Of a stretch of 64,000 bases of DNA, positions 1 to 64,000 are shown in pieces; positions within the stretch are counted from its first letter, which is position 1, and each line of letters begins with the position of its first letter. Origin of the DNA: an uncultured Alphaproteobacteria bacterium (GTDB lineage: Bacteria; Pseudomonadota; Alphaproteobacteria; CAAHEQ01; UBA3637). The notes under the pieces were generated by a model. That model saw nothing but the letters and a program-made list of their open reading frames with translations. It was not told the DNA's origin and did not search any database. The position numbers were made by a program, and so were the translations under genes. The stretch spans positions 1,810 through 65,809 of the forward strand of contig CALXWZ010000001.1 in the NCBI GenBank assembly GCA_944392555.1, in the 5' to 3' direction.

Positions 1-1266
1 CCTTTTTAACACCGTTGGATTATTCACTACCAAATCACATATGGACTCAATACCTTTTATATATGTATTCACAATATTCTCCTCATCTTTAAAAGCCCAA
101 ACAGGAAGTTTTATCGCATTTTTATAAAATAAAATTGCATTTGAGTAATCATCATCGTTTTGGTTATGGTCTGTACTATTATAAAGACGTGGCATAATTT
201 TACTTTTTTCTGTAAACAAAGGAAAATTGTGAACCGGAGCAGTAGATCCTGGACGATCAACCTCTTTTAGTCCAATAAAATGTAGAGCCTCACAAAACTC
301 ATCAATAGATACTCCATTTGAGAATCTATCATCATACTGCAAAATAAAGGCATACCAGCTTGGACTTTTATTTTCATAAGATGGCACCTTTAAAAAAGGA
401 TATTTAGCAAAAGACGATATCATTTTTTCTGCATATATATTTTTTTGTGCAATAAACTCATCTAAATGAGAAAATTGCTCAAGTGCTATTGATATAGCAA
501 TGGGGTGTGCCCTAAATTTTAACCCCATCCCAGTTAATGAAAATTTTGACAATTCATAATTTTCAGGTATTTCTTGTTTACAACGCTTATTGTAATGCCC
601 TTGCAAAGTGGCTCGATAATAAATTTCTTCATTATTCGTCAACATAATGCCACCCTCTCCTCCGGTAATAATTTTCTGACCTTGTAGACTCCAAGCAGCA
701 GCATCTCCAAAAGTACCTACCTTTTGACCTTTATATGTGGCACCATGAGCATGTGAACAGTCTTCTAATAAATAAAGATTCCTTTTCTTACATAAATGGC
801 TTATCTCGTCCATATCACAAGGCATTCCCCACATATGAGTAACAATTACCGCTTTTGTTCTATCCGTAATCTTCTTTTTTATCTCTGCAACTGTAATATT
901 GCCCGTTGCATCACAATCACAAAAGACGGGGGTTGCACCTGTATAAATAACTGGACTGATTGTTGCAAAAAAAGTATATGTTGGTGCAATAATTTCATCT
1001 CCTGGCTGCAACCCAATCCCTTCAAACATAGAAAAAATGGCATTTGTTCCCGAATTAGAGAGTAAAGCATACTTAACATTGTGATATTCCGAAAAAGAAT
1101 CCTCAAATTCTTTAAGAATACCTGATCTATTATAAATAGATATACTTTTATGTAATTGATTGATTACATTTTTTTCTACGTTTTTTGTTATTCTTGGCCA
1201 AACATAATGCTCATTTGAATCAAAATGAATATTACATTTAATATCATTTAGTACAGTACTAATCAT
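1..1266 (-). CDS. DegT/DnrJ/EryC1/StrS-family PLP-dependent sugar aminotransferase; 3' end (C-terminus) runs off the window start
   Basis: Minus-strand translation starting at ATG 1266..1264 gives MISTVLNDIKCN...YALLSNSGTNAIFSMFEGIG...IIAPTYTFFATISPV...KAVIVTHMWGMPCDMDEISHLCKKRNLYLLEDCSHAHGATYKGQKVGTFGDAAAWSLQGQKIITGGEGGIML. These are typical DegT motifs (HxxG.P.DMD, EDxxxAxGAxYKG, GDxxxFS..KxITxGEGG). The frame stays open to position 1 (>422 codons). Two nt separate it from the upstream oxidoreductase stop. AT-rich. Confidence 0.8.
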   Translation of the reverse strand, partial: MISTVLNDIKCNIHFDSNEHYVWPRITKNVEKNVINQLHKSISIYNRSGILKEFEDSFSEYHNVKYALLSNSGTNAIFSMFEGIGLQPGDEIIAPTYTFFATISPVIYTGATPVFCDCDATGNITVAEIKKKITDRTKAVIVTHMWGMPCDMDEISHLCKKRNLYLLEDCSHAHGATYKGQKVGTFGDAAAWSLQGQKIITGGEGGIMLTNNEEIYYRATLQGHYNKRCKQEIPENYELSKFSLTGMGLKFRAHPIAISIALEQFSHLDEFIAQKNIYAEKMISSFAKYPFLKVPSYENKSPSWYAFILQYDDRFSNGVSIDEFCEALHFIGLKEVDRPGSTAPVHNFPLFTEKSKIMPRLYNSTDHNQNDDDYSNAILFYKNAIKLPVWAFKDEENIVNTYIKGIESICDLVVNNPTVLKR

Positions 1267-2299
1267 TTTCTCCTCCAATTTCATATTGTTCTAAAATTTC
1301 TTGTGGTTTTATTGAGGTGTTTGTCCTATTTGATTTATATGCCGCCTCAATAAGAGCTATATGCTTAAAATGCTCTTGATACAAATCAGAAAATGCATCC
1401 CCACATTTTATTTTTTGCACAAAAAAACTTAGTTGTTTTGCTAAGATATCTTGTTTTTTATCTTTACAAAGCAAACATTCTACTTCCTCTCCATGTTTAT
1501 CAAACCTTCTTATTCCTTCTTTCTGCAATTCTATCCTACCATCCGTACCATAAACAATTAATTTTTCCTCTTTTTTAGGATAAACTCTTGAGATAATCAA
1601 ATTTCCAAGAATTTTTTCATCTTCTGATGGTACATTATAATCAAACATTAACAGAGCCGTATCTTCAACATCATACGTTTGTCCAACCCTATTGCCACGA
1701 CTCAATTTTGCTGTAATCGTCTGAGGTAACCCCATGTACCAAATCAACAAATCAACATAATGATACCCCATATCTATTAATGCTCCACCCCCAGCATGGA
1801 GTTTAGAAGATCGCCAACCTTGCTCTAAATTCTCAATATTTAAGGTATAGCGACCTTCTATAGAAAAAATCTTCCCAATTCTTTTTTTGAATTCTAAAAA
1901 GGACTGAAAAATTGGATCAAATCTGCTTTGTAAAGTAATTCCTAGAAATACATTGTAATGCTTAACCACTTTATGTATTTCTAATGCCTCCATCATGTTG
2001 GTAGCAAACGGCTTTTCCTTTATTATATAAATATGTTTTTTTGCCAAACTTTTAATAATTGGTAAATACGCATCATGCGGAACAGCCACAATTGCAATAT
2101 CTGGAACTACTTTTAACAACATTTCATCTACAGAATTAAAGTATGGAACATTATATTTTTCAGAAATCTCTATAGATATTTTTTCATTTCTATCACATAC
2201 CGCCACAAGTTCGAGATCAGAACATTCCATTATTGCCGGCAAATGATCAGATCAAGATTGATGGCCCAAGCCAATTAAAGCAATTTTTACTTTAGTCAT
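1259..2299 (-). pseudogene. Gfo/Idh/MocA-family NAD(P)-dependent oxidoreductase; N-terminal Rossmann segment (MTKVKIALIGLGHQS) separated from the rest by an in-frame TGA at 2252..2254
   Basis: ORF track 1259..2242 (327 aa) has Gfo/Idh/MocA character (EKPFA motif, C-terminal oxidoreductase domain). ATG at 2299..2297 encodes MTKVKIALIGLGHQS-TGA-SDHLPAIMECSDLELVAVCD in the SAME frame. The dinucleotide-binding G-x-G loop therefore lies upstream of the stop. Confidence 0.6.
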
Positions 2300-2569
2300 A
2301 TTTCCTCTTATTTAAAGACCAAATTACTACTTAAGTGTACATGAATAGATAATTAAAATCAACAAAAATATTCCAAATATTCTTATTCTATATGTGTTCA
2401 ATTGCAAACTTTTCATTTCCATCCTTTATTCCCATGATACCAATCGGAAGCAATTCGCTCATTAAAGCCATATCAAAATCAAGGTTTTTTGCTATTTCAA
2501 AAGCCATAGATAAATCAGGCTCGGGAAGTTTAAGCAATACCTCCCAAGCCTGATAACCCTCGGTTGTTT

Positions 2570-3103
2570 TTAGGGCTGTGGTGTTGTATCGGCACTTTTC
2601 GAGTGGGCAGTAAATTTTTTTGCCACACCCTTGGCAATAGCTTCTCCCGTTTCCAAAGTGCCACTTGGCTCGGGAGTATAGGCGTTTTTTTCGGCCTCAA
2701 GTAATTCTTGAATGCCACAGTATTGTTGACGGAAGTTTTCAGCAATCAACCAAAAGTTAGAAAACAGTTCTTCTAATTTTTCCGGTGTGAGTGGTGCTTT
2801 TTCATCACTGTTAGCTTCCAAAACACCGTCCCATTCGATGATCCCGGCCAGCGCAAGACCTAAAATCAATTGCTGATCGGCAAAAGCTTCACGCTTAGTC
2901 TGGTTTTCTAAGTCCGGTAGTGTATTATCTTTGATGCCGTTTTCACGTGCATCTTTAACACGCGCGGCTACATCGGCGACCTTTGAATTCATATAGGCTT
3001 TTGCCTCATAGAATACGGAAGATGTACAGGGTTTAACTTTTACCCGGACACCCATTCCCAAATCCAACCAGTAAGGCTCATTCTTAAACTTTAACTTTAA
3101 CAT
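2570..3103 (-). CDS. phage structural-region hypothetical protein (downstream of capsid gene)
   Basis: 177-aa ORF. Its start ATG overlaps the stop of the putative capsid gene (translational coupling). No recognisable motif. Confidence 0.4.
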   Translation of the reverse strand: MLKLKFKNEPYWLDLGMGVRVKVKPCTSSVFYEAKAYMNSKVADVAARVKDARENGIKDNTLPDLENQTKREAFADQQLILGLALAGIIEWDGVLEANSDEKAPLTPEKLEELFSNFWLIAENFRQQYCGIQELLEAEKNAYTPEPSGTLETGEAIAKGVAKKFTAHSKSADTTPQP

Positions 3104-4044
3104 TAGTATTCCTCCATATCGTTATACAATTGAACAGTTACCATTTTGCCGAGTGTCGGTTCCTTGGCTCCTTGGAAGTCATAGGAACACTCAACACCAC
3201 CCGGACCATTCACCGAGCGTTTTGGTTTGGGCAGATAGACCTCATGACAGGTTATGACCAGTTTTTGAGTGTCGGATATTTGATAGCCGAGTTCCAAGTC
3301 AACCGGAGTGCCGGCACGAGCCTTATCCATCAAAGCGTTGTCACCATACCTGACCGAAATCGAACCGGACAAAGAGGCAACGCCCAAGTCAATGGCTTCC
3401 ACTTTGCCGTCATTTCGGATCGTTTCAATCTTTTCAAGGTTGTTTGAGTAAGTGACACTTGCCGATGTAATATTGGCCAATGCTTTACCTTCAGACTTGA
3501 TGAAGCCTTGGAATTGAGAAAAACGGGTATAAGTCAGTACATCGGGACTTGCCGCAATAGTTGTATTTGAGGCTGTTTCACCTTGAGCCAATAAGGACAC
3601 CGTTACTTGGGCTTCACCAGATCGGGCGAAGTTAAAGGCTATGCTGTCAGCTTTGACACCCAAGAAACGGATAAACTCCGGTACTTCGGGTAAGCCAACT
3701 TCCAGCGTATAACTGGGCAGAGAAACCTTGCCACTTTCAAAGGTATGTGTAAAAGCACTACCATCTTCAGCGGTTGTCGGAGTGCCAAATATAGCTTTGA
3801 GCCAAATACCGATGTTTCTTAAATCCACCGGCACAGCCAATTCACCACCGACAATAATCACATCTTGGAACGGTGTTGTCGGGTCTCGACCCAATCCCAA
3901 CACGTTAGATGAAATCAAGCCTTGTTCACTGTCTATGGTGCTTGATGCAAACGGCACTTGCGTGTATTTACCGTCAGAAAGCGTGCCGTAGGTACTTTCT
4001 TCAGCAATTAATAATTTGGCATTCCAGCCGTAAGCTCTAGCCAT
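3103..4044 (-). CDS. putative phage major capsid protein
   Basis: 313-aa ORF in head-gene context (portal, protease and decoration protein upstream on the same strand). Composition and size fit lambda E-like / P2-like MCPs. No diagnostic motif verified. Confidence 0.5.
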   Translation of the reverse strand: MARAYGWNAKLLIAEESTYGTLSDGKYTQVPFASSTIDSEQGLISSNVLGLGRDPTTPFQDVIIVGGELAVPVDLRNIGIWLKAIFGTPTTAEDGSAFTHTFESGKVSLPSYTLEVGLPEVPEFIRFLGVKADSIAFNFARSGEAQVTVSLLAQGETASNTTIAASPDVLTYTRFSQFQGFIKSEGKALANITSASVTYSNNLEKIETIRNDGKVEAIDLGVASLSGSISVRYGDNALMDKARAGTPVDLELGYQISDTQKLVITCHEVYLPKPKRSVNGPGGVECSYDFQGAKEPTLGKMVTVQLYNDMEEY

Positions 4045-4169
4045 TTTGGAATTCCTTTCATTTTCATAGAGTTTGATTTTAGATTTTTATAAAAATCCAC
4101 GTAATTGAACCGGTATTGCTAATTTCCTCACTAACAACGTTCGTCAATAAGCAATTACCTCGTTCAGTT

Positions 4170-4595
4170 TCATTTTAATGCGTTTATTGTTGAATACTGT
4201 AAAACCACTGGGATAACAGCCGCCTTGATTAACGGAGCACCTTCGATATAGTCCTCAATAATTTCAGGCGGTTTAGGATAAATAAAGTCCGTCAAACCGG
4301 TCAGGTTTACATCTGATGAGAGCAACTCACCAATTTTTTCGAGGAGTTCATCCAAGAGTTTATCTCTATCCTCAGATTTAACCGCTTGAACAATGACCTC
4401 TACTTCAGCCTCATGATTAAACAGACAAATTGGCGGAGACAGAAGTATTTCCGGAACACCTTGCTTGCCGTCTCGCATAATCACAAGACCTGATGCCGGT
4501 ATTTTTTGCGGAGCGATTTCGTTCCTCTTAACCACAACATCTAGTGTTTTAAGCCTTGCAAATAAGGCATTTAGTATCATCTCTCGTTTAGTCAT
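4170..4595 (-). CDS. phage head/connector-region hypothetical protein
   Basis: Track ORF 4170..4769. Plausible start is M59 (MTKREMILNALFARLKTLD...), which overlaps the upstream ORF stop by 8 nt. Confidence 0.4.
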   Translation of the reverse strand: MTKREMILNALFARLKTLDVVVKRNEIAPQKIPASGLVIMRDGKQGVPEILLSPPICLFNHEAEVEVIVQAVKSEDRDKLLDELLEKIGELLSSDVNLTGLTDFIYPKPPEIIEDYIEGAPLIKAAVIPVVLQYSTINALK

Positions 4596-5163
4596 CTTCA
4601 CTCCAATTCTGAACGATGAGTGACGGGACTTTTTCCTGCCACTTTTTGCTTTCTGTTTCAAAGTTGATGATTTTGGGCATCTTGACTTGAGGGACAAGAA
4701 TAAAGGCGATGATCGTCTTTTTCCTTTGCTCGTGAACCAAGAACGAAGCACCACGTGACCGATAAACAAATCTTAGTTTTACACCTTTAGACCTCTCATA
4801 AAGTGCCGGTGTCATCCGTTTTCCATAGGCTCTTTTTTTAATTGCCGTTGTTGGGACGGCAAGCCAAAAGCCATTGGGCGAGCGAATGACACTTGCAAAT
4901 TCAAAGCCTTCCATTATTTTGGGTGCTTTGGTATAAACGACACCTGCGGCAGAGATACTTTTCTTAGATTTAGGATAAGTATCACCACGCCAAGTATTGG
5001 CCAACCGGTTACCCAAACCGGCGGCTTTTATTTGATTTCTCATCGTGGTTTTTAGCCCATCGGTCGCTTGCCTGATACCGTTTGTGACAGCTTCGGCTCC
5101 CGACCGATAGTGTTCTTCCATATATTCTTCCAAGTTCCCTTCAAGTGCCGCTTTTAGTCGCAT
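4588..5163 (-). CDS. phage head/connector-region hypothetical protein
   Basis: 191-aa ORF in the same strand and operon as the head genes. Confidence 0.4.
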   Translation of the reverse strand: MRLKAALEGNLEEYMEEHYRSGAEAVTNGIRQATDGLKTTMRNQIKAAGLGNRLANTWRGDTYPKSKKSISAAGVVYTKAPKIMEGFEFASVIRSPNGFWLAVPTTAIKKRAYGKRMTPALYERSKGVKLRFVYRSRGASFLVHEQRKKTIIAFILVPQVKMPKIINFETESKKWQEKVPSLIVQNWSEDD

Positions 5164-5411
5164 GAGCTAGTCCCCCGTCACCCGGATATTTAATTATCCG
5201 GTGTTTAAAAAATGATTTGATACAAAGAATTTCTTTGCAGATGGTGGAGAACACCATCAAAAAGAAATGATGTAGTTGCGGATAATTTTTTAATCATCCA
5301 TTGGACAAGTTAAATTTTACCTCTAAATGGCATGCTTTTATCAAAATGTATATGCGATACATTTTTTCTAACACCATTTGTTTATAAATAAAATTTAATC
5401 TTGCCGGATGA

Positions 5412-5720
5412 CTAAATATCCGAGTGTCGGTGGACTTCGGCACGCCACACAAGTCGGTGTTGTTCTCGTCTTGGGTCTGACATAACCCGATATGTCGCAC
5501 CGCCACATTCAAATGTGTCGCCAACGGCCAAATCAGGTGCATCAGAAACCCTTACTCTGATTAAAGTTGTGGGAGAAATGGTATTCGCAAAACCAACTTC
5601 TCCTACATCATCAGGTGCAAAGACTAAGATCGGAACGGTCTTACCGTTATACTCCGCCGGTTGCCCCAGTCTCAGGAACAGACTGTCCACCGCTTTGTTT
5701 ATCATCGGGTTTATTGTCAT
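5412..5720 (-). CDS. small phage head-associated protein (hypothetical)
   Basis: 102-aa ORF. Overlaps the low-complexity C-terminus of the decoration-like ORF by ~70 nt. Confidence 0.35.
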   Translation of the reverse strand: MTINPMINKAVDSLFLRLGQPAEYNGKTVPILVFAPDDVGEVGFANTISPTTLIRVRVSDAPDLAVGDTFECGGATYRVMSDPRREQHRLVWRAEVHRHSDI

Positions 5721-6117
5721 TGTTTGCTCCTTGCTTTTCTTCAGGTTTTACTTGAGGTTTTTGTGGCGGATTTTGAGGTGCCGGAGCCTTTTTAATTCTT
5801 TCGGCAATGCTTTTATTTCTGAGTTTGTCTGTTAGAGTTGCCACATCAACAGAAGCTTTCAACGCCGACAAGTTAAATTCGCCTGTTAAATAGATAACGG
5901 CTTGTTTATCTTCGGCTGAAGCATCAACAGTTTCGGCTAAAATTGCCTCAGGCTCAGTTGAACAGATGGTGTATTTACCGTCTGATTTGCTCAATATCGT
6001 TCCTTTTTCATAGGAACCACCTGTGATTGTGGCCAAAATGCCAACTCTTGGAAACTCACCGGCGAGTAAGTTATCGACTGTTGAAGTTCCTAAATCCTTA
6101 AATCCTTGTACTGTCAT
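5647..6117 (-). CDS. phage head decoration protein (lambda gpD-like) with Pro/Gln/Lys-rich C-terminal extension
   Basis: N-terminal VDNLLAGEFPRVGILATITGGSYEKGTILSK matches the LLAGDFP...G...GTVLG pattern of D-family decoration proteins. Sits immediately downstream of the protease/scaffold gene. Confidence 0.5.
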   Translation of the reverse strand: MTVQGFKDLGTSTVDNLLAGEFPRVGILATITGGSYEKGTILSKSDGKYTICSTEPEAILAETVDASAEDKQAVIYLTGEFNLSALKASVDVATLTDKLRNKSIAERIKKAPAPQNPPQKPQVKPEEKQGANNDNKPDDKQSGGQSVPETGATGGV

Positions 6118-7502
6118 TATTTGCCCTCCATAGTATATGATGCAATACGAGCAGCGACCATATCCGGTGTTTCTTCCTGTTCTTCAACAGAAGGCGAAAT
6201 GTTCGGATTTGGCACGCTTGCCATGGCTTTTTCAAAGTCTGTTGATTTTTGGGCTGTCGGAATAGTTCCTAAAACAGCCAAGATGTCAGAAGCTGACATA
6301 TCTGTTTTTGCGAGTAACATTTGAGCGGTTTCTTCTTTACCTTTTACAAGTTCGGAAGCGAATACTTGGCTCATGCGTTCACGCTCGGCCATCTTAATGT
6401 CCTCGGCCGAAAAGGTGGGTTTTTGTTCATTCATGAATGATTTCTCCGTTGGGGACGTATTTCCAGCTAATTGACAAATATGGTGCTGACAAAAATCATT
6501 TGATACTAAGGATTTGTTCGCAAATGATGTTTTTTCATCATTAAGAAAAAATCCTGACGTAGTCGGATTATTTTTGTCGCATCCATCTGGACAAGGTAAA
6601 AATTGCTTTTTAACTGCTGAATTTTTCAAATGTGTAGAATCGACTACACTTTGTGAAAAATCCATTGTTCTAAAACAATTTTTACTCTTGCCATTTTTGC
6701 CTATTAACTGGTAATACGTCCCTGTGTTAAGGTCTGACACCAATTCCTCGAATGAGGACACGCCGTCCGCCAGACCGATACTGACGGCTTTTTGTCCAAC
6801 AAACACATCTCCGCCACCGAAGTTTTCAATAACTTCCTTCGGGGAGATATCCCTGTTAAGCGCAACTTTATTGATAAAAACATCAGCCAACGCATCAACG
6901 TGCTCTTGAATTTTGGCTTTACCTTCCTCGGTTTCCACGTTCGGACGTTTATTCGGACTTTGCGATGAAACAATCTCTATGGTTTTGTTTTCATCATCCT
7001 TTTCAAAAATGGAAACCACACCGATTGAACCGATGACAGCTGTATCGGTTGCATAAATCTTGTCACAGGCTGAGGCAATCCAATAAGCACCCGAGCAACA
7101 GTAACCGGATGCATAAGCGACAATCGGCTTTGTGCCACGAGCCTTATAAATCATATCGGCAACTTCCGAACAGCCGTTAACTTCGCCACCCGGACTGTCT
7201 ACGTCGAGCAAGATGGCTTGAACGCTTGGATCTTTAAGGGCTTTATTAAAGTCCTGAGCGAAAAGCTCGTAAGAGGTTGCACCACAAATACGAGTTAACA
7301 GGTTTGCATACCTGAACAATGGGCCGGCAACCCTGATAACAGCAACGCCGTCTCGGATAGAAACGGCGTTTGTGTTTTTCATCTCTTTACCCATTTCCTT
7401 GGCAATGGCTTCAGGACTTTTGTTCGTTTCCCTCGCTATCGTCATCATTGTCGTCAGCATTTCTGGCATTATCGCCCAAACGGTCTTGTTTAATAGTTTC
7501 AT
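6117..7502 (-). CDS. phage prohead protease (S49/SppA-ClpP family) fused to scaffold-like C-terminal region (lambda C/Nu3-like)
   Basis: LLDVDSPGGEVNG...AYASGYCCSGAYWIASACDKIYATDTAVIGSIGVV are S49 serine-peptidase motifs. Long charged/low-complexity C-terminal half. Directly downstream of the portal gene. Confidence 0.75.
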   Translation of the reverse strand: MKLLNKTVWAIMPEMLTTMMTIARETNKSPEAIAKEMGKEMKNTNAVSIRDGVAVIRVAGPLFRYANLLTRICGATSYELFAQDFNKALKDPSVQAILLDVDSPGGEVNGCSEVADMIYKARGTKPIVAYASGYCCSGAYWIASACDKIYATDTAVIGSIGVVSIFEKDDENKTIEIVSSQSPNKRPNVETEEGKAKIQEHVDALADVFINKVALNRDISPKEVIENFGGGDVFVGQKAVSIGLADGVSSFEELVSDLNTGTYYQLIGKNGKSKNCFRTMDFSQSVVDSTHLKNSAVKKQFLPCPDGCDKNNPTTSGFFLNDEKTSFANKSLVSNDFCQHHICQLAGNTSPTEKSFMNEQKPTFSAEDIKMAERERMSQVFASELVKGKEETAQMLLAKTDMSASDILAVLGTIPTAQKSTDFEKAMASVPNPNISPSVEEQEETPDMVAARIASYTMEGK

Positions 7503-7624
7503 GGTTTTCTCCTAATGTTAAACCTAATTCGGCAAGTTTGGCAGTTTGCCTATCGCACGTTTTGTTATCAGCATTTTACCGGTAATCCGGCGAAAGGAAC
7601 CAGAAAAACTAATTTTCCTCGCTA

Positions 7625-9040
7625 TCAACGCTCGTCAAAAAGTTTTTTCATACGTTCCTTTTCTCTTGCTCGTTGTTCTAAAACTTCTTCCCAGTCTAAG
7701 CCTTGACCGGCACATTCAGCCTCTAAGGTTGAAAGTCCTATCTCCATTCGGATTTGGCAGGCTTGGGCTTCCTTAACCGGATCAACCCAGCCACGACCGG
7801 GACCGATCCACTTACACCTTGTGTATGCATAGCGGTTCTCATAAAAGTCAGGAGCATCAACTAATCCTTTATTAACGGCTTCTTCAAGCCATAGCTCATA
7901 AACCGGTGTCGCCCAATAGTCAGCAAGCCATTGTCTGCGGCCGTTGAAATATCGCCAAGCTTCAAGCAAAGCTGAACGTGCGGACGAGTAATTGGTCTTT
8001 GAGAAGTCTTTTAACAGCAACTCATACGGAATGTTTAATCCGGTTCCGATGTGTCGGAGCAAGTTTTCAACGAAAGCACCATATGCCGAGTTCGGACGAG
8101 AGGGCGTAAACGGTGCGATTTTATCCCCGGGGAATATCGGAATAATAGAGCCGCCCTCTAACTTAACTTGCCAATCTTTTTTGGCATTCAAGTATTCATC
8201 GCTTGAACCACCGAACAGTTCGTTTAAGCCTTCATTATCCATCGGCGTTTCAATAAATGCGGCAATCATTGCATTCACAATGGCGGCCTGCAGTTCTGAC
8301 CGCTCATAATGATCGAGCATTTTGAACATCGGCATAATGGAAGAGAGGACAGGCTTTCCGCGTGTTTGACCAATTCGGTCAATATCGCGAACGTGGATGA
8401 CACGGCGTCGACCAAAAGGAGTAAAAGCCGGCACACGAAGCCATTTATAAAACGCAGTTCCTGTCCAAAAGTCACCAGGATGATTTTTTAAAATATGATA
8501 AGCTATTGGCGCACCATATTTATCAATTTCAATTCCACCGCGCATAGTTTCTGTATCAGATTGGTTGTTGGGGTTGGAAAGTCGGTCTGGTTCAACCAGT
8601 TGAATCGCGGTTGAAAAAGGGCGATTTTCTAACCACAGGGGCAAAGCTAGTGCTTCACTATTTACCATGCAAGATTTAAAAATTTGAGTCGTCAACCCGT
8701 TAAAAGTCAACGACTTTGCGGCATCGCAGTTAAATGTTTCTGCCCAAGACCGCCAAAGGCTTTCCACCTTTATTTGCCATTCTTCTTCCCATTCCTTGGT
8801 TTTGCCCAACGCTTTATAGTCAGGTTTGGCCGACAGACGAAATCCGGTACCAACAATATTATCCGTCAGGGTTTGAATGGCGCCACTTGCAACACCATGA
8901 TTACGTGACAGGTCGCGAGAACGGGCAACCATCGTTGATAATTCCGGTAATAAATCACTATCAGCAGAGCCATTTCCTGATTGCCATGAGGCGATTTCCC
9001 GCAACGCATGAGATGCGGCTTTATATGATGTATCTGTCAT
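7625..9040 (-). CDS. phage portal protein (lambda B-like)
   Basis: 471-aa ORF immediately upstream of the S49 protease on the same strand. Size and gene order are typical of a lambda-family portal. Confidence 0.6.
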   Translation of the reverse strand: MTDTSYKAASHALREIASWQSGNGSADSDLLPELSTMVARSRDLSRNHGVASGAIQTLTDNIVGTGFRLSAKPDYKALGKTKEWEEEWQIKVESLWRSWAETFNCDAAKSLTFNGLTTQIFKSCMVNSEALALPLWLENRPFSTAIQLVEPDRLSNPNNQSDTETMRGGIEIDKYGAPIAYHILKNHPGDFWTGTAFYKWLRVPAFTPFGRRRVIHVRDIDRIGQTRGKPVLSSIMPMFKMLDHYERSELQAAIVNAMIAAFIETPMDNEGLNELFGGSSDEYLNAKKDWQVKLEGGSIIPIFPGDKIAPFTPSRPNSAYGAFVENLLRHIGTGLNIPYELLLKDFSKTNYSSARSALLEAWRYFNGRRQWLADYWATPVYELWLEEAVNKGLVDAPDFYENRYAYTRCKWIGPGRGWVDPVKEAQACQIRMEIGLSTLEAECAGQGLDWEEVLEQRAREKERMKKLFDER

Positions 9041-9275
9041 TTAATTTTTCCATAAAAATGAATCCACCGGCAACGCCGGTGGTTCTTTCCTAATGTCTAT
9101 AAGGCTAAATTGTACTTTCACATACGCACTTTAAGCGTATAACGATTTGGATTATCGATTATTAATTATTATCTGTAAACGGATCTAAATCCAAAGTAAG
9201 TTGATTTAATTCAGGATTACTTATTAATTGGTCTTCCATATATGATCCACTCCATACTTCACTCTCTATTATTTC

Positions 9276-10853
9276 TCAACCTTGAACCTCTATAATACTT
9301 TTTTTTAGTACTTTTAGTATCTTTTCTCTTTTCATTTCCATTATCTCGGGATGTGTAGAATAAATAGAAAATATCGTATCTCCATTTTTAATAAGATCAT
9401 TCGGGCGGTGGTATAACAATATACCATTTAAAGATTTTTCACTGATGCCAAATTCATATCTAGCACCACCCAACTCAAAATTTACTAAATTTCCAATATC
9501 TCTCTGATTTATTCCTCTCAGTGTAAAATCCTTATTCGAAATAACATTAATATCTGTTTTTTTCAGTCCTATAACTTCTGCAAAGGATTTTTCTAACATA
9601 TCTTTTGCATTTTTTTCAGAAACACCATGAGCTAATAATAATTTTTCTAAATTTTTCTTGGCTGTTCCATCTTGTATTAAATTTTCTGCTAAAATTGAAG
9701 CATCAAAAGAATTATCACCTGTTACTTTTTTCATTATCATTGATAAAAATTTAAACAGAATTTTCTTCTGTTCCTTAATTCCCGCTATATTCCAAGAGAT
9801 TTTGCTATTTCCCGTTAATATATAAAAAGCTTCTTCCACCTCCAAAGGATTCCCAATGCTTGATCCTTTTGGAAAAGGGGTATCTGTATATGTGATATCA
9901 ACAGATATTCCTCTTTTGATAAGAAAACTTTTTATCAAATTAGACATTCTCATAGCATCATCTTTTTTATCAAAAAAAGCACCACTCCCATATCTAGTAT
10001 CTAAAATTAAGTAATCACATGGTATTGCTAATTGTTTACTAGCTATGCTTGAAGCCGCTAATTCAACAGACTCAACACTTCCAGTTAGACTTCTTAATTG
10101 ATATAATATTCTATCAGCAGGACACATATCACTCTTAGATACAGTCATAGATACATTGCACTTTTTTAACATATCTATACTATCAAGACCTGGATTAGGA
10201 AATTTAAAATCAGGAATTGATGACATTTTATCCCATGTTCCACCAGTAAAGCCAAGACTGCGTGCTACTGTAAAGGGAGACTTGATATCATACTTATCAG
10301 AAATAGACATAAGCATTGTGGGTAATAACAATGCTATTTTTTCAGAAACCCCTCCTGTAGGATATCTTCGGGTGAAAAATGATGTCGGGAAGTATTTTTT
10401 GTAATCATAAACATTTCCACTTTTAGTCATTGCTATAGTTAAGAGATATGTATTCTCTTCAGATAACCCTTTTTGACAAACAAGCATGCTCCAAAAGCTA
10501 ACATCTGCAAGAGGTATTTCTCCAGATGTAAATCCCTCAACAAAATTATTGATTTCCTCCTCAGAAAACGTTTCCTTGAGAAGTGTTTTTTTTATGATTA
10601 TTTGAGATTTTCTTGAACAATTTTCCTCATTTAATTCTACTGCTTTTAAAATATTTTCATATTTTATTAGCCAAGAAGAATTTTTCAACAATAATGTCTT
10701 TAAATTTTCATTATCTGTTTTTTTATAGAGTAACGATAAGCAAAAAAGAGAGGCTTTTTGCTCATCACTGATTGAATACAATAATGTTTCATCAATATGG
10801 GGGATATTTTTTGTATTTTTTATTTCTTCATACAGTTTTTGAAGCATTATCAT
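9276..10853 (-). CDS. pyrimidine-nucleoside (thymidine)/AMP phosphorylase-family protein (glycosyl transferase family 3) with ~100-aa N-terminal extension
   Basis: GFTGGTWDKMSSIPDF matches the G(H)TGGTxDKLESIPGF phosphate-binding motif of thymidine phosphorylase. Downstream LTGNS and size also fit; 525 aa. Very AT-rich. Confidence 0.7.
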   Translation of the reverse strand: MIMLQKLYEEIKNTKNIPHIDETLLYSISDEQKASLFCLSLLYKKTDNENLKTLLLKNSSWLIKYENILKAVELNEENCSRKSQIIIKKTLLKETFSEEEINNFVEGFTSGEIPLADVSFWSMLVCQKGLSEENTYLLTIAMTKSGNVYDYKKYFPTSFFTRRYPTGGVSEKIALLLPTMLMSISDKYDIKSPFTVARSLGFTGGTWDKMSSIPDFKFPNPGLDSIDMLKKCNVSMTVSKSDMCPADRILYQLRSLTGSVESVELAASSIASKQLAIPCDYLILDTRYGSGAFFDKKDDAMRMSNLIKSFLIKRGISVDITYTDTPFPKGSSIGNPLEVEEAFYILTGNSKISWNIAGIKEQKKILFKFLSMIMKKVTGDNSFDASILAENLIQDGTAKKNLEKLLLAHGVSEKNAKDMLEKSFAEVIGLKKTDINVISNKDFTLRGINQRDIGNLVNFELGGARYEFGISEKSLNGILLYHRPNDLIKNGDTIFSIYSTHPEIMEMKREKILKVLKKSIIEVQG

Positions 10854-11235
10854 ATTCCTCTAATGCAGAAATAATATCATTCGGAATCCCTAATTTTAAT
10901 TGTTTTAATTCTTCTAAAGGAAAGAAACAATATCCATCGCATTTGGTTGTTTCCATTACTTTTAAATTTTCCAAATCAAAATCAGAACACACAAAATAAA
11001 AACCATGCCAAGGCTCATTATTAAATGAGCAATCAGTTTCATATAAAAGATGTAATTTTGTTTTTTTTAAATTCAATTCCTCATCCAATTCTCTGAGGGC
11101 TGCGATTTCTGAACTTTCACCTGGATCTATCTTTCCTCCAGGGAAATTCCAAGCATTGTACCATGTTCCTTTTACTTCTTTTATTAGTAAATATTTATTA
11201 CTCTTTTTAATAATAAGCCTAACAAATTCTTTCAT
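10828..11235 (-). CDS. NUDIX hydrolase
   Basis: GGKIDPGESSEIAALRELDEELNL is a canonical Nudix box (GX5EX7REUXEEXGU). 135 aa. Start overlaps the stop of the upstream kinase gene. Confidence 0.8.
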   Translation of the reverse strand: MKEFVRLIIKKSNKYLLIKEVKGTWYNAWNFPGGKIDPGESSEIAALRELDEELNLKKTKLHLLYETDCSFNNEPWHGFYFVCSDFDLENLKVMETTKCDGYCFFPLEELKQLKLGIPNDIISALEEYDNASKTV

Positions 11236-11900
11236 TATATTTCCCTTTCGGAGCTTATATTTAACAACGGATAATTTATTAATTTTTGTTGAAATGACTC
11301 TTTTTTTATTATTAAAGCTGTTTTTTCTGGAGAACCAAATTCTTGATTTATTTCAACATACTTTTTACCAAAATCTAAACAATATTGCTGAGCAGCATTC
11401 AACAAATGTGTCTGTAATTGAAAACATTCTTTCTTAAAAGATTCCAATTTGTCAAGGTCCCGTCCTCGACTTTCTATAAATTGTTCCCATACTGTGTCAG
11501 ATATCTTTAAGCCCACGACAATATCAGCATTTGGAAGACTCTCATAATCAGTTTTAGACATTTCTTGTGTCGCTTTAAAATAGGGATCGTCAGGAGATAT
11601 AAGCCAATTTAATCCTGGCTTGCCAAGATATAAATGTATTAGTTTGTCGTAATATGTATCTAATAGAACATTTTCTCCTTTTTTGTTTATCTCATCTGCA
11701 TCAAATAATTGCTTTACTCTTACACCACGAAACCACGTGATTCCTGTGAATAATCCATAAGTTTCTCTATTTTTAACAATTTCAGGCCATTCTTTTTCCT
11801 CAGGTTCCAAAAAAACTGTTGCGCCAATGCTTTTAGATAATGCTTTCGCTGTGCTTGATTTTCCGGTTCCAGGAATTCCGGCAATTACAATCATTGTCAT
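11235..11900 (-). CDS. P-loop nucleoside/nucleotide kinase (deoxynucleoside-kinase-like)
   Basis: Walker A IAGIPGTGKSSTAKAL at the N-terminus. FLEPEEKEWPE resembles the EPxxxW substrate motif of dNK-family kinases. 221 aa. Overlaps both neighbours. Confidence 0.6.
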   Translation of the reverse strand: MTMIVIAGIPGTGKSSTAKALSKSIGATVFLEPEEKEWPEIVKNRETYGLFTGITWFRGVRVKQLFDADEINKKGENVLLDTYYDKLIHLYLGKPGLNWLISPDDPYFKATQEMSKTDYESLPNADIVVGLKISDTVWEQFIESRGRDLDKLESFKKECFQLQTHLLNAAQQYCLDFGKKYVEINQEFGSPEKTALIIKKESFQQKLINYPLLNISSEREI

Positions 11901-12580
11901 ATTTCTCTCCCTTTGTTATTTATCTGATAATTTAAAAAGTTATTGTCAAAATATCGCTTTCTTATTTCTTTCACAATTATTTTTTCTATATCATTCGTGG
12001 ATTTATTAGCATTTAAACACAAAAATCTATCTTTTTCATTCATGCTTATTGTCAAAAATCCTTTTTTTACACGCTCTCTATAACTTAAGCTCTTTTCATC
12101 AAAAACGTCTAAATGGCCTCTTGTTTCTATTCTTCTTTGTGAGATATCAACAGGAATATTGAGAAGAATAGTTAAGTCAGGTCTTATGTTCTCAAAACTG
12201 AATTTGCGTAAATCAGAAAATTTTCTAATAAACTCTTCATCTTGATTTTCGAATCCTTGATAAGCAAGAGTACTATCAAAAAATCTATCACAAATGACCC
12301 ATTTGCCTTCATATAAAGCAGGTTTTATTACATTGTTGTATGTATCTTTCCGTGCGGCCATAAAAAGCATTGAAGAAACAAAAGAATCTATTGGTGCTTT
12401 TTGTTCTTCCATCATTATGACTGACCTTATGTTTTTTGCTAGTGAAGTACCCTTTGTATCAACAACTTGGATATTTGGGATATTTTGTGATGTTAAATAA
12501 TCCGAAAGAAACTTAGAAAGAGTAGTTTTTCCAGAACCATCTATCCCCTCAAAGGTAATAAATTTCCCTTTTTTATTCAT
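11897..12580 (-). CDS. tmk: thymidylate kinase (dTMP kinase)
   Basis: ITFEGIDGSGKTT (Tmk P-loop), DRFFDSTLAYQG (DRY/lid region), ~225 aa from M15 (MNKKGKFITFEG). Stop overlaps the start of the next gene. Confidence 0.85.
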   Translation of the reverse strand: MNKKGKFITFEGIDGSGKTTLSKFLSDYLTSQNIPNIQVVDTKGTSLAKNIRSVIMMEEQKAPIDSFVSSMLFMAARKDTYNNVIKPALYEGKWVICDRFFDSTLAYQGFENQDEEFIRKFSDLRKFSFENIRPDLTILLNIPVDISQRRIETRGHLDVFDEKSLSYRERVKKGFLTISMNEKDRFLCLNANKSTNDIEKIIVKEIRKRYFDNNFLNYQINNKGREI

Positions 12581-12672
12581 TATACATTCCTTCGTTTTAC
12601 TTCGCGAGGATGAACATATCATAAACTAAATAAAAATACAAGATGTAATTCCACGCTAATTTATTCGTAATG

Positions 12673-12912
12673 CTAAAAACATACCTTTATAACTCGGCGT
12701 TTGTAATAAGAAGTTCCCGCAGCAGAGCTGATTTGTTCTTTAAGAGATGAAATATAGATTTCTAATTCTTTACGATTAGCCTGATTATAAGTAACGGAAC
12801 CAAAACCGCCCACATTAACTGAAACTTCCTGCGCACTAATCATGAGTTTATGGTAGGCTTCTTCAGCCTCTACCAGTCTTGTTTTCAATACTTCTATGTT
12901 TGTTATAGCCAT
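12673..12912 (-). CDS. phage head-tail joining protein, gpW-like
   Basis: 79 aa. MAITNIEVLKTRLVEAEEAYHKLM... follows the lambda gpW pattern (helix, AxxALH-LMtG, ...YI.EL..Q). Lies between a terminase remnant and the (interrupted) portal region. Confidence 0.45.
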   Translation of the reverse strand: MAITNIEVLKTRLVEAEEAYHKLMISAQEVSVNVGGFGSVTYNQANRKELEIYISSLKEQISSAAGTSYYKRRVIKVCF

Positions 12913-13367
12913 GGGTCATTCACCTTTGTTGGTTGCATTTGAATAAATCGTTTTTTCTTTTGAACCGGAACAGCCGAGCTTTGGGCCGGAATAACGGCTT
13001 CCAACTCTTGCCATGCCTTTTCACTTAATCGGTCAAGACCATAAATTGCAGCTCCGGCACGCGCATAAACGCGGCAGTCTAAGGCTTCGTTCCGCCGAGC
13101 CGGGTCTTTTTCCCATACTGGTTTCGGATAGCCGTTACTGATTTTTACGACCTGTCGCATCCCGTTGTCATCGTAGCCGCCTTTGCCGGTTAAAAACCCG
13201 TAATCGGCCATCGGGTTTTCACAAACCGCTTTATAAGCTTCTTCGTCTAAACGGATGGTTTCGGCGACCTTAACTTCGGTTGCTTCGTTGCCGTATCTTT
13301 TGGTTAACTCCATGACTTCTTCTAAGTCACTCGGTTTTCGTACTAAGTAGGTTTTAACTGTTTTCAT
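12903..13367 (-). CDS. terminase large subunit C-terminal remnant (lambda gpA-like)
   Basis: RRNEALDCRVYARAGAAIYGL resembles the conserved C-terminal NEALDxxVYAxAA segment of lambda-family TerL. Only ~154 codons; no ATPase domain is present upstream (the MTase gene ends at 13447). Confidence 0.4.
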   Translation of the reverse strand: MKTVKTYLVRKPSDLEEVMELTKRYGNEATEVKVAETIRLDEEAYKAVCENPMADYGFLTGKGGYDDNGMRQVVKISNGYPKPVWEKDPARRNEALDCRVYARAGAAIYGLDRLSEKAWQELEAVIPAQSSAVPVQKKKRFIQMQPTKVNDPWL

Positions 13368-13446
13368 TTTAAGCTCCTTTTGTTCTTGTTTTTCAAGGCG
13401 TTCTCTGCCTTTCCTTACAATTACATTGTTGCTTGGAATTCGAAAT

Positions 13447-14400
13447 TTATCCAGTTAATTCTGCATCATTTTCTGTTATTTCTTCTTTATTTTCAATAAG
13501 TTGGGCTTTGTTTCCGGTATATTCCTCCCAACGCCCGATAATGACGTCACAAAACTTCGGATCTAGCTCAATTAATCGGGCAGAACGATCCGTTTTTTCG
13601 CACGCAATCAGCGTCGAGCCGGAACCTCCGAAACCATCTAAAACGATATTCCCGATTTTAGAGCTGTTATTGATAGCTCTTTCCACCAGTTCAACCGGCT
13701 TCATTGTCGGGTGTAAGTCGTTTTTGACCGGTTTATTGTATTCCCAAACGTCTGCCTGATCCCGATCACCACACCAATGGTGCTTTTGTTCGGCGTTCCA
13801 ACCGTAAAGAATAGGCTCATATTGTCGCTGATAATCGGCTCGGCCAAGGGTAAAGGTGTTCTTTTTCCAAATGATGAAGGTCGACCACTTGCCACCGGCA
13901 TTGATGAACGAGTTATAAAGGGTATGCAGTTCAGATGAACTCATGCACACATAGGCGGCACCTTTACAATACATCATCATATTTGATAAGCTATCCGTCA
14001 GAAACTGAGCAAAACCTTCGCCAAGGTTATCATTCATAATCTTTCGGCCACCAAGTGAACCGGCATGATAGCGAATGCTGTCTTTCATGGTGGAGCCATA
14101 GTTTACGTTATATGGAGGATCTGTGAAAATCATATCGGCGACTTCGTCCTGCATTAGCTTTTTAACGTCATCAAGCATAGTGGTATCGCCACAAATCAGA
14201 CGGTGTCTGCCCAGTTGCCAAATATCACCACGTTTCGTGATGGCTTCCTCGGGTGCTTCTGGAACTTCATCGTCTTCGGTATTACCGGACGACTTTTTCT
14301 CACCGAACAGTTGGATTTCATTCAACTCATCCGGGTTAAACCCAAGCAGATTCAAATCAAAGTCCAATTCCGAGAGTTCTTCCATCTCAAGGTGGAGCAT
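13447..14400 (-). CDS. DNA N6-adenine/N4-cytosine methyltransferase domain (DPPY; FGGSGST), C-terminal part of a frameshifted ParB-N::MTase fusion
   Basis: IFTDPPYNVNYG (motif IV) followed by VLDGFGGSGSTLIA (motif I) gives a beta-class amino-MTase order. N-terminal DFDLNLLGF linker is typical of phage ParB-MTase fusions. Confidence 0.75.
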   Translation of the reverse strand: MLHLEMEELSELDFDLNLLGFNPDELNEIQLFGEKKSSGNTEDDEVPEAPEEAITKRGDIWQLGRHRLICGDTTMLDDVKKLMQDEVADMIFTDPPYNVNYGSTMKDSIRYHAGSLGGRKIMNDNLGEGFAQFLTDSLSNMMMYCKGAAYVCMSSSELHTLYNSFINAGGKWSTFIIWKKNTFTLGRADYQRQYEPILYGWNAEQKHHWCGDRDQADVWEYNKPVKNDLHPTMKPVELVERAINNSSKIGNIVLDGFGGSGSTLIACEKTDRSARLIELDPKFCDVIIGRWEEYTGNKAQLIENKEEITENDAELTG

Positions 14401-14420
14401 CTCTTCATCCCATCCGGCAT

Positions 14421-14714
14421 TTAGAGCAATCTGTTGTCGGCAATGACCAAGGCCCGGCGTTGCGTTTCGGTCAAGTGTGGTAAACGGATAACCGGTACCT
14501 CTGTCATACCAAGGCGTTGTGCTGCCATCAATCGGCCGTGACCGGCGATTATAACGTCATCATCTCCAATCAGGATTGGATTAGTAAATCCGAACTCTTT
14601 AATGCTCGCCACAATTTGGGCGATTTGTTCATCATTATGTGTCCGGGAATTTCGGGCATATGGGATGAGCTTTTCGGTAGGATATTTTTCATTAAATTCC
14701 ATGTAATTCTCCAT
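14421..14714 (-). CDS. ParB/Srx N-terminal nuclease-like domain (GHGR motif), N-terminal part of the frameshifted ParB-N::MTase fusion
   Basis: ILIGDDDVIIAGHGRLMAAQRLGMTEVPVIRLPHLTETQRRALVIADNRL is a ParB N-domain. Continuing in the -1 frame gives ...ALNAGWDEEMLHLEMEEL..., joining the MTase ORF. A single missing G near 14428 breaks the fusion. Confidence 0.7.
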   Translation of the reverse strand: MENYMEFNEKYPTEKLIPYARNSRTHNDEQIAQIVASIKEFGFTNPILIGDDDVIIAGHGRLMAAQRLGMTEVPVIRLPHLTETQRRALVIADNRLL

Positions 14715-14907
14715 AAAAAATGCAAAGTGACCAGCCAGATTTTGAAATGACCAGTCAGAAAAAACAAGACACCCTCAAACCCCAATAAACACAAGGGTTT
14801 CCGAGTATGGATGACCAGTAAAGAAAAAGGTGTCTCGCTAAAAAAATCGGGCGGCTTGCGTCCCCGCATACGAACAGAGGCCAGGAAGGACCCGTTGCTC
14901 CGGAGCT

Positions 14908-15046
14908 GTCCGAGATAGTATCTCGTTAGTATGATACTAACCACCCAAACGGGCCAAAACCCGAGAGAGTATGTTGATAGTATGATACTATCCGGCAATT
15001 CTGCCCAAAAGTCGGGATTATATGTCGATAGTATGATATGTTCCGC
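14908..15046. repeat. 3 x ~51-bp tandem repeat, each unit containing the 13-bp palindrome TAGTAT-G-ATACTA (third copy degenerate)
   Basis: Palindrome copies at 14927..14939, 14978..14990 and ~15029..15040 (TAGTATGATATG), giving an exact 51-bp period. The flanking segments are also similar (ccgagaGAGTATgttgaTAGTATGATACTAtccggcaattctgcccaaaagt). Confidence 0.7.
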
Positions 15047-15058
15047 CAAATTCGGGGA

Positions 15059-16060
15059 TTATACCAAACCATTTCGACATAGTCGGGCATAAACCGGTTT
15101 AGTTAGGTCTAACTCTTCAACCAGTTCAACCGGGGTTTTGTTCACAGAAATTGCTGTGTTGGTTTCGACAACTGACTTGATAGTTTTGACTACGGCACTG
15201 GGAAGTTCGGAACGGCCGATGCAGGAGGAGAGATAAACAAAGCACTCGTCGTTATCTTCCAAATAACGGAGAGCTAACCTGCGAGCGTAGATATTTAATG
15301 TCACATCGGCCTTGCTGCCGTCTTTCGTCCAAGGGGAACCACCACCAATCGGACAGGCGGTAGAGTAAAAATCGCAGGCTAATTTGCGACCGGTAATGCC
15401 GCAGTCTGCGATGGAGGAATGTAATTTGAAACTTCCGGTGCCATTTACGATGATATTGTCAGGCTTTTCTCCGAGTACATCAATGATAAAATCTGTTAGA
15501 TCTTCCGGTTCTTTCATCGGAATTGCAACAACAGCCGTCTCAATGCGGCCGTAGTCGTTCAAGGTAATCTGTGTTTTTATATCAATGCCAAGGTTTTTAC
15601 TTTGGCGTGCCCGTATATAAAGGGCATTATTTAGAATACGGGCAAGATAAAGCTCTCGGTTTATCAAACCTTCGCCTTTACAGGCATAACCGATAAACAC
15701 GCCTTGATCACCCCAACCATTGGAAACAACGCCTTGATTTATGTCTGCTGATTGCTGACTGATGAGGTTGATGACTTCGATTTTGCGAACATCTATGGCA
15801 TTTTGTCCCCACACTTCGGCGTATTTTTCATCATAACCGATATCTCTCAGGGCATTTTTAACGAACTCTTTGACATCTGACAGGACAACTTTTCCTTTGA
15901 TTTCGCCTCCTAAAACGATGGTGTTGTCTTTGATCATCACCTCGACGGCATATTTGACGTCCGGGTCTTGGGCGATCATGCGGTCAAGGATATAACTGGA
16001 AATATAGTCAGCCGTTTTGTCCGGGTGTCCGAGCGAAACGAACTCTGCGGTTTTCTTCAT
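15059..16060 (-). CDS. short divergent S-adenosylmethionine synthetase (MetK-like, 333 aa)
   Basis: SLGHPDKTADYISSYILDRMIAQDP (GHPDK.AD.IS..ILD), QQSADINQGV, GDQGVFIGYA and GRKLACDFY align with conserved MetK blocks (GHPDKIAD, QSPDINQGV, GDQGLMFGYA, GRKIIVDTYGG). It is ~50 aa shorter than bacterial MetK. Confidence 0.7.
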   Translation of the reverse strand: MKKTAEFVSLGHPDKTADYISSYILDRMIAQDPDVKYAVEVMIKDNTIVLGGEIKGKVVLSDVKEFVKNALRDIGYDEKYAEVWGQNAIDVRKIEVINLISQQSADINQGVVSNGWGDQGVFIGYACKGEGLINRELYLARILNNALYIRARQSKNLGIDIKTQITLNDYGRIETAVVAIPMKEPEDLTDFIIDVLGEKPDNIIVNGTGSFKLHSSIADCGITGRKLACDFYSTACPIGGGSPWTKDGSKADVTLNIYARRLALRYLEDNDECFVYLSSCIGRSELPSAVVKTIKSVVETNTAISVNKTPVELVEELDLTKPVYARLCRNGLV

Positions 16061-16216
16061 AATTTCTCCTTTTTGCTTATAAAAAAAAGCCCGACAGATG
16101 AACTGCCGAGCCGGATACTATATGTAAAAATGTATAAACGGGACGATTGCATAGAACCATCCCGATTATACCCATAAATTACACCTAAAAAGGCAAAAGT
16201 GTAAAGCACAAAGATG

Positions 16217-16603
16217 TCAATGACATTTTTTAGGGATTTCACCGAATTGGATTTTGATGATTGCTTTGTCGTACCGGACAGCCAAAACCTGCCGAGAAAC
16301 GCCAAATTCCCGACATAAAAACTTCCAAGGTATCCGGTTAGCTCGCTTCCACACAATTCTGCGTTCCTCCTTTTCTAAAAGTGGAAGCCATACCAAAACA
16401 ACCATCTCCCATAGCCCGACTTGCTCTTGCGTTGGCCGGGGACGGATCGACCGCCTGTCCATAAAAGCTATTTCTTGGGCAGTGTAAACGATTTGTGGCA
16501 TAAAACACCGATATTTTGGTGAGCGGACCGGCGGCAACAGCCGTTCCACATAAGCGGCCGTTTCCAAGATATTTTTGATATCATCAACGCTCTTAACTTT
16601 CAT
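16217..16603 (-). CDS. phage regulatory protein-like (possible sigma-70 region-4-type HTH)
   Basis: C-terminal EERRIVWKRANRIPWKFLCREFGVSRQVLAVRYDKAI resembles an HTH. Lies in the phage-derived block. Confidence 0.3.
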   Translation of the reverse strand: MKVKSVDDIKNILETAAYVERLLPPVRSPKYRCFMPQIVYTAQEIAFMDRRSIRPRPTQEQVGLWEMVVLVWLPLLEKEERRIVWKRANRIPWKFLCREFGVSRQVLAVRYDKAIIKIQFGEIPKKCH

Positions 16604-17258
16604 GGTACACCGCCTTTACTTTTCCAAGCATATCTGCACACACGTCCGAGAAAGTCTCCATTTCACTGAGTGACAGTCCGTTTTCTTTGCAAAACCATTT
16701 TCGAACCGCTTTACGCCAGTCAACGGCAATATACTTCTTGCCATTCATCCAACCACGCTCTTCATGCCAACGCACAAAAGCTATCGGGTCAATCGCATAA
16801 CCACTTTCCTGTGCATAGGCCGCTACTTCCTCAACCGTTGGCGCACCGACATATTCCGACTTATCCACACAATCCGCCCCTTTATCTTTATCTCCATTAT
16901 CATATTCATTATCCGATTCATTCTCTTTCTCCGACTCACCCGTGTGGGGTAGTGGAACTTTTGCTTGATGGTTGCTTGAGCTTTGCTTGGATTTTGCTTG
17001 ACGTTTGCTTCCGCCTTTAGAACCATTTGCTTGGCGTTTTTCGCAGATTTCCTTATATTTGGCGTTGTTTTTATCAATAGTAGTTTGCAAAGTTTCTAAC
17101 CGCTTATTTACAACATCTGATAATTTTATGGATAGGTCGCCGTAATAATTTATTTCGCAAAGCGCAATTATTAAATCCGCTACCTGACTTTTTCGGAAGT
17201 TATGCACAGCTGACAAAAATTCCGCTGGAAAGAAAACAAAAGAATTTTTTCTATCCAT
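16593..17258 (-). CDS. phage replisome-organizer-like protein
   Basis: C-terminal TVEEVAAYAQESGYAIDPIAFVRWHEERGWMNGK resembles the conserved phage C-terminal domain found in replisome organizers. Acidic/low-complexity middle. Confidence 0.35.
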   Translation of the reverse strand: MDRKNSFVFFPAEFLSAVHNFRKSQVADLIIALCEINYYGDLSIKLSDVVNKRLETLQTTIDKNNAKYKEICEKRQANGSKGGSKRQAKSKQSSSNHQAKVPLPHTGESEKENESDNEYDNGDKDKGADCVDKSEYVGAPTVEEVAAYAQESGYAIDPIAFVRWHEERGWMNGKKYIAVDWRKAVRKWFCKENGLSLSEMETFSDVCADMLGKVKAVYHES

Positions 17259-17549
17259 TTAGTCCTCCTTTGTCAGATTCACGACCATGATAATTTGTTT
17301 TTTCGGTTTATTTCCGCCACCGCTTTGGTTGCTCAGCTTTTTGATGCGCATGATGCCTTGAATCCATTTAAGGGATAAAACGGCCAGACGGTACGCCTTA
17401 CTATTGTTTAGGCCAAACGCCTTCAACTGTTCAATTTCAAGTTTTACTTCTTTTTCCCAGTAGGACAGTTGGCGTTGATCGAACTCCAACATTTTTCCAA
17501 CGGGAATGGTTTTGATACATTCATAAATCGTTGTTTTTTGCTTTTTCAT
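17259..17549 (-). CDS. hypothetical small protein; its 5' leader carries the ~55-bp repeat
   Basis: 96-aa ORF with RBS AAAGGA upstream. Immediately downstream of the repeat at 17581..17636. Confidence 0.3.
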   Translation of the reverse strand: MKKQKTTIYECIKTIPVGKMLEFDQRQLSYWEKEVKLEIEQLKAFGLNNSKAYRLAVLSLKWIQGIMRIKKLSNQSGGGNKPKKQIIMVVNLTKED

Positions 17550-17580
17550 GACATTTAATCCTTTCGTTTCAGGTCATTAC

Positions 17581-17636
17581 GAAAGGTAAAAAGCCCGGAA
17601 GTCGATTTTTGCTCCCTCAAAAATGCAAAAAAATTT
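17581..17636. repeat. ~55-bp direct repeat, copy 1 (35-nt identical core AAAGGTAAAAAGCCCGGAAGTCGATTTTTGCTCCC); left boundary of the AT-rich cassette
   Basis: Near-identical to 25545..25600. Followed by the TTTGTAAC..ATTGATTTTTAAT motif at 17647..17672. Confidence 0.8.
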
Positions 17637-17898
17637 CAGCCATTTTGTAACTTATTGATTTTTAATAAACAAAAAATGTAAGAGAAACAACTTTTTAGGC
17701 CGATTTTTTGGATTGTCATAAAAGTTGTTCCTTTTACAAACTTCGTTGTTTAATTCAGCGTTTTTTTTGCTGGTGAAACTTTAATTGCAAATTACTTCAC
17801 CGCGTTTGTCAAAGTCGCAAAGTGTTAAAAGATGCGATTAAATAAACTTTTTTCGGGAATAAAACTTCACTCCAATCTGGCGAGGTTATTGTTTATGC

Positions 17899-18498
17899 CT
17901 AGAATATATCTGGTTTGGGTATCTTGATAAAATTTAAAATATTGTAGATATTTTCTATATCAGCTTTATCATTATCCCATAACAATGATTTACATCCTGC
18001 CTGAGAAGCGCAAAAAAAATCCGATTTAATGCTGTCCCCGATATGTAATATATCACCACAATTAATCGACATTTTTTCAGCACAATATTTAAAAAACAAG
18101 GGGTTTGGTTTTACAACACCAATTTCATTTGAATAAAAGAATGCAGATATAAAACTTAAGACATTTATAAAAGAAACTGTATTCTTTGAAAAACAATGCC
18201 TATTTGAGGCAATAATAATTTGATATCGATTATTTCTTAGCAAAGCAAATAATGAGCCAACAAATGGACGTAAGGGAGTAATTTTTTTATGGGCATAAAA
18301 ATTTTTTATATTTTGGATCTGATATTCTGTTAAGTACTTTAATAATAATTGTTCTTTTTTCAAGGAGTAATCTTTTGTTGTATAGATAATACTTTTTATT
18401 TCTTCTTTAAAAGGACTATCCTTTAAAAGGTTTTGCATAAAGCCTTTTTCTGTATCAATAAGTGTTCCACCAACATCAAAAGAAATGACTTTAACCAT
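17899..18498 (-). CDS. HAD-superfamily hydrolase
   Basis: N-terminal ISFDVGGTLID (motif I region), VKPNP (motif III Lys) and HIGDSIKSD (motif IV). 199 aa. Start abuts the stop of the upstream PHP gene. Confidence 0.65.
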   Translation of the reverse strand: MVKVISFDVGGTLIDTEKGFMQNLLKDSPFKEEIKSIIYTTKDYSLKKEQLLLKYLTEYQIQNIKNFYAHKKITPLRPFVGSLFALLRNNRYQIIIASNRHCFSKNTVSFINVLSFISAFFYSNEIGVVKPNPLFFKYCAEKMSINCGDILHIGDSIKSDFFCASQAGCKSLLWDNDKADIENIYNILNFIKIPKPDIF

Positions 18499-19656
18499 TT
18501 AATTCACTTTAAATATTTTGTTTTTTGCGTTGAAAATGTATCGTTCTAATTTATGCAGACTCATGTTATAAAACTCCAAATCATCGTAAACAGACTCATT
18601 TAAAGCATGCATATCTGAACCGATAATCTCGATTAACCCACAATCAGCAGAAAATTTTTCAAACTGAGATGGGCTATTGTACTTATTCTTATAATTTTTC
18701 TCAATACCTATCAATCCACCACCTATGGACAAAACATCCTTTACGAGAAACAACGCTTTCTCTGTCGGATGCGCAAATGAGGCGATACCGGATTGATTTA
18801 GTTCAAAAATTGAAGGCTGATTATATTCATTAACAGATAAACTACCGGATATAGGATAATCTGGAAACTTATCATCATCAAGACCTCTAACAGCTAATAT
18901 GGATAATAAAAATCGATTAGTTTCTTTTGATGTATTATCTGCATACTTTTTATCAAGAATCTGAAATCTTTTTTCTTTTATTGTTTTTCTCTGTTCGCAA
19001 GGATCAGTTAGATTATCCTTTTTTAATTGATCATATAATTCTGTATTGGATATTTTATATTTTTTTAATTTTTTGCTTATATACTCAATCAACGGCCAAT
19101 AATCAGGAAGAGTAATATGTTGCTCTTGTAAAAATTTAAGAAAATCAAACTCTGAAATTTCCGAAATATTATTTCCTAGTATTTTTTGTAGAGACACCGA
19201 ATGCTGTAACCTAGAAATTTGAATGCTTGCTCTATAAAAATATGAATTTTCTAGTTTTTTTATATCTTTTCTTAAATCTATGTCCATCGGATTAATAAAA
19301 TGTTTTAGAATATGGCACATTTCACCATAAACGGGATAACTAACAGTATGCTCTATTCCTGGAATTAAAATAGGAAAGGAATCTTCATGTAAAACGGGAT
19401 AAAATTTATCATATAACTCATCATAGGCTGAAACACTATCATGATCCGTTATACTTATTATTTCAAATTTCTTTTCTCGTGTGTTTTTTAAAATATCATA
19501 AATAGACTGGGAGGCATCTGATGAGTGATTAGAATGAATATGCCAATCAACTCGCACAAAAGACTCCTGCTTTAATCTCTTTTTTTTACATAATTCCTCA
19601 ATTTTAGCAATTGCCTTTTTGTTGTATTCGTCCCAAAAGGATATCTTGTTAGTCAT
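18499..19656 (-). CDS. PHP-domain metal-dependent phosphoesterase (385 aa)
   Basis: VRVDWHIHSNHSSDASQSIYDIL...ISITDHDSV is the canonical PHP motif I/II (D.H.H...S.D ... ITDHD). Start overlaps the GrpB stop (ATGA). Confidence 0.7.
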   Translation of the reverse strand: MTNKISFWDEYNKKAIAKIEELCKKKRLKQESFVRVDWHIHSNHSSDASQSIYDILKNTREKKFEIISITDHDSVSAYDELYDKFYPVLHEDSFPILIPGIEHTVSYPVYGEMCHILKHFINPMDIDLRKDIKKLENSYFYRASIQISRLQHSVSLQKILGNNISEISEFDFLKFLQEQHITLPDYWPLIEYISKKLKKYKISNTELYDQLKKDNLTDPCEQRKTIKEKRFQILDKKYADNTSKETNRFLLSILAVRGLDDDKFPDYPISGSLSVNEYNQPSIFELNQSGIASFAHPTEKALFLVKDVLSIGGGLIGIEKNYKNKYNSPSQFEKFSADCGLIEIIGSDMHALNESVYDDLEFYNMSLHKLERYIFNAKNKIFKVN

Positions 19657-20180
19657 ATTTTTGTACTTTTAGCTAAATTTAATACATGTTGAATAAACGC
19701 ATTTTTTTCAGCGGTGTATTTTTTCCTTTCATTTTTATACTGATCAGCGATACTTCTTTTTAGATTCTCATATTGCTGCGCGAATTTGGGATATTTTAAC
19801 AAATAATCTCTAAATAAAATGTGATTATTCCAATAAGTACTATTCAATACCTCCACATGAATATAATGTGTTCTGCAATTCGGCATTCCCTTCCTTGCTA
19901 AAATTTCGCCACATTTCTCTATAGAATCCAAAACATCATATCCGTTTTGTTGAAAAACAGGAATAAGTTTTTCCAATGTTTTTTCATCTTTAACTGCAAC
20001 AGCAATATCCAAAATCGGTTTAGCGCTAAGACCTGGGATAGACGTGCTTCCGACATGTTCAATAGATAAAGCGTCTTCTCCAAGAATTTCTTGTAGGAGC
20101 GTTTTTTCTTGCAAAAAAGCTTGGGGCCAATCTTTGCAATATGCTACTAATTCTACCTTGTCTTTGTGTAATCCTAGCAT
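19653..20180 (-). CDS. GrpB-family (UPF0157) nucleotidyltransferase-fold protein
   Basis: EHVGSTSIPGLSAKPILDIAV matches the GrpB hG[ST]...PGL.AKPIIDI nucleotidyltransferase motif. 175 aa. Confidence 0.7.
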   Translation of the reverse strand: MLGLHKDKVELVAYCKDWPQAFLQEKTLLQEILGEDALSIEHVGSTSIPGLSAKPILDIAVAVKDEKTLEKLIPVFQQNGYDVLDSIEKCGEILARKGMPNCRTHYIHVEVLNSTYWNNHILFRDYLLKYPKFAQQYENLKRSIADQYKNERKKYTAEKNAFIQHVLNLAKSTKI

Positions 20181-20289
20181 GGCATCCTCCTCATGTTATT
20201 AATATTGATCTAATTATAAAAAAAAACTTTATTTTTGCAATACGTTGTTATATAATTTTTTGAGTATTATGATTAATGGGGGAGTGCTG

Positions 20290-21171
20290 ATGATGGATTT
20301 ACATGTGCATAGTAGCGTTTCTGACGGCTCTTTCTGTCCGGAAGACTTGATACTTTATGCACAAATACATGGAATAACAACTCTGGCTATCGCAGATCAT
20401 GAAACAATTATTCATTATAACGAATATTCCCAGTTTGCAGATCATTTTAATATCACCCTTATCCCCGCTATAGAGATAAATGTTTCTGATTGTAAGAATT
20501 TACACATTTTGGGATATTATATTGAAAATAGAGCCCAATTGGAAGAAACTATATTAAAAATACGGAAAAAGAACCAGGAAATTTGCTACAATGTATTAGA
20601 ATCTTTAAAAAAAGAGTTCGGTATCAGCTTAAATCCACTTGAAACTGTTTCATATAGCCCAGACAGAATATTAGATAAGAAAGCCATTACAAAAGCCATA
20701 TTAAATCAAGGATATGCCACAAATGTTAAGGATGTATATGACAAATATATCGGTCCTGGAGCAAAATCATATATTCCTATAGAAAAAATGACAGCGCAAA
20801 AAGTTATTCAATTAATCCATGATAATAAAGGGGTTGCAGTATGGGCTCATCCATATACAATATCACGAGCAGATGGGAGTAGTATTATTGGCGCTGAGTT
20901 TGACCAAATGGCAAAGAAGCTTATAGATTATGGGATAGATGGTGTAGAAGTATTTACATCTAAACATTCTAAGGAGCAAACATCATACTTAGCCTCTTTA
21001 GCAAAAAGGAATAATCTTGTTGTTACAGGAGGATCTGATTTCCATTCAGAAGACGTCCATCAAATTGGATGCCCCGAGCTAACCCAAAAACATATCGAAA
21101 AGTTACAATTAAAGGCTCGACGTTATAATCGATTGTTTAATTTTCAACTACAAAATAGAAGTAGAGGCTAA
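20290..21171 (+). CDS. PHP-domain phosphoesterase, TrpH/YciV-like
   Basis: MMDLHVHSSVSDGSFCPEDLILYAQIHGITTLAIADHET matches TrpH-type PHP N-terminal motifs. RBS GGGGGAG precedes ATGATG. Divergent from the GrpB operon. Confidence 0.75.
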   Translation: MMDLHVHSSVSDGSFCPEDLILYAQIHGITTLAIADHETIIHYNEYSQFADHFNITLIPAIEINVSDCKNLHILGYYIENRAQLEETILKIRKKNQEICYNVLESLKKEFGISLNPLETVSYSPDRILDKKAITKAILNQGYATNVKDVYDKYIGPGAKSYIPIEKMTAQKVIQLIHDNKGVAVWAHPYTISRADGSSIIGAEFDQMAKKLIDYGIDGVEVFTSKHSKEQTSYLASLAKRNNLVVTGGSDFHSEDVHQIGCPELTQKHIEKLQLKARRYNRLFNFQLQNRSRG

Positions 21172-21172
21172 A

Positions 21173-21604
21173 ATGCATAAATACACCTTGTCTGATATAC
21201 AAAAATACTCAAAAAAATACCTTATCAATAAAGAGGATATTATATATATTTTATTGAATATTTTAGGGGTACGATGCAATACTAATATGCCTCGCATTAG
21301 AGCAAATATCAGATTGCAAGATAAATCTGAATATTTTTACTTTGGGCTAGCAAATAATCCCCATTCACCATTTCACTTAGAAAAAGGCAAAGTTTACTTC
21401 CAAAATGATAACATTGCTGAAATAAAAGGTATTGAAAACGATGATTGCGCTTCAAGCTATTTTAGGAGAAATAAAACAGTTCTAACAATTAATTCAAATA
21501 AACGTAGTAATTGCCGAGGCTGTCAATTTTGTCCCAATAATTTAGAATTGAATAGTGAAGATGAAAATCTCAACACAACAAGTAAGTTAAAAAAAACATT
21601 TTGA
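21173..21604 (+). CDS. hypothetical protein with C-x2-C-x2-C motif (N-terminal part of a gene split at an A7 tract)
   Basis: NCRGCQFCP cysteine motif. Stop TGA at 21602. Removing one A from the run 21590..21596 gives ...SKLKKHFEDILKEVQKEDLSFLERITICTGCF..., fusing it to the next ORF. Confidence 0.4.
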   Translation: MHKYTLSDIQKYSKKYLINKEDIIYILLNILGVRCNTNMPRIRANIRLQDKSEYFYFGLANNPHSPFHLEKGKVYFQNDNIAEIKGIENDDCASSYFRRNKTVLTINSNKRSNCRGCQFCPNNLELNSEDENLNTTSKLKKTF

Positions 21605-21635
21605 AGATATATTAAAAGAAGTCCAAAAGGAAGAT

Positions 21636-22244
21636 TTGTCGTTTTTAGAAAGGATTACAATTTGTACTGGTTGTTTTAAAAATGAGCAAGAAACCTTAGA
21701 TCATATTTTAATGGTTTACGATGTTGTAACAAGTCTTGCTTTCCCTGGTATCATTCATTATATCGGATCACAGATTCAAGCCCCAGATGCCTTCAAAAAA
21801 ATTCGAGAAACAATCCGTTATTTTATGTACACATTTACAATTGAATGCTTTTCAAAACGGCGACACATTTTAAGGCCATCTAAGGCAGAAATAACTCTAA
21901 ATAAATATAAAAGCCTCATGCGTTTGGCATTGGAAAATAGATTTATAGTTAATTATATATACATTTTAGGTATCGATTCTTTTTCTATTTTTCAAAAATA
22001 TACTCAAGAGTTTCGAGAATATACTAATTATTTCCCTTCTATAAATTTATTTCAGCCACATGAATTAAAACATTATACACTTTGTTCAAAAGATGCCAAT
22101 CGACTTGATTACTATTTAAAAAGCAGAGTTTTCTTAGAAAATATGTATGCAGATTCAAATATGTTTCCGGTCTCTTGGGAATGTTATCGTCCTTTATGGT
22201 ATTATACTTTTAAATCACAAAAAAACACTTCTATAAGGATTTAA
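21636..22244 (+). CDS. hypothetical protein (C-terminal part of the split gene; track start is TTG)
   Basis: No ATG; the frame is open back to 21591 and joins ORF 21173..21604 by a 1-nt slip at the A7 run. Contains ICTGCF. Confidence 0.4.
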   Translation: MSFLERITICTGCFKNEQETLDHILMVYDVVTSLAFPGIIHYIGSQIQAPDAFKKIRETIRYFMYTFTIECFSKRRHILRPSKAEITLNKYKSLMRLALENRFIVNYIYILGIDSFSIFQKYTQEFREYTNYFPSINLFQPHELKHYTLCSKDANRLDYYLKSRVFLENMYADSNMFPVSWECYRPLWYYTFKSQKNTSIRI

Positions 22245-22245
22245 T

Positions 22246-24264
22246 ATGGGACAAGATATTATTCTATTAAAAAAATACATAAAACTAGCAAATTACTTAA
22301 CAGTTTTGTGTATGTATTTAAAAAATAATTTTTTCTTGGAAAGACCTATAGATTTATCCGACATAAAAGAAAAGCCCACAGGACATTGGGGGAATGCCTC
22401 CCAAATCAATTTTTTGTATCCTCATATAAACTATTATATAAAACGGCATTCATTAAAAGATGTATCTTTAGTTATTGGAGCCGGTCATGCCGGCATTCCA
22501 TTCTTGATCAATACATTTTTAGATGGATCATTAGAACGTTTTTATGGTAAAAAGATGCCACTTCAAAAATTAATTATCAACTTTTCTGGTCCTTTAGGAT
22601 TTAGGAGTGAAATAAATCCAACTTATCCTGGGACTATTTATGCTGGTGGTGAATTAGGATATTCTCTTCCAACAGCCATGGGGTATCTTTTTAAGAATCC
22701 AAAGAAAACAATATTTTGTCTGGTTGGGGATGGGGAGGCTGAATCGGGTGGTATCGCTGCTTCATGGGATTATCCATATTTTTTAAAACCCAAAACAGAT
22801 GGGGTTCTTGTTCCTATTCTTAATTTAAATAAATTTAAAATGGGATCACCTTCATTATTTGCAAATTACACTCAAAAACAATTAAAGCATTTTTTTTCTA
22901 GCCATCGCTTGAAGGCATATTTTGTTTCAAAAAGACACATATCTTTTATAAAAACATTAGAAAAAATACATCAAGATATAATAAATTGGAGGAATGGTAC
23001 AAATCAATATTTACCAATTATTATCTTTTGTTCTATGAAAGGTGATGATGCCCCTGTTTTTTCAAAAGATGCAATACTAAACAGTTTAAAATCTCATAAA
23101 AACCCATTGCCCAATATATACCGAGATAGAGAAAAAATAAAATTATTAACTGCCTGGTTAGAAAAACATTTTTTGCCTGAATTTTCATCTTTTTCAAAAA
23201 TATCAAATCGGAACTTCAAGGAAATCTTGCCAAAGCCCGGATATACATTAGGTGATTTTCAGCCAACTAAAAATGTGCAAAAACCATTATTATTGAAACT
23301 AAATAAAAATACTTCTTGCTCTATTAAAGATATGGATACTATGATTAATCAATATGCGACCCAAAAGAAACTTTTAGTATTTTCTCCTGATGAACTGAAC
23401 TCTAACAAACTTACAAAAACAGCCTCATCTTCATATAGTTTTGAAATATTAAATGAACAAATTTGCCAAGCTTGGCTATTTGGAAATGCTATTGCTGGGA
23501 AAAAAGGTCTTTTATCAAGCTATGAAGGATTTATGCCTGTAATTGATAGTATGTTATTGCAGGTCATAAAATTTATAGAAGAACGAAAAAAAATAAAACA
23601 CCTTCCGCCTATACCCTCATTGAATTATATCCTAACGAGTGTATGGTGGGAAAATTGTTATTCACATCAAAATCCGGGTTTTATTTGTTCTGCTATTAAT
23701 TTTGGGTGTCCTTTTGTGGATATTCAATTTCCGATAGACACAACAAGTGCTGTTTTGGGGTTGCATAAAAACCTCAACACAACAAATAAAATCAATATTA
23801 TGTCTTTATCAAAAAGAGAACATTCTTGCATAATGTCACCCCAAAAAGCAAAAAAGCTTATTAAAAATGGTTTTTTGGAGTTCTATGATTCGCAAGATTT
23901 CAATTTAGTATTTTTTGTTATGGGGGATGCCCTATATGCAGAAGCAGAAAAAATTAGAAAAAGTTTAAAAAAACACAAAAAGATTTATTCTAAGATACTA
24001 TATTTTTATAATGTTTTTAGCTTAATTAATTTATCAGAAAAACAATTGGTTAAAATAACACAAAATAAGCATATTTTATTTTTCTTCCCAGGATACATAA
24101 ATGCGATAAAAGGAATTATGTTTAATAAAATATCAAAAGAAAAAATATCTTTTTACGGATATTCTAATAAATACATATCAGGAAACACTACGCAAAAAAT
24201 AGAAGCGAATGGTATAGCTTATAAAAATATAGTCAAAGAGCTTCAACATCTAAGATTGCTGTAA
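22246..24264 (+). CDS. divergent phosphoketolase-family (XFP-like) thiamine-diphosphate enzyme, 672 aa
   Basis: PTGHWGNASQINFLYPHINYYIKRH...LVIGAGHAGIPFLINTFLDGS...YPGTIYAGGELGYSLPTAMGY...IFCLVGDGEAESGGIAASWDY...DGVLVPILNLNKFKMGSPSLFA are collinear with the XFP N-terminal signature (GHWGTTPGLNFIYAHLNR...GPGHGGP...EGGELGYSL...VGDGEAETGPLA...DGAVLPILHLNGYKI). The C-terminal half is very divergent and ~120 aa shorter than canonical XFP. Confidence 0.65.
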   Translation: MGQDIILLKKYIKLANYLTVLCMYLKNNFFLERPIDLSDIKEKPTGHWGNASQINFLYPHINYYIKRHSLKDVSLVIGAGHAGIPFLINTFLDGSLERFYGKKMPLQKLIINFSGPLGFRSEINPTYPGTIYAGGELGYSLPTAMGYLFKNPKKTIFCLVGDGEAESGGIAASWDYPYFLKPKTDGVLVPILNLNKFKMGSPSLFANYTQKQLKHFFSSHRLKAYFVSKRHISFIKTLEKIHQDIINWRNGTNQYLPIIIFCSMKGDDAPVFSKDAILNSLKSHKNPLPNIYRDREKIKLLTAWLEKHFLPEFSSFSKISNRNFKEILPKPGYTLGDFQPTKNVQKPLLLKLNKNTSCSIKDMDTMINQYATQKKLLVFSPDELNSNKLTKTASSSYSFEILNEQICQAWLFGNAIAGKKGLLSSYEGFMPVIDSMLLQVIKFIEERKKIKHLPPIPSLNYILTSVWWENCYSHQNPGFICSAINFGCPFVDIQFPIDTTSAVLGLHKNLNTTNKINIMSLSKREHSCIMSPQKAKKLIKNGFLEFYDSQDFNLVFFVMGDALYAEAEKIRKSLKKHKKIYSKILYFYNVFSLINLSEKQLVKITQNKHILFFFPGYINAIKGIMFNKISKEKISFYGYSNKYISGNTTQKIEANGIAYKNIVKELQHLRLL

Positions 24265-25046
24265 AGCTAATTCAACATAATTTTCAAGTTCTTTATCGCT
24301 TTTTATTTCTTTTAGTTTTTGATTCAGTGCTATAGATATCTTCTGTGTATCTTCAGATATAATAATACATGGATAATTTGTTTTTTCATTGATTCCAAGA
24401 GCGGCAAGATGCCTAGTTCCATATCCCAGCTTCTTTTTCGTTTGGCTTAGGGGCAGGATAGTTCCGGCAGATTTTATTTTATTATTATTAATAACAATAG
24501 CCCCATCATGTAATGTGCTCTTTGGGTAGAAAATAGATAAAATGAGCTCATATGAAATTAATGCATTTAACTCAACCCCTTTATTTTCAAAAGCATAATG
24601 ATCATCATCATTTTGAAAGACTATTAATGCGCCGATTTTTTTTGCTGAAAATGTAGTAATGCTTTTATAATTTCTTGAGTATTTTGATTTTTTTCTATAT
24701 TTTTACATTTTTTCCTAGTTACAATAGATAGTATTCCATTCCCAAGTTTTTTAACTTTAGATATAAAAACAATCGAAAAATACTGAAATAACAGGAAATA
24801 TAATCCAATTTGGAAAAAGATCCATATATCAATAATAGAGGGCATATTATAACAAAGCGATAATATCTCAAGTAAAAGCAGCCCTAAAAACAGGAAAAGA
24901 TTTCCATAGATGACCTCTGTATCTGTTTTATTCTGTGAAAAAACTAAGCAAAGCACCACCGTAATCAAATAAAATATAAGGAGCGGAAATAATATTGTCA
25001 TATTGTCACCACTATATTTAACAAACAATACCTTTTCTATTATCAC
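24250..25046 (-). pseudogene. cdaA: CdaA-type membrane diadenylate cyclase (3 TM + DAC/DisA_N domain) interrupted by a frameshift at a T8 (A8 on coding strand) tract at 24636..24643
   Basis: Track ORF 24624..25046 encodes three predicted TM helices. In the +1 frame downstream (not listed in the track) the DAC domain reads KKIGALIVFQNDDDHYAFENKGVELNALISYELILSIFYPKSTLHDGAIVINNNKIKSAGTILPLSQTKKKLGYGTRHLAALGINEKTNYPCIIISEDTQKISIALNQKL, carrying canonical LHDGA, GTRHRAA and (I/V)VSEETG motifs. One extra A in the 8-A run restores a full ~265-aa CdaA. Converges on, and overlaps, the XFP-like gene by 15 nt. Confidence 0.7.
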
Positions 25047-25206
25047 ATAAAAAAAATAATTTCACAAGACCATTATTATATTTTAGAAATATAATACCAT
25101 CTTATTATCATTAAACAAATTCTAAATTTATTTTCTTAAAATTCCAAAAGAAATGTTTTAAATTCAAAATATCAAAAAATAAAAGCATTTCTTATCCCGA
25201 TATATT

Positions 25207-25404
25207 TCATAAAATAGTATAACGCAAAAACGGATATTTTAGAGCATAGGCAATACGCCCGATATAAAACTCTTTCTTTTGAACATCGCAATCAGTTCCA
25301 AAATAATGTTTCCATTGACGGCGAAGTTCGGAAAGAGGCAAAGTTTCTAATTGAGCAATTTTTAATGCTAATTCCATTTCAGACTCCTTCTTGGTTAACT
25401 TCAT
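25207..25404 (-). CDS. small protein, possibly DUF2924-like (family associated with serine-recombinase integrative elements)
   Basis: LPLSELRRQWKHYFG....KKEFYIGRIAYALKY resembles the LxELRxxxxxLFGE...RRIAWRLQ N-terminal pattern of DUF2924. Short (65 aa). A second 51-aa ORF (~25378..25530) lies just upstream and starts 15 nt after the direct repeat. Confidence 0.3.
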   Translation of the reverse strand: MKLTKKESEMELALKIAQLETLPLSELRRQWKHYFGTDCDVQKKEFYIGRIAYALKYPFLRYTIL

Positions 25405-25544
25405 TGTTATGAATGCTTGGATTTTTATTTATATCCAGTTCTTTCTCGATATATTTGTCTTTTTCTTGCGCTTCTAAAAACACTAAAAAATCAGCCAAAA
25501 TCAGTTTTACAAAATTTTCAATTTGGGTCATCTTGACCTCCTTT

Positions 25545-25600
25545 CAAAAGGTAAAAAGCCCGGAAGTCGATTTTTGCTCCCCAAAAAATGCAAAAAAAAT
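25545..25600. repeat. ~55-bp direct repeat, copy 2; right boundary of the AT-rich cassette
   Basis: 35-nt core identical to 17583..17617; overall ~93% identity over ~55 bp. Weaker similarity extends ~35 bp further (TTATAACTAATTGATTTTG vs TTGTAACTTATTGATTTTT). Confidence 0.8.
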
Positions 25601-25900
25601 TGGATTATTTTATAACTAATTGATTTTGCGTGATTAAAAATTAAAGTTCCCAACTACTGCCGTGAACTGCTTGATAGGATAGGAAAAAAAGAGAAGGCCT
25701 AAAAATGCGTTTTTAAAGTGTAGCAAGGTTTGACAGGTATATGTGACTGAAGTTCACTTGGCACATATCTGATAAGTATATTTTTTAACAGGAAAGTATA
25801 TGCTAAACGGAAATAATTGCGCGGTCACGAGTTATTCGGGCAAAAAACGTAGTCTTGAAAAGTGGCTGTCCTAGGGCTTTGTAGGGGAATAAGACAACAA

Positions 25901-25933
25901 AAAAAGCGGAAGTATATTCTTCCGCTTTTTTAT
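25901..25933. terminator. rho-independent terminator hairpin (GCGGAAG-tatatt-CTTCCGC) flanked by A-run and T-run, so potentially bidirectional
   Basis: aaaaaGCGGAAGtatattCTTCCGCttttttat. Confidence 0.55.
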
Positions 25934-26383
25934 ATTGGTCGGGTTGACCCACCAAAATCGAGAAAAAGATACCACTTTTTTAGCGCACAAAATTGAGGAC
26001 CATCTTTTCCTTATTTTATAAGGCTTTTGGGCACATTTTCAAAACGCAGAGGGCAACAGTTCTAATCCGCACTGGTGGGGTTGACCTTCGGTTGCGAACC
26101 TCAAAGATAACACATTGATTTTTAATAAAAAGATACTTGTAGATTGCTTTTAATGCACAATTTGATATCAAAAGATAGGAACTCTTTTGAGTTCCTATCT
26201 ACTAAACTACTTCCTAATTTTTATTGGGAAAGCAGTCCTTCCATATTGGCTAGCATAAATACGCCGGCCTTTTATGGTTATCCACTTTACGAAACGAATT
26301 TCGTATTCATGGTCTAAAGGATATTTTGACATTTTTTACTCCTTTAAAATGTTCCCTACATTTAACAATCTTATCAAAGTTCT

Positions 26384-26498
26384 TGACAAGCTACCTAAAA
26401 AGGAGTAAATTATTCCTGTCGTGGATCCTTTTTAGTGACACCTAGTAGTAGGTTTGACTAGAATGATTCTTGAAAGGCTGTTATTGACGTAACGGCCT
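26384..26498 (+). ncRNA. candidate small RNA: sigma70-like promoter (TTGACA-17-TAAATT) followed ~55 nt later by a terminator hairpin with T-run
   Basis: TTGACAagctacctaaaaaggagTAAATT at 26384..26412. Hairpin AGGCTGTT-attgacgt-AACGGCCT followed by TTTTTTATT at 26463..26498. No ORF >9 codons between them. Lies in a 900-bp ORF-free region. Confidence 0.25.
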
Positions 26499-26501
26499 TT
26501 T

Positions 26502-27071
26502 TTATTGCCAATTAGGTTTCTTTAGCTTTTGCCTCCTTGTCTCTGCTGCGGAGCGTGACACTCCACATGAATTACATATTTCTTGTGTACTCATTTCCTT
26601 AACAATTTCATACGGCATTAAAAATTCTGCGGCAAAAACATCAGCTTGCCATTCTGCATCTCTCCATGTTTCCAATGGCCTTGGAAGATACTGCATAAGA
26701 CGTGCAAAAGGAGCATCCTCTTTATGCCTTAAAAAAAGATGACCTAATTCGTGAGCGATAGTGAATCTAGATAGACCATCTCCTTCACAAGCTTTATTAT
26801 AAACGCTTTCTTTGATACGAATAATCTGCTCTTGTGGAAATGTCTCTGCAAATTTTCCCTTTAAAAGTGGATCGCTATCAGATACAATTTCATACGCGTA
26901 GTCAGGTAAAAAGGTTGAGCCAAAATATTCTAATATTTGAACAATATCACAATAAGCGCAATTTCTTATCCCAAATATATCCCTTAATTTAGTCGCAATC
27001 ATACGAATTTCACGAATTCGTTTTGGAGGAACAGGGACTCCTTTACTTCTTATTGTACCAAAACTAGTCAT
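26502..27071 (-). CDS. ImmA/IrrE-family zinc metallopeptidase
   Basis: FTIAHELGHLFLRHKEDAPFARL carries HEXXH plus the downstream conserved region typical of ImmA/IrrE (COG2856). Immediately downstream of, and overlapping, an XRE HTH gene. Confidence 0.75.
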   Translation of the reverse strand: MTSFGTIRSKGVPVPPKRIREIRMIATKLRDIFGIRNCAYCDIVQILEYFGSTFLPDYAYEIVSDSDPLLKGKFAETFPQEQIIRIKESVYNKACEGDGLSRFTIAHELGHLFLRHKEDAPFARLMQYLPRPLETWRDAEWQADVFAAEFLMPYEIVKEMSTQEICNSCGVSRSAAETRRQKLKKPNWQ

Positions 27072-27447
27072 CAGTTTTATTCTCCAAAATTTCTTTAATT
27101 GCTTTTTGTTGTTCATCTGTTAATTCGTTAATTTTACGAGCAAAACTGTATGCCAAAGACTGTATTTCGGCATTAGGAACATCAATTTTTATATGTACCT
27201 TATCTTTGTTCTTTAATTCTTCTTCTCGCGTTTTTTCAATTGCATTTTCAAGGGCAGAAATTTGCTCTTTTGAAAGTGGATAATGTTTTACCAACCGATC
27301 TATGAAGTTTACGGGTATGCTTTTCTTGCCTGTTTCAATAGCAGACAAGAAAGAAGAGGAAAGCTCCAGCGTTTTACTCATATCATATAATTTGATACCT
27401 AACATAATCCGAAATGTTTTTAACCATTTTCCAAATTCTGTATTCAT
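27064..27447 (-). CDS. XRE-family helix-turn-helix transcriptional regulator
   Basis: LKTFRIMLGIKLYDMSKTLELSSSFLSAIETGKKSIP is a classic XRE/Cro-C1 HTH. Paired with ImmA. Confidence 0.75.
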   Translation of the reverse strand: MNTEFGKWLKTFRIMLGIKLYDMSKTLELSSSFLSAIETGKKSIPVNFIDRLVKHYPLSKEQISALENAIEKTREEELKNKDKVHIKIDVPNAEIQSLAYSFARKINELTDEQQKAIKEILENKTDD

Positions 27448-27657
27448 TCTGTGTCTCCTTTCGACTACAAAACAGATTCTAGACTAAAATCAAACAAAAG
27501 TCAACCTATTTTGTAAAAAAAATTCACCTATCGGTTAATTTTTTTTGTAACGAATTGATTTTTAATGAAAATATTTATTAAATTTTTCATATTTTAGTTG
27601 ATTTTTATGTTTTTTTGAGCGTTATAGTTATCTGAATTATCTGAAACGGAGGTCAAA

Positions 27658-27840
27658 ATGTCAGAGAAAACGGAAAAGCTTGTTCATATCATCTTACCGG
27701 ATTTGTTAAATTATCTGAAAACGGTGGAAAGTGGGGAGATTATCAAAAAACGTCTTGAAAAAAATAATCTGCTTGCGTATAAGGAAGAAAAAACTAATGA
27801 AATTGATAATGTTAATCAGAAAACAACGAAAAATATATAA
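27658..27840 (+). CDS. small hypothetical protein (60 aa) with strong RBS, immediately upstream of the R-M genes
   Basis: acGGAGGtcaaaATG. No HTH recognisable; charged and helical. Could be a leader or controller element of the restriction operon. Confidence 0.35.
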   Translation: MSEKTEKLVHIILPDLLNYLKTVESGEIIKKRLEKNNLLAYKEEKTNEIDNVNQKTTKNI

Positions 27841-27910
27841 GATTTTTTATAAATCACTTGCAAAACTATTCAATTTTGTGTCTAATACACAAAGTATAGG
27901 AGATATCAAT

Positions 27911-29791
27911 ATGGCAAATGAAAGAATCACAGAGGATGTTGTTAGAACCCATTTTAAAGAGGATCCTTTATTTTCTTCAATTAAATTTGAAGAACAGAAG
28001 TCCACAAACATAAGGGTTATGGATGCTCTTGCTACAGCTTCAAAAGCCTTAACTGGAAAAGGCGGAAAACCAGAATTTATTATAACTTTTCCTCAACAAA
28101 GTATGGACTATCTAATTGTGGTAGAGTGCAAAGCTGATGTTTCCAAACATGAAAGTAAAAATAGGGATTGTCCTAAAGACTATGCTGTTGATGGTGCATT
28201 ACACTATTCCAAGCATTTGGCAAAAGAGTTTAACGTTATATCTATTGCAGTAAGTGGTACCGAAGATAATCTATGTGTAACACAATTTATCCAGCACAAA
28301 AACAGTGATAATATTGTTGAAATAAAGAATAAACATTTATTGAGTATATATAACTATGCGCAAACCTTCAGAAACGAGCAGTTTTCCTATAATTTAAAAG
28401 ATGTTAATATTGTTGAGAAAGCAATAAAACTTAATGAAGATTTCCAGAGCGTTTCAATATCTGAAGTGATGCGAAATACCCTGGTAAGTGGCATCTTATT
28501 GGCGTTACAGGATGATATTTTTAAGGGGTCATATTCTATTGCTGATACATCGAAAACTATTGCAGATATGCTAATTCAGGCTTTGGATAGAGTGCTAAAG
28601 AAAGCAAAAGTCCGTAGAGCTGATGATATGATGAATGTTTACAAGGGCATCTATAATGAACCATTGGTGCAGCAAAAGACATTAAAACAGAAGAAAAAAG
28701 ATATATTATCTGTTGAGTTTTTCAAAGAAACCATACGCTTTCTTGAAACGCAGGTGTATCCACTACTTAAATATGAGGAAAGCGGTTATGATATTTTAGG
28801 AAAATTTTATACAGAATTTATTAGGTATGCCGCAAGCAAACAAAAACAAGGATTAGTTTTAACTCCTTCACATGTAACGGATTTGTTTTGTGATTTAGCC
28901 CAAATAAAGGTTGATGATGTTGTGTACGATTGCTGTTGTGGTACAGGAGGATTTTTAATCGCGGCAATGAAACGCATGTTTCTGTTGGCAGGATCTGATG
29001 AAGATAGAAAAAACAACATACGAATGAATCAATTACTCGGTATGGAGTTACGCCCGGAAATGTTTACGTTTGCCTGTTCTAATATGATGTTGAGAGGTGA
29101 TGGTAAATCAAATCTTGATTGTGGTAGTTGTTTTGATGATCAAAAAGTAGATAGAATAAAAAAACTTAAGCCGACTGTTGGATTTTTGAATCCTCCATAT
29201 GATCAAGGAGTTGCAGATCAGTTGAAGTTTATAGAAAAGAGTTTGGAAGTTGTGGCTCCTCAAAAAGGCCGAGTTGTTGCCATTGTTCAAATGAGTTGTG
29301 GAATAAAAGATGAAAAAGAAGCAAATGCAATTCGAGAAAGACTTCTAAAAAAGTATACATTAAAAGCTGTAATATCAATGCCGGACGATCTATTTTATCC
29401 TGTTGGTGTTGTAACATGTGTAATGGTTTTTGATGCTGTTCCTCCAACAATTCCTAATTATAAAACTTGGTTTGGATATCTAAAAGATGATGGATTTGTG
29501 AAAAGGAAGAATAAGGGCAGAATAGACGCTTTTGATCGGTGGAATAAAATTAAGCGTAAATTTATTGAGGCTTATAACAACAACGATGAAGTTTTAGGTC
29601 TATCCGTAAAACAGTGTGTCCAAAATTCGCCTAAAGATAAATCTTTTAAGGAATGGTGTGCAGAGGCATACATGCAAACAGATTACTCCACACTAACTAA
29701 AAAAGACTTTGAAGATACGATAAAGAGATATGCTGTATTCCAAAAAGTAGGCTTAATTCAGGAGGATTCAAAGGATGAAGAAACTGAATGA
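27911..29791 (+). CDS. Type IIB restriction-modification enzyme, A subunit (N-terminal PD-ExK endonuclease + N6-adenine DNA methyltransferase), BcgI-A-like
   Basis: N-terminal MDYLIVVECKAD gives a D...ExK nuclease motif. MTase motif I VVYDCCCGTGGFLIAAM and motif IV GFLNPPYDQG (NPPY, so N6-A gamma-class). Start ATG 27911 with RBS TAGGAG; ~627 aa, which is BcgI-A size. Confidence 0.75.
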   Translation: MANERITEDVVRTHFKEDPLFSSIKFEEQKSTNIRVMDALATASKALTGKGGKPEFIITFPQQSMDYLIVVECKADVSKHESKNRDCPKDYAVDGALHYSKHLAKEFNVISIAVSGTEDNLCVTQFIQHKNSDNIVEIKNKHLLSIYNYAQTFRNEQFSYNLKDVNIVEKAIKLNEDFQSVSISEVMRNTLVSGILLALQDDIFKGSYSIADTSKTIADMLIQALDRVLKKAKVRRADDMMNVYKGIYNEPLVQQKTLKQKKKDILSVEFFKETIRFLETQVYPLLKYEESGYDILGKFYTEFIRYAASKQKQGLVLTPSHVTDLFCDLAQIKVDDVVYDCCCGTGGFLIAAMKRMFLLAGSDEDRKNNIRMNQLLGMELRPEMFTFACSNMMLRGDGKSNLDCGSCFDDQKVDRIKKLKPTVGFLNPPYDQGVADQLKFIEKSLEVVAPQKGRVVAIVQMSCGIKDEKEANAIRERLLKKYTLKAVISMPDDLFYPVGVVTCVMVFDAVPPTIPNYKTWFGYLKDDGFVKRKNKGRIDAFDRWNKIKRKFIEAYNNNDEVLGLSVKQCVQNSPKDKSFKEWCAEAYMQTDYSTLTKKDFEDTIKRYAVFQKVGLIQEDSKDEETE

Positions 29792-30791
29792 GTTATTTGA
29801 CTTACATTATGGTGTTAATTTGGAATTAATAAATTTAAATGTATGCGACAAAAATAACAAAAATTACATCAATTTTGTAAGTAGAATTTCAAAGAATAAT
29901 GGTGTTGCTGCTTTAGTTGAAAAATTAGCCGGTGTTCAGGCAAATCCTGCTGGAAGTATTTCTGTTTCAGCTGGTGGTTCAGTTGCTGAAGCGTTCTTAC
30001 AAAAAGAAGAATACTATTCAGGTAGAGATGTATATTATCTTCAAGAAAAAACACCTATGACAGATCTTCAAAAATTATTTTATTGTATGTGTATTCGTGC
30101 AAATAAATACAAGTATAACTATGGCAGACAAGCGAATAGGACTTTGGGAGACATTCTTGTTCCTGACCTGAGTGAAATACCAGATAACTTTATGCAACTT
30201 CAAATTCCTGATTATTCTTCAATGGATGATAAATCCATAATAGGTGAAATGGATTTTGATGTTAGAAAGTGGAAAACATTTAGATATGATGAAGTTTTCG
30301 ATATAAAAAAAGGGTATTATAATAAAAAACCAGAACACACGATATCTGGTGATATTCCATTCATTGGAGCTATTGACCACAATAATGGGGTATCGGAATT
30401 GTATTCTATAGAAGATATATCGTTGTATCATAAAGACGGATCAACGGATTCTGATGACTTAAATAAAAAGTTATTTGATGGCAATTGTATTACGGTATCG
30501 AACAATGGTTCTGTGGGATATGCATTTTATCAAAAAGACCAGTTTACATGTAGTCATGATGTAAATCCATTATATCTTAAAGAAAATAAAGATAGGTTGA
30601 ATCCTTATATTGCAATGTTTTTAATTTCTTTGATCGAAAAGGAAAGATTCCGTTGGTGTTATGGTCGGAAATGGCGTCCCAAGAGAATGCCTTCCTCGTT
30701 AATAAACTTACCTGTCAATAATGAGGGAAATCCAGATTGGGACTACATGGAAAAATTTATAAAATCAATGCCTTACAGCAAGTCGATTTAG
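29775..30791 (+). CDS. Type IIB R-M specificity subunit (HsdS-like TRD), BcgI-B-like
   Basis: 338 aa. Overlaps the A-subunit gene by 17 nt. HsdS-like features LGDILVPDLSE, FIGAIDHNNGVSE and TVSNNGSVGYAFYQKDQFTCSHDVNPLYLK. Size equals BcgI-B (341 aa). Confidence 0.65.
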   Translation: MKKLNELFDLHYGVNLELINLNVCDKNNKNYINFVSRISKNNGVAALVEKLAGVQANPAGSISVSAGGSVAEAFLQKEEYYSGRDVYYLQEKTPMTDLQKLFYCMCIRANKYKYNYGRQANRTLGDILVPDLSEIPDNFMQLQIPDYSSMDDKSIIGEMDFDVRKWKTFRYDEVFDIKKGYYNKKPEHTISGDIPFIGAIDHNNGVSELYSIEDISLYHKDGSTDSDDLNKKLFDGNCITVSNNGSVGYAFYQKDQFTCSHDVNPLYLKENKDRLNPYIAMFLISLIEKERFRWCYGRKWRPKRMPSSLINLPVNNEGNPDWDYMEKFIKSMPYSKSI

Positions 30792-31233
30792 CTATTTTAT
30801 AGTGTTATTCGGTATTTTACGCCTATTTTATTGATAAAATAGGATATTTTTGTTGTATTTTATTAGTTGATGAACGATTTTACCCCACTAAAAATACCCA
30901 GCTTGTTGCCAACTCAATTTGGCAGCTTGGTCGTTAAATTATTGTAATTCAATGTGTTACATAAATTATTATTCTTCTGGAGTTCGCATCCGGTCTGGTG
31001 ACCTTGAGTAGATTTGAACTAGCGACAACTAGATAAAAATATATGTTTTTCAATGAGTTATAGCTAGCGACCACTTTTTCTCATTTTTTTATGCGAGGTA
31101 TACTTTTTTGCCAAAGGTATACTTTTAGATGCGCAAAAAAGTATCATACAATTGAATATTGCCAACTTGCCATCAAAGAAAATCTATAATTAACCTATTG
31201 AAAAACATAATTAAATTATTTATTGATAAAAAA

Positions 31234-31261
31234 AACATAGTATGTATCAACATACTATGTT
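31234..31261 (-). terminator. perfect 12-bp-stem hairpin (AACATAGTATGT-atca-ACATACTATGTT) followed on the minus strand by T-run; terminator of tRNA-Pro
   Basis: Seen directly in the sequence; lies 6 nt 3' of the tRNA. Confidence 0.55.
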
Positions 31262-31267
31262 ATGTAT

Positions 31268-31344
31268 TGGTCGGAATGAAGGGATTCGAACCCTTGGCCC
31301 CTACGTCCCGAACGTAGTACTCTACCAGGCTGAGCTACATTCCG
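31268..31344 (-). tRNA. tRNA-Pro (anticodon CGG)
   Basis: Reverse complement CGGAATGTAGCTCAGCCTGGTAGAGTACTACGTTCGGGACGTAGGGGCCAAGGGTTCGAATCCCTTCATTCCGACCA shows acceptor stem pairing, GTTCGAATC T-loop, anticodon loop TTCGGGA and encoded CCA. Confidence 0.9.
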
Positions 31345-31355
31345 TTTATCCCACT

Positions 31356-31384
31356 CTTATATGCCTTTTCTTTCTCTTTGTCAA
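31356..31384 (-). promoter_or_regulatory. sigma70-type promoter for tRNA-Pro (TTGACA-17-TATAAG)
   Basis: Minus strand: TTGACAaagagaaagaaaaggcaTATAAG, ~11 nt upstream of the tRNA 5' end. Confidence 0.5.
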
Positions 31385-31453
31385 GCACTTTTTTTGCTTT
31401 TCCTAACCTTTTTTCTTTTTTCTACTTTCCCTCACTCTTTTCCCCGCGTGCTT

Positions 31454-33250
31454 TTATTCATGGTGTTCTTCTTTTCCTTTGAATTGTGCCGCATGAAGCG
31501 CATAGTATGCCCCGTGTTTCGCAAGCAATTCTTCGTGTGTGCCCGCCTCAACAATTTCACCGCTGTTGATGACAACAATTTGATCGGCGCTTTGTATCGT
31601 TGATAACCTGTGCGCAATAACAAATACCGTTCTATCTTGCATTAAGTTATCGATGGCTTGTTGCACGATTGCTTCCGATTTATTATCCAACGCTGATGTT
31701 GCTTCATCTAAAATTACAATCGGTGCATTCTTTAAAAACGCTCTGGCTATGGCAACCCGTTGCTTTTGCCCGCCGGATAACAATACACCACGTTCCCCGA
31801 TTTCCGTATCCAATCCTTCGGGCAATGTTTCAATGAATTCATCCAAACAGGCTGATTTGAGGGCTTGCTCCACTTCTTCTTTTGTGGCTTGCGGGCGCCC
31901 GAGCATAATGTTCTCGCGAATCGTTCCGTTAAATAGGAAATTATCTTGAAAAACAACGGCAATATTATCGCGTAGTGATGATAACTTCATATCATCTATA
32001 TTAACGCCGTCAATCAAAATAGCTCCGCTTGTTAATTCGTAAAATCGAGGCAGTAAATTGACGATTGTTGTTTTTCCGCCCCCCGAGTTGCCGACAAATG
32101 CAATTTTTTCTCCTTTACGAATGGTGAGGTTAATATCTTTCAATACCAATCTATCCGGTGTATATCCAAAATTAACCCCTTTATATTCAATGGCATTTTG
32201 AATTTTTGGACATTCAACCGCACCTCTTTTTTCCGTAATGTTCATTTTCATTTCCAAAAATTCAAAAATACGTTCAATGGCTAAAAATGAATTTTGAACG
32301 GATGCAAAGTTCTTTCCGATATTTTTAATCGGTGTATACAGCATTAACAATGCCGTCATAAATGCAACGAAATCACCGGGGGTAATCATTTTGGAATGAA
32401 TTAAATAACTGCCGAACCATATTGTCCCCGCTATACCGAGGGAGATGATAATATGCATCATCGGTGAGAGCCACGCCGTTTTTTGCGTTAGCTTAATTTG
32501 CAGACGGAAAATCTGCCGTAGAACATCGGAAAAACGATTGCTTTGTGCGTTTTCTAAATTATATGAAGCAATAGTTTTTAAACCGGAAAAAGTTTCATTC
32601 AGCGCTGTTAACACGGCACCGCCTGCCACAACGGATTGACTTGCTACTTCTTTAATTTTTTTACGAATCATCGTTAATGGCCATAATGCCGTTCCCAAGA
32701 CGATAATGGCAATGATTGCCAACTGCCATGAGGTATAAAGTAAAACAAATAACAATGATATGGATGAAAAAAGTCGCGTTGTAAAAACTTTTAGATTTGT
32801 TAACAATCCGGAGCAGGCTAATGTGGGATCCGAATCGCATCTGAATACAATAAATCCGGACGAGTTCTTATCAACAAAAGCCGGTTCGCATTTGACGAGT
32901 TTGCCATATACTTTTTGCTTAACGGCATTTGTGATTTTCCCACCAACCCATGCGTTTAAGTAAGACGATGTATAATCCAACGCACTTTGTATAATCGTAA
33001 ATAAAACGATAAATGCCGGAATTGTATAGAGCGGAAGATTAAAAGGTGTGCTACCGCCTTTATCCATAATAACCGTATCCATAAACGGTTTTAACGAAAG
33101 CGCAATAATCGCATCAAGCGAGCCGATCGGAATTGTAATAAGAGTGGCAACTAACGCTCTTCCCCAGTATGGGCGGATAAACGGCCACATGCGCGTATAG
33201 TTTAAAATGAAAGAGTTTTGTTTGATGCGTCGCGTACACTTTTTAAGCAT
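31454..33250 (-). CDS. ABC transporter, fused permease/ATP-binding protein (MsbA/lipid exporter family)
   Basis: Six-TM N-terminal domain. Walker A GNSGGGKTT, signature LSGGQKQRVAIARAF, Walker B ILDEATSALD. Start at M19 with AAGGA RBS. Confidence 0.85.
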   Translation of the reverse strand: MLKKCTRRIKQNSFILNYTRMWPFIRPYWGRALVATLITIPIGSLDAIIALSLKPFMDTVIMDKGGSTPFNLPLYTIPAFIVLFTIIQSALDYTSSYLNAWVGGKITNAVKQKVYGKLVKCEPAFVDKNSSGFIVFRCDSDPTLACSGLLTNLKVFTTRLFSSISLLFVLLYTSWQLAIIAIIVLGTALWPLTMIRKKIKEVASQSVVAGGAVLTALNETFSGLKTIASYNLENAQSNRFSDVLRQIFRLQIKLTQKTAWLSPMMHIIISLGIAGTIWFGSYLIHSKMITPGDFVAFMTALLMLYTPIKNIGKNFASVQNSFLAIERIFEFLEMKMNITEKRGAVECPKIQNAIEYKGVNFGYTPDRLVLKDINLTIRKGEKIAFVGNSGGGKTTIVNLLPRFYELTSGAILIDGVNIDDMKLSSLRDNIAVVFQDNFLFNGTIRENIMLGRPQATKEEVEQALKSACLDEFIETLPEGLDTEIGERGVLLSGGQKQRVAIARAFLKNAPIVILDEATSALDNKSEAIVQQAIDNLMQDRTVFVIAHRLSTIQSADQIVVINSGEIVEAGTHEELLAKHGAYYALHAAQFKGKEEHHE

Positions 33251-33417
33251 GTAAATCCTTTTGTTAATTGAGTGCATTCTAGTGTGTTTCAGATGAAATG
33301 TCAACTAAAATTCTTTTGGCCCCAGGGGTGGAATAAATGAGCCCCAAAAGAACTAAAATCACATTTTTCGAAAAAAATAAATTGTTTTGCAAAAAAAATG
33401 ATAAAAAATAAAAAAAA

Positions 33418-33453
33418 TGCTTGCATTCTTCAAAAAAATAGTGTAATAGATAT
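33418..33453 (+). promoter_or_regulatory. sigma70-type promoter for tRNA-Asn (TTGCAT-17-TAATAG)
   Basis: cTTGCATtcttcaaaaaaatagtgTAATAGatattacgttg, followed by the tRNA. Confidence 0.4.
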
Positions 33454-33461
33454 TACGTTGT

Positions 33462-33536
33462 TCCAGCGTAGCTCAGTGGTAGAGCAATCGGCTGTTAACC
33501 GATCGGTCGTAGGTTCGAGCCCTACCGCTGGAGCCA
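33462..33536 (+). tRNA. tRNA-Asn (anticodon GUU)
   Basis: TCCAGCGTAGCTCAGTGGTAGAGCAATCGGCTGTTAACCGATCGGTCGTAGGTTCGAGCCCTACCGCTGGAGCCA. 7-bp acceptor stem, anticodon loop CTGTTAA, GGTTCGAGC T-arm. Confidence 0.9.
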
Positions 33537-33540
33537 TTAA

Positions 33541-33575
33541 AAGCCCCTTGATTTTTTCAGGGGCTTTATTTTATT
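33541..33575 (+). terminator. rho-independent terminator after tRNA-Asn (AGCCCCT-loop-AGGGGCT + T-run)
   Basis: aaGCCCCTtgattttttcAGGGGCTttattttatt. Confidence 0.55.
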
Positions 33576-33860
33576 CCATTTTTTTTATTCAATATGCTAT
33601 ATTATATATTTTGTTGTTTTAATAACGGTTGAGGCAGAAATATTTAACTTTTCAGCCGACTTATTATATATATTTACTCATTATGCCGGTTATGCTAAAT
33701 TGTATTTTCTGCCGAATTTTGGGGCGCCTTTTTTTGATGCTTGTGTGCATTGTTAAGGCTCTCAATATATTAAGATTGCTTTGTTCGATGAAAAATAGAA
33801 CAGGGTAAAATTTTGAAGGAGAAAAGAGCTATCGGCGAGCAGAATAGGTGAGGGAGGATA

Positions 33861-35372
33861 TTAGCCGTTTGTGTGTTGGGAATTACGTATGAGAGACTGA
33901 GTCGCATCCGATTCATTGAGCGTGACGGGTGTGCCCAGCCGCGCCGTTGCGTTTTGAGATGTATTCGTTTGCATGGCAAGAGAGGCGGAATTTGTATTCA
34001 GGGCTGTGTTTGTGTTGGATGCTGTCGCCACCGTAGTGGTATCGGCAATGCTTTCCGTTGTAGAATTTACTGTATCAGATTTTCCCCACCAACCGAATTG
34101 TTTGCCGAGAGCATAAACACCCACGGCTGTTCCGCCAACAATGGCTGTGTCTTTGAGCCAACTTAAACCCGTTTTGCCGGCATTGCCCCAATTTCCGTCA
34201 AATAGATGCCCGACCGTTTTTAATATGCCGGTAAATACGTTGCCGACCATCTTGACGGCTTTCCCTAAAATCCCGATGGGCATCCAATCGCCAACTCTAT
34301 CGAAAATATTTCGTTGAATCCAATCACCCGTTCTGACAAGAAAGTTGCTACGTTGTTGTGCTTGCAGTTGCGCCGCTTCATTTTGAGCGGCTGTTTTGCG
34401 TAAATTTGCGGATTGCTCTTGGGGTGAACGGTTTGTTGAGGCTTGTTGATTGGCTGATACGGTAGATAAGGTAGCAGTTGTGGCTTGTTGGGGTGTATTT
34501 TGTTGAATGGCGGTTGGTAAAATTTGGTTGCTTGGGATTGAGGTGTTCGTTTGTGCCGATACCTGTTGCGATAAGGTTCGTATATCTATATCAATGCCGG
34601 CGGGTTTGTCCGTTCCGTTTAGAGCGGAAGCTATGTGTTCTGTTTCGGATTCGGCTTGTATTTCAGCAGATTTTAACGATTCTTGTAACGATGCCGATTC
34701 TACCGCTTCTTCTTCGGAAGATTGTTGGTTATCTGTTGAAAAATCATTATATTCGGATGCGGTTATCGGCAGGGAAAACGACTCGTCTTGGGGATATCCT
34801 TGTTGCGCATTGATATTTTCATTGGTTGCCATTATAGAGGGATCTGTATCAATATATTCGGTTGTATCATCTGTCGCAAAAACGGATGCCGTGTCCGACA
34901 TTGTGAGTATGGCGTTATCCGACATGGGAGCCACGATCGGAGCCAATGTGGCAGAATTGCCGATATCATCTATGTAAGGCGAAAAACTTTGTATTTCGGT
35001 ATGTTGCTCATTATATCCCATGGGGGAATACGCTGATTCGGTTGCATCTAGCTGAAGTGTTGGTAAATCAGAAGATATTGGCTCTGTTATGTATGTGAAT
35101 CCATTGACGGGTATGGCTGTTCCGCCATCACTGCCATCGCTTACAATATATAACGGTGCTGTTGACACAAAATACGGCGCAACTAATGATTGGCTTGGAT
35201 AAGTCAACGCGGTGGATGATAATAAGCCATTCGCATAAAGACCGGTTTGATAGTCCGTTAACTTTCGTGCGATGGCATCATAAACCGCATCTGCTTGTTG
35301 TTGTGTTAAATCCATTTGACACACCCCGTTATATTCGCCTTTTATTTTAGCAAAATGTTGTGAATTTGTCAA
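33861..35372 (-). CDS. large low-complexity (Thr/Gln/Ser/Ala/Asn-rich) hypothetical protein with hydrophobic/amphipathic C-terminal segment
   Basis: 503-aa ORF. Long runs such as QQNTPQQATTATLSTVSANQQASTNRSPQEQSANL. C-terminal GDWMPIGILGKAVKMVGNVFTGILKTVGHLF... No recognisable catalytic motif. Confidence 0.4.
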   Translation of the reverse strand: MTNSQHFAKIKGEYNGVCQMDLTQQQADAVYDAIARKLTDYQTGLYANGLLSSTALTYPSQSLVAPYFVSTAPLYIVSDGSDGGTAIPVNGFTYITEPISSDLPTLQLDATESAYSPMGYNEQHTEIQSFSPYIDDIGNSATLAPIVAPMSDNAILTMSDTASVFATDDTTEYIDTDPSIMATNENINAQQGYPQDESFSLPITASEYNDFSTDNQQSSEEEAVESASLQESLKSAEIQAESETEHIASALNGTDKPAGIDIDIRTLSQQVSAQTNTSIPSNQILPTAIQQNTPQQATTATLSTVSANQQASTNRSPQEQSANLRKTAAQNEAAQLQAQQRSNFLVRTGDWIQRNIFDRVGDWMPIGILGKAVKMVGNVFTGILKTVGHLFDGNWGNAGKTGLSWLKDTAIVGGTAVGVYALGKQFGWWGKSDTVNSTTESIADTTTVATASNTNTALNTNSASLAMQTNTSQNATARLGTPVTLNESDATQSLIRNSQHTNG

Positions 35373-35435
35373 ACGAAAAGGCTTTACGGAATTTTGAAAA
35401 ATAATGAAGCAAAAATTGTATCTTTCGCGTGCCGA

Positions 35436-36038
35436 TTATTTTTGCTCACTGAATTGAAAGGTTTTACTCTTTTGTTCCAATTCTTTCGTTAAGGCACTTA
35501 AATTACCGTTATTCTTTTGTAAAAATGAACTGTATTCATTCCGATAACTTAACGCCATGCTGACTCCTTCTACAACAATATCAACAATCTTGTAAGTGCC
35601 GTTTTTTTCACGCACACGCCAAATTACTTCTGCCGGGGGATTGTTTTCAATGGTGCTGTCAACATAAAATTGCCCTTTTTGAGCGGGGCGCGTTCCCGTG
35701 AATGTAATTTTTTGACCGTTATACAGATTAAATTTATCAGCCCATGATTTTGTGGCAAAATCCATAAACGCCGTTAAAAATGCGTCTCTTTCGGCTTGTG
35801 TTGCTTTTCGCCAATAGGTGCCGATAACAAATTGCCCTACAAATTTTAAATCAATGGCGGATTGAAATTTCGTGCGAAATAAATCTAATTTCTCTGTCAT
35901 CGGTTTTTGTGTGGATAGCACGTCAACAATCATTTCGTTTGCCAACTTGCTTACAAACGCCGTTGCTTCATCCGGTCCGGCAACGGCTGTTTTTGCAAAC
36001 ATAAATATGCCGAGCAATAAGATTGATAGTTTTTTCAT
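35436..36038 (-). CDS. mlaC: MlaC (Ttg2D) family periplasmic phospholipid-binding protein
   Basis: Signal peptide MKKLSILLLGIFMFAKTAVA. Overall toluene-tolerance/MlaC-like composition. Adjacent to mlaA. Confidence 0.6.
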   Translation of the reverse strand: MKKLSILLLGIFMFAKTAVAGPDEATAFVSKLANEMIVDVLSTQKPMTEKLDLFRTKFQSAIDLKFVGQFVIGTYWRKATQAERDAFLTAFMDFATKSWADKFNLYNGQKITFTGTRPAQKGQFYVDSTIENNPPAEVIWRVREKNGTYKIVDIVVEGVSMALSYRNEYSSFLQKNNGNLSALTKELEQKSKTFQFSEQK

Positions 36039-36049
36039 TATGGTTCTCC

Positions 36050-36829
36050 TTATTCAAAGTCATCAAATTCCATGTCAAATTCATATTGTTTGGGTGTTTC
36101 TTGATCTACATTTCCCAATGCATCGTTAATTACCTTTTGTCGATTTTGTTGACTCATTGTGCGTATGGTTGCATAATAATCGGCCGATGAACGATGTAAA
36201 TTATCCAAAAATTCTATGGCGCGTTCCCGCATTTGCACGTAGTTGACGCCGTTTAGCGGGTAAGATGTCCATGGTGTCAGGCATGTAATTAAGATAGACG
36301 GCGGTGTGATGAAATTACCCATTGTGCCGAAAACATCCCGCGGGTTTGAGGGCCCGAAAAACGGCAATACCAAATATGTATCACTCGTATGCCAACCCCA
36401 AACGGCTAATGTTTGCCCGAAATCGTTATCATATTTCGGGATGCCCATATCGGAAGCAACATCCATCAGTCCGAAAAATCCCCAAAACGTATTAGCCAGA
36501 AATCGCTTCGTTGCATTCGCCGTTTTTGTTCCGTTTGCTTGTAGCGTGCCGTTGACAATGTTGCGCATTTCGCTCATATTGTCGTAAAAATTCGTAACGC
36601 CTGTTCGGATTGTTTGTGTCGTAACGGCGCGATATCCGTATGCGACCGGTTCTAAAATAACGGCGTCAAACATATTATTAAACGCGAAAATACCGCGATT
36701 CATCGGCTCCAACGGGTCATGATTCGCTTCGTATGCTTTTAATTGCTCGGGATCCGTCGGCTTTGTGGCACATGCACCGCATAACAGACAACTTGTTGCA
36801 ATTATTAACGTTAATAATGTGTGTTTCAT
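36050..36829 (-). CDS. mlaA: MlaA/VacJ outer-membrane lipoprotein
   Basis: Lipobox LLCGAC. DPLEPMNRGIFAFNNMFDAVILEPVAYGYR matches the VacJ N-terminal signature (DP.E..NR..F.FN...D). Confidence 0.75.
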   Translation of the reverse strand: MKHTLLTLIIATSCLLCGACATKPTDPEQLKAYEANHDPLEPMNRGIFAFNNMFDAVILEPVAYGYRAVTTQTIRTGVTNFYDNMSEMRNIVNGTLQANGTKTANATKRFLANTFWGFFGLMDVASDMGIPKYDNDFGQTLAVWGWHTSDTYLVLPFFGPSNPRDVFGTMGNFITPPSILITCLTPWTSYPLNGVNYVQMRERAIEFLDNLHRSSADYYATIRTMSQQNRQKVINDALGNVDQETPKQYEFDMEFDDFE

Positions 36830-36837
36830 GGGGTTCC

Positions 36838-37428
36838 TTATAATGTTTTTCCTTTGTTAATTGCCTCCATTTGTTTTGTGATTTCGGGCAATACTTCGTC
36901 AACCGAGCGCACAAAAGTGAGTAATTTTAATTGATACGGCTTCACAAACCCTTCGCCGATCATTTCATATATAAATTGCTCTAACGTGTTATAAAAACCG
37001 TCAATGTTAACAACGATAATCGGGGCTTTGATGATGTTCAGTTGGCGTAATGTTAAAACTTCAAACAGTTCATCCATCGTGCCGAAACCACCGGGCAAAA
37101 TACAGATGGCATCTGATTGGCTGACCATGGAAACTTTTCGCTCGGCCATTAAATCCCATACCTCAAATTTATTCGCCCGTTCCGCCACATTTTCAGGTTT
37201 TTCAATATCGTATAATTCGCGGATGGTTGCGCCGATAACGTAACCGTTCTCGGAAAAAGCCCCGTCGGCAACGGCTCCCATCAGCCCGGTTGTGCCGGCG
37301 CCGTAGATTAATTTGATTTCGTTCTGCGCCAAAATTTCCCCGAGGCGATGTGCTTCTTGCATATATATGGCCTTTCTTCCCGGGCTTCCTCCGCAGAAAA
37401 CTGCAACAGAATTAAGTGTACTCATCAT
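36838..37428 (-). CDS. LOG-family cytokinin riboside 5'-monophosphate phosphoribohydrolase-like protein
   Basis: VAVFCGGSPG...IYGAGTTGLMGAVA...ILPGGFGTMDELFEVLT carries the PGGxGTxxE signature (TIGR00730 type). Confidence 0.8.
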   Translation of the reverse strand: MMSTLNSVAVFCGGSPGRKAIYMQEAHRLGEILAQNEIKLIYGAGTTGLMGAVADGAFSENGYVIGATIRELYDIEKPENVAERANKFEVWDLMAERKVSMVSQSDAICILPGGFGTMDELFEVLTLRQLNIIKAPIIVVNIDGFYNTLEQFIYEMIGEGFVKPYQLKLLTFVRSVDEVLPEITKQMEAINKGKTL

Positions 37429-37532
37429 TTTTTCCTTGCTTTTCCGAATAAATTATTTAATACTGTTTTTAAATGTAGTATATAATACCGTATATTGCAA
37501 AAAGGTCAAGATAAATTTTACAAGGATACAGC

Positions 37533-38678
37533 ATGAAAAAAAGTATTATCGCCTTGATTTTTGTTTTTTTAACACAAAGCACATCGGCGCAGGAAAGCGT
37601 GCCGTTGTTTGAGGATATTCCGGCATACGAATCGTCTTCAAGTGCTTCAACGCAAACGGCATCGCCCGTTTCTTCCGGCGCAGGCAGGCGCATTGACTTA
37701 ACCCCGAAAGCCTCGCAAACTGCCGAAACGGAGCGCATGCCGGCACAAGCCTCAAAAACAAGCGGGACGATACAAAGACCGAAATTAGGCCGAGATGCGG
37801 AACCGTTATCTTCCTTGGTGATTGCGCCGTTCCCGAATACAACGATTGAAATTGATCCCTCGTCTAAAAAAGTAAAAGAAACGTTGGCGGAGGAAAAATA
37901 CACGGAATCGCAAATCAAAGATGAAGATTTGATTAAGCGTAGCACCCCGTTGACGATGACCGAATCCGATAAAGCCGGTGCGCAAAAGGTAATGCAGGAA
38001 AAAGCGCGCGCATTAAGTTTAAATCGGCACGATGCTTCAAAATTTAAATTGGCCGGTATCGGTTTCGGCTGGGATAGCGAAAGCGTATATGATGAATTAA
38101 GCGAACTCGGCTATACGTTACAACGTGTGGAAAAATCCATTCCGCTGTTCAGAACATCTTATTACGAAAATTTATGTCGGCAACAGCACGGGTTGACGAT
38201 TGTTGATGAAATTCGCAGATGTATTTTGGAATACGCCGAATCGGATGAAGTACATTATGTTTTCCGCGAAACGTATGTGCGCCCGCAATCGCGCGAAACG
38301 ATTCAAGTTTCTTATTCTTCGCCCGAAACGATGAATGTTGTTTACAAAATTGTTTACCGCAATTTGGGGGATAATTCGCTTAATACCAGCCGTAAAAGTA
38401 TGGCCAAGAAAATGCGTCGGCAGGAAGATTTTTGGAATATGATTTTTGATACATACGGTTTGCCGGATGAAAATGATAAGTTAATTTGGGGTAATCCCGA
38501 TACCGTGTATATGCAGGTTTTAATGCGCGGTTCGGCGTATGATGCCTATATCATTTTGGAAGATCGCTTAATCCAAGATAAAGATTACGAAGCGGCTCAA
38601 TCGGATTTTGCAACGTTGCGTCGGCCGACGGCGTTTACGATTAACGGTGAACTGCCTCAAACAGATGAAGAAGATTAA
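37533..38678 (+). CDS. secreted hypothetical protein (signal peptide, Ser/Thr/Ala-rich N-terminal third)
   Basis: MKKSIIALIFVFLTQSTSAQE signal peptide; 381 aa; no motif recognised. Confidence 0.45.
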   Translation: MKKSIIALIFVFLTQSTSAQESVPLFEDIPAYESSSSASTQTASPVSSGAGRRIDLTPKASQTAETERMPAQASKTSGTIQRPKLGRDAEPLSSLVIAPFPNTTIEIDPSSKKVKETLAEEKYTESQIKDEDLIKRSTPLTMTESDKAGAQKVMQEKARALSLNRHDASKFKLAGIGFGWDSESVYDELSELGYTLQRVEKSIPLFRTSYYENLCRQQHGLTIVDEIRRCILEYAESDEVHYVFRETYVRPQSRETIQVSYSSPETMNVVYKIVYRNLGDNSLNTSRKSMAKKMRRQEDFWNMIFDTYGLPDENDKLIWGNPDTVYMQVLMRGSAYDAYIILEDRLIQDKDYEAAQSDFATLRRPTAFTINGELPQTDEED

Positions 38679-38695
38679 CGGGAGATCGGGGGTTT

Positions 38696-40639
38696 GTGAT
38701 GATGGATGATTTCAACATCAATCGATATTTAATCAATTACACGCAACTTTCCAAGGCGCGTCGGTTGACGAATTTGGTTGGCAGACAAGAAGAATTGGAA
38801 AGACTGATTCACATTTTAATGCGTAGCACGAAATGTAATCCGGCGGTTATCGGGGCAAGCGGAATCGGTAAGACGGCGTTGATTGAAGGGTTGATTAACT
38901 TTTTGGCATCGGACGGCGTACCCGATTCATTAAACGGCAGAGAAGTTGTGGGTATTGACATTCCGAAAGTGATGCTTGATACAAAGTCGGAAGCCGAATA
39001 CAGTGAGTTGCTTAAACAAATTATACAAACGGTTGTGGATAGCGATAAACAGAAAATTTTATATTTAAAAGATGTCAGCCTATTAGTAAATATGGATACG
39101 AATCCCGAAAATAAAGAGGCGGCAAAATTTTTAAAATTATGTCTTTCAACCGATTCGGTTATGTGTATTTTGGAAGCAAATACCATCACTTATGTTTCTT
39201 CCGTTGAAAAAGATAATACGGTTATGGCGCATATTCAACCTGTTATGATTGATGAGCCGAGTTTAGATGAAAGTATTGCCATTACGCGGGCGCGTAAAAG
39301 ATTTTATGAATTGCATTATGATGTTTCCATTCCGGAAGAAAGTGTGCGCACGGCGTGTCAATTATCACATAGATATGTGAAACAGCGCTCGTTTCCGTCC
39401 AAAGCTTTGGATTTATTAGACGATGCATGCAGTTTACTGAAAATGGATTATGAAAAAGGTGTGCCGGAAGCGGGCAATTTGGTTTTAACGAGTGATTATT
39501 GCTATCGCACGGTTGCAGATTGGACGGGTATTCCCGTTGAAAAAGTAGATGCCGAAGATAAACAGCGGTTAGCAAATGCCGAAGTGTATTTGAAACGACG
39601 GGTTATCGGACAAGATAGTGCCGTAACGGTTGTGGCCAATGCCTTGCGTCGGGCGCGTTCCGGGTTGCAAGATCCAAATCGTCCGATTGGGTCATTCCTG
39701 TTTATCGGAACGACGGGTGTCGGTAAAACGGAGTTGGCTAAATCGTTGGCGGAATTTATGTTTAACGATGAAACTGCCTTGCTCAGATTGGATATGTCGG
39801 AATATATGGAGCGCACATCGGTTGCGCGTATGATCGGGCCGGCTCCCGGCACTCCCGGATTTGAGGCCGGCGGGTTATTGACGGAAGCTGTTCGTTTAAA
39901 GCCGTTTCAGGTTGTGCTGTTTGATGAAATTGAAAAAGCGCACTTGGATATTTTGAATTTAATGTTGCAGTTGCTTGATGAAGGGCGTTTAACGGATAGC
40001 AAAGGCGTAACGGTTGATTTCAGAAACACGATTATCATTTTAACATCAAACGTGGGTGCCAACTTGCCGAGTTATCAACGTGTTGAAAAATTAGGTGAGT
40101 ATTTCCGGCCGGAATTTTTAAACCGGTTGGACGATATTGTTTCATTCCACCAGTTAGGCGAAGAAGATTTGCGCAAAATTGTGGATATCCACTTGAACAA
40201 ACTTTTAAAACGAGCGCAACAAGTCGGCTATACGATAACGATTGCCGATTCGGCAAAGGATTGGTTTGTGGACGAAGTGTTTACCTCTAAATTCGGTGTG
40301 CGCGCATTGAAGCGATTGATTCAAAATCAGGTAGAAAACCCATTATCGTTCTTAATTATGCAAGAAAAAGTGAAACCGGGGCATGAAGTCTTTTTAAATG
40401 TGGATAAATCGGGCAGAAAGTTGCAGATTTATGCACGCAGTGCGTTGGCGGGGTTGAAGTCGGAAGAGGGGCAAAAAGAAAAACCGCTGGATGTGCCGAC
40501 GGAAGTGCATCAACCCGAAACGGATGAAGCAAAAAAAACAGAGACATCCGAAAATTCGGCAAAACCGGCAACAAAATTAAAAGCCCCCGACGTAGCGCAG
40601 ACAGCCAAGCGGGCCCCGCGCCAGCCGGTTAAAAAATAA
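38696..40639 (+). CDS. Clp/Hsp100-family AAA+ ATPase with degenerate first nucleotide-binding domain, no N-domain and no long middle domain; basic Lys/Pro-rich C-terminal tail
   Basis: NBD1: Walker A VIGASGIGKTALIEGL is present, but the Walker B position reads ILYLKDVSLL (no D-E). NBD2 is intact: FLFIGTTGVGKTELAKSLA, VVLFDEIEKAH, sensor/arginine regions and SRx(E/D)xGARxL-like GVRALKRLIQ. Confidence 0.75.
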   Translation: MMMDDFNINRYLINYTQLSKARRLTNLVGRQEELERLIHILMRSTKCNPAVIGASGIGKTALIEGLINFLASDGVPDSLNGREVVGIDIPKVMLDTKSEAEYSELLKQIIQTVVDSDKQKILYLKDVSLLVNMDTNPENKEAAKFLKLCLSTDSVMCILEANTITYVSSVEKDNTVMAHIQPVMIDEPSLDESIAITRARKRFYELHYDVSIPEESVRTACQLSHRYVKQRSFPSKALDLLDDACSLLKMDYEKGVPEAGNLVLTSDYCYRTVADWTGIPVEKVDAEDKQRLANAEVYLKRRVIGQDSAVTVVANALRRARSGLQDPNRPIGSFLFIGTTGVGKTELAKSLAEFMFNDETALLRLDMSEYMERTSVARMIGPAPGTPGFEAGGLLTEAVRLKPFQVVLFDEIEKAHLDILNLMLQLLDEGRLTDSKGVTVDFRNTIIILTSNVGANLPSYQRVEKLGEYFRPEFLNRLDDIVSFHQLGEEDLRKIVDIHLNKLLKRAQQVGYTITIADSAKDWFVDEVFTSKFGVRALKRLIQNQVENPLSFLIMQEKVKPGHEVFLNVDKSGRKLQIYARSALAGLKSEEGQKEKPLDVPTEVHQPETDEAKKTETSENSAKPATKLKAPDVAQTAKRAPRQPVKK

Positions 40640-40650
40640 GAGATCGGTTT

Positions 40651-41700
40651 ATGACGCACGAGTTTTCGCAAAGCGAAGCGACCGAGAAGTTATTGCAGTG
40701 GTTTTCAAAAAACGGGCGCGATATGCCGTGGCGTGTGAAAGGGCGGGCGCATGGAAATCCGTATGCCGTATGGATATCCGAAATTATGTTGCAACAGACA
40801 ACGGTTAAAACGGTTGTTGATTATTTTAATCGGTGGATGGAACGATTCCCGACGATTGAGTCTTTGGCTGAGGCGGATTTACAGAAAGTTCTTCTTTATT
40901 GGCAAGGGTTGGGATACTATACACGTGCGAAAAAAATTTATGAATGCGCACACGTCTTAATGAAAGAATATAACGGAAAAATCCCGAACAATCGTGACTT
41001 ATTACTTAAACTGCCCGGCATAGGGCCATACAGTGCGTCCAGTATCTGCGCTTTTGCATTCAATCAGCCCGAAACGGTGGTAGATGGTAATGTTATTCGG
41101 GTGATTGCCAGATTGTATGGCTTGACACATGAAGTGACTAAGGAAGAAATTTACCGCCTCTCTCAACCGTTGACACCGAAAGAACACGGTGCGGATTATG
41201 CCTCTGCCATTATGGATTTGGGGGCAACCGTTTGCACGCCGAATAAACCGAATTGTTTGCAATGTCCATGGCGGGAAATTTGCAAGGCTCACGCGTTGAA
41301 CATTGCCGAATCCATTCCGCTCATTCATAAGCCGGCAAAAAAAATAAAAAGGGGATATGTGTATCTTATTCAAAACGATGCCGGCGCTTTTTATATTGAA
41401 AAGCGGGCAGGGAAGGGGTTGCTTTCGGGGTTGTTTGAGTTTCCGTGGCAGGAAGATGAAGCCCATTATCCGCTTTTTGAACACCCGCGCTGGCGCCAAA
41501 CATCGCAAACCGTATCGCATACGTTTACGCATTTTCAGTTGACGCTTCAAATTGTGCGGTTGCAAGTTTCGGAAAATGAAGCTATCCCGCTTTCAAACGG
41601 GATATTCGTTTTGCCGGAACATTTTTCGGATTATCCTTTTTCTACATTGATGAAAAAGGTAATGAAACGGTTGGTTGAAAAAGAACCGCGCTTTTTGTAA
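40651..41700 (+). CDS. mutY: A/G-specific adenine DNA glycosylase MutY
   Basis: HhH-GPD region (LPGIGPYSASSICAFAF, VDGNVIRVIAR), 4Fe-4S loop C-x6-C-x2-C-x5-C (CTPNKPNCLQCPWREIC) and C-terminal Nudix-like domain. Confidence 0.85.
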   Translation: MTHEFSQSEATEKLLQWFSKNGRDMPWRVKGRAHGNPYAVWISEIMLQQTTVKTVVDYFNRWMERFPTIESLAEADLQKVLLYWQGLGYYTRAKKIYECAHVLMKEYNGKIPNNRDLLLKLPGIGPYSASSICAFAFNQPETVVDGNVIRVIARLYGLTHEVTKEEIYRLSQPLTPKEHGADYASAIMDLGATVCTPNKPNCLQCPWREICKAHALNIAESIPLIHKPAKKIKRGYVYLIQNDAGAFYIEKRAGKGLLSGLFEFPWQEDEAHYPLFEHPRWRQTSQTVSHTFTHFQLTLQIVRLQVSENEAIPLSNGIFVLPEHFSDYPFSTLMKKVMKRLVEKEPRFL

Positions 41701-41874
41701 GGGTGCAGTTGATTGTGAACGTAAAATAAAAGCCGTTGACGCACGATGAAGCGCCGTTTTCATAATTTTATCGGTATAATCGGTATAAAAAGAATGGTTA
41801 TGCGATTAAACATAACCATTCTTTCGTAAATGGGAATAAAATGTTCGTTTAGTAAACGCACATTCTTATGCGAT

Positions 41875-42411
41875 TTACACGGCTTTTCCCATATTGTAGG
41901 CCTCTTGAACGGCGCCGGTTTGTTGAATATCCCCCATTTGCCATGCGCCCAGGCCGTAGATGATGCCACGTTCGCGGGCATTGGGTAAGCAGTCCAACGT
42001 AAAGCCACGGAATGAGTTGATAACTTTATCCATGATTTCTTTATCCGTATCTGCCGCCGTGATGATATAATAAACATCTTTGTTCGCAATTTCTTGATAC
42101 CGCGGAACCGTGCGATCAATGAGTGTTTTCATTTGTCCGTTCATGGCATAGAAATAAACGGGTGTTGCAAAAACCAAAACATCGGCTTGAACCATTTTTT
42201 CTAAAATGTCAGCCATATCGTCTTCTTGCACACATGCATGCGTGGTATTGCATACACCGCAACCCAAACAAAAATGAATATTCTTTTCTGCCAGACGAAT
42301 TTTTTCAACCTGATGCCCTGCCTCCACAGCACCTTGGGCAAATGAATCGCATAAGGTGTCGGAATTACCGCCTAAACGGGCGCTTGCCGAGAAAATAAGA
42401 ACTTTTTTCAT
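41875..42411 (-). CDS. iron-sulfur flavoprotein (Isf-like NADPH-dependent FMN reductase fold)
   Basis: MKKVLIFSASARLGGNS flavodoxin-like start; compact C-x2-C-x2-C-x5-C motif (CLGCGVCNTTHAC) typical of Isf. Confidence 0.65.
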   Translation of the reverse strand: MKKVLIFSASARLGGNSDTLCDSFAQGAVEAGHQVEKIRLAEKNIHFCLGCGVCNTTHACVQEDDMADILEKMVQADVLVFATPVYFYAMNGQMKTLIDRTVPRYQEIANKDVYYIITAADTDKEIMDKVINSFRGFTLDCLPNARERGIIYGLGAWQMGDIQQTGAVQEAYNMGKAV

Positions 42412-42412
42412 T

Positions 42413-44182
42413 TTATGCTCCTTTCAAAACGGTTTGAATATCTTCTACAATAAGTTCGGGTGTTAAATGGTAGCGGATATATAATTCATCCAGTGGCACA
42501 CGGTCGGTAAATTCTTTTTGCCCGCCAAAGCAAAGCACTTTCATATCGGATGCGCCATAAAACCGTGCAACTTTTTCGCCGAATCCGCCGTCTAAAACGC
42601 CGTCTTCCAACGTAACAACCAGTTGATGCGTGTTTTTGAGGCTGTTTAATAAATCTGTATCAACCCCTGTTAAAAATTTCGGGTTAATCAGGGTAGCTGA
42701 AATGCCTGCTTTTTCTTTCAGTAAATCCTTAACGGCCCGTGCGCGCTCAAAGAAGTTGCCGACGCCGATGAGTGCAACCTGACTGCCCTCTTCAACAACT
42801 TGATAACGATTTAGAATACCATAATCGGTTGTATCCGGAATGCCGGTTGTGATAAACGGTCCGAACGGCACACGAATGGCAACGGAATGTTGCGTTTGTT
42901 TTGCCGACCAATCCAACATGGCGCGATATTCTTCGGCATTTGTAGGCGCCAGATAAATCATATTCGGAATATTTGCAATCAACGGAATATCAAAGGCGCC
43001 GACATGAGTGGCATCCATACCGGAAAGTCCGCCCCAGTAAACCAGAATGGTTGCCGGACTGTTATTTAATGCCAAATCTTGTGCCAGTTGGTCATACGAG
43101 CGTTGGATAAAAGAACTTAATACGGCAAATACGGGCTTTGCACCGCCTTTTGCCATACCTGAAACCGTGGCAACGGCATGTTGCTCACAAATCCCCACAT
43201 CTAAAAACTGCGCGCCCATTTCTTTGCGGAAGTCGGGGGAAAATCCCGTCGCCCCGGGTGTTCCCGCCGTGACGGCGATAACGGTAGAATCCGTTTTCTT
43301 TTGTTGCAAAAACCAATCAACCGTCAGCGATGTATAATCGGGGGATTGAACAGCGGGCGTTGATGAAGGGTGTTGCATTTGGGTGACCGTTCCCGGCATA
43401 ATCCAGTGGAATATTTCTTTATTTTCTTCCGCTACTTTCAGGCCGTGACCTTTCAACGTGTGAATATGAACAATGGTAGGAACATTTGTATCCTTGACTT
43501 TTTCAAACATTTCCGTTAAATCGGCAATGTTGTTTCCGTTGGCTACATAGTGATATTCAAATCCCATGGCTTTAAAAAAGTTATTTTCCGCCATGCCGTT
43601 TGTTTCGCGCAACAAGCGCAGATTTTGATATAATCCACCGTGATTTTCGGCAATGGACATCTCATTATCATTGACGATAATAATGATATTGCTACCCAAA
43701 ACGGAGGCATTATCCAATCCCTCCAAAGCCTCTCCGCCCGTGAGCGAACCATCACCCACAACAGCGATTACATTAAATTTTTGGTGCTGTAAATCGCGCG
43801 CTTTGGCAAGCCCTGTTGCTAAACTGACGCCGGTGGACGTATGCCCGATTTGAAACAAATCATGCACGCTTTCTTTCGGTGCGGTAAAACCGGATATTTC
43901 TTCATAAAGCGATTCGTCCATAAAATACTTTTTACGCCCCGTTAACATTTTATGCGCATAGCATTGATGCGAAACATCAAAAACGATTTTGTCTTGCGGA
44001 GAGTTAAAAACCGTATGTAAGGCAATGGTTGCCTCCAAAAAACCGAGATTCGGGCCGACATGACCGCCCGTTGTATCTATTTTATGCACTAATATCTCGC
44101 GCATTTCATCAGCCAGTTGATTGCGTTCTACCAATGTCAGGTTTTTTAAATCACTCGGATTGTTAATTTTTTCCAGTATCAT
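42413..44182 (-). CDS. dxs: 1-deoxy-D-xylulose-5-phosphate synthase
   Basis: TGGHVGPNLG, TPP-binding GDGSLTGGEALEGLDNA, transketolase-like pyrimidine-binding and C-terminal domains. Start at M28 with GGAG RBS. Confidence 0.9.
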   Translation of the reverse strand: MILEKINNPSDLKNLTLVERNQLADEMREILVHKIDTTGGHVGPNLGFLEATIALHTVFNSPQDKIVFDVSHQCYAHKMLTGRKKYFMDESLYEEISGFTAPKESVHDLFQIGHTSTGVSLATGLAKARDLQHQKFNVIAVVGDGSLTGGEALEGLDNASVLGSNIIIIVNDNEMSIAENHGGLYQNLRLLRETNGMAENNFFKAMGFEYHYVANGNNIADLTEMFEKVKDTNVPTIVHIHTLKGHGLKVAEENKEIFHWIMPGTVTQMQHPSSTPAVQSPDYTSLTVDWFLQQKKTDSTVIAVTAGTPGATGFSPDFRKEMGAQFLDVGICEQHAVATVSGMAKGGAKPVFAVLSSFIQRSYDQLAQDLALNNSPATILVYWGGLSGMDATHVGAFDIPLIANIPNMIYLAPTNAEEYRAMLDWSAKQTQHSVAIRVPFGPFITTGIPDTTDYGILNRYQVVEEGSQVALIGVGNFFERARAVKDLLKEKAGISATLINPKFLTGVDTDLLNSLKNTHQLVVTLEDGVLDGGFGEKVARFYGASDMKVLCFGGQKEFTDRVPLDELYIRYHLTPELIVEDIQTVLKGA

Positions 44183-45288
44183 TTTGAGTCTCCTTGTTGT
44201 TGTGGTTGAAGTTGAATCACCGTAATTTCCGACGGCGCTAAAAATCGCATCTGCGGTCCCCATTGTCCCGACCCGCGGGAAACATATAATTTGGCATTGT
44301 TTTGCAACTCATAAAGGCCGTTTAAAAAGCCGTTGTAGTTTTTTGCCAAAAAGTGAAACGGGAAAATTTGTCCGCCATGGGTATGCCCCGAAAGGGCTAA
44401 ATCAAAAGAGTTTTTTGCTCCGAAGTCGGCAGGTGTATGCGAAACAAGAATCCGAAATTGCGTCGGCAAAGCATTTTTAAACGTATCCGAAAGGCGAACA
44501 GGCGTGGGGCTGTGTCTTAAATCGGGAATGCCTGCAATGTATAAATTGCCGATTGTTTCTCCGCTGTTTTCCAAAAAGGTATAGCCCAAACTTTTCAGAT
44601 GGTTGATGCTGGGTTGGAAGCCACGATAAAATTCATGATTGCCTGCCACGAAAAAACGCCCTTGTGAGGCTTGAATCTCTTTAAGTTTATCGGCAATATC
44701 TTGTGTTTTGCGAATCGAATCGTCAACGGTATCTCCGCCTAAAATCACAATATCAGGATGCAGAGCATTCACTTGTTCAATAATGCCTTCAATTTTGCGT
44801 GGGTTGAGGGTGCGGTGAATGTGTAAATCACTCAAAAAAACAAGCGTTGTCGGCTTTGTGATTTTATCGGATGTAATCGTAACGGTTTTAACGGCCGGAA
44901 CTTTCATGCCTTCATATAACGACCAACCGGATAAGATAAAAGCAAGCCCGATTAAAACAAAAACGGGAGGGAGCGGTATCATCTTGGATTTTAAAATCAA
45001 AATCCCGATTCCCCAGATAATGTCCGTTATGATGGTTAAGGTTAATAGCATAACCAACGTGATTAAAATAAAATAAACCGTATGAACATAAAACGGATAA
45101 CATTTTCCCATCAATAAAGCCGCCCTTTCCGTCATGAGTAACGGGAGTGCACCGATAATCAACACTCCCAAAAATAATAAAATACGCCAACGTGTTGTCA
45201 ACTTTCTAAAACAAGCGTATCTGATATATAAAATCAAAGAAATCAGTCCGCCGAAAATAGATGTAAATATCATTTTCCCTTCTTTCAA
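44179..45288 (-). CDS. membrane-anchored calcineurin-like metallophosphoesterase
   Basis: Several N-terminal TM helices, then LSDLHIH, DIVILGGDTVDD, FFVAGNHEF and SGHTHGGQ phosphoesterase motifs. Stop overlaps the dxs start (ATGA). Confidence 0.75.
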   Translation of the reverse strand: MKEGKMIFTSIFGGLISLILYIRYACFRKLTTRWRILLFLGVLIIGALPLLMTERAALLMGKCYPFYVHTVYFILITLVMLLTLTIITDIIWGIGILILKSKMIPLPPVFVLIGLAFILSGWSLYEGMKVPAVKTVTITSDKITKPTTLVFLSDLHIHRTLNPRKIEGIIEQVNALHPDIVILGGDTVDDSIRKTQDIADKLKEIQASQGRFFVAGNHEFYRGFQPSINHLKSLGYTFLENSGETIGNLYIAGIPDLRHSPTPVRLSDTFKNALPTQFRILVSHTPADFGAKNSFDLALSGHTHGGQIFPFHFLAKNYNGFLNGLYELQNNAKLYVSRGSGQWGPQMRFLAPSEITVIQLQPQQQGDSK

Positions 45289-45439
45289 TCCGTTTACGAA
45301 ACATTTTTAGCGGTAGTGTAGGATATAGAGTTTACTCAAAGTCAAGCACTTTTTTAAAGAAGTTTCGTTTTTTTGTAAGTTTATTGATTTAAAAAGAAAA
45401 AATCAATCCGTCATGGAAAATTTTTCAAAAAAATATCGT

Positions 45440-46060
45440 TTATCCCAGCATTTTACAGATGGAAATAACGCGTCCGATAACTTCAATTTTATCCGTTTCA
45501 TTCGCTTGAATGGGCGGATATTTCGGATTATCGCTCACAATAACGGCGCTTTGGTGAATAAAATCAATTCGCACCCGTTTGGCAATAATCCCCGAGCCGA
45601 TGCAAAAAACATAAATGCCGTCGGATTGTGCCTGCTTGCATGAGATATCTACCCAAATATAATCCGCATCGTTAATGGTTGGCTCCATACTATCTCCGCG
45701 GGCGCGCAATATTTTAATGTTTTCGGGCGTGGAAAATGTTAAATCCCGCAAACTCGGGTATGAAATCAGCTGTTTGCCGATGACAACGGGATTAAAATTT
45801 TCGGCGCCGTTCCCGCAACTGGCTTGCGCATCTATAATATCTATAACCGCATAATTCAGAATATCATCCGCAATTTCGTGATGACCCGATACGGCTGAAA
45901 CAGGCACATTATAATGCTTGGCAATTAAACTCGCTTCTTCATATTTCAATACTTGTTTATTCTCCCACTTGGAAATTGTGGATTGTGATTTCCCGATGGC
46001 TTTGCCGAGTGTATCGGCACTTTCTTTGAATTTTTCACGTAATTGCTTGATATTATTCAT
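45440..46060 (-). CDS. cI/LexA-like repressor (XRE HTH + S24 peptidase domain)
   Basis: N-terminal HTH (TLGKAIGKSQSTISKWE). C-terminal ARGDSMEPTI (Ser nucleophile) and IIAKRV (Lys). Confidence 0.75.
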   Translation of the reverse strand: MNNIKQLREKFKESADTLGKAIGKSQSTISKWENKQVLKYEEASLIAKHYNVPVSAVSGHHEIADDILNYAVIDIIDAQASCGNGAENFNPVVIGKQLISYPSLRDLTFSTPENIKILRARGDSMEPTINDADYIWVDISCKQAQSDGIYVFCIGSGIIAKRVRIDFIHQSAVIVSDNPKYPPIQANETDKIEVIGRVISICKMLG

Positions 46061-46200
46061 TTCGTTTAGCCTCCTGTTTGCTAATATAATCGTTTTTAAT
46101 CAACCTGTCAACACTTTTTTGATTATTTTGCTTGACATTTACTATTTTTAATAATAATTTTTATTCATAAAACGAATAAAATAATCATAAAGGGAGAGCA

Positions 46201-46410
46201 ATGGCTAAGATTATGAAACTGGATAAAGCAAGAGAAGCGATGATTATCAAAGAAGTTTTAAAGTTAATGGAAGAGGAACTTTTTGAAAACGGCACAATGT
46301 ATGGACTAACGACACATCAAATCAATGCGCTCATCGAGCAAGGAACTTTATATTCTCAAAAGGAAGTTTCCGTCAGAAGTTATCTGCCGGTGAGTGCAAC
46401 ACGGCATTAA
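46201..46410 (+). CDS. small hypothetical protein, divergent from the repressor (cro-position ORF)
   Basis: 69 aa, divergently oriented 140 bp from the repressor start. No HTH recognised. Confidence 0.3.
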   Translation: MAKIMKLDKAREAMIIKEVLKLMEEELFENGTMYGLTTHQINALIEQGTLYSQKEVSVRSYLPVSATRH

Positions 46411-46512
46411 CGATCGTGTTTCAAATCCGTTTTAAGCGTATCAATCAAAAACAAGGAGCACTGAATATAAAATTCAATGCTTCTTGCAGGCTTTTTGATA
46501 AGTTCATCAAAA

Positions 46513-47532
46513 TTATTTCAGATTTTCCCGAAAGAATGAAGTGATTTTATCAAACGGGATTTTATCTGTTTGATCATATAAATCCGTATGGTTTGCATTC
46601 GGAATAATCATCAATTCTTTGTTATCTCCCGTAAGATTTTTAAACGCATCTTCGCTGAAATAACGGCTGTGGGCTTTTTCGCCGTGAATCATCAATACGG
46701 GATTTTTAATTTCATTGCTACGTGTTAAAATCGGCATATTGATAAAAGACAGAGCGTATGTCATATTCCAACCGGTATTGGAGTTTTTAGAACGCTTATG
46801 ATACCCGCGCGGTGTTTTATAATAGTTGTAATAATCTTTTACGAATTGCGGTTCATTGCCGGTCAGTTGATCGGGCAAGCCGGCTTCGGGAGCGTAAGTT
46901 CCCGTCGCAAAGTCTTTTGTGCGTTGCGCATTGAGTTTTTCTTTGAGCTTGTAGCGATCTTCTTCACTCATAACATCAAAATAACCGTTTGCATTCACGC
47001 GACTCATATCATACATCGTAGAAGTAACGGTTGCTTTGATTCGCGTATCCATGGCTGCTGCGTTCAATGCGAAACCACCGAATCCGCAAATGCCGATAAC
47101 GCCGATTTTATCGGCATCAACTTCCGGTTGCACGCTTAAAAAGTCAACGGCCGCACTCATATCTTCCGTGTTAATATCGGGAGAGGCAACCAAGCGAGGT
47201 TCGCCACCGCTTTCCCCCGTGTAAGAGGGATCAAATGCCAAAGTAATGAATCCGCGTTCGGCCATTGTTTGGGCATATAGACCGGAAGATTGCTCTTTAA
47301 CGGCGCCGAATGGACCGCTGACGGCAATCGCCGGCAATTTTTCGCTTGACTTTTTCTTCGGAATGTATAAATCTCCGACGAGTTTAATGCCGTATCTGTT
47401 TTTAAAACTGACTTTTTTAACATCAACGAGTTCGCTTTTCGGAAACGTTTTGTCCCAACTGTTACGGCAAAAAAACCAACCGGCAAGCACCCCGACAACC
47501 AAAATAACTGCTATAATAACAAACCTCATCAA
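46513..47532 (-). CDS. alpha/beta-hydrolase-fold protein (N-terminal membrane anchor); nucleophile elbow G-I-C-G-F-G suggests a Cys nucleophile (dienelactone-hydrolase-like)
   Basis: IGVIGICGFGGFA in the G-x-Nuc-x-G position; HG at HGEKAHSRYF near the C-terminus; N-terminal TM MMRFVIIAVILVVGVLAGWFF. Confidence 0.6.
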   Translation of the reverse strand: MMRFVIIAVILVVGVLAGWFFCRNSWDKTFPKSELVDVKKVSFKNRYGIKLVGDLYIPKKKSSEKLPAIAVSGPFGAVKEQSSGLYAQTMAERGFITLAFDPSYTGESGGEPRLVASPDINTEDMSAAVDFLSVQPEVDADKIGVIGICGFGGFALNAAAMDTRIKATVTSTMYDMSRVNANGYFDVMSEEDRYKLKEKLNAQRTKDFATGTYAPEAGLPDQLTGNEPQFVKDYYNYYKTPRGYHKRSKNSNTGWNMTYALSFINMPILTRSNEIKNPVLMIHGEKAHSRYFSEDAFKNLTGDNKELMIIPNANHTDLYDQTDKIPFDKITSFFRENLK

Positions 47533-47788
47533 TCCCTCCTGTGTTTATATATTAAAATAAAGAACGAATCGAGTGTAGGGGCTAGAGCAGACTCTAAGTC
47601 AAGCATTATTTTTATTTCCCGGCCGAAAATTTGATAATATACGGTATAAATTGGATTTTACTCAAAATAAAAATTGCTTTTTAAAGCGATATTTGCTTTA
47701 ATGTTTTTCATTGAATGAATTAATTTTATTCAAAAATGATTTTAAATAAAATGATTTCGGATTCCGTTGTTAAAATAAAGGAAATAAA

Positions 47789-49204
47789 ATGAAAAAAGAA
47801 AGTTTCGGAACACGTTGGGGATTTATATTGGCGGCAGCCGGCTCGGCTATCGGATTAGGAAATATATGGCGTTTTCCGTATCTTGTGGGTCAATATGGTG
47901 GATTGAGTTTTATTTTGGTTTATCTGTTGATTATTTTATTTATTTGTAATCCGTTAATGGTTTCCGAAATTGCGCTGGGGCGAACCTCTAAAAGTAATTT
48001 TGTAGATGCATATCGGGTTATCGGAGCCAAAATCGGTATGAAATATCTGGGCGTTTGGTCCTTTTTCGGCGGATGGATGGCATTTATCGGGCTCAGTATG
48101 ATTATTTCTTTTTATTTTCTGGTAGCAGGATGGGTGTTATATTACTTATTGGAAGCGCTCTCGGGCAACTTATTGCAAATTGCTCCCGATAAATTATCGG
48201 ATACATTTACGGCTTTAACGCATAGCTTTTCCATACAATACGTGTGCGGATTGATTTTTATGTTTGTTACGGCACTGATTGTGATTGCGGGTGTGAAAAA
48301 GGGTATTGAAAAAGCGGGGATTGTTTTAATGCCGATTTTGTTCGGTATTATGCTGATTTTATGCGTGCAATCCGTTTCTTTGGAGGGAGCGGATAAAGGC
48401 GTCAAATTTTTATTAACGCCCGATTGGCATTATCTGGGCTTTACGGATGTGGGATTTAAGTGGAGTGTGTTGTTTGATACATTTTTGGCAGCACTGGGGC
48501 AAGCGTTTATTTCTCTCTCATTGGGTTTTGGCACATTGCTTGTTTACGGCTCCTATTTTTCACCCAAAGAAAATTTATTTAAATCTGTTCGCAGTATAGA
48601 AATTTTTGATACGTTAGCCGCGGTATTAAGTGCCGTCATCATTTTACCGGCCGTGTTTGCGGCGGGCTTATCTTCCACTTCCGGCCCTGGGTTAACGTTT
48701 ATTTCATTACCGTTTGTTTTTCAGCAATTATCGGGCAGTTTATTCTGGTCGGTAGCTTTTTATTTATTGCTGACACTGGCAACCATTACATCTACGATTT
48801 CTATTTTTGAAGCCATGACGAATTTATTTATGGACAAACTGCATTTAAATCGCTTCAACGGTGTATTGGCGGTTATGTGCCTATCGTGTTTGGGTTTTAC
48901 GGCGGTAACGGCATCTTATTCGGGTGTTTGGGACATTCAAATCGCACAACGAAACATTTTTGAATTGTTTGATTGGATTTCATCTACCTTTACAACGGCA
49001 ATCGTTTCCATGACAATGGCTTTATTCGTCGGCTACTCGGCGATGAAAGCCATTATTCACAATATTCGCAAATCGGCCGTTGTTTCATCGGCATTTACGC
49101 GCTATTTTTTGGTAACACTCCGTATCTTTGCGCCATTAAGTTTAGGGTTATTGCTGTGTGTGGCTCTTTATAATGCGTTTAGCGTGTATTTGTTTCAAAG
49201 TTAG
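47789..49204 (+). CDS. sodium-dependent transporter, SNF (neurotransmitter:sodium symporter) family
   Basis: WGFILAAAGSAIGLGNIWRFPYLVGQYGG is the NSS family signature; ~11-12 TM segments. Confidence 0.8.
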   Translation: MKKESFGTRWGFILAAAGSAIGLGNIWRFPYLVGQYGGLSFILVYLLIILFICNPLMVSEIALGRTSKSNFVDAYRVIGAKIGMKYLGVWSFFGGWMAFIGLSMIISFYFLVAGWVLYYLLEALSGNLLQIAPDKLSDTFTALTHSFSIQYVCGLIFMFVTALIVIAGVKKGIEKAGIVLMPILFGIMLILCVQSVSLEGADKGVKFLLTPDWHYLGFTDVGFKWSVLFDTFLAALGQAFISLSLGFGTLLVYGSYFSPKENLFKSVRSIEIFDTLAAVLSAVIILPAVFAAGLSSTSGPGLTFISLPFVFQQLSGSLFWSVAFYLLLTLATITSTISIFEAMTNLFMDKLHLNRFNGVLAVMCLSCLGFTAVTASYSGVWDIQIAQRNIFELFDWISSTFTTAIVSMTMALFVGYSAMKAIIHNIRKSAVVSSAFTRYFLVTLRIFAPLSLGLLLCVALYNAFSVYLFQS

Positions 49205-49374
49205 GTTATCGTTTTAATATATTGAATAAACAGTATAGTGATTTATCTGGTTAGAGATGTTTCTTTGTGCGTGGAGAAGGGGAATAAATCTTATTATCCG
49301 ATTGCTTGTTTACGATGTTTGAAAGCCGACGGTGATTTTTTCAGAAATGATAATGTGCCCCAAATAACGGCATA

Positions 49375-49406
49375 AAAAAACAGCCTTAAAATTGGCTGTT
49401 TTTACT
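49375..49406 (-). terminator. rho-independent terminator downstream of tRNA-Glu
   Basis: Minus strand: aaaaACAGCCaattttaaGGCTGTttttttat. Confidence 0.5.
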
Positions 49407-49483
49407 TGGCGACCCCAGCGAGATTCGAACTCGCGTTACCGCCGTGAAAGGGCGATGTCCTAGGCCTCTAGACGATGGGGTCC
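49407..49483 (-). tRNA. tRNA-Glu (anticodon UUC)
   Basis: Reverse complement GGACCCCATCGTCTAGAGGCCTAGGACATCGCCCTTTCACGGCGGTAACGCGAGTTCGAATCTCGCTGGGGTCGCCA with anticodon loop CTTTCAC. Confidence 0.9.
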
Positions 49484-49498
49484 TTTTCGGATTTCTCT

Positions 49499-49527
49499 CT
49501 TATAACCTTTTTTTCTTTATTTTGCAA
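49499..49527 (-). promoter_or_regulatory. sigma70-type promoter for tRNA-Glu (TTGCAA-17-TATAAG)
   Basis: Minus strand: TTGCAAaataaagaaaaaaaggtTATAAG, 8 nt upstream of the tRNA 5' end. Confidence 0.5.
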
Positions 49528-49746
49528 GTCTTTTTTTAAAAATTTGCTCCTTTTTTTATTTCTTATTGATTTTATTTGATATTTAAAAATTTTTCTCTTG
49601 CCCTCTATCTATTCTTGACGCTTTTTTTATTTGCGTTTGCATGAAGCGGGAGCCTCATTATCCCTTTTGCGTTCCACTTGGTCAAAGTAGGCTTTAACCG
49701 GAATGTATCCTCTCTTCTACCTGTGATTAAAACGCATTAACACGCA

Positions 49747-50892
49747 TTAAAACGTTAACCGATGAATATCGCCCATTTGACATTTTGTAATCGTCAAGCC
49801 GTAATTTGTAATGGCCGTGCCTTGTGCCTCGGCCGATTCGATGCGATGCATCATTTCCATCCGCGTGAGCATACAACCGCCACATTGACATATTAATTTA
49901 TATTTGCTCAAATCATCGGGCAACTTTCTGCCTTTGGAAAATTCAATATTCAATGTTTTTTGTGTGTATTTTTTCAACAGGTTCGGAATCACCGTGCGGG
50001 CAATATCGTCTTCTATGGTTGTGTGCGAACAGGCTTCGGCAATTAACACAAAATCGCCGTCTTGCAGGGTATCTATCACATCAACGCCCTTTAAAAATGT
50101 TTCAAAATCACCCTTTGCTTTCGCAAATAAAACGGAAAACGTGGAAACGCGTTGCGTTGGCTTCACAACACTCAATACTTCCTTAATCACCTTTGAATCG
50201 GTGATAACCAAATCATAATCTTGCTTTTTGAGCGCATCGGGTAATTCTTCCGGTGTAACACCGCTCACAATCGCATGTTTATCTAAACATTCACGAATTG
50301 TTTGTACCTGTGGCAAAATCAACCGTCCGACGGGAGCCGCCGCATCTTGTGGCATTACAAGCAAAACGCTTTCTTTCGCATGCACCAACCCGTCCAGCAA
50401 ACGTTCGGGTTGTTTGCCTGTTAAGGCTTTACGTAATGCTTCTATTACCTCGTCAACCCCTTGGCCTGTTTTGGCATTGACTTGAAGCGCACCGACGGGC
50501 GGTGTATATAAATCGCATTTATTATAAACGATAATAAACGGAATCCGACGTTCATGAACAACGGACAAAATACGTTTATCGGCTTCGTTCAGTTCGGCGG
50601 ATTGACGCACAATAACGGCACAATCGCTGATTTTCAGCGTATCCAGTGTTGCACGCTCGCGCTCTTGTCCGAGTGGGGTGTTATCATTTAATCCCGCGGT
50701 ATCGCAAAAAATAACCGGCCCGAAACCCAAAATTTCATACGCCTTGGAAACCGAATCGGTTGTGGTGCCCGCCGTATCGGATACAATAGATGTTTTATTT
50801 TGAAGGAGCGCATTAAAAAGTGAAGATTTTCCCACATTCGTTTCGCCGATAATGCAAATGCGTTTACGCAAGCCCGTCGGTGCTTTTTCCAT
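49747..50892 (-). CDS. hydF: HydF-like [FeFe]-hydrogenase maturation GTPase (candidate)
   Basis: G1 GETNVGKSSLFNALL, G3 DTAG, G4 NKCD. C-terminal Cys/His cluster: ACSH...(~48 aa)...ICQCGGC resembles the HydF CxHx(44-53)HCxxC FeS-binding motif, with Q in place of H. Confidence 0.55.
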   Translation of the reverse strand: MEKAPTGLRKRICIIGETNVGKSSLFNALLQNKTSIVSDTAGTTTDSVSKAYEILGFGPVIFCDTAGLNDNTPLGQERERATLDTLKISDCAVIVRQSAELNEADKRILSVVHERRIPFIIVYNKCDLYTPPVGALQVNAKTGQGVDEVIEALRKALTGKQPERLLDGLVHAKESVLLVMPQDAAAPVGRLILPQVQTIRECLDKHAIVSGVTPEELPDALKKQDYDLVITDSKVIKEVLSVVKPTQRVSTFSVLFAKAKGDFETFLKGVDVIDTLQDGDFVLIAEACSHTTIEDDIARTVIPNLLKKYTQKTLNIEFSKGRKLPDDLSKYKLICQCGGCMLTRMEMMHRIESAEAQGTAITNYGLTITKCQMGDIHRLTF

Positions 50893-50924
50893 TTTCAGCC
50901 TCTTTCAATTTACAATTCTTTTTC

Positions 50925-51482
50925 TTAAAACAAAAACCGCATACCGGCATAGACTTCATGCGCTACAAAACGCAAATCATCCTCGCCGAGTTCAACTTTG
51001 CCCATGTCAACATAACGATAACCGCTGTCAAACGTTAAATTGCGGGTGAGTTTAATCCCGAGCCCTGCGGTTGCATTCCAAGCAAAATTACTGCCGGATT
51101 CTTTTATATGCGTTAAATTATCTTTCACGGAATAAATCGCCGTGCCGACACCACCGCCGAGATACGGCCGAACATATCGCGTAATCGGTGCGTCTACATA
51201 CGCATTGGCCATGACCCGTTGAAAATCGGCATCTAAATCCAGTTGTTTATCGTCATAATCTGCGCGTGAAATATAGGTATATTCAACTTCTCCGCGAAAG
51301 GCGCCCGAATAAAATCCGATGTATCCCGAGCCGAAACCGCCCGAAACATAATCGTCAATAATATCCTTTTCATGCACGTCGCTGATACCGCCACGCACGC
51401 CGAAATAGCCGTTGCGTGCCTGTGCGGGCAGGGCTGTCAATAATAATGCCACCAAAAATAATGAACTAACTTTTAAAAACAT
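50925..51482 (-). CDS. small outer-membrane beta-barrel protein (OmpA-like TM domain / OmpW-type)
   Basis: Signal peptide MFLKVSSLFLVALLLTALPAQA; alternating amphipathic beta-strands; C-terminal aromatic ...GMRFLF typical of OMP beta-signal. Confidence 0.65.
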   Translation of the reverse strand: MFLKVSSLFLVALLLTALPAQARNGYFGVRGGISDVHEKDIIDDYVSGGFGSGYIGFYSGAFRGEVEYTYISRADYDDKQLDLDADFQRVMANAYVDAPITRYVRPYLGGGVGTAIYSVKDNLTHIKESGSNFAWNATAGLGIKLTRNLTFDSGYRYVDMGKVELGEDDLRFVAHEVYAGMRFLF

Positions 51483-51636
51483 TTTTTGCCTCCGTTTCTT
51501 ATGCGTCCCATATTATCATATCAACAAACAAATTGTCAATGTGAAAAAATCCGACGGATTTTAATTGACCCGTTTGTGAAAATCTGATATGATGAAAACA
51601 AGTTTATGGTTGGCAGTGCCGAACGGAGGGTTAGTT

Positions 51637-52449
51637 ATGGAATTTACCAAAATGCACGGATTGGGTAATGATTATGTTTATATCAATGCCATTAAAGAGC
51701 ATTACGATAATTGGGCGTTTTTGGCAAAAAAAGTATCACAACCGCATTTCGGCGTGGGGAGCGATGGGCTGATTTTAATTCTCCCTTCCAAAACGGCTGA
51801 TTTTAAAATGCGCATTTTTAATGCCGACGGTTCAGAGGGTGAAATGTGCGGTAATGGGATTCGTTGCGTCGGGAAATATGTTTATGAAAATAAATTAACG
51901 CGCAAAACGCATTTGTTCATAGAAACGTTGGCGGGTACCAAAGAATTATTTTTGCGAGTAGAAAATAGTCGCGTCGTGATGGTGCAGGTAAATATGGGAA
52001 CGCCGATTATTGAGCCTTCCGTTTGTATTTCATTGCCGGATAATCGGGATATTTTCGGACAGCCCGTTTCCATGGGGAATCCGCATTTTGTCGTGCCGGT
52101 GGCAAATGTGTTTGATTACCCCGTTGAACGAATGGGGCAGTTGATTGAACGCAATCCCTTTTTCCCGAACAGAACGAATGTTGAATTTGTGGAAATTCGG
52201 GATAGAACGCATATTAAAATGCGGGTATGGGAGCGGGGAAGCGGGGAAACATACGCCTGCGGAACGGGGGCATGTGCGGCGGCTATGTCGGGCATAGATC
52301 AGGGATTTTTGGATAATACGGTGGATGTGGAACTGCTGGGCGGGCATTTGCAGATTTCGTATGATTCGTTTTATAATACCGTTCAGATGAGCGGGCCTGC
52401 CGAAACGGTATTTACAGGCACGTTTTCAGATTCGTTTCTGGCAGGGTAA
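51637..52449 (+). CDS. dapF: diaminopimelate epimerase
   Basis: MEFTKMHGLGNDYVYI, GNGIRCVGKY (Cys73-region) and ACGTGACAAA (second catalytic Cys). Start at M17 with GGAGGG RBS. Confidence 0.85.
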   Translation: MEFTKMHGLGNDYVYINAIKEHYDNWAFLAKKVSQPHFGVGSDGLILILPSKTADFKMRIFNADGSEGEMCGNGIRCVGKYVYENKLTRKTHLFIETLAGTKELFLRVENSRVVMVQVNMGTPIIEPSVCISLPDNRDIFGQPVSMGNPHFVVPVANVFDYPVERMGQLIERNPFFPNRTNVEFVEIRDRTHIKMRVWERGSGETYACGTGACAAAMSGIDQGFLDNTVDVELLGGHLQISYDSFYNTVQMSGPAETVFTGTFSDSFLAG

Positions 52450-52693
52450 GTTTGTTAATTGACTATGGTATCCATATTATTCCGTAAATTTTAATAGTCA
52501 TTGATAAAAATAAATTGACATTCGGATTGTTTTCATTCAGTCTTAAAAACAGAAAAGTAGGTTGAACACCATATCAATTTTACTTTGCGGACATTCATGT
52601 GTTATTTCGGGGGACACAATGAAAGCCGACAGCGGTTAGCTGTTGCTTGTCCGAAAAAGCAAAATGGATCCCGATGATGTAAGGAGATAATTT

Positions 52694-53620
52694 ATGAGTG
52701 TAACGGTTGCAATTATTTTAATTGTTTTAGTAGCGTTTGTTATTTTTAAATCGCTTGTTATCGTTCAACAAGGATATGAATACACGGTGGAAAATTTCGG
52801 GCGATATACGCGCACGCTTACCCCGGGTATGCACTTCTTGGTGCCGATTATTGAACAGGTAGGGGCAAAGTTAAGCAAAATGGAACAAGTGCTGGATGTG
52901 CCCTCGCAAGAAGTGATTACCAAAGATAACGCGATGGTTCGGGTAGATGGTGTTTTGTTCTACCAAATTCAAGATTCCGTGAATGCGGCTTATCAAGTCG
53001 GTGATTTGCAGTTGGCGATTTTGAATTTGATTATGACGAATATCAGAACCGTTATCGGTAGTATGGAAATTGATGAGTTGTTGTCGCAACGTGATATGAT
53101 TAACCATAAGTTATTACAAGTTGTTGACGAGGCGACAATTCCTTGGGGTGTGAAAGTAACGCGTGTGGAAATTAAAGATATTACACCACCGCGGGATTTA
53201 ATTGACGCCATGGCGCGCCAGATGAAAGCCGAACGTGAAAAACGGGCCAATATTTTGGATGCGGAAGGCTATCGCCAAGCCGAGATTTTGAAAGCCGAGG
53301 GTGAAAAGCAAGCCGCGATTTTAGATGCGGAAGGTAAACGCGAGGCGGCATTCCGTGAAGCAGAAGCACGGGAGCGGACGGCGGAAGCGGAAGCGAATGC
53401 TACAAAGATGGTGTCGGATGCCATTGCGCACGGGAATGTGCAGGCAATTAACTACTTCCTCGGTCAGAAATACATTGAAGCGTTGCAAGGAATTGTTACT
53501 TCACCGAATCAAAAATTGCTTATGTTGCCACTTGATACGGCCAATGTAATGGGTTCGGTTGCGGGTATTGCCGAAATTGCAAAAGAAGTCCTCGGAACGC
53601 ATGAAAAGAAGAAAGGATAA
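52694..53620 (+). CDS. SPFH/band-7 (stomatin/HflK/C-like) membrane protein
   Basis: N-terminal TM; SPFH core ([30 protein letters not shown]...VDGVLFYQI...); Ala/Glu-rich coiled-coil C-terminus. Confidence 0.8.
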
Positions 53621-53626
53621 GGAAAA

Positions 53627-54070
53627 ATGTCATATATTGAATGGTCGGCACTCGGTATTTTGTTAATTTTGTTAGAGCTGTTTGCTCCCGGCGTTTATTT
53701 GATATGGTTTGGCTTTGCCGGACTTGTTATGGCGGGATTAACATTCTTTAATGCGGAATTAACGTTAACCGTGCAACTGCTTTCATTCAGTTTAATTTCG
53801 GTTGTGATGGTTTGCATCGGATTTTATGTATACGCGTTGTATTTGAAAAAAGACGGGCAAACGAATCATCCGTTTTTGAATGACCGTTCGGCGCAGTTAG
53901 TGGGTAAAACGGTTAAAGTGACGGCAGATGTTCAAAACGGGCAGACGAAAGTTGCCGTGGGCGATACGGTTTGGCTTGCGCAAACGGACGAAAACTTTAA
54001 AGCCGGTGACGAGGCTTTGGTGATTGGCGTTCAAAAAGGTGTCATCCTGTTGTTGGGCAAAAAAAAGTGA
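53627..54070 (+). CDS. NfeD-family membrane protein (partner of SPFH protein)
   Basis: Two or three TM helices followed by a C-terminal OB-fold-like segment (GKTVKVTADVQNGQTKVAVGDTVWLAQ...). Immediately follows the SPFH gene. Confidence 0.7.
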   Translation: MSYIEWSALGILLILLELFAPGVYLIWFGFAGLVMAGLTFFNAELTLTVQLLSFSLISVVMVCIGFYVYALYLKKDGQTNHPFLNDRSAQLVGKTVKVTADVQNGQTKVAVGDTVWLAQTDENFKAGDEALVIGVQKGVILLLGKKK

Positions 54071-54534
54071 TGTTCAGCAGGGGAAAAAGACATTTGTTTT
54101 GAGATGACAATATGTCCGATCAGAAAAAGGCGGTGTATCTGAATAAGGTATACCGCCTTTTATTATGGCGATAAAAAATAAAGATGTAAGAGTTAGGGAA
54201 ATATGAATGAATGGATTGAGAAATACACGCTGTAAGATTTGCGGATAAGTCTATTAGAACAAAAAAAGTTGTGCGGTTTTAGTTATCAGGCACAACACGA
54301 AGCTAAAAAACAAACGCTGTTTTGGGCTATATAGGCTGCCTATACAAAAAGGTCCGTCTAGATGATATAGTATAAACAGGATTATAAAGGTATTTTTAAA
54401 ATAATCAAGTAAAAATTTAAATTCAAATATCTGATTGTAAAATAATAATTTTTTAAGATTTCTTTTTGTGGGGTGATTTCGTGCTTTATTCCCTCTACAT
54501 AAACGGACGTTTATGTAGAATAGGGAGAAAGAAA

Positions 54535-56685
54535 ATGAATATAAAACAAATAGTTAAATTGGCTTCTTTTTATGCAAAAAAAGTAAAAAACGGGGAATTT
54601 ACGCTGAATCGCACAAAACAAGGGATAAAATCAGCGAATCAAAATAGCTTTACGCGCTTGAAAAACAATCAAAAAGCGGAATGTTCAGCAGAATCACAAA
54701 CGCAACATGGATTGGATGAATTGAGCGGGTTGCGTAAGTTGTCTGAATTGAGCGGATTAAACGGTGTGCGCGGATTAAGAAGCGCGCGCTTTGCCGAATA
54801 TGGGCGAAGTATGGTAGAAATGCTGGGCGTATTGGCAGTGATTGGTGTTTTATCGATTGCGGGAATGATGGGCTATCGATATGCGATGACGATGTATCGG
54901 GCGAATGAAACGGTGCATGAAATTAATTTGCGGGCGTATGCAATTGCCCCGATTGCGGATAATAATACAACCGATCCCGAGAATCCCGAAATCGTCATGG
55001 AAATGGGCAACATAACGAATCTGGGGTATCCGATAACAGCATATTGGTTAGAAGACCCAAAATATTTTGAAATAGAAGTGCAGAATGTGCCGGTAGATGA
55101 ATGCAAGATGATTTTGCGGACGGAATGGACGTTGCCGATTATTATGAAAGTGGGCGATTTAGCCTACGACGGAAATACGAGTATCTGCGATGGATTGACG
55201 GAAGCAGGGGAGCCGACAACAACAGCCGTGATGATCTTCCAATACGGGGCGCACTTGGAAGACGATATGTTGCCATATCAAGAATGCCATAATGATGACG
55301 ATTGTGCGAGCAAATGTGCAAGATGTTCGGCAGAAGGTGTGTGCGTTTCAATCTGCGGGAGTAATGAACGGTGCAGGCAAGATATTTTAACGGGGAGTCA
55401 AGTCTGTTGCACGAGCGATAGATGGGCAGGGCCTTATTGTTGCCCGTCCACAATGAACGGCTATTGTTGCAATGTGGCAGGCGACCAATGTTGCCCATGG
55501 TTTAAACCGCTGATTGATAAGAATGGCAACTGCTATACTTGCGAGGAAGAAAACGGGGTTGACGTTACGGGTGTCAATGAAAACTGCAACGCTTGTCCAG
55601 GTAGAGAGATATGGAATAATAAATGCGTGCTTCCTTGTGGAGAAAATGAAATCAGAGATTATAATGGAAAATGCCATAGTTGTGATGAAGAAGATCCTAT
55701 CTATCTACGAGATTCAGCACGAACGGAGTGTAGTAGTTTGTGCCCCGGTCGTGTTTCTAATGGATGGCTGGATTTTTATTGTTCAATTCCATGCGGTGAG
55801 GGAACTTTTACGGGCGGTGACGGAAAATGTTATGATTGTAATACGGAAAAAAATGTGGAATTGGAAGGTGTTTCCCATGATGGTTGTGAGCAATGTGAAA
55901 ATAGAGAATTGATAGGAGAGTTTTGTGTATTAAATTGTCCGACAGGACAATTTCGTGGGGATGACGAAAAGTGTTATGACTGTAATGTAGATGATCCTAT
56001 TTATATTAAAAATGCAGCAGAAACATGTACAAGGAGTTGTGCTAACCGTGTCGCAAATGGTTGGTTAAACAGATATTGTTCTATCCCTTGTCCGGCAGGA
56101 ACATTTACAAGTTATTATGGCACATGTCACTCGTGTGGTGAAGAAAAAAATATTAGTATTGATGGTGTGAAACACACAGGCTGTGAACAATGTTCAGAAC
56201 GCCATCAAATCAGTGGGTTGTGTATATTGGACTGCCCAAAGGGACAAATACGAGGAGATGATGGAATTTGTTATAGTTGTAGTGAACCTAATCCAATTTA
56301 TATAAAAGATGGAAAAACTGTGTGTGAAACTACATGTCCAAATCGGATTGGAAGCGGTTGGGTTAATAGATATTGTGCTTTACCATGCCTGAAAGGAACA
56401 TTTACAAGTTATTATGGAACGTGTCATTCTTGTGATGATCCCGAAAATATATTTATTTCCGGTGTTTCACATAATGGTTGCGAAGAGTGTCCTAATACGC
56501 GTAATATGTATAATGAGTATTGTGTTCCGAAATGTCCGGCAGATGCACCGTTAAGAGGCAGAGATAATAAATGTTATCCTTGTGATACCGAAGAACGTGT
56601 ATATGTTCTCAGAATGAGTGATGCCTGTATGGAATGTTATGAAGAGCGCATACTGGATGGAGACTCTTGTGTCTTAAAAGAATAA
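54535..56685 (+). CDS. large membrane-anchored cysteine-rich tandem-repeat protein (N-terminal ~95-aa cytoplasmic region, one TM, then ~7 Cys-rich ~50-aa modules)
   Basis: TM MVEMLGVLAVIGVLSIAGMMGY. Ectodomain units alternate between C[HY]xCxxxxPIYIKxxxxxCxxxCxNRxxNGWxNRYCSIPCxxGTFT and xxGxC[HY]SCxxxxNxxIxGVxHxGCEQCxxRxxIxxxCxLxCPxGQxRGDDxx. RGDD occurs in two units. Confidence 0.6.
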   Translation: MNIKQIVKLASFYAKKVKNGEFTLNRTKQGIKSANQNSFTRLKNNQKAECSAESQTQHGLDELSGLRKLSELSGLNGVRGLRSARFAEYGRSMVEMLGVLAVIGVLSIAGMMGYRYAMTMYRANETVHEINLRAYAIAPIADNNTTDPENPEIVMEMGNITNLGYPITAYWLEDPKYFEIEVQNVPVDECKMILRTEWTLPIIMKVGDLAYDGNTSICDGLTEAGEPTTTAVMIFQYGAHLEDDMLPYQECHNDDDCASKCARCSAEGVCVSICGSNERCRQDILTGSQVCCTSDRWAGPYCCPSTMNGYCCNVAGDQCCPWFKPLIDKNGNCYTCEEENGVDVTGVNENCNACPGREIWNNKCVLPCGENEIRDYNGKCHSCDEEDPIYLRDSARTECSSLCPGRVSNGWLDFYCSIPCGEGTFTGGDGKCYDCNTEKNVELEGVSHDGCEQCENRELIGEFCVLNCPTGQFRGDDEKCYDCNVDDPIYIKNAAETCTRSCANRVANGWLNRYCSIPCPAGTFTSYYGTCHSCGEEKNISIDGVKHTGCEQCSERHQISGLCILDCPKGQIRGDDGICYSCSEPNPIYIKDGKTVCETTCPNRIGSGWVNRYCALPCLKGTFTSYYGTCHSCDDPENIFISGVSHNGCEECPNTRNMYNEYCVPKCPADAPLRGRDNKCYPCDTEERVYVLRMSDACMECYEERILDGDSCVLKE

Positions 56686-56797
56686 TTCGCCGTATACCAC
56701 ATAAAAACGGGTCTACGCTTATTCGCTTAAACCCGTTTTTTATGCCGATAATTGCCATAATGCGTGTAAATGATACACCGTTTTAAAATCAACCGTT

Positions 56798-58438
56798 TCA
56801 GAAAATATAGGCGTTTTTTAATGCCGCTTCAATGAATGCTTTGAAAATCGGATTCGGTTTGCCGGGGCGCGATGTGAACTCCGGGTGAAATTGAACGCCG
56901 ATAAAAAACGGATGCGATGGAATTTCAACAATTTCAGGTAAAAGTCCGTCGGGCGATTTCCCCGAAATAATAAACCCTTTTTCCGCTAACGGCTTTTCGT
57001 AAGCAATATCCATTTCATAGCGATGGCGATGCCGTTCCCGAATTTGATTGCACCCGTAAATCTTTTCGGCAAGCGAATTTTCAGTTAATACGCAGGGATA
57101 CGCGCCTAATCGCATCGTTCCGCCTAAATCGCCGTTATCTTGACGGATATATTGCACGCCGTCTTTTTCCCACACTTTCATTTTGGAAATAACCGGCTCG
57201 CATTTCGTGCCAAATTCGGCAGATGAGGCATTTTCAATACCGAGCAGATGCCGTGAGGCTTCTATTACCGCCATTTGCATACCTAAACAAATGCCGAAAA
57301 ACGGCACGTTGTTTTCGCGCGCATATTGAATGGCGCGGATTTTCCCTTGTATGCCACGCACACCAAATCCGCCGGGGACTAAAATCCCGTCAAACGGTTT
57401 TAACGTGGCAGATAATTCTTCATCACTCAATGATTCCAGTTGCTCGGATTCAATCCAGCTGATTTTTACTTTGGCTCTGTTGGCAATCCCCGCGTGCGCC
57501 AAGGCTTCATGCAAAGACTTATACGCTTCTAATAATCCGCAGTATTTTCCGACAACCGCAATTTTAACTTCTTTCTCATAGTTGGAAAGAATTTGCACGA
57601 TTTCTTCCCATTTTGATAAGTCGGGCTCGGGGGAGGATTCATACATGTGAAAGTGTTTTAATACTTGCACATCCAGCCCCTCTGCGTGGTAAGCGAGCGG
57701 GACTTTATAGATATTATCAACATCTAACGCCACAACAACATCTTCCGCCGGAATATTGCAGAATAACCCGAGTTTGTTTCTTTCTGAAATCCCGAGTGGC
57801 ATTTTGGAACGGCATAACAAAATATCCGCTTGAATGCCGGCCTCCAAAAGCGTTTTAACGGCATGTTGCGTGGGCTTTGTTTTGAGTTCTCCGGCGCTGT
57901 CAATATAAGGCAACAGCGTTAAAAACAGGAATAATACATTTTCGCGCCCGACATCGTTTGCAAATTGCCGAATCGCTTCCAACATTAATGTCCCCTCAAT
58001 ATCACCGACAGTTCCGCCGACTTCATATAATACAAAATCTTCGCCGTGCAAATCGGAACGAATAAACTCTTTGATTTCATTCGTCACGTGCGGAATGGCT
58101 TGAACCGTAGCGCCGAGATAATCTCCCCGCCGTTCTTTTTGGATGACATTATAATAGATTCGTCCGCCGGAAATACTGTCCGTCTTATGACAATTCAAAT
58201 CGGCAAATCGCTCGTAGTGTCCTAAATCAAGATCTGTCTCGGCGCCGTCGTCCGTTACAAAAACTTCCCCGTGCTGATAAGGCGACATTGTGCCGGGATC
58301 TACATTCAAGTACGGATCCATTTTCCGCATCCGAACGGAATATCCGCGCGATTTCAGTAAACACCCGATGGAGGCGGAGGCAATCCCTTTGCCTAATGAT
58401 GAAACAACACCGCCCAAAATAAAGATATATTTTGTCAT
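56798..58438 (-). CDS. pyrG: CTP synthase
   Basis: [19 protein letters not shown], full synthetase domain, glutamine amidotransferase domain with GICLGMQ (catalytic Cys) and HPEF. 546 aa. Confidence 0.9.
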
Positions 58439-58902
58439 TTGATACTTCCTTTTTGATAGAGAACAGATTGTTCTTGATATTGAAAAGATTTTGTTTGAGG
58501 GGAGAAAGATTCGAAAGCAAAATAAAAATGCCTAAAAGATTTTATGCAGGATACTAAATTTATTCTCTTTTTTTGCATTGTTTTCGAATCGTTAAAAGTT
58601 TTTCCCATTATACAAGAATGAATTTTTTTTGCAACCCAAAAAACGAAGTTTTCCGAATAAAAATGATGCAAATCGGTGTGAGCAAAAAGTTCTCTGCCTG
58701 CTAATAGAATGAAAAAATAAAGTGTTTTGATGAAAGTAAATACTGTGCGTTTTTTGTTTTTCAATAAAAAACGAATCTCTGTTCGGCTTATTCGGTAAAA
58801 GAGCAAAAATAATGCAAAAAAAATGAATAAAAAAGTATCATATTAACGAAATTTTCATACTTTTTCGCGAGAATGAAACAAGTGTTTGTGAAAGGTGAAT
58901 GA

Positions 58903-60792
58903 GTGAGCCAAACCAGAAAATTTTTACGGCAGACGGCACTTATCGGCATCGGTATCGGACTGATGGCCGGTATCGGCTATTTTGCACCGGCTTTAATGCA
59001 ACACTCCTCGCTTGAAAATGATAGAGAACGCTTTATTGCAGAAGTGGTTAAAGAGCACTTCCCAAATACGGATATCGGCGCTTTGCCGGCGTATGATGCT
59101 TATTTATCGCGCGCGTTGGAACGTGTGATCGGATTATATGTCGGGCAGGAGAACGTGCGCGCCGTTGTGCGAGCGGATTTAGCCGTGCGCCGTGAAGAAA
59201 CGGTGCAACATAGGATTATTAAGGATTCCGCCGTTGTCAAAGAGGAGCGGACGGAGCAAAAGGAAGATGGCTCTACCGTTAAAAATACCGTTTTTGATTA
59301 TACAACCGAAACAACACGCACCAATGCCGTTTTTTATGATGTGCAAAAAGTAAATGCACTGGTTTTTGTGGCGCACGAGGCGCAAAAAAACGGTTTGCCG
59401 TTGCAAGAAAATGCGTATTTGAAAAAAATGACGGCAACCGCTATCGGTTTGGACGAAACGCGTGGCGATACGTTGCAACTGGTTGCGTTCCCGAGGTCGG
59501 AAAGTCAAAATAAATTATTCGGTGCGTATGATTTGCAAATCCGTCAAATGGTAGCGGTGGCGCTGATTTGTATGGCTTGCGTATTTTTTGTTGCCGTTTT
59601 GCTTATTCCTTGGTTGTTGGTAAGGTTCGGACGGATTCATCCGTTGCCCGAGCCGGTGTTGCGTCAGGAGCCGAAAGATATGTATCGGTATCAAATTATC
59701 GGCAATATTGAAGATAATTTAATGATGAAAACGCAGACTCTGTGCCTTGAAATGCCGGAAGCGGCCGTGAATGTTTTAAGAAATTGGCTTGCCGAAGAAA
59801 GTAAAGGCGTGCGACGGGGCGATTTGTTTTCGCCTGCGCAAAAAGCGGCCATTGTTTTGCTGTGTATCGGCGAAAGAGGGATTAAAACGGTGTTTCGGTG
59901 TATGACCGATGCCGAGATTTTTTCGCTTTCGCGCTTGATGGCATCGTTAGGGCAGGTAAAGGCGATTGATATTCAACCGATATTGTTGGCATTTTGTCAG
60001 TCAATGACAATGCCACAAGATATTCGCGAAACGAAACCGCTGGTGGAATCTTTAATTCGGAATGCTTTGCCGGCAGATAAGGCAACGGCTTTGTTAAGTG
60101 AGATGAAAATCGTTGCAAAAGGCAAAAGCGTTTGGGAAAAATTAAGTACTGTGCCAAGTGAGAAGTTGAGTTGTTTCTTGGCTTCCGAATATCCGCAAAC
60201 GGCCGCCGTGATTTTATACCACTTATCAACGGAAAAAGGTGCGGAAGTGCTCACGCAAATGGATGAACGGGCAGGTGCGCGCATTTTAATCAGGTTGAGC
60301 GCCTTGCAGTATTTGAATCCGAATAACGTGCGGATGATTGAACATGAGTTGGAAAAACAAATTGAGTCTTTGTTGTCCGCCCCGGTGGGTGTGGGTGAAG
60401 AAAAAGCATCGGCTATTTTAAGTTTGCTGGATTCGGAAACGCAAAGCAAATATATGTCATCCATGGAAAAGGTATCACCGCAAACGGCCGGCTTATTGGC
60501 AAAGCGCGTTTTTTGCTTTGATGATTTGGCATCGTGGAGCGGTGATGATTTGCGCACGTTGTTAAAACATATTGATTCCAAAACATTGATAACGGCGTTA
60601 ATTAATGCCAAAGATGAAACGAAGGAGGCTTTCTCACGCGTTGTCAATCCGCAAAAATGGAGCGCCATGTTAAAGAAAATTAATCAGTTGCCGATGGGCA
60701 AAATTCAAGATATAGATATATCTCAACGCGCCATTATCCAAATTGCTCGGCAGTTGGTGGAAAGTAAAAAGTGCAAAGGAAGCAGTTTATGA
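58903..60792 (+). CDS. fused flagellar M-ring (FliF C-terminal RBM3 + TM2) :: rotor protein FliG (full length)
   Basis: GTG start with AAAGGTG RBS. N-terminal signal-anchor TM. Residues ~75-200 match the FliF ring-building motif 3 region: GQENVRAVVRADLAVRREETV..., ...RGDTLQLVAFPRS before TM2 (cf. FliF GNVHAQVTAQLDF... and RGDSVSVVxLPF). TM2 is VAVALICMACVFFVAVLLIPWLLV. Residues ~290-629 align along the whole of FliG: LSPAQKAAIVLLCIGERGIKTVFRCMTDAEIFSLSRLMASLGQV (FliG-N), EYPQTAAVILYHLSTEKGAEVLTQMDERAGARILIRLSAL (middle, EHPQT motif), VFCFDDLASWSGDDLRTLLKHIDSKTLITALINAKDETKEAF...IQDIDISQRAIIQIARQLVESK (C-terminal torque helix region). Confidence 0.7.
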   Translation: MSQTRKFLRQTALIGIGIGLMAGIGYFAPALMQHSSLENDRERFIAEVVKEHFPNTDIGALPAYDAYLSRALERVIGLYVGQENVRAVVRADLAVRREETVQHRIIKDSAVVKEERTEQKEDGSTVKNTVFDYTTETTRTNAVFYDVQKVNALVFVAHEAQKNGLPLQENAYLKKMTATAIGLDETRGDTLQLVAFPRSESQNKLFGAYDLQIRQMVAVALICMACVFFVAVLLIPWLLVRFGRIHPLPEPVLRQEPKDMYRYQIIGNIEDNLMMKTQTLCLEMPEAAVNVLRNWLAEESKGVRRGDLFSPAQKAAIVLLCIGERGIKTVFRCMTDAEIFSLSRLMASLGQVKAIDIQPILLAFCQSMTMPQDIRETKPLVESLIRNALPADKATALLSEMKIVAKGKSVWEKLSTVPSEKLSCFLASEYPQTAAVILYHLSTEKGAEVLTQMDERAGARILIRLSALQYLNPNNVRMIEHELEKQIESLLSAPVGVGEEKASAILSLLDSETQSKYMSSMEKVSPQTAGLLAKRVFCFDDLASWSGDDLRTLLKHIDSKTLITALINAKDETKEAFSRVVNPQKWSAMLKKINQLPMGKIQDIDISQRAIIQIARQLVESKKCKGSSL

Positions 60793-61754
60793 AGTTGAAA
60801 ACGTTTTTTGCCGATAGTATTCCCGAAGCGATGAGTGAAATTCGCCGTGTTTTCGGCGAAAAGGCTGTTATTGTTTCTTCTTTTCGCACGAAAGGGAAAG
60901 GCGTAAAATTGGTTGTTGCCACAGAAGAGGCGGAACAATCCGGCAGTTTGATTCGGGATGAATATCATAAAAACGAGCAACGGCGACGCTATTTTAAAAA
61001 AATCCTCGCGTCCAGACAGGTATCCGATGAGATGATTGAACGCTTGGTGAATGCGTTGGCACGCAAGGGCAGTAAAATATCCGAAGAAAAATTTTTATCG
61101 CGCGCCATTGCGGAGTTATATTCTTTTAAATCATTGGAACCGATTAAACGAAGCGGATTATTTGCTTTTGTCGGGGCGTCGGGATGCGGTAAAACAACGG
61201 CTGTGGCAAAACTGGCATTCCATGCCAAAACGCAGAAAATTCAAACGGCGTTGATTACTTTGGATACGCAAAAAGTCGGCGGTGCGGACGAATTGATGCG
61301 CTATGCACACATTATGGAAATGCCGTGCACCGTATTGGATGATTGGCATAAGTTAAATGAAACCATAACGGTGTTACGCTTGAATTACGGGTTGATTTTA
61401 ATTGATACACCCGCGTTAAATCCCTATAATACGGAAGATGCGGGGCGGTTGAACGTTATTAAAACACAAGTGGCAGATGCGGATATGATATATGTGCAAC
61501 AAGCCGGTATGGATTGCCATGAAGCGCAAACACAAGGAGCAGTGTTTTCAAAAGGCGGGTGTCTCAGATTGTTGGTGACGAAAACGGATGCTTCTGCCAG
61601 TTATGGCGGTTTCTTGCAAAGTGCGGCATTCAGTGCATTTCAGTTCGCAGGTTTTTCCAAATCGGGAAAAATAACGGATTATTTAACGGAAGCAACACCC
61701 GATAATTTGGCGCAATTATTAAAACACGGCAGTGGTGAGGGAGAAGAAGAATGA
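60789..61754 (+). CDS. flhF: flagellar biosynthesis SRP-type GTPase FlhF-like
   Basis: ATG overlaps the upstream stop (ATGA). MKLKTFFADSIPEAMSEIRRVFGEKAVIV matches the FlhF N-terminal B-domain (MKIKRFFAKDMREAL...LGPDAVI). P-loop GASGCGKTTAVAKLA; G3-position ILIDTPA (G missing from DTAG); G4 LLVTKTDAS. Confidence 0.7.
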   Translation: MKLKTFFADSIPEAMSEIRRVFGEKAVIVSSFRTKGKGVKLVVATEEAEQSGSLIRDEYHKNEQRRRYFKKILASRQVSDEMIERLVNALARKGSKISEEKFLSRAIAELYSFKSLEPIKRSGLFAFVGASGCGKTTAVAKLAFHAKTQKIQTALITLDTQKVGGADELMRYAHIMEMPCTVLDDWHKLNETITVLRLNYGLILIDTPALNPYNTEDAGRLNVIKTQVADADMIYVQQAGMDCHEAQTQGAVFSKGGCLRLLVTKTDASASYGGFLQSAAFSAFQFAGFSKSGKITDYLTEATPDNLAQLLKHGSGEGEEE

Positions 61755-62539
61755 GCGAAGCAGTCAGTGATATGCAAAAAGTTTATCGGCGGTTAGACGG
61801 TAAAAACGTGATTGCCGTTACGTCGGGAAAGGGCGGTGTCGGGAAAACGTGGCTTTCCGTAACGTTGGCTCAGGCATTTGCGCAAAAAGGCGAACGCGTA
61901 TTGTTGTTTGATGGCGATTTGGGCTTGGCCAATGCCGATATACAACTCGGCATTAACGCAACGGCGGATTTAGAGCAGGTATTAAGCGGTAAGTTGCCGA
62001 TGAATCAGGCTATTTATCGGGATAATGAATTGGAATTTGAGGTGTTGGCGGGGCACCTCGGAACGCAATCGTTATGTGGTCTTGAAAAAGGACAGTTGCA
62101 ACTTTTATGCGATGATTTATATATTTTGGCACAAAATTACGATCGGGTTGTATTGGATTTAGGTTCCGGAATTGAAAAGTCAATGACGTTTTTAGCCGGT
62201 TGCAGTGGCACGGTTTTGATTATTTGCAATGATGAGCCGACATCATTGGCAGATGCGTATGCCTTGATTAAAATTATTTCATCGGCGGATAATGCCCCGC
62301 GCATTAAAATCGTTGTGAATCAGGCGAACACCGTTAAAGAGGGCGAAAGAACTTTTCAAACGTTGGTTAAAGCGTGTCAAAACTTTTTAAATGTGGATTT
62401 ATTTTTGGGCGGGATTATTCATCAAGATTCGCATGTAAAAGAATGTTTAAAAATGCAAATACCGCTTTTAACGGCATTCCCCGGTTCGGTTGTGGCGGAA
62501 GACGTGCGCAAATTGGCTGACGGATTGATGCGCGAATAG
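61751..62539 (+). CDS. flhG: MinD/ParA-type ATPase FlhG (FleN/YlxH)-like
   Basis: Deviant Walker A VTSGKGGVGKTWLSVTLA, LLFDGDLGLANADIQLG, switch regions. Start overlaps the flhF stop. Confidence 0.75.
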   Translation: MSEAVSDMQKVYRRLDGKNVIAVTSGKGGVGKTWLSVTLAQAFAQKGERVLLFDGDLGLANADIQLGINATADLEQVLSGKLPMNQAIYRDNELEFEVLAGHLGTQSLCGLEKGQLQLLCDDLYILAQNYDRVVLDLGSGIEKSMTFLAGCSGTVLIICNDEPTSLADAYALIKIISSADNAPRIKIVVNQANTVKEGERTFQTLVKACQNFLNVDLFLGGIIHQDSHVKECLKMQIPLLTAFPGSVVAEDVRKLADGLMRE

Positions 62540-62752
62540 ATTGAGTGTTTTTGATTCAACCCGATATGAGTCGAGGAAAGTGTCGGTATACGATATTGTA
62601 TTGTCGGCGTAAAAAAGTTCTTTAACGGTGTGTTGTTCGCGGGTATAGATGATACTACATAAGATAATATATAAAAATCCGTTTCTTTTCCTTGACTTTT
62701 AGGTGGAAATGAATTATCTGATAGAGATAATTTATAACTTGAAAGGAATATA

Positions 62753-64000
62753 ATGTTATTTACAAATTTCTTTGGCTCCGCAAATGACAGATATTTGCGC
62801 AAATTTAAAAAAACAATCAATAAAATTAATGAACTTGAAGCGATATACGAGCAGTTAAGCGATGAGCAGTTAAGGGATAAAACGCAGGAATATAAAACGC
62901 GTATTCAAAACGGTGAATCTTTGGAGAGTATTTTGCCGGAAGCGTTTGCGAGTGTGCGAGAAGGGGCTAAAAGAACGTTGGGATTGCGCCCGTTTGATGT
63001 GCAGTTGCTGGGCGGTATTATATTAAATAACGGACAGATTGCCGAAATGCGCACGGGTGAAGGTAAAACATTGGTGGCAACATTGCCCGTTTACTTAAAT
63101 GCGTTGACGGGGAAAGGCGTGCATGTGGTTACGGTGAATGATTATCTTGCCAAGCGTGATAGTGAATGGATGGGGCAAATTTATCGGTTTTTGGGCTTGT
63201 CGGTCGGGTGTATCGTGCATGATTTAACAACGGAACAACGCCGTGCCGCCTACAATGCCGATATTACGTATGCCACAAATAACGAACTCGGGTTTGATTA
63301 TTTGCGGGATAATATGCGCTTTGAATTAAAAGATATGGTTCAACGCCCGTTTTATTATGCGATTGTTGACGAAGTAGACTCCATTTTAATTGACGAAGCG
63401 CGAACGCCGTTAATTATTTCGGGTCCGGCGGAGGATTCGTCGGAGCGATATATTGCGGTGGATAAGCTGATGCGCAACATTCGCCCCGAGCATTATGAAA
63501 AAGACGAAAAGCACCGCTCGGCAACATTGACGGAAGCCGGCACGGAATATGTGGAGCAACTGTTGCAAGAGCAGGGTTTAATTCAAGGCAGTTTGTATGA
63601 TACGCAAAACATTGCATTTGTGCATCATGTGGACCAAGCGTTGAAAGCTCATGTATTATTCACGCGAGATAAAGATTATATTGTGAAAGACGGGCAAGTA
63701 GTTATTATTGATGAATTTACGGGGCGGATGATGCAGGGTCGTCGCTATTCGGACGGGTTGCATCAGGCGATTGAGGCTAAAGAGGGTGTTAAAATTCAGG
63801 CAGAGAACCAAACGCTTGCATCCATTACATTCCAAAATTACTTCCGTATGTATCCGAAATTAGCGGGTATGACGGGAACGGCTATGACGGAAGCCGGCGA
63901 GTTTGACAGCATTTATCATTTAGACGTGATTGAAATCCCGACAAATCGCCCCTCACAACGCAAAGATGAAAACGATGTGATTTACAGAACGGCGGAAGAA
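62753..64000 (+). CDS. secA: preprotein translocase ATPase SecA (N-terminal ~416 codons; continues past window end)
   Basis: [20 protein letters not shown]..., [94 protein letters not shown]. Not in the ORF track because no stop lies within the window. Confidence 0.9.

Follow-up and report, generated by a model that had tools for sequence, protein, structure and literature searches.

The window, a stretch of 64,000 nucleotides from an uncultured alphaproteobacterium, contains the head module of a lambda-like prophage, in which four minus-strand genes lie between the gpW and portal genes (Table 1). In order, these encode a thymidylate kinase (Tmk), a P-loop kinase-like protein (KINL), a Nudix hydrolase and a PyNP-like protein (PYNPL), with successive overlaps of 4, 1 and 26 nt. 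All four are contained in a 3.6-kb insert (9059-12672), the GC content of which, computed on the window, is 0.306, as against 0.435 and 0.44 for the phage flanks and 0.42 for the host part. The preliminary description had named four tightly overlapping genes of lower GC, the last a 525-aa protein of a phosphorylase family, and had placed them in the order terminase remnant, gpW, insert and portal; the open reading frames and the composition confirm the former, and Pfam matches the latter. It had also called the prophage lambda-like. The head genes identified agree with this assignment, with the correction that the prophage is defective: its terminase and major capsid genes have been deleted, and the cassette itself is intact. 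The loss of TerS and TerL, a deletion of ~4.6 kb, is marked by an in-frame fusion ORF. The Pfam GpA_nuclease match in this ORF is limited to residues 73-113, the TerL part corresponding to the GpA nuclease C-terminus, and tblastn against relatives splits it into residues 1-90 and 71-154, separated by ~4 kb in L035 and L039.

Table 1. Features of the insert and its surroundings, listed along the minus strand.
Feature	Position	Strand	Evidence or remark
Terminase remnant, in-frame fusion ORF	12903..13367	-	N-terminal ~70-90 aa of small upstream gene + last 84 aa of TerL
gpW-like head-tail joining gene	12673..12912	-	PF02831 gpW 6.8e-10; upstream border of insert
Insert leader	12581..12672	-	RBS GAAGGA; weak promoter-like TTACAT-19-TATGAT; no homology to related phages
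Tmk, thymidylate kinase, 227 aa	11897..12580	-	PF02223 Thymidylate_kin 7.9e-40; TIGR00041
KINL, predicted dNK-fold P-loop kinase-like protein, 221 aa	11235..11900	-	Family profile + AF2 model
Nudix hydrolase, MutT/NudG type, 135 aa	10828..11235	-	PF00293 2.2e-18; PADLOC PDC-S07 2e-14
PYNPL, PyNP-fold protein, 525 aa	9276..10853	-	Glycos_trans_3N + PYNP_C; TIGR02644 2.4e-71
Terminator-like GC-rich hairpin, then T-run	9064..9082	-	8-bp stem, 7 GC pairs
Lambda-family portal gene	7625..9040	-	PF05136 7.6e-111; downstream border of insert

The phage genes on either side have close counterparts in IMG/VR, where the phage family has 546 relatives. The window portal is 84-89% identical to IMG/VR relatives, and the window gpW is 57-71% identical to the W of relatives, which there abuts the portal gene. 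DNA homology to the relatives breaks sharply at both insert ends, ending at ~12660-12730 and restarting at ~9044-9058. None of the best 80 of the 546 relatives (portal 69-89% identical) carries any of the four cassette genes, and in many of them W and portal are immediately adjacent, as in L036-L047. The cassette is thus not a core block of this phage family, and its description as a moron between W and portal is supported. The hairpin, in a segment that has no homology to relatives, lies at the 3' side of the insert and shortly precedes the portal gene; a consensus scan found no strong promoter in the insert leader. Absence from this junction in close relatives, a distinct composition, a terminator-like hairpin of its own (with a weak promoter-like site) and a junction that is variable are the marks of a moron, and together they support the view that the insert is lysogenic-conversion cargo. 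The same arrangement was found on several independent contigs. Both the W-portal and the portal-protease junctions are variable slots in the relatives, and the latter, which neighbors that of the insert, is occupied in relatives by the defence genes SoFic and PDC-S01. The head-gene junctions of this phage family serve as slots for defence genes, and the decayed prophage would be an example, in an uncultured alphaproteobacterium, of a carrier kept for such cargo.

The encoded proteins

Tmk passes the dTMP kinase equivalog TIGR00041 (152.3 bits vs a cut-off of 83.25), and its translation contains the P-loop GIDGSGKTT, CDRF as the DR(Y/F/H) motif and the LID RRIETRG. Its ORF is open to 12622 (11897-12622); the true start is probably at 12580, matching the 227-aa call in L001. 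The Nudix protein scores 67 bits vs 21.1 with PF00293, with weak matches to MutT and NudG. Its Nudix box, GKIDPGESSEIAALRELDEELN, follows the GX5EX7REUXEEXGU pattern with the catalytic Glu present, and is intact save for the final G, which is N. In PADLOC-DB v2 the Nudix protein matches the candidate system PDC-S07, and Tmk matches the candidates PDC-M51B and VakA.

KINL matches no curated family at threshold; its P-loop and dNK matches are all sub-threshold, as with the deoxynucleoside kinase family PF01712 (16.5 bits, below the gathering score of 27). The KINL family profile does match the deoxyadenosine/deoxyguanosine kinases 2jas (3.5e-9) and 8puu, and the nearest Foldseek neighbors of the AF2 model (pLDDT 88) are dAKs, followed by TMKs. 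Invariant in the family are G8, G13, K14, E32-P33-E34-E35, R145 and R147, which supply the Walker A motif, a Glu-Pro acceptor motif and the LID arginines. Sequence and model agree in a predicted dNK/TMK P-loop fold. Two hallmarks of dNKs appear to be missing: S/T, not R, follows D81 where the ERS/DRS arginine would be expected, and W56-F57-R58 stands at the place of the base-reading Gln. These residue equivalences are tentative, since they come from sequence alignment only.

PYNPL retains the three-domain fold of bacterial PyNP/TP (Pdp/DeoA; 1brw, 5ep8, 1azy), with an alpha-helical Glycos_trans_3N domain, an alpha/beta domain and PYNP_C, the N- and C-terminal domains being matched by Pfam. Its AF2 model (pLDDT 91) aligns with 1brw in Foldseek at E 8e-28 and TM 0.86. 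The pyrimidine-binding residues R254, S269, K273 and Y251 do not vary among the 28 PYNPL family members and align with PyNP residues, their equivalents in the pyrimidine site of E. coli TP being R171, S186, K190 and Y168. PYNPL differs from these enzymes in a helical N-terminal extension of ~85 aa, in scores that fall far under the curated cut-offs (TIGR02644, 240.7 vs 409; NF004490, 209.6 vs 269; NF004747, 178 vs 559) and in its phosphate motifs. The phosphate loop is remodelled to an invariant RRYPTG[GA]xSEK where the canonical sequence, kept in 16 canonical PyNP matches, is DKHSTGG, and VARSLG replaces the (M)SGRGLG phosphate motif. Measured against the phosphate ligands K84, S86, S95, S113 and T123 of E. 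coli TP, three of the five classical PyNP ligands are swapped (S83P, T92A and S110V), with K-to-R and T206 retained. Given these replacements, PYNPL may be something other than a simple phosphorylase. The preliminary assignment to a thymidine/AMP-phosphorylase family is borne out in its PyNP half, with a PDB profile score of 270 bits. An AMP-phosphorylase relative was considered and rejected (88 bits; TIGR03327, 78.8 vs a cut-off of 535), and the N-terminal extension gains no aligned columns on the full-length AMPpase 4ga5 over its N-deletion mutant 4ga4 (455 vs 451).

Distribution and gene neighborhood

The cassette represents a rare module that moves horizontally and has an obligatory pair, KINL and PYNPL, as its core. 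KINL adjoins PYNPL directly in 24 of 25 loci, a small sample for which neighborhoods are given as raw counts. The preliminary description had treated the four genes as a unit, and this stands for the conserved pair; Tmk and Nudix are variable accessories, Tmk being present at only ~9 of 27 loci. Carriers number 21 among 185,579 species representatives, spread over ~10 phyla, and a search of 1.84 billion proteins gave ~127 KINL clusters at E<=1e-30. The GC content of the cassette lies at least 0.05 under that of its flanks in 17 of the 25 loci. PYNPL, again in contrast to bacterial PyNP/TP, occurs outside deo operons, in a sporadic and island-like distribution. With their clear signature motifs and sporadic phyletic spread, KINL and PYNPL are two distinct, rare and uncharacterised families and not paralogues with a housekeeping history. 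The module was not found in 2.9 million IMG/VR contigs, 50,697 phage records or 72,556 plasmids, nor did the literature yield a published description of it. PADLOC-DB v2 models neither protein, giving 0 matches for PYNPL and only weak P-loop matches for KINL.

Besides Nudix and Tmk, the accessory genes that differ among loci encode a defence-type HD dGTPase, a MazZ-like hydrolase (PF18909), 5'-nucleotidases (YfbR-like, NT5C and PF06189 nucleotidases) and a dCMP deaminase. HD proteins stand beside KINL or are fused to it in 7 of 27 loci; they match the PADLOC model of the defence dGTPase, PDLC02374, the best of them at 3.5e-71. Natural fusions join KINL to HD, Nudix, PYNPL or dCMP/cytidine deaminase, and the deaminase fusion adjoins a PYNPL gene. 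A search for the cassette in related prophages and defence contexts, as had been suggested, did not find it at the W-portal junction of the best 80 relatives, and the loci of KINL and PYNPL often lie by defence and mobility genes. These include BREX and a recombinase in L003, an adjoining Mrr in L007 and L030, Pycsar PycC and PycTIR directly upstream in L030, integrases in L028 and L034, and a RES-Xre toxin-antitoxin pair in L115. At many other loci (L029, L033, L012/L017) the neighbors are ordinary housekeeping genes, which speaks against a role in defence.

Proposed function and alternatives

Manipulation of the nucleotide pool, a role proposed from the outset, fits the comparative data. We infer from context, with about even chances, that the module acts in immunity by nucleotide depletion, its targets being pyrimidine deoxynucleotides. 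Gene content, folds, conserved residues, fusions, distribution and the insertion itself are observed, and the inference covers the catabolic direction of flux, whether the substrate is a nucleoside or a 5'-nucleotide, the trigger and the protection against phage. In such a system, variable entry enzymes would convert dTTP, dUTP or dCTP to a form that PYNPL accepts, namely Nudix and Tmk in the window and, elsewhere, an HD dGTPase-type triphosphohydrolase, a MazZ-like diphosphohydrolase, 5'-nucleotidases or dCMP/cytidine deaminase. PYNPL would then split the glycosidic bond to give thymine or uracil and deoxyribose phosphate. The pool would be hard to rebuild, and phage DNA synthesis would stall in an abortive state like thymineless death. 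KINL would be the nucleotide-handling partner, much as the P-loop kinase domain is in DcdV/AvcD. Depletion is favoured by the accessory HD proteins and nucleotidases and by the KINL fusions; of these, a deaminase would contribute nothing to thymine salvage but would feed dC to a phosphorylase specific for uracil or thymine. The invariant pyrimidine ligands of PYNPL, the defence genes near several loci and the precedent of DcdV also speak for this reading. Tmk and KINL are anabolic by family, and depletion therefore calls for their running in reverse, their feeding of a phosphorylase at the nucleotide level, or a regulatory role. Also counting against depletion as a defence are the replaced phosphate ligands of PYNPL, the want of PADLOC models for the two core proteins, and a module in which nothing resembles a sensor or trigger. 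If confirmed, this would be a new chemistry for nucleotide-depletion immunity, so far based on dGTPases and dCTP deaminases: a thymidine-phosphorylase-fold protein, working with a dNK-fold partner, would cleave the glycosidic bond of pyrimidine deoxynucleotides. Two uncharacterised families with signature motifs would be defined, and the modular accessories and natural fusions would map the cooperating activities.

With low confidence, we suggest that PYNPL may more specifically be a bacterial deoxynucleotide phosphorylase or nucleosidase for dTMP/dUMP, in which the 5'-phosphate would be bound by R162, R163 and K172, residues that are new and invariant in the family. KINL, a reversed Tmk, Nudix, HD, the MazZ-like hydrolase and dCMP deaminase would then funnel pyrimidine deoxynucleotides to monophosphates for PYNPL, and immunity would work by thymineless death of the infected cells. 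The archaeal AMP phosphorylase, which has the TP fold and takes nucleoside 5'-monophosphates as substrates, is a precedent for nucleotide cleavage in the TP family, and PYNPL would be its bacterial counterpart. The two share the fold and an N-terminal extension, although sequence similarity to PYNPL is much weaker than that of PyNP. An activity of this type would bring all accessory enzymes to one substrate level, and would be a previously unknown effector chemistry in bacterial immunity.

A house-cleaning role is a further reading, which we regard as unlikely: non-canonical pyrimidine (deoxy)nucleotides from phage or environmental DNA (e.g. 5-hydroxymethyl-dU, dU, halogenated or otherwise modified bases) would be de- or rephosphorylated and their base split off, either as selective action on modified-DNA phages or as plain metabolic hygiene. 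In PYNPL, Tyr takes the place of His82 and the loop at the active site has been remodelled, which suggests an altered substrate, and KINL lacks the base-reading Gln in the alignment. The Nudix protein resembles MutT/NudG and, like the MazG-like partners, belongs to a classic type of sanitising enzyme. At two loci the module lies next to Mrr, a nuclease for modified DNA. Yet the PYNPL ligands of pyrimidine O2, N3 and O4 are unchanged and therefore do not single out any modified base, the conserved module genes include no enzyme of base modification, and the association with HD dGTPase-type proteins suggests bulk depletion.

Unlikely, too, is anabolic salvage, in which PYNPL would make thymidine or deoxyuridine from base and deoxyribose-1-phosphate, KINL the dNMP and Tmk the dNDP, raising dTTP for the prophage or host or countering nucleotide-depleting defences of the host. 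Judged by family, phosphorylase, dNK-like kinase and Tmk do form the order of thymine salvage; Tmk scores as a full dTMP kinase, and a prophage carries the cassette. However, this carrier is incapable of viral replication, Tmk occurs at a minority of loci as given above, the partners that recur are a deaminase and hydrolases by which dNTPs or dNMPs are broken down (Nudix, HD dGTPase-type, MazZ-like, nucleotidases), and one would not expect a phage auxiliary or counter-defence gene to be absent from the IMG/VR, phage and plasmid sets. A toolkit for DNA base replacement or hypermodification, making a non-canonical dNTP and removing its canonical competitor as in the T4, PBS2 and Z-genome phage pathways, is very improbable: the dNTPases (HD like DatZ, MazZ-like PF18909, Nudix) and nucleotide kinases resemble phage gene sets for base replacement such as DatZ/MazZ/PurZ, but the module has no conserved new-base enzyme (synthase, hydroxymethylase or PurZ-like gene), was not found in the phage genomes searched and resides, in the window, in a dead prophage.

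Relation to known immune systems

Taken as a system of pyrimidine-nucleotide depletion, the module invites comparison with the PNP-domain effectors of Detocs/CBASS, reportedly described by Rousset et al. in 2023 as ATP nucleosidases. In both, a base would be cut off a nucleotide and an essential pool exhausted. The PNP effectors differ in fold (PNP_UDP_1, unrelated to Glycos_transf_3), in their purine/ATP target and in being controlled by a signalling pathway. The defence dGTPase, an HD-domain dNTP triphosphohydrolase according to what Tal et al. are said to have reported in 2022, would share the depletion logic, and matching HD proteins stand beside KINL or are fused with it. That enzyme acts alone, whereas in the module HD is an optional accessory to a two-gene core, and the window cassette has no HD gene.

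DcdV combines a P-loop kinase with a deaminase, both of which are needed for depletion of the dC pool and for the block to phage (bioRxiv 10.1101/2021.03.31.437871). The terminal enzyme of DcdV/AvcD is the deaminase, whereas that of the module is PyNP-like, with predicted cleavage of the glycosidic bond, and neither KINL nor the KINL-deaminase fusion matches the PADLOC dCTP-deaminase models. The proposed likeness lies in the coupling of a P-loop kinase-like unit to an enzyme that would irreversibly alter a pyrimidine deoxynucleotide, and in one variant KINL is joined directly to a dCMP/cytidine deaminase, beside PYNPL.

The cassette in the phage head module

Four co-directional open reading frames on the minus strand, each overlapping the next, make up the cassette (Table). 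Profile searches bore out their assignment in the preliminary description to a thymidylate kinase (Tmk), a P-loop kinase-like protein (KINL), a Nudix hydrolase and a phosphorylase-family protein (PYNPL). PYNPL matched TIGR02644 at 2.4e-71, yet its 240 bits lie far under the curated cut-off of 409. The same searches confirmed the neighbours: a gpW homologue (W), a portal of the lambda family and a remnant of the large terminase comprising its C-terminal part. The lower GC content claimed for the cassette was found as well, 0.306 for the insert versus 0.435-0.44 for the phage flanks and 0.42 for the host part of the window. A scan for a strong sigma-70 promoter gave none exceeding shuffle expectation.

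We compared the best 80 of 546 portal relatives in IMG/VR (69-89% identical), with all head proteins of the window and the four cassette proteins as tblastn queries. The relatives keep the gene order ParB-methylase, small genes, TerS, TerL, W, portal, protease, decoration and capsid, and none of the cassette genes was found in these best 80 of 546. The portal starts only 2-3 bases past the end of W in the relatives L036-L047, and likewise in Pararheinheimera phage KLER1-1, the closest cultured phage. DNA homology between the window and the relatives is lost at ~12660-12730 and is back at 9044-9058, which therefore delimits a foreign segment, closed by a GC-rich hairpin with a T-run. The lack of the cassette in relatives, the homology break and the abutment of W and portal support the earlier reading of a moron inserted between these two genes. 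Searches for flanking direct or inverted repeats that would account for the insertion returned AT-rich matches at chance level only. The identical arrangement was found again on several independent contigs.

The W-portal junction of further relatives (L048-L058 and L100) holds small open reading frames of no known identity. At the portal-protease junction, relatives carry SoFic (PADLOC, 1.4e-118), a PIN_12 protein and PDC-S01 ATPases of the AAA_14-DUF4143 type, among others. Thus, the head-gene junctions of this phage family are cargo slots, frequently with defence genes.

Positions of features in the window and in related loci
Sequence	Feature	Positions	Strand	Details
Window	Tmk	11897-12580/12622	-	TIGR00041, 152 bits vs equivalog cut-off 83
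Window	KINL	11235-11900	-	221-aa P-loop protein; below every family threshold (profile search)
Window	Nudix hydrolase	10828-11235	-	135 aa; 67 bits (profile search)
Window	PYNPL	9276-10853	-	525 aa; N- and C-terminal domains of thymidine-phosphorylase family matched
Window	Foreign segment	~9059-12672
Window	Hairpin and T-run	9082-9064
Window	Joined ORF	12903-13367		start of 101-aa gene and last 84 residues of TerL
Window	Major capsid gene absent	5412-6117		342 aa; between decoration and Phage_attach genes
Window	ParB-N6/N4 methylase	13447-14714		two frames; one 422-aa ORF in L035
Window	MetK-like protein	15059-16060		phrog_1569, 3e-69
Window	Second low-GC block	17900-31000		GC 0.31
Window	Phosphoketolase	22246-24264
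Window	N6 DNA methylase	27731-29791
Window	tRNA-Pro	31268-31344
Window	Host-part ORF	33861-35372		503 aa
Window	Host-part ORF	54466-56685		739 aa
Window	FliF/FliG ORF	58903-60792		629 aa
L035	Portal-protease cargo	8476-9633
L039	Portal-protease cargo	8648-9991
L047	Portal-protease cargo	8542-9834
L049	Portal-protease cargo	8488-9576
L057	Portal-protease cargo	5247-6449
L005	PLD-like/~155-aa extras	10236-11466
L018	PLD-like/~155-aa extras	10030-11243
L022	PLD-like/~155-aa extras	10019-11229
L025	PLD-like/~155-aa extras	9876-10604
L034	PLD-like/~155-aa extras	12215-12898
L115	KINL-deaminase fusion region (P0257)	140-2850

The two core proteins and the module around them

PYNPL and its homologues, about 520-550 aa long, constitute a family of their own. 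Every member that has the region carries RRYPTG[GA]xSEK and VARSLG.TGGTWDK; the 16 canonical ~430-aa pyrimidine nucleoside phosphorylases (PyNPs) from the same search carry DKHSTGG and MSGRGLG.TGGT(I/L)DK. The PYNPL model (pLDDT 91) superposes on PyNP 1brw with a TM-score of 0.86, and its N-terminal helical bundle is an addition with no counterpart in the AMP-phosphorylase N-domain. This structure comparison, together with the profile scores, ruled out the affinity to AMP phosphorylase that had been raised for the protein. All members keep R254, S269, K273 and Y251, the ligands of the pyrimidine. Of the five phosphate ligands, three are substituted (S83P, T92A, S110V), His82 has become Tyr, and R162, S170, E171 and K172 are newly invariant. 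The kept pyrimidine ligands and replaced phosphate ligands point to a base pocket that still suits uracil or thymine, beside a rebuilt anion site.

The model of KINL (pLDDT 88) is nearest to deoxyadenosine kinases and then to thymidylate kinases. It retains the Walker A motif, the LID arginines and the acceptor motif EP(E)E; by alignment it has neither the ERS arginine nor the base-reading Gln that deoxynucleoside kinases possess. Of the kinase identities proposed earlier, the deoxynucleoside-kinase-like one stood, the best sequence and fold matches being deoxyadenosine and deoxyguanosine kinases, while a dNMP kinase or 5-hmdU-DNA kinase was unsupported.

Across 185,579 species, with one genome scanned per species, this core and its varying accessories (the module) occurred at only 21 loci, in Acidobacteriota, Bacillota, Alpha-, Gamma- and Deltaproteobacteria, Chlamydiia, TM6, Bacteroidota, Verrucomicrobiota and Actinomycetota. 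The KINL profile gave about 127 clusters at E<=1e-30 among 1.84 billion representative proteins. KINL directly adjoins PYNPL in 24 of 25 loci, and in 17 of 25 the GC content lies at least 0.05 under that of the flanks. Among the neighbours are BREX together with a serine recombinase (L003), integrases (L028 and L034), Mrr (L007 and L030), transposases and, immediately upstream in L030, a Pycsar cyclase and TIR effector; several loci have housekeeping neighbours only. The nearest diverged copy (KINL 74% identical) is without Tmk and lies among housekeeping genes, outside a prophage. Scans of IMG/VR with both family alignments found no module, and the cassette DNA had no match in phage records. 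In 50,697 phage records and 72,556 plasmids, KINL had no tblastn match and PYNPL matched canonical PyNPs only, at <=29% identity and without the N-terminal extension.

Among 27 loci (the window, L003-L034 and L115), Nudix alone accompanies the core in 12, Tmk alone in seven, both in two (the window and L024) and neither in six. This near-complementary pattern, statistically not significant at this sample size, hints that Nudix and Tmk are alternative routes to one nucleotide phosphorylation state. HD proteins that fit PADLOC's model of the defence dGTPase (3.5e-71 at best) occur at seven loci; other recurring partners are a MazZ-like diphosphohydrolase (PF18909) and YfbR-like, NT5C and PF06189 nucleotidases. 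In Bacteroidota and Terasakiella the module also encodes a PLD-like protein that has two transmembrane helices at its N-terminus (PADLOC DrmC, 1.4e-5; DUF5919, weak) and for which no solved-structure relative was found (accessory c3). A further protein there, of ~155 aa, could be placed in no family; the two could be an effector or sensor. Natural fusions join KINL to a dCMP/cytidine deaminase, HD, PYNPL or Nudix (P0257; P0271 and P0278; P0374 and P0380; P0358). The deaminase fusion, P0257, overlaps a PYNPL gene, and after it comes a toxin-antitoxin pair of the RES-Xre type.

A candidate nucleotide-depleting pathway

The overwhelming majority of partners dismantle deoxynucleotides, and the deaminase makes a dU form, which favours a catabolic, pool-depleting pathway. 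In such a pathway the accessory enzymes would take deoxynucleotides apart, the deaminase would turn dC into the dU form fitting the TP/PyNP pocket, and PYNPL would strip the base as the last step. The best-documented analogue is DcdV/AvcD, whose P-loop kinase and deaminase domains are each required for depleting the dC pools and blocking phage (bioRxiv 10.1101/2021.03.31.437871). PYNPL may act on nucleosides, with KINL in a regulatory or nucleotide-handling role. Alternatively, by analogy with AMP phosphorylase, it may act on 5'-nucleotides, and the kinase, Tmk in reverse, Nudix, HD and deaminase would all converge on d(T/U)MP. Weaker than pool depletion are a salvage or counter-defence role, a sanitising function for modified pyrimidines and a toolkit for base replacement. 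An analogy with NAD reconstitution (NARP3) was dropped, as the published system is unrelated.

Full-text searches (thymidine/pyrimidine nucleoside phosphorylase, Nudix, Tmk, dNK, defence) found no description of the module, and a survey paper on dGTPases is silent on partners of the kinase, Nudix or phosphorylase type. The preliminary description had suggested manipulation of nucleotide pools by defence-related cargo, and the analysis supports this interpretation. The cassette represents one copy of a so far undescribed candidate defence module, which resembles the known depletion systems in its logic and would use different enzymes.

The decayed prophage and the rest of the window

Judged against the intact relatives L035 and L039, the prophage has lost TerS, TerL and three small genes by deletion, leaving a joined reading frame; its major capsid gene is absent and its ParB-methylase is broken. 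The prophage carrying the cassette is thus defective and dead, and the cassette reading frames are all intact despite this decay. A divergent MetK-like S-adenosylmethionine synthetase, conserved across the phage family, lies upstream of the ParB-methylase.

The second low-GC block adjoins the prophage, has the tRNA-Pro at its end and contains PHP, GrpB and HAD genes besides the phosphoketolase and the methylase; it resembles a genomic island in its own right. The host, an uncultured alphaproteobacterium, has a CTP synthase 87% identical to one recorded under 'MAG: Alphaproteobacteria bacterium'. Two large open reading frames in the host part had no Pfam match at 1e-5. One other reading frame of the window encodes a C-terminal segment of FliF followed by the whole FliG N, M and C domains, and is either a natural fusion or an artefact of the assigned start.

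Follow-up and report, generated by a model that had tools for sequence, protein, structure and literature searches.

One of the enzymes encoded in the DNA analysed here belongs to the phosphoketolase family, in whose described members His142 accelerates the dehydration step (residue roles: PMC6435721, PMC10547157). A second enzyme adopts the fold of radical-SAM enzymes and carries a CxxCxxC cysteine spacing, for which no characterised radical-SAM precedent was found in the literature; viperin is among its structural matches, although it is no closer than HydG, MqnE or LipA. No paper was found on the gene set to which both belong, PADLOC matched 0 of the seven cassette proteins, and none reached a curated NCBIfam equivalog cut-off, in line with the initial annotation, which had called the combination undescribed. 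The window (the whole stretch of DNA analysed, 64,000 nucleotides) contains the following cassette genes.

17899..18498, minus strand: HAD-IA phosphatase, 199 aa (Pfam HAD_2 and Hydrolase), part of the universal three-gene core
18499..19656, minus strand: PHP phosphoesterase PHP-385, 385 aa, with a long insertion (Pfam PHP, E = 2.8e-7)
19653..20180, minus strand: GrpB (UPF0157) nucleotidyltransferase-fold protein, 175 aa (Pfam GrpB, E = 2.3e-45)
20269..21171, plus strand: TrpH/YciV-like PHP phosphoesterase (PHP-300), 293-300 aa (Pfam PHP)
21173..22244, plus strand: variant radical-SAM-fold enzyme with CxxCxxC, a core gene, frameshifted and split into 21173-21604 and 21636-22244
22246..24264, plus strand: divergent phosphoketolase-family ThDP enzyme, 672 aa (XFP_N, E = 4e-69; XFP, E = 6e-31), a core gene
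24250..25001, minus strand: divergent membrane-anchored diadenylate cyclase (DAC) gene (DAC, E = 2.2e-35), frameshifted, 250 aa if T9

Cargo in place of a prophage recombinase module

All ORFs lie where the initial annotation had placed them, and Pfam and NCBIfam profile searches confirmed its domain calls. The ATGA-type overlaps that it described in the minus-strand operon apply to GrpB and PHP-385 (4 nt) but not to PHP-385 and HAD, which abut (overlap 0). It had further described the segment as AT-richer than its surroundings, bounded by direct repeats of about 55 bp and probably acquired as a unit. The compositional contrast is real on the left, where GC falls from 44.1% in the phage backbone (13.0-17.6 kb) to 29.9% in the cassette, but no such step occurs at the right repeat, beyond which the DNA is likewise AT-rich (33.2% GC over 25.6-31.3 kb), and the window holds two further low-GC blocks (1-2.6 kb and 9.3-12.6 kb). 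The following features lie at the two ends of the cassette.

17574..17675, no strand: left copy of a duplicated upstream element, 5' of a 96-aa phage gene (17259-17549)
25207..25404, minus strand: 5' fragment of a DUF2924 gene, 65 aa, at the right breakpoint of the replacement
25379..25531, minus strand: phage ORF of 50 aa that opened the former recombinase operon, a homologue of a 57-aa ORF in L105
25539..25640, no strand: right-hand copy of this upstream element, where the prophage ends on the right

The two repeat copies are identical at 83/102 positions overall (17574-17675 vs 25539-25640) and at 53/57 in their core, and they share an exact 35-mer (2 occurrences vs 0 expected by chance); a third, weaker copy occurs at ~27486-27574. 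Each copy immediately precedes the start of a minus-strand gene, and in the cassette-free phages L104 and L105 the element stands ahead of the homologous 96-103-aa gene. Cassette-free relatives carry two copies ~2.99 kb apart that flank a DUF2924/serine-recombinase module, in the order tRNA-Pro, repeat, 57 aa, DUF2924 (135 aa), recombinase (566-568 aa), 166-169 aa, repeat, 96-103 aa and 221 aa. An origin of the repeats as insertion scars was rejected because these relatives have the same two copies. The "bounding" repeats are an upstream element, a promoter or 5' leader, that the phage itself has in duplicate, and their position at the ends of the cassette is therefore a matter of geometry and not evidence of insertion as a unit. 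The repeats themselves and the foreign origin of the cargo stand, whereas their role as borders made by acquisition does not.

The left cassette breakpoint is in or beside the left repeat copy; homology to L100 begins at window position 17605. On the right, the DUF2924 fragment shares 70% identity with residues 1-47 of its 135-aa counterpart in L100, and homology ends after about residue 56; in relatives the DUF2924 gene is followed by the 566-568-aa serine recombinase. What the cargo replaced is the 3' end of DUF2924 together with the genes for the large serine recombinase and the 166-aa protein. Homology to L001, which lies at a different chromosomal site, stops at 25640. The cassette coding sequence shows at most 10 substitutions in ~7 kb between copies that sit in three different backbones and at two chromosomal sites, and none of its genes was found in 17 related viral contigs. 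Hence the stretch at ~17.68-25.24 kb of the window is horizontally acquired cargo that replaces part of a degraded prophage. With its recombinase and most of its terminase lost (the latter is cut down to its last 84 aa), the prophage is defective and unable to package DNA.

The comparisons support the description of the block as AT-rich cargo of foreign origin that sits among prophage and R-M genes. The cargo lies beside an ImmA/HTH pair and a type I M+S pair, and the prophage that carries it has a second cargo block with a thymidylate kinase, a NUDIX gene and a nucleoside-phosphorylase-like gene. Two DNA methylases and a SAM synthetase homologue also occur in this phage context. Searches for cassette regulation found no riboswitch, and promoter or terminator signals did not rise above chance.

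A conserved set of six genes

The CxxCxxC protein, 356 aa when intact (A7 in the A tract), has an AF2 model with a pLDDT of 91. Its Foldseek matches at E <= 0.001 are radical-SAM enzymes without exception, and its three invariant cysteines sit in the loop behind the first barrel strand, while Pfam Radical_SAM gives an E value of only 0.12. On the strength of the model, this protein is a variant radical-SAM enzyme, for which SAM cleavage is predicted. Among 1.84 billion proteins the family has 376 representatives, which makes it rare. One of its members is labelled 'predicted nucleic acid-binding protein' by JGI.

The XFP-like protein falls under every NCBIfam phosphoketolase cut-off (at most 376 bits vs cut-offs of at least 777). 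In its subfamily His142 is replaced by Glu in 63/63 sequences (Glu122 in the window protein) and Gln546 and His548 are deleted, whereas His64, His97, Gly155, His320, Glu479, Tyr501, Asn549 and His553 are retained. From these residues we infer that cofactor activation and the phosphate site are preserved in the enzyme, without the dehydration helper His142 and without His548. The HAD protein scores 48.1 against TIGR01549 (cut-off 23.3). The longest ORF of the TrpH-like PHP gene runs from 20245 (TTG), and the start used here is that called in L001 and L002; its NCBIfam matches to 3',5'-nucleoside bisphosphate phosphatase (E = 1.6e-39) and RNase RNM (E = 1.3e-33) are both below cut-off.

The census covered 80 related loci, and the counts given here come from the 62 in which each flank extends for at least 5 kb. 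A ThDP gene accompanies the radical-SAM-like gene in 59/62; 55 of these are XFP-like and 4 are split enzymes resembling sulfopyruvate/phosphonopyruvate decarboxylases. The XFP-like gene adjoins the radical-SAM-like gene in 55/62 loci, and a HAD gene lies within 10 kb of it in 58/62. The variant radical-SAM enzyme, the ThDP enzyme and the HAD phosphatase thus form an invariant core. GrpB (11/62) and PHP (10/62) are a recurrent accessory layer; GrpB and two PHP proteins accompany the core mainly in Firmicutes and Bacteroidota, and GrpB/PHP are missing from most loci (actinomycetes, CPR bacteria, archaea). Fusions link this layer to the core: GrpB is the N-terminal part of 518-531-aa proteins that also contain the radical-SAM-like enzyme, and in P0084 a PHP domain 42% identical to PHP-385 over 364 aa is C-terminal to the XFP-like enzyme.

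In L112, the closest relative, the same divergent two-operon layout occurs without HAD, and the radical-SAM enzyme is 56% identical to that of the window. The same families are found in L007, L008, L009, L010, L015, L030, L032, L053 and L113, and Sellimonas intestinalis and Treponema lecithinolyticum also have a cluster of this kind. Six cassette genes (HAD, PHP-385, GrpB, PHP-300, CxxCxxC radical-SAM-fold and XFP-like ThDP) are therefore a compact version of a widespread uncharacterised set, and their co-localisation elsewhere is strongly borne out.

The seventh gene is different. The initial annotation had counted a CdaA-type cyclase as part of the combination; the DAC domain is real, but the gene is outside the conserved set (0/62 loci). 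Its product scores 154 against TIGR00159 (CdaA cut-off 188.8) and has a strongly hydrophobic N-terminal stretch of 83 residues, its best other homologues are only 35-37% identical, and a cdaR-glmM context is absent. At least 14 contigs carry an intact allele (P0268). As an addition confined to one lineage, the DAC gene is a passenger separate from the set.

A predicted small-molecule pathway and its alternatives

The enzyme set probably makes a small molecule, each chemical step being read from folds and neighbours. It would build a small phosphorylated intermediate that is released dephosphorylated. The ThDP enzyme may make or transfer a C2 unit (glycolaldehyde- or acyl-type) rather than acetyl phosphate, and the variant radical-SAM enzyme may act by radical chemistry at a C-H or C-C bond or by adenosylation. 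GrpB would nucleotidylate the intermediate, and the PHP and HAD enzymes would strip phosphate or nucleotide esters. Because nucleotide-handling neighbours recur (NUDIX, Ham1 or adenosine-deaminase genes in several loci), the data suggest a nucleoside- or sugar-phosphate-derived specialised metabolite, such as an antimetabolite, antibiotic or signal. This nucleotide theme may fit one sub-variant only, since most loci are without GrpB/PHP.

Most relatives, in Streptomyces, Clostridia, CPR bacteria and DPANN archaea, are surrounded by genes that resemble a biosynthetic cluster or by plain chromosome. Larger relatives extend the set: L008, L110 and L111 add a PP-binding protein, GT28/UDPGT, methyltransferases, extra radical-SAM enzymes, BtrH_N, a carbamoyltransferase and ABC exporters, and a Streptomyces operon has an enolase-superfamily gene, a methyltransferase, creatininase, PhyH, YrdC and a permease. 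We lean, by a narrow balance of probability, towards the joint reading that the cargo replaced part of the prophage, carries a biosynthetic set and is switched by slippage.

A prophage and R-M address had led the initial annotation to propose defence or anti-defence cargo. Under such a reading, which we regard as possible though unlikely, the set would serve anti-phage defence or superinfection exclusion, with the radical-SAM enzyme making a toxic or chain-terminating nucleotide analogue as prokaryotic viperins do, kinase, phosphatase and nucleotidyltransferase partners tuning the pool, and the prophage carrying a module that protects its host. The address itself is real, with the ImmA/HTH and type I M+S pairs next to the cargo. 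L112 adjoins a complete type I R-M system, a NUDIX gene and two Ham1-like NTP house-cleaning genes, and L113 a 1422-aa TIR-TPR protein; the viperin match, the second cargo block and homopolymer switches, which are typical of costly accessory functions, fit as well. However, viperin ranks no closer than the other radical-SAM matches, PADLOC matched none of the seven proteins, no sensor or effector component is evident, and the operons of most relatives, with methyltransferases, glycosyltransferases, carriers, exporters and permeases, have the look of metabolite production and not of immunity.

Phosphoketolases work in catabolism, phosphatases of the HAD and PHP types are frequent in salvage routes, and the set is found in small-genome, salvage-reliant CPR and DPANN organisms. 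A pathway for catabolism or salvage of an unusual sugar or nucleoside could be drawn from this, in which phosphatases and the nucleotidyltransferase feed a phosphoketolase homologue that splits a ketose phosphate, to the nutritional advantage of the lysogen in the gut. We think it improbable: the core has no conserved transporter, kinase or isomerase partner, the dehydration-accelerating His142 and also His548 are gone, the ThDP partner in CPR/DPANN loci is of the decarboxylase and not the ketolase type, and the associated glycosyltransferases, methyltransferases, carriers and exporters are anabolic.

Slightly less credence still goes to synthesis of a modified base or nucleotide that is put into phage or host DNA or RNA. 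The phage methylases, SAM synthetase homologue, thymidylate kinase and NUDIX gene are compatible with it, as are the JGI name and the RNA methyltransferases and aminoacyl-tRNA synthetases among the CPR/DPANN neighbours. Against this, nearly all family members are non-phage, the radical-SAM, XFP-like, PHP-385 and DAC proteins have no PHROG match, glycosylase, transglycosylase and polymerase partners are not conserved, and the prophage cannot package DNA.

Homopolymer tracts and intact alleles

The preferred reading includes slippage, in which A7/A8 and T9/T8 changes would toggle expression of the radical-SAM and DAC genes.

21589..21596, plus strand: A8 homopolymer breaking the radical-SAM-like gene (intact state A7)
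24636..24643, plus strand: T8 homopolymer (A8 on the mRNA) breaking the DAC gene (intact state T9)

Both genes are interrupted, as had been reported for tracts given as A7 and T8; the A tract is in fact A8, and A7 is its intact state. A8 occurs in the window, L004 and L005 and A7 in L001-L003, L006 and L114-L117, while T8 is shared by the window and L001-L005 and T9 by L114-L117.

These frameshifts, the loss of recombinase and most of the terminase from the prophage, and the low GC of donor-like loci (23-36%) might indicate an inert chromosomal fragment of ordinary housekeeping genes, transferred from a low-GC organism and decaying in a dead prophage. To this we assign the smallest probability of all. 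The genes are not housekeeping orthologues, XFP-like and DAC proteins both falling under their cut-offs; the set is kept together across phyla, with members joined in fusion proteins; and both broken genes have intact alleles. Apart from the frameshifts, no disabling mutation was seen in any cassette copy of the three lineages, and the substitutions between them are few, as noted above.

The intact A7 and T9 alleles sit in contigs that are 99.6-100% identical, so both frameshifts are recent and reversible-looking, which strengthens the ON/OFF interpretation offered originally. The run lengths were called as consensus from different samples, and their differences could reflect ordinary mutation between lineages instead of rapid phase variation. 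Between L006 and the window, the A-tract indel is the sole difference over 3.6 kb; with the radical-SAM gene broken in the window, the pathway would be OFF here.

Cassette genes and the prophage that carries them

The cassette genes lie on both strands of the AT-rich segment, and the ORF map agrees with the gene list of the initial annotation, whose family calls were every one upheld by Pfam and NCBIfam.

Cassette genes (position in the window, strand, gene and basis)
17899-18498, minus: HAD phosphatase (Pfam/NCBIfam family call)
18499-19656, minus: PHP protein, 385 aa (Pfam/NCBIfam family call)
19653-20180, minus: GrpB (Pfam GrpB, 155 bits, profile positions 1-157 of 159)
ending at 21171, plus: TrpH-like PHP (Pfam/NCBIfam family call)
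21173-21604 and 21636-22244, plus: CxxCxxC protein, in two pieces (ORF map)
22246-24264, plus: XFP-like protein, 672 aa (XFP_N and XFP Pfam domains)
24250-25001, minus: DAC-domain gene, in two pieces, convergent with the XFP-like gene (PF02457 after repair)

The Pfam domain spans the full length of GrpB, which belongs to the UPF0157 family. The proposal that this combination of genes is new also stands: full-text literature searches gave no account of the gene cluster or its families, and the seven cassette proteins had no matches to the defence-system models of PADLOC-DB 2.0 (E <= 0.01). An Rfam search of 16.5-27.8 kb found no riboswitch and thus no clue to a ligand, and a scan for promoters and terminators was uninformative, returning counts equal to the shuffled expectation.

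A compositional step had been expected at both ends of the cassette. It is present on the left, where the cassette (29.9% GC) meets phage genes of 44.1% GC, and absent on the right, where the next 5.6 kb have 33.2% GC; further low-GC blocks occur outside the cassette at 1-2.6 kb and 9.3-12.6 kb. The two direct repeats, 17574-17675 and 25539-25640, are real (83 of 102 positions identical, 53 of 57 in the core, and an exact 35-mer found twice versus never in shuffled sequence). They are not, as first proposed, the borders of the cassette, since cassette-free relatives already carry both of them around a recombinase module. In three such phages (L100, L104 and L105) the order is tRNA-Pro, repeat, a 57-aa ORF, DUF2924 (135 aa), a large serine recombinase (566-568 aa), a 166-169-aa gene, repeat, a 96-103-aa gene and a 221-aa gene; in phages of this type the two repeat copies are about 2.99 kb apart, each just 5' of a start codon. 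The repeats thus belong to the phage itself, as a duplicated upstream element, and did not arise by insertion. Their presence in these relatives rules out att sites or insertion scars, and the cassette has no recombinase that would make it an element delimited by att repeats. A structured RNA was also ruled out (folding z-scores of about 0 to -1.3, no Rfam match). The exact repeat core was not found in IMG/VR, and a megablast of 1-25 kb against GenBank phages gave no match.

Because the cassette-free relatives have the repeats flanking the recombinase module, and because the DUF2924 gene is cut in the window, ending after about residue 56, we conclude that the cassette replaced this module. 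The right breakpoint is located about 300 bp inward of the right repeat, and on the left side homology to L100 starts at 17605. The cassette genes were absent from all 17 related viral contigs.

Contigs encoding exactly the same XFP-like protein delimit the prophage. Three of them (L001-L003) match 16066-25640, stop at the end of the right repeat and then run on into another chromosomal site, which has tRNA-Pro(tgg), rplM and rpsI. Four others (L114-L117) match 17316-25870 and resume at 31268-40324, a region carrying tRNA-Pro(cgg), an ABC transporter and MlaC/MlaA. From these limits of homology, the prophage ends at about 25640, and 25871-31267 is a separate islet found in the window only. On three prophage backbones, sharply diverged to its left, the cassette retains 99.5-99.7% identity (17316-25640 compared with L001 and L114): left of 17316 there is no megablast match in L114, and L001 is only 92.8% identical over 13279-14893. 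This pattern suggests recent exchange of the cassette between related prophages by recombination. The large terminase is cut down to its last 84 residues (12903-13367), 98% identical to residues 564-647 of the 647-aa gene of L100, so the prophage is otherwise dead and unable to package DNA. About 4 kb that lie between the ParB-methylase and terminase genes in relatives are missing from the window.

Like phage morons and other att-end cargo, the cassette occupies the att-proximal end of a prophage near tRNA-Pro as an AT-rich accessory block, beside further cargo (R-M genes and a nucleotide-metabolism block). It differs in having replaced the integration module rather than adding to it, in a host prophage that is no longer self-mobile, and in being more than 99.5% identical on three diverged backbones. 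As a form of moron carriage, cargo in place of the integrase module is unusual.

Homopolymer states and the diadenylate cyclase

The CxxCxxC and DAC genes are both split at homopolymers, as initially reported; the first tract was given as A7 and is A8 in the window. Contigs L114-L117 have A7 and T9, with both genes intact, L001-L003 have A7 and T8, with the DAC gene broken, and the window, L004 and L005 have A8 and T8, with both broken. A further contig, L006, has A7, its span ending short of the T tract, and the A-run indel is its sole difference from the window over 3.6 kb. In-frame run length thus differs among contigs that are 99.5-100% identical (A7/A8 and T9/T8, as read from consensus assemblies), the pattern of a phase-variable locus. 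Across the three lineages, about 7 kb of coding sequence hold at most 10 substitutions, too few for dN/dS to be informative, and no other lesion.

The T8 tract in all of L001-L005 had pointed to a fixed DAC pseudogene, a reading overturned by the intact T9 allele: P0268, a natural 250-aa protein identical to the repaired DAC, occurs on at least 14 contigs. Switching and decay had both been offered as explanations of the split genes. Intact alleles and the lack of other lesions fit slippage-driven ON/OFF switching better than decay, judging from the aligned alleles, and simple lineage mutations could also account for the differences. The OFF allele might be leaky. The mRNA of the T8 allele (24630-24650, minus strand) reads CA-A-AAA-AAA-TCG, which places an A_AAA_AAA heptamer in the zero frame, where a -1 ribosomal shift or transcriptional slippage might restore the DAC.

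In the window itself the DAC frame is broken by the T8 frameshift, as in L001-L005. The repaired protein, equal to the natural allele P0268, matches PF02457 at E = 2.2e-35 and falls short of the TIGR00159 equivalog score (154.2 versus a cut-off of 188.8). Like CdaA, it carries the HDGA and GTRH motifs in a DAC domain that follows a hydrophobic N-terminal membrane region. It is highly divergent, with 35-37% identity to the closest CdaA, occurs in this cassette lineage alone and, unlike most listed CdaA homologues, has no CdaA_N (PF19293) match. Its gene lies beside the XFP-like gene and phage remnants and not in a cdaA-cdaR-glmM context; it further differs from cdaA in being carried by a prophage of a probably alphaproteobacterial host and in its putative switch, a T8/T9 tract.

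The host is probably an uncultured gut alphaproteobacterium. The members of the 90% identity cluster of the portal protein (7625-9040) are named from 'Alphaproteobacteria bacterium' MAGs, and the locus is flanked by MlaA and MlaC genes. GC content and promoter-like motifs had suggested a Bacteroidales host instead, which the naming of the portal cluster led us to reject. Diadenylate cyclases are unusual in that alphaproteobacterial group.

Two divergent enzymes of the cassette

The CxxCxxC protein (356 aa when intact) belongs to a rare family: only 59 homologue clusters were found among 5.8 billion proteins, and an exhaustive profile search recovered 376 representatives. Source annotations of the protein read 'hypothetical' or 'radical SAM protein'. 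In an alignment of 42 sequences four cysteines are invariant, C114, C117 and C120, which form a CX2CX2C motif, and C167. The AF2 model (pLDDT 91) matched radical-SAM enzymes exclusively in Foldseek at E <= 0.001, and we therefore assign the protein a radical-SAM fold, a partial or full TIM barrel. By sequence it stays outside the superfamily models, scoring 12.9 bits against PF04055 (Radical_SAM; E = 0.12, cut-off 29.5) and 20 bits against NF045502 (cut-off 125), and a sequence search of solved structures gave no match. The protein is, as modelled, a radical-SAM-fold enzyme in which CX2CX2C replaces the canonical CX3CX2C, and a candidate for [4Fe-4S] cluster binding and reductive SAM cleavage.

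Two groups of radical-SAM enzymes invite comparison. With the full-barrel group of HydG, ThiH, NosL, MqnE, PylB, BioB and LipA, the protein shares a three-Cys loop after the first barrel strand. It is set apart by its CX2CX2C motif, its own N-terminal helix/beta domain of about 100 residues, an invariant fourth Cys in a TGCF motif and its separate, very small family. The second group modifies nucleotides: prokaryotic viperins (pVips) produce ddhNTPs, and PolH/NikJ, TunB, OxsB and MqnE act on or add nucleosides. As in these systems, a radical-SAM fold is here combined with nucleotide-handling enzymes (an NTase, nucleotide phosphoesterases, and NUDIX and Ham1 neighbours), in this case on a prophage. 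The protein is unlike viperins in having no sequence membership among them (PADLOC finds nothing), and the ThDP partner and HAD phosphatase of the cassette set are not known from any of those systems.

That ThDP partner, the XFP-like protein, scores above the gathering thresholds of XFP_N (233.6 bits) and XFP (108 bits), below that of XFP_C (19.4 versus 23.4) and below the cut-offs of all six NCBIfam phosphoketolase models (at best 376 bits versus 777). It shares the fold and the XFP_N-XFP domain order of Bifidobacterium XFPK (PDB 3AHC), is about 120 aa shorter, with a weak XFP_C only, and is 29-39% identical to annotated phosphoketolases. Active sites were aligned to 3AHC, whose chain numbering equals native numbering plus 20. 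The phosphoketolase active site comprises His64, His97, His142, Gly155, His320, Glu479, Tyr501, Gln546, His548, Asn549 and His553 (PMC10547157, PMC6435721), and eight of these persist (His64, His97, Gly155, His320, Glu479, Tyr501, Asn549 and His553). Shared with XFPK are thus the GDGE ThDP-binding motif, the activating Glu479, the four histidines and the Pi-site pair Tyr501 and Asn549. His142 is replaced by Glu122, and Gln546-Asp-His548 is lost through a 3-residue deletion. The change at His142 and the loss of Gln546/His548 recur in 98-100% of 63 cluster-associated sequences, with Glu at position 142 in 63 of 63, whereas canonical-length phosphoketolases (n = 10) retain the canonical residues.

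In phosphoketolase, His142 speeds dehydration of the dihydroxyethyl-ThDP intermediate (PMC6435721). Judged by its scores and residues, the ThDP enzyme of the cassette departs from ordinary phosphoketolases; it probably retains its cofactor chemistry and phosphate site, and the route forming acetyl phosphate is probably altered. Its setting also departs from that of XFPK, with the gene beside that of the radical-SAM-like protein instead of acetate kinase or pentose-pathway genes, and with the enzyme sometimes fused to PHP or preceded by a carrier protein. Its best sequence match was PDB 9CD3, for which a literature search found one paper, on a synthetic cell-free C1 pathway, and nothing that ties the entry to this cluster.

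The carrier protein recalls another use of ThDP. In naphthyridinomycin and quinocarcin biosynthesis, a transketolase/E1-like enzyme and an ACP make glycolicacyl-S-ACP. Larger Clostridia clusters similarly have a PP-binding carrier gene directly upstream of the XFP-like gene, an arrangement in which, by analogy, a ThDP-bound C2 unit could well be passed to a thiol. The parallel is limited in that the enzyme is phosphoketolase-like, not transketolase/E1, that neither the window cassette nor its closest relative L112 has a carrier protein, and that assembly-line genes are absent.

The enzyme set in other genomes and a possible pathway

A genome scan placed relatives of the radical-SAM-like protein in 181 species of Firmicutes, Bacteroidota, many actinomycetes, Treponema lecithinolyticum, Gammaproteobacteria, Saccharibacteria and other CPR, and DPANN archaea. 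Neighbours within 10 kb were counted with iterated profiles (jackhmmer) at 62 loci with at least 5 kb on both flanks. A ThDP enzyme of some type occurs at 59/62 loci (XFP-like at 55, a split N/C type at four) and HAD at 58/62. GrpB (11/62) and PHP (10/62) are less frequent. The diadenylate cyclase, which had been counted as part of the combination, is at none of the 62 loci, and we rejected it as a member of the conserved set.

The ThDP gene usually adjoins the radical-SAM-like gene on the same strand. By its scores the split type resembles sulfopyruvate/phosphonopyruvate decarboxylases; two DPANN/Saccharibacteria loci (L090, 6775-7829; L091, 10086-11161) pair it with the radical-SAM-like gene. 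The alpha subunit of L090 exceeds the TIGR03845 cut-off, and PEP mutase and coenzyme-M genes are absent nearby at both.

The closest relative of the cassette, L112, has the same two divergent operons without the HAD gene. Elsewhere GrpB is fused to the N terminus of the radical-SAM-like protein (518-531 aa, 49-56% identical to the window protein), and in P0084 a PHP of the 385-aa type is joined to the C terminus of the XFP-like enzyme. The layout of L112 and these fusions argue that the cassette proteins act together. The surroundings of L112 and of a second close relative, L113, resemble defence islands: L112 (1-7069 and 13437-16553) carries a full type I R-M system, a P4 cII-like gene, a Beta_protein gene, a NUDIX gene and two Ham1-like genes, and L113 (14637-18905) a 1422-aa TIR_2-TPR protein and a Band_7 gene.

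Wider loci combine the core of radical-SAM-like, ThDP and HAD genes with different partners. Three Clostridia clusters (L008, L110 and L111), in which the carrier gene lies directly upstream of the XFP-like gene, add GT28/UDPGT glycosyltransferases, methyltransferases, further radical-SAM enzymes, BtrH_N, a carbamoyltransferase, an adenosine-deaminase-family gene and ABC exporters. A Streptomyces operon (L071) and a related metagenomic one (L092) comprise HAD, radical-SAM, XFP-like, enolase-superfamily, HAD, methyltransferase, creatininase-family, PhyH, YrdC-like and permease genes, and in CPR and DPANN organisms the operon joins the radical-SAM gene to methyltransferases and the split ThDP decarboxylase, HAD being present in some cases only. 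Nucleotide-handling neighbours recur (GrpB, TrpH-like PHP, NUDIX, Ham1-like and HD genes). The set fits a biosynthetic module making a building block that is tailored differently by lineage.

We sketch the following route. The ThDP enzyme could generate or transfer a C2 unit from a phosphorylated keto substrate, and the variant radical-SAM enzyme could perform a radical C-H or C-C step or an adenosyl addition. GrpB might nucleotidylate an intermediate, and PHP and HAD might remove phosphate or nucleotide esters, freeing a product that in the prophage could serve competition, immunity or signalling. Taken together, replacement of the recombinase module, the conserved set, the divergent ThDP enzyme, the wider contexts and this sketch form a picture that we hold with moderate confidence; the specific chemistry that we infer is, on its own, much less certain. 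A more ambitious reading, which we regard as rather unlikely, is that the core of CX2CX2C radical-SAM protein, His142-to-Glu ThDP enzyme and HAD would constitute an unrecognised pathway across bacteria and archaea, making a new class of nucleoside- or sugar-phosphate-derived metabolites by radical and ThDP C2 chemistry. In the prophage its minimal version would then provide a weapon or an immunity function that can be switched, in the form of an antimetabolite or nucleotide analogue, toggled by slippage along with a phage-borne c-di-AMP synthase. The host lineage is not normally known for c-di-AMP signalling.

Each superfamily by itself is known. Apparently undescribed are the CX2CX2C radical-SAM family, the phosphoketolase subfamily with Glu in place of His142, and the pairing of both with a HAD phosphatase. 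They offer testable enzymology, in the form of a compact radical-SAM family with a noncanonical CX2CX2C cluster motif and a phosphoketolase subfamily systematically without two active-site histidines, the two being paired in at least 181 species that range from Streptomyces to DPANN archaea. From the fusions and from the six genes of the minimal phage version it can be seen which proteins work jointly and how few suffice, and cultured carriers exist (Sellimonas intestinalis, Treponema lecithinolyticum and many Streptomyces and Kitasatospora strains). For phage biology, the cassette is metabolic cargo in place of an integration module, common to diverged backbones and probably gated by homopolymers. 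If bioactive, its product would represent a new natural-product class in gut bacteria.

Other accessory genes lie around the cassette. Between the terminase remnant and the portal gene, a second cargo block (9276-12622, 30.5% GC) encodes a 525-aa pyrimidine-nucleoside/AMP-phosphorylase-like protein, a NUDIX hydrolase, an AAA_18 P-loop protein and a thymidylate kinase, and may be functionally tied to the nucleotide theme of the cassette. A short SAM-synthetase homologue (15059-16060, 333 aa, phrog_1569) of backbone-like GC lies near the radical-SAM cassette; in L114 a MetK homologue is immediately next to a 94-aa gene, and in L001 a DprA gene and a 319-aa gene take its place. The GFO/IDH/MocA-family oxidoreductase at 1259-2242, near the tail genes in the low-GC stretch 1-2.6 kb (32.7% GC), is probably another cargo gene, and the family also occurs at the edge of the large Clostridia cluster L111. 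The 221-aa phage gene contains an 11-nt-periodic direct repeat (TTTTGCTTGA-like; 16959-17017), which encodes a low-complexity Lys/Gln/Ser-rich stretch. Beyond the prophage, the 5.4-kb islet 25871-31267 adjoins the 3' end of tRNA-Pro(cgg) (31268-31344) and is absent from L114-L117, which are 99.1-99.7% identical on either side. It encodes an ImmA/IrrE M78 peptidase, an HTH regulator, a 686-aa N6 DNA methylase and a type I S subunit, without an R subunit or integrase, and a weak third copy of the upstream element (about 27486-27574) lies 5' of its HTH gene.

Follow-up and report, generated by a model that had tools for sequence, protein, structure and literature searches.

Can the membrane and switch parts of a flagellar rotor be kept by a lineage that has dismantled the rest of the motor? 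The question is raised by a gene at positions 58,903–60,792 of a 64,000-nucleotide stretch of DNA from an uncultured gut Alphaproteobacteria bacterium (GCA_944392555.1 CALXWZ010000001.1:1810-65809). We refer to the whole stretch as the window; positions are counted from its first letter, and all features lie on the plus strand unless stated otherwise. An earlier note on this DNA had described the gene as a single open reading frame joining a FliF reduced to RBM3 and the second transmembrane segment (TM2) to a three-domain FliG, and had offered three readings of it: a relic, part of a scattered flagellar regulon, or a repurposed polar-landmark or rotor-like module. The last is the best supported of the three.

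A minimal FliF joined to a complete FliG

The structural description holds. The gene opens with a GTG codon, 4 nt after a Shine-Dalgarno sequence read directly from the DNA (AAGGTGA, 58,892–58,898), and encodes 629 amino acids with no internal stop, ordered as TM1, FliF RBM3 with its β-collar, TM2, the FliG-binding helices of the FliF C-terminus, and complete FliG N, M and C domains. Four Pfam families match the protein above their gathering cut-offs: YscJ_FliF_C (residues 125–197), FliG_N (310–402), FliG_M (420–491) and FliG_C (520–621). Two hydrophobic segments flank the periplasmic part and give it the topology of FliF. TM1 (residues 12–32; 58,936–58,998) is placed by hydropathy and by an AF2 helix over residues 2–27, with R5, K6 and R9 indicating a cytoplasmic N-terminus; TM2 (residues ~214–241; 59,542–59,625) is likewise placed by hydropathy and AF2.

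Between them lies RBM3 with a shortened β-collar (residues ~60–200; 59,080–59,502). Its relation to FliF, and the domain boundaries, come from PF08345, the RBM3/β-collar family (36.8 bits; cut-off 23.8), from the alignment of residues 124–242 with Salmonella FliF (6scn, residues 357–478), and from Foldseek, in which the AF2 model, although of moderate confidence only (pLDDT 70, pTM 0.28), matches the RBM3/collar S-ring chains 7d84, 6sd1, 7cg7 and 8zdt at E~1e-8. RBM1 and RBM2 are absent, as had been proposed: a Pfam scan of the fusion protein found no match to PF01514, which represents them, even at E<=0.1, and the stretch from TM1 to the first RBM3 helix is only ~30 residues long, which leaves no room for either. 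Homology to Magnetospira FliF correspondingly starts at residue 233 of that protein (233–542, aligned with fusion residues 64–300). The collar is shorter than that of Salmonella, and its length varies among relatives, some of which have it shortened, deleted or nearly so.

After TM2, a low-confidence linker in the AF2 model (residues 243–259) leads into the predicted FliG-binding helices (residues 260–300; 59,680–59,802), identified by alignment with the extreme C-termini of canonical FliF; the FliF tail in 8z4d, an engineered Vibrio fusion, aligns with them too. They end in the FliF C-terminal motif MPEAAVNVLRNWL, which continues straight into FliG_N at the junction. The NCBIfam FliF equivalog, TIGR00206, had no match in the window fusion protein. 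Members of the family are annotated only as 'hypothetical protein', and the family is therefore currently invisible to genome surveys of motility.

The fused gene is intact and under purifying selection

A fused frame of this kind could arise through a stop codon or frameshift missed between fliF and fliG, or could be a functionless, decaying relic. In the relatives that we call grade A below, the two genes are adjacent and overlapping, so that one assembly error could merge them. The unbroken frame nevertheless recurs in many independent assemblies, with divergence reaching ~20% identity. We found 11 close orthologs (50–96% identity) and ~25 fused clusters from independent Alphaproteobacteria MAGs, CALXVP01 BRZ_DT bin56, GCA_965319345.1, GCA_965352295.1, GCA_965341615.1, JAFTSJ01 and JAZTVX01 among them. 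The dN/dS of the fusion is 0.05–0.13 overall, 0.03–0.06 over the FliF-C helices and the FliG domains, and 0.03 over the FliF-C helices (residues 260–300). Compared with a 98%-identical copy in another MAG (L002), there is no nonsynonymous change over residues 260–495, junction included. The promoter is conserved as well (see below). The fusion is thus confirmed as a natural, intact and selectively maintained gene, and the artifact or pseudogene reading is effectively refuted.

Probable reduction of a flagellar cluster at one syntenic site

Related loci fall into four grades of gene content, all at one syntenic site, rluD…secA. Flagellated Magnetospira sp. QH-2 (L022) has the order fliF-fliG-[288 aa]-fliN-motA-[σ54 activator]-flhA-flhF-flhG. 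Grade A (L010, L011, L019) keeps an RBM3-only fliF, fliG, fliN, motA, flhF and flhG, with fliF and fliG as separate genes; grade B (L009, L015) has the fusion, fliN, flhF and flhG; grade C (the window, L001, L003, L004, L007, L012, L013) has the fusion, flhF and flhG; and grade D (L005, L006, L016) has the fusion alone. GCA_964369135.1 is among the MAGs of grade A. SecA follows flhG in L007, L011, L012, L013 and L019. RBM1 and RBM2 are deleted in every member, and the minimal FliF of grade A scores 39.7 against TIGR00206, below the cut-off of 129.75. A metagenome scan with a narrower alignment of minimal FliF added two loci of grade A; its two other finds, L020 and L021, are canonical high-GC loci of no relevance here. 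Pairwise orthology connects the window to Magnetospira, with 27% identity for FliG, 30% for FlhF and 48% for FlhG.

Gene order and orthology indicate that the fusion is a late stage in the in-situ reduction of what was once an ordinary early-gene cluster of an alphaproteobacterial polar flagellum. The ancestral cluster would have read fliF-fliG-fliH?-fliN-motA-flbD-flhA-flhF-flhG. Deletions would have taken the parts serving type III export, namely FliF RBM1/2, flhA and the gene in the fliH position, together with the late-gene activator; motA (stator) and fliN (C-ring) would have gone afterwards. The description of the gene as a relic therefore holds for its history, that is, deletion in place from a normal cluster, but not for its function, given the strong purifying selection.

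The same loci bear on whether the fusion could instead be the true MS-ring and rotor of a working flagellum whose other genes lie elsewhere. In that case RBM1/2 would not be needed, or a separate SctJ-like protein would do their work, and the stator would have co-evolved to match the reversed charges of FliG described in the next section. Flagellar genes of Alphaproteobacteria, motA and motB included, are often unlinked, and Zhou, Lloyd and Blair reportedly found in 1998 that paired charge reversals in FliG and MotA can offset one another. Placing flagella is, moreover, the only normal job of flhF and flhG; strong conservation extends over FliG N, M and C, the FliF-C helices and the EYPQ…R motif; and FliF-FliG fusions in Salmonella are motile (PMC10941966). 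However, flhA, the fliH-position gene and the σ54 activator are gone from their exact ancestral positions within a colinear cluster, which argues for deletion rather than relocation. The RBM1/2 that surround the export gate have been lost in all members, relatives have shortened the rod-enclosing β-collar or lost nearly all of it, and the losses proceed stepwise, first motA and then fliN, down to lineages with the fusion alone. No further flagellar gene was seen in the 64-kb window, with 14 of its ~55 open reading frames HMM-scanned, or in the ~358 kb of related clade loci, where FlhA, the 288-aa gene and the σ54 activator had no match. A literature search for flagella in RF32 and gut Alphaproteobacteria was without result. 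From the window and these loci, we regard a scattered regulon as disfavored and unlikely, and the changes in FliG point the same way.

A remodeled FliG

FliG_N (residues 310–402; 59,830–60,108; PF14842, 73.9 bits), FliG_M (residues 420–491; 60,160–60,375; PF14841) and FliG_C with a remodeled torque helix (residues 520–621; 60,460–60,765; PF01706) are all present, and in Foldseek the fusion matches the FliG of Salmonella and that of Aquifex (E~1e-12). Against the FliG equivalog TIGR00207 the fusion scores 144.2 bits, below the cut-off of 226.7 that the unfused FliG of grade A clears (245.6 bits), and identity to Magnetospira FliG drops from 53% to 27% after fusion; both observations weigh against an ordinary rotor in a scattered regulon. 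The EYPQ motif reported earlier is present: the EHPQR motif of the FliM-binding surface is kept as E429-Y430-P431-Q432 and R464, with the change of H to Y found also in grade A. Its retention in the clade of the window suggests that a FliM-like partner could still exist. We considered whether EHPQR retention tracks the presence of FlhF; it does so only in part, the motif being degenerate in both grade-D lineages and also in two FlhF-positive ones.

A torque-helix region had been noted at the C-terminus. The helix is there but lacks the canonical charged residues. Of the residues that face MotA in Escherichia coli, K264, R281, D288, D289 and R297, none is kept in its canonical place; the window has I567, Q584, K591/K592 and K600, respectively, whereas grade A has K, R/N, E, D and R. 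The equivalents of D288/D289 change from E/D in grade A to K or R followed by E in grade B and to K/K in the window, a reversal of the stator-facing charge. A new signature, P583-x-x-W586, marks the fused FliG_C.

These changes could also be read as those of a repurposed rotary device, in which the ring still turns, or is made to turn, by way of a non-canonical partner, for example a 5:2 motor of the MotA/ExbB/TolQ type acting on the positively charged, P-x-x-W-bearing FliG_C, and powers or gates an output other than a filament, while in grade A MotA spins a rotor without an axle. The fused torque helix is remodeled and yet very strongly conserved, not degraded, and grade A keeps a stator gene of the PomA/MotA type beside an RBM3-only FliF in loci without flhA. 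This MotA is a true PomA/MotA protein (at least 50% identity over ~22 clusters) that retains P173, P222, T209 and Y217, although the mapping of R90/E98 is ambiguous at 23% identity. The stator-like gene is, however, missing from all fused loci and from the window, none of the loci showed a motB, and the nearby genes encode no candidate for an output structure. The search with grade-A MotA returned many matches at ~40%, which would hide any distant MotA of the fusion-bearing genomes. We consider a driven device improbable, more so than the scattered regulon.

Partner genes and a conserved upstream box

The neighborhood is as the earlier note had it, with pyrG upstream, secA downstream and no flagellar neighbors other than flhF and flhG; pyrG is on the minus strand. 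The survey of open reading frames in the 64-kb window, in which 14 of ~55 were HMM-scanned, found no other flagellar gene. The flhF homolog (321 aa, 60,789–61,754, ATG at 60,789) overlaps the end of the fusion by 4 bp (ATGA), and the flhG homolog (262 aa, 61,751–62,539) overlaps flhF in the same way; in this arrangement the three genes form a translationally coupled operon with the fusion first. The 5′ part of secA (62,753–64,000, open to the end of the window) serves as a synteny anchor outside the module. Eight related fused loci also encode, upstream of the fusion, a small transmembrane protein that has a CGxxxC motif. We rejected it as a fifth component, as it is absent from the window, L002–L004, L015 and all grade-A loci.

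FlhF, which matches PF00448 and scores 132.5 bits against TIGR03499 (cut-off 174.15), has an FID, a short linker and an NG domain, according to clade alignments and PDB 8r9r and 2px0. Residues 2–47 can be aligned to 9en1_A, a crystal-structure chain of the FID (E=0.0024), and this segment is invariant across grades. The G1 (GASGCGKTT) and G4 (TKTD) motifs are present, whereas G2 is DTQK, without its arginine, and G3 is DTPA, without its glycine; these changes are conserved in the clade, and grade A retains both residues. Since the G2 arginine and G3 glycine are lost, the GTPase cycle of FlhF and its control by FlhG may not be classical. FlhG is a MinD/ParA-type protein (CbiA, AAA_31 and ParA Pfam matches) that falls below the MinD equivalog cut-offs; its deviant Walker A motif (SGKGGVGKT) and DGDLGLAN are intact and invariant, and its C-terminus is short (...VRKLADGLMRE).

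Upstream of the fusion lies a CtrA-box-like element, TTAACGAAATTTTCA (TTAAC-N6-TT[C/T/A]A; 58,843–58,857). Every one of 13 related loci, drawn from all grades, has a TTAAC-N6-TTNA box between −60 and −77 relative to the start codon, and that of L012 is a perfect TTAA-N7-TTAA; the chance of such a box is 0.003–0.02 per region. CtrA-like motifs are not enriched elsewhere in the window, and the significance of the box therefore derives from this cross-lineage footprint. A −10-like hexamer (GAGAAT, 58,869–58,874) follows ~11 nt 3′ of the box; in alignment A10 it shows as a conserved nAnAAT whose A70 and T72 do not vary. At CtrA-activated promoters the distance from box edge to transcription start is 23–24 nt (PMC6180460), and the spacing between box and hexamer fits such promoters. 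By analogy with PMC6180460, we infer that box and hexamer form the architecture of a CtrA-activated flagellar promoter. A generic scan of the operon for promoters and terminators gave nothing above shuffled background.

Proposed role of the fusion ring

We favor, with moderate confidence, the view that the fusion is a maintained remnant of a dismantled flagellar motor, an inner-membrane ring placed by FlhF/FlhG that no longer drives a flagellum. It probably serves a purpose other than swimming. RBM3 would self-assemble into a ring of ~33–34 subunits in the inner membrane, as RBM3 on its own assembles into rings with the native symmetry (PMC8786727), and each subunit would carry one covalently tethered FliG on the cytoplasmic face; engineered FliF-FliG fusions form MS-rings efficiently (PMC10941966). 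The FID of FlhF is known to bind FliG-MC, and FliG bound by FlhF binds FliF-C (PMC11236974); here FlhF would bind the M/C part of FliG through its FID and nucleate or place the ring, probably at a pole, while FlhG would limit ring number or timing, and a CtrA-type cell-cycle regulator would probably set expression. Such a ring, with neither an export gate nor canonical contact with a MotAB stator, would not be a flagellar motor. It might rather be a membrane platform or landmark whose remodeled FliG_C surface (P-x-x-W, K591/K592) binds a new partner. One candidate role is suggested by Campylobacter jejuni, where polar division is inhibited by FlhG, FlhF and the MS-ring/switch proteins (PMC3228812); the ring may likewise serve an FlhG-dependent control of cell division at the pole. 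In grade D the locus has the fusion but neither flhF nor flhG, so that the core function cannot require FlhF/FlhG, and a Campylobacter-like division role cannot be general.

More tentatively, the products could form a flagellum-independent ring organelle, with a periplasmic S-ring-like collar and a cytoplasmic FliG ring, placed by FlhF/FlhG, timed by a CtrA-type regulator and bound to a new partner of FliG_C. It would act as an unrecognized polar landmark or division-site regulator across a clade of host-associated Alphaproteobacteria, and in grade A the ring may still be spun by MotA as a rotary motor without export gate, rod or filament. We hold this fuller picture to be possible, though clearly less probable than the maintained remnant as such.

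If the rest of the flagellum is truly lacking, the four starters of polar assembly (FliF-RBM3, FliG, FlhF and FlhG) have a selectable function of their own. The locus would then offer a natural minimal system for MS-ring nucleation and positioning, with a built-in 1:1 ratio of FliF to FliG and without the symmetry mismatch of RBM1/2. It would also document, in one place, the stepwise dismantling of a flagellar motor and the part kept last, and would reveal a flagellum-independent role of FlhF/FlhG and a rotor ring, possibly in polarity or division, in abundant uncultured gut Alphaproteobacteria.

Comparison with known systems

With the FliF, FliG and FlhF/FlhG of canonical polar flagella (Magnetospira QH-2, Shewanella, Vibrio), the locus shares gene order, orthology, the topology of FliF, the RBM3/collar fold, the connection of FliF-C to FliG_N and the FID of FlhF. 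It differs in a FliF without RBM1/RBM2 that is covalently joined to FliG, in a locus without flhA, the fliH-position gene, the σ54 activator, fliN and motA, in reversed torque-helix charges, and in altered G2/G3 catalytic residues of FlhF. The sporulation ring protein SpoIIIAG resembles the fusion in its ring-forming fold of an RBM with a β-insertion and in its N-terminal transmembrane anchor (model against 5wc3, E=1.4e-3), and the minimal FliF of grade A has a weak match to TIGR02830. The match to SpoIIIAG is far weaker than that to FliF RBM3, however, and SpoIIIAG lacks a second transmembrane segment and FliG and belongs to another system and phylum. In C. jejuni, the same set of FlhG, FlhF, FliF and FliG has a non-motility function in polar division control (Balaban & Hendrixson 2011), but there the proteins belong to complete flagella, and FliM and FliN are needed too.

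The engineered Vibrio FliFG (8z4d/8z4g) has the same end-to-start junction, residues 569–932 of 8z4d aligning with fusion residues 273–621. The Vibrio constructs and the spontaneous or engineered Salmonella fusions are laboratory products with full-length FliF in fully flagellated cells, whereas the fusion in the window is natural, lacks RBM1/2 and stands in a reduced gene set. The earlier note had called a natural minimal fusion unusual. That view overlooked both the multi-step reduction series and a precedent, for Chlamydiaceae have a natural reduced FliF-FliG fusion of their own (Bergeron 2016, PMC4768692), likewise a shortened FliF with FliG-derived sequence in a lineage with few flagellar genes. 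By its published description, the CT719-type protein (~330 aa) has an RBM2-like domain and one RBM, no SpoIIIAG-like RBM3, and only a FliG-M-like domain, and is accompanied by fliI, flhA and an injectisome. The fusion in the window keeps only RBM3 in the periplasm, together with FliF-C and FliG N, M and C, has flhF and flhG as its companions, and is a different variant.

Structure of the fusion gene and its operon

The fusion is encoded by an ORF at window positions 58903-60792 (+), with 629 open codons from a GTG start just preceded by AAGGTGA. Searches against Pfam placed YscJ_FliF_C at residues 125-197, FliG_N at 310-402, FliG_M at 420-491 and FliG_C at 520-621, all above the gathering cut-offs, and found no match to PF01514 (RBM1/RBM2) in the protein. 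Hydropathy indicates two TM segments, at residues 12-32 and ~214-241, which imply the topology of FliF, with both termini cytoplasmic. Residues 124-242 align with 357-478 of Salmonella FliF (6scn), and residues 64-300 with 233-542 of Magnetospira FliF. An AlphaFold2 model of the fusion (pLDDT 70) superposes on RBM3/collar S-ring chains (7d84, 6sd1, 7cg7, 8zdt; E≈1e-8, ~144 of ~150 residues) and more weakly on SpoIIIAG. Three independent lines thus agree that the periplasmic part consists of RBM3 and a short β-collar, and the FliF part has lost the equivalent of residues ~50-230. The domain organization proposed in the earlier note, a minimal FliF (RBM3 and two TM segments, RBM1/RBM2 absent) and a full three-domain FliG in one ORF, is therefore borne out by Pfam, hydropathy, alignments and model, and the Magnetospira FliF homology starts only at residue 233 of that protein. 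A disordered linker follows TM2, and residues 260-300 (…MPEAAVNVLRNWL) resemble the extreme C-terminus of canonical FliF, that is, its FliG-binding helices. Since FliG_N begins ~10 residues past these helices, the gene is a simple end-to-start fusion of fliF and fliG.

The neighbours named previously are all seen in the window: an flhF homologue starting at ATG 60789, in ATGA overlap with the fusion stop codon; flhG, overlapping flhF in the same way; pyrG upstream on the opposite strand; and secA, starting near 62753. The N-terminal domain of FlhF can be aligned over its full length with the crystal structure of the FliG-interaction domain (FID) (9en1; E=0.0024, 55-aa query). Its NG domain is kept, with FlhFs as nearest solved structures, and in the window's clade G2 is DTxK and G3 DTP[A/S], replacing DTxR and DTAG. 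In FlhG the deviant Walker A is intact, and no other protein of the three-gene operon is as well conserved.

Upstream of the fusion lies a TTAAC-N6-TT[C/T/A]A box (window 58843-58857), after which come a run rich in T and an nAnAAT hexamer. All 13 upstream regions analysed, which span grades A to D, contain the box at −60 to −77 relative to the start codon, with a chance expectation of 0.003-0.02 per region; L012, a grade-C locus, has it in the perfect form TTAA-N7-TTAA. Elsewhere in the window the motif shows no enrichment, so support for the box comes from the phylogenetic footprint alone. Its layout matches that of CtrA-activated promoters, which carry the box near −35, with 23-24 nt from box edge to TSS. 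In R. sphaeroides, fliF promoters depend on CtrA (PMC6180460). We regard it as a putative CtrA site.

Recurrence and selection

A word-index search returned 11 full-length orthologues (50-96% identity) and one distant fused homologue. When the first 300 residues were used for exhaustive profile searching, the matches fell into three groups: ~25 clusters of fusion length (570-640 aa), canonical FliFs matching only at RBM3b/TM2 and the C-terminus, and unfused RBM3-only FliFs (281-321 aa). All named members are annotated 'hypothetical protein' and come from animal-gut Alphaproteobacteria MAGs. This recurrence of the fused ORF all but rules out an assembly artefact. The earlier note had also considered a relic; in the sense of a dead gene, this reading is as good as ruled out by low dN/dS (Nei-Gojobori), which is 0.05, 0.13 and 0.10 in three close pairs. 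The ratio is higher in the periplasmic part (0.07-0.26) than in the FliF-C helices and the individual FliG domains (0.03-0.06).

A reduction series at one syntenic site

Related loci (L-numbers) share a syntenic site, in most cases flanked by secA and a gene for an RluD-type pseudouridine synthase, and fall into four grades by gene content. Grade A (L010, L011, L019) has an RBM3-only fliF (285-317 aa), fliG, fliN, motA, flhF and flhG; grade B (L009, L015) the fusion, fliN, flhF and flhG; grade C (window, L001, L003, L004, L007, L012, L013) the fusion, flhF and flhG; and grade D (L005, L006, L016) the fusion alone. By sequence, grade-A proteins are close to canonical. Their FliG scores 245.6 bits, above the NCBI equivalog cut-off (window FliG, 144 bits versus 226.7), their FliN also exceeds its equivalog cut-off, and their MotA is of the PomA/MotA type (E=1.5e-56 versus 3.5e-5 for TolQ), with Rhodospirillales flagellar MotAs as nearest named relatives. 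The Magnetospira sp. QH-2 cluster reads fliK-flgD-flgE-fliF(542 aa, PF01514+PF08345)-fliG-[288 aa]-fliN-motA-[σ54 activator]-flhA-flhF-flhG, and grade A is exactly colinear with it, except that it lacks flhA, the activator, the 288-aa gene (at the fliH position) and FliF RBM1/2. The proteins become less similar to those of Magnetospira along the series: identity in grades A, B, C (window) and D is 53%, 31%, 27% and 27% for FliG; in grades A to C it is 64%, 42% and 48% for FlhG and 42%, 30% and 30% for FlhF (not applicable to D). The Magnetospira FlhA, 288-aa protein and activator had no tblastn match in 358 kb of clade loci. Read as an order of loss, the series begins with the parts serving type III export and the control of late genes, continues with the genes for stator, C-ring and placement, and leaves the fused ring protein last.

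Functional residues of FliG track the gene content of the locus. In E. coli FliG (L014) numbering, grade A, with motA present, has K264 and R297 unchanged, R or N at R281, E at D288 and D at D289. Grade B has K at K264, R or A at R281, K at D288, E at D289 and R or K at R297, and the window has I567, Q584, K591, K592 and K600 at the five positions. The torque-helix region reported in the earlier note is present, with its canonical charges changed (I567, Q584, K591, K592). The helix is under strong constraint (dN/dS) and carries a new P-x-x-W signature common to all fused proteins, and the sequences indicate that the FliG_C helix surface is remodelled, not abandoned. Grade A and the window's clade retain EHPQR in the form EYPQ…R, whereas in several of the other fused lineages, both grade-D ones among them, the motif has degenerated. 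The window's β-collar is short, and in some relatives little of it is left, which fits a ring that has no rod to surround.

Other features of the window and related loci

Immediately upstream of the fusion, eight of the related fused loci (including L006 and L008) encode a 94-127-aa protein with an N-terminal TM and a conserved CGxxxC β-rich tail (L001:9463-9819, L007:9582-9965, L009:905-1189, L012:9621-9917, L013:7082-7402, L016:9622-9915 and, uncalled, L005:5511-5798). It matches no Pfam family, and neither the grade-A (unfused) loci nor the window, L002-L004 or L015 have it. The protein may be a fused-ring accessory or just an rluD neighbour. At L012:2581-8599, a MlaC-MlaA-LOG-(381 aa)-ClpB-like AAA-MutY block directly precedes rluD and the fusion. 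In the window the same block (35436-41700) lies ~17 kb from the fusion, which adjoins pyrG, not rluD, pointing to local rearrangement or insertion in this lineage. Large proteins without a family match separate flhG and secA at L011:14871-16958 (695 aa) and L007:14029-16977 (982 aa), and the window's flhG-secA gap (62540-62750) holds no equivalent gene.

The window also encodes, at 54466-56685 (+), a 739-aa protein without Pfam match. Some 110 residues past its listed start it contains a class III signal of the type IV pilin-like kind (…GRSMVEMLGVLAVIGVLSIAG…), and numerous CxxC-type repeats rich in cysteine follow; the protein has the look of a minor pilin or a giant pilin-like adhesin. Close to the module, relatives encode autotransporters that are Chlam_PMP-like as well as YadA-stalk/collar proteins (L007:1-980, L008:1-982), consistent with a surface-attached, host-associated lifestyle of the clade. 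A prophage or phage-remnant block (2570-9040, −) encodes a tail tube (PF18906), an S49 head-maturation-type protease and a lambda-family portal (PF05136), with a DNA methylase (PF01555) beyond it at 13447-14400. A low-GC island at 18000-31000 (29-34% GC versus ~42% elsewhere) was probably acquired horizontally; it encodes a phosphoketolase (XFP, 22246-24264), the M and S subunits of a type I restriction-modification system (27731-30791) and proteins with PHP domains.

A proposed role and known fusions

RBM3 by itself builds rings of native symmetry (PMC8786727), and MS rings assemble efficiently from FliF-FliG fusions (PMC10941966). The FID of FlhF binds FliG-MC, and FliG so bound still binds FliF-C but excludes FliM/FliN (PMC11236974). 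In C. jejuni, polar division is restrained by FlhG, FlhF and MS-ring/switch proteins (PMC3228812). Domain content, conservation, synteny and residue changes are shown by the sequences themselves; from the published results we infer ring formation, a polar location, partners and a physiological role. The fusion would assemble as a ring in the inner membrane, each subunit tethering one FliG, and FlhF would nucleate or place this ring while FlhG restrains it. Judging flagellar gene content from the 64-kb window and related loci, the ring would lack export gate, rod and canonical stator, and would serve as a polar platform for some partner. The grade-D genomes show that the core function of the fusion is independent of FlhF and FlhG at the locus.

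Non-motile bacteria are well known to retain some flagellar genes, and laboratory fusions of full-length FliF and FliG are functional. Since a natural reduced FliF–FliG fusion has also been described, in Chlamydiaceae (PMC4768692), the fusion is not a new category; what makes it of interest is how clean the reduction series is, how strongly the gene is constrained, and that exactly the assembly-initiation proteins are retained. By its published description, the Chlamydiaceae protein has an RBM2-like domain but no SpoIIIAG-like RBM3, and of FliG only an M-like domain (PMC4768692), whereas the window fusion represents the converse truncation, joined to a complete FliG.
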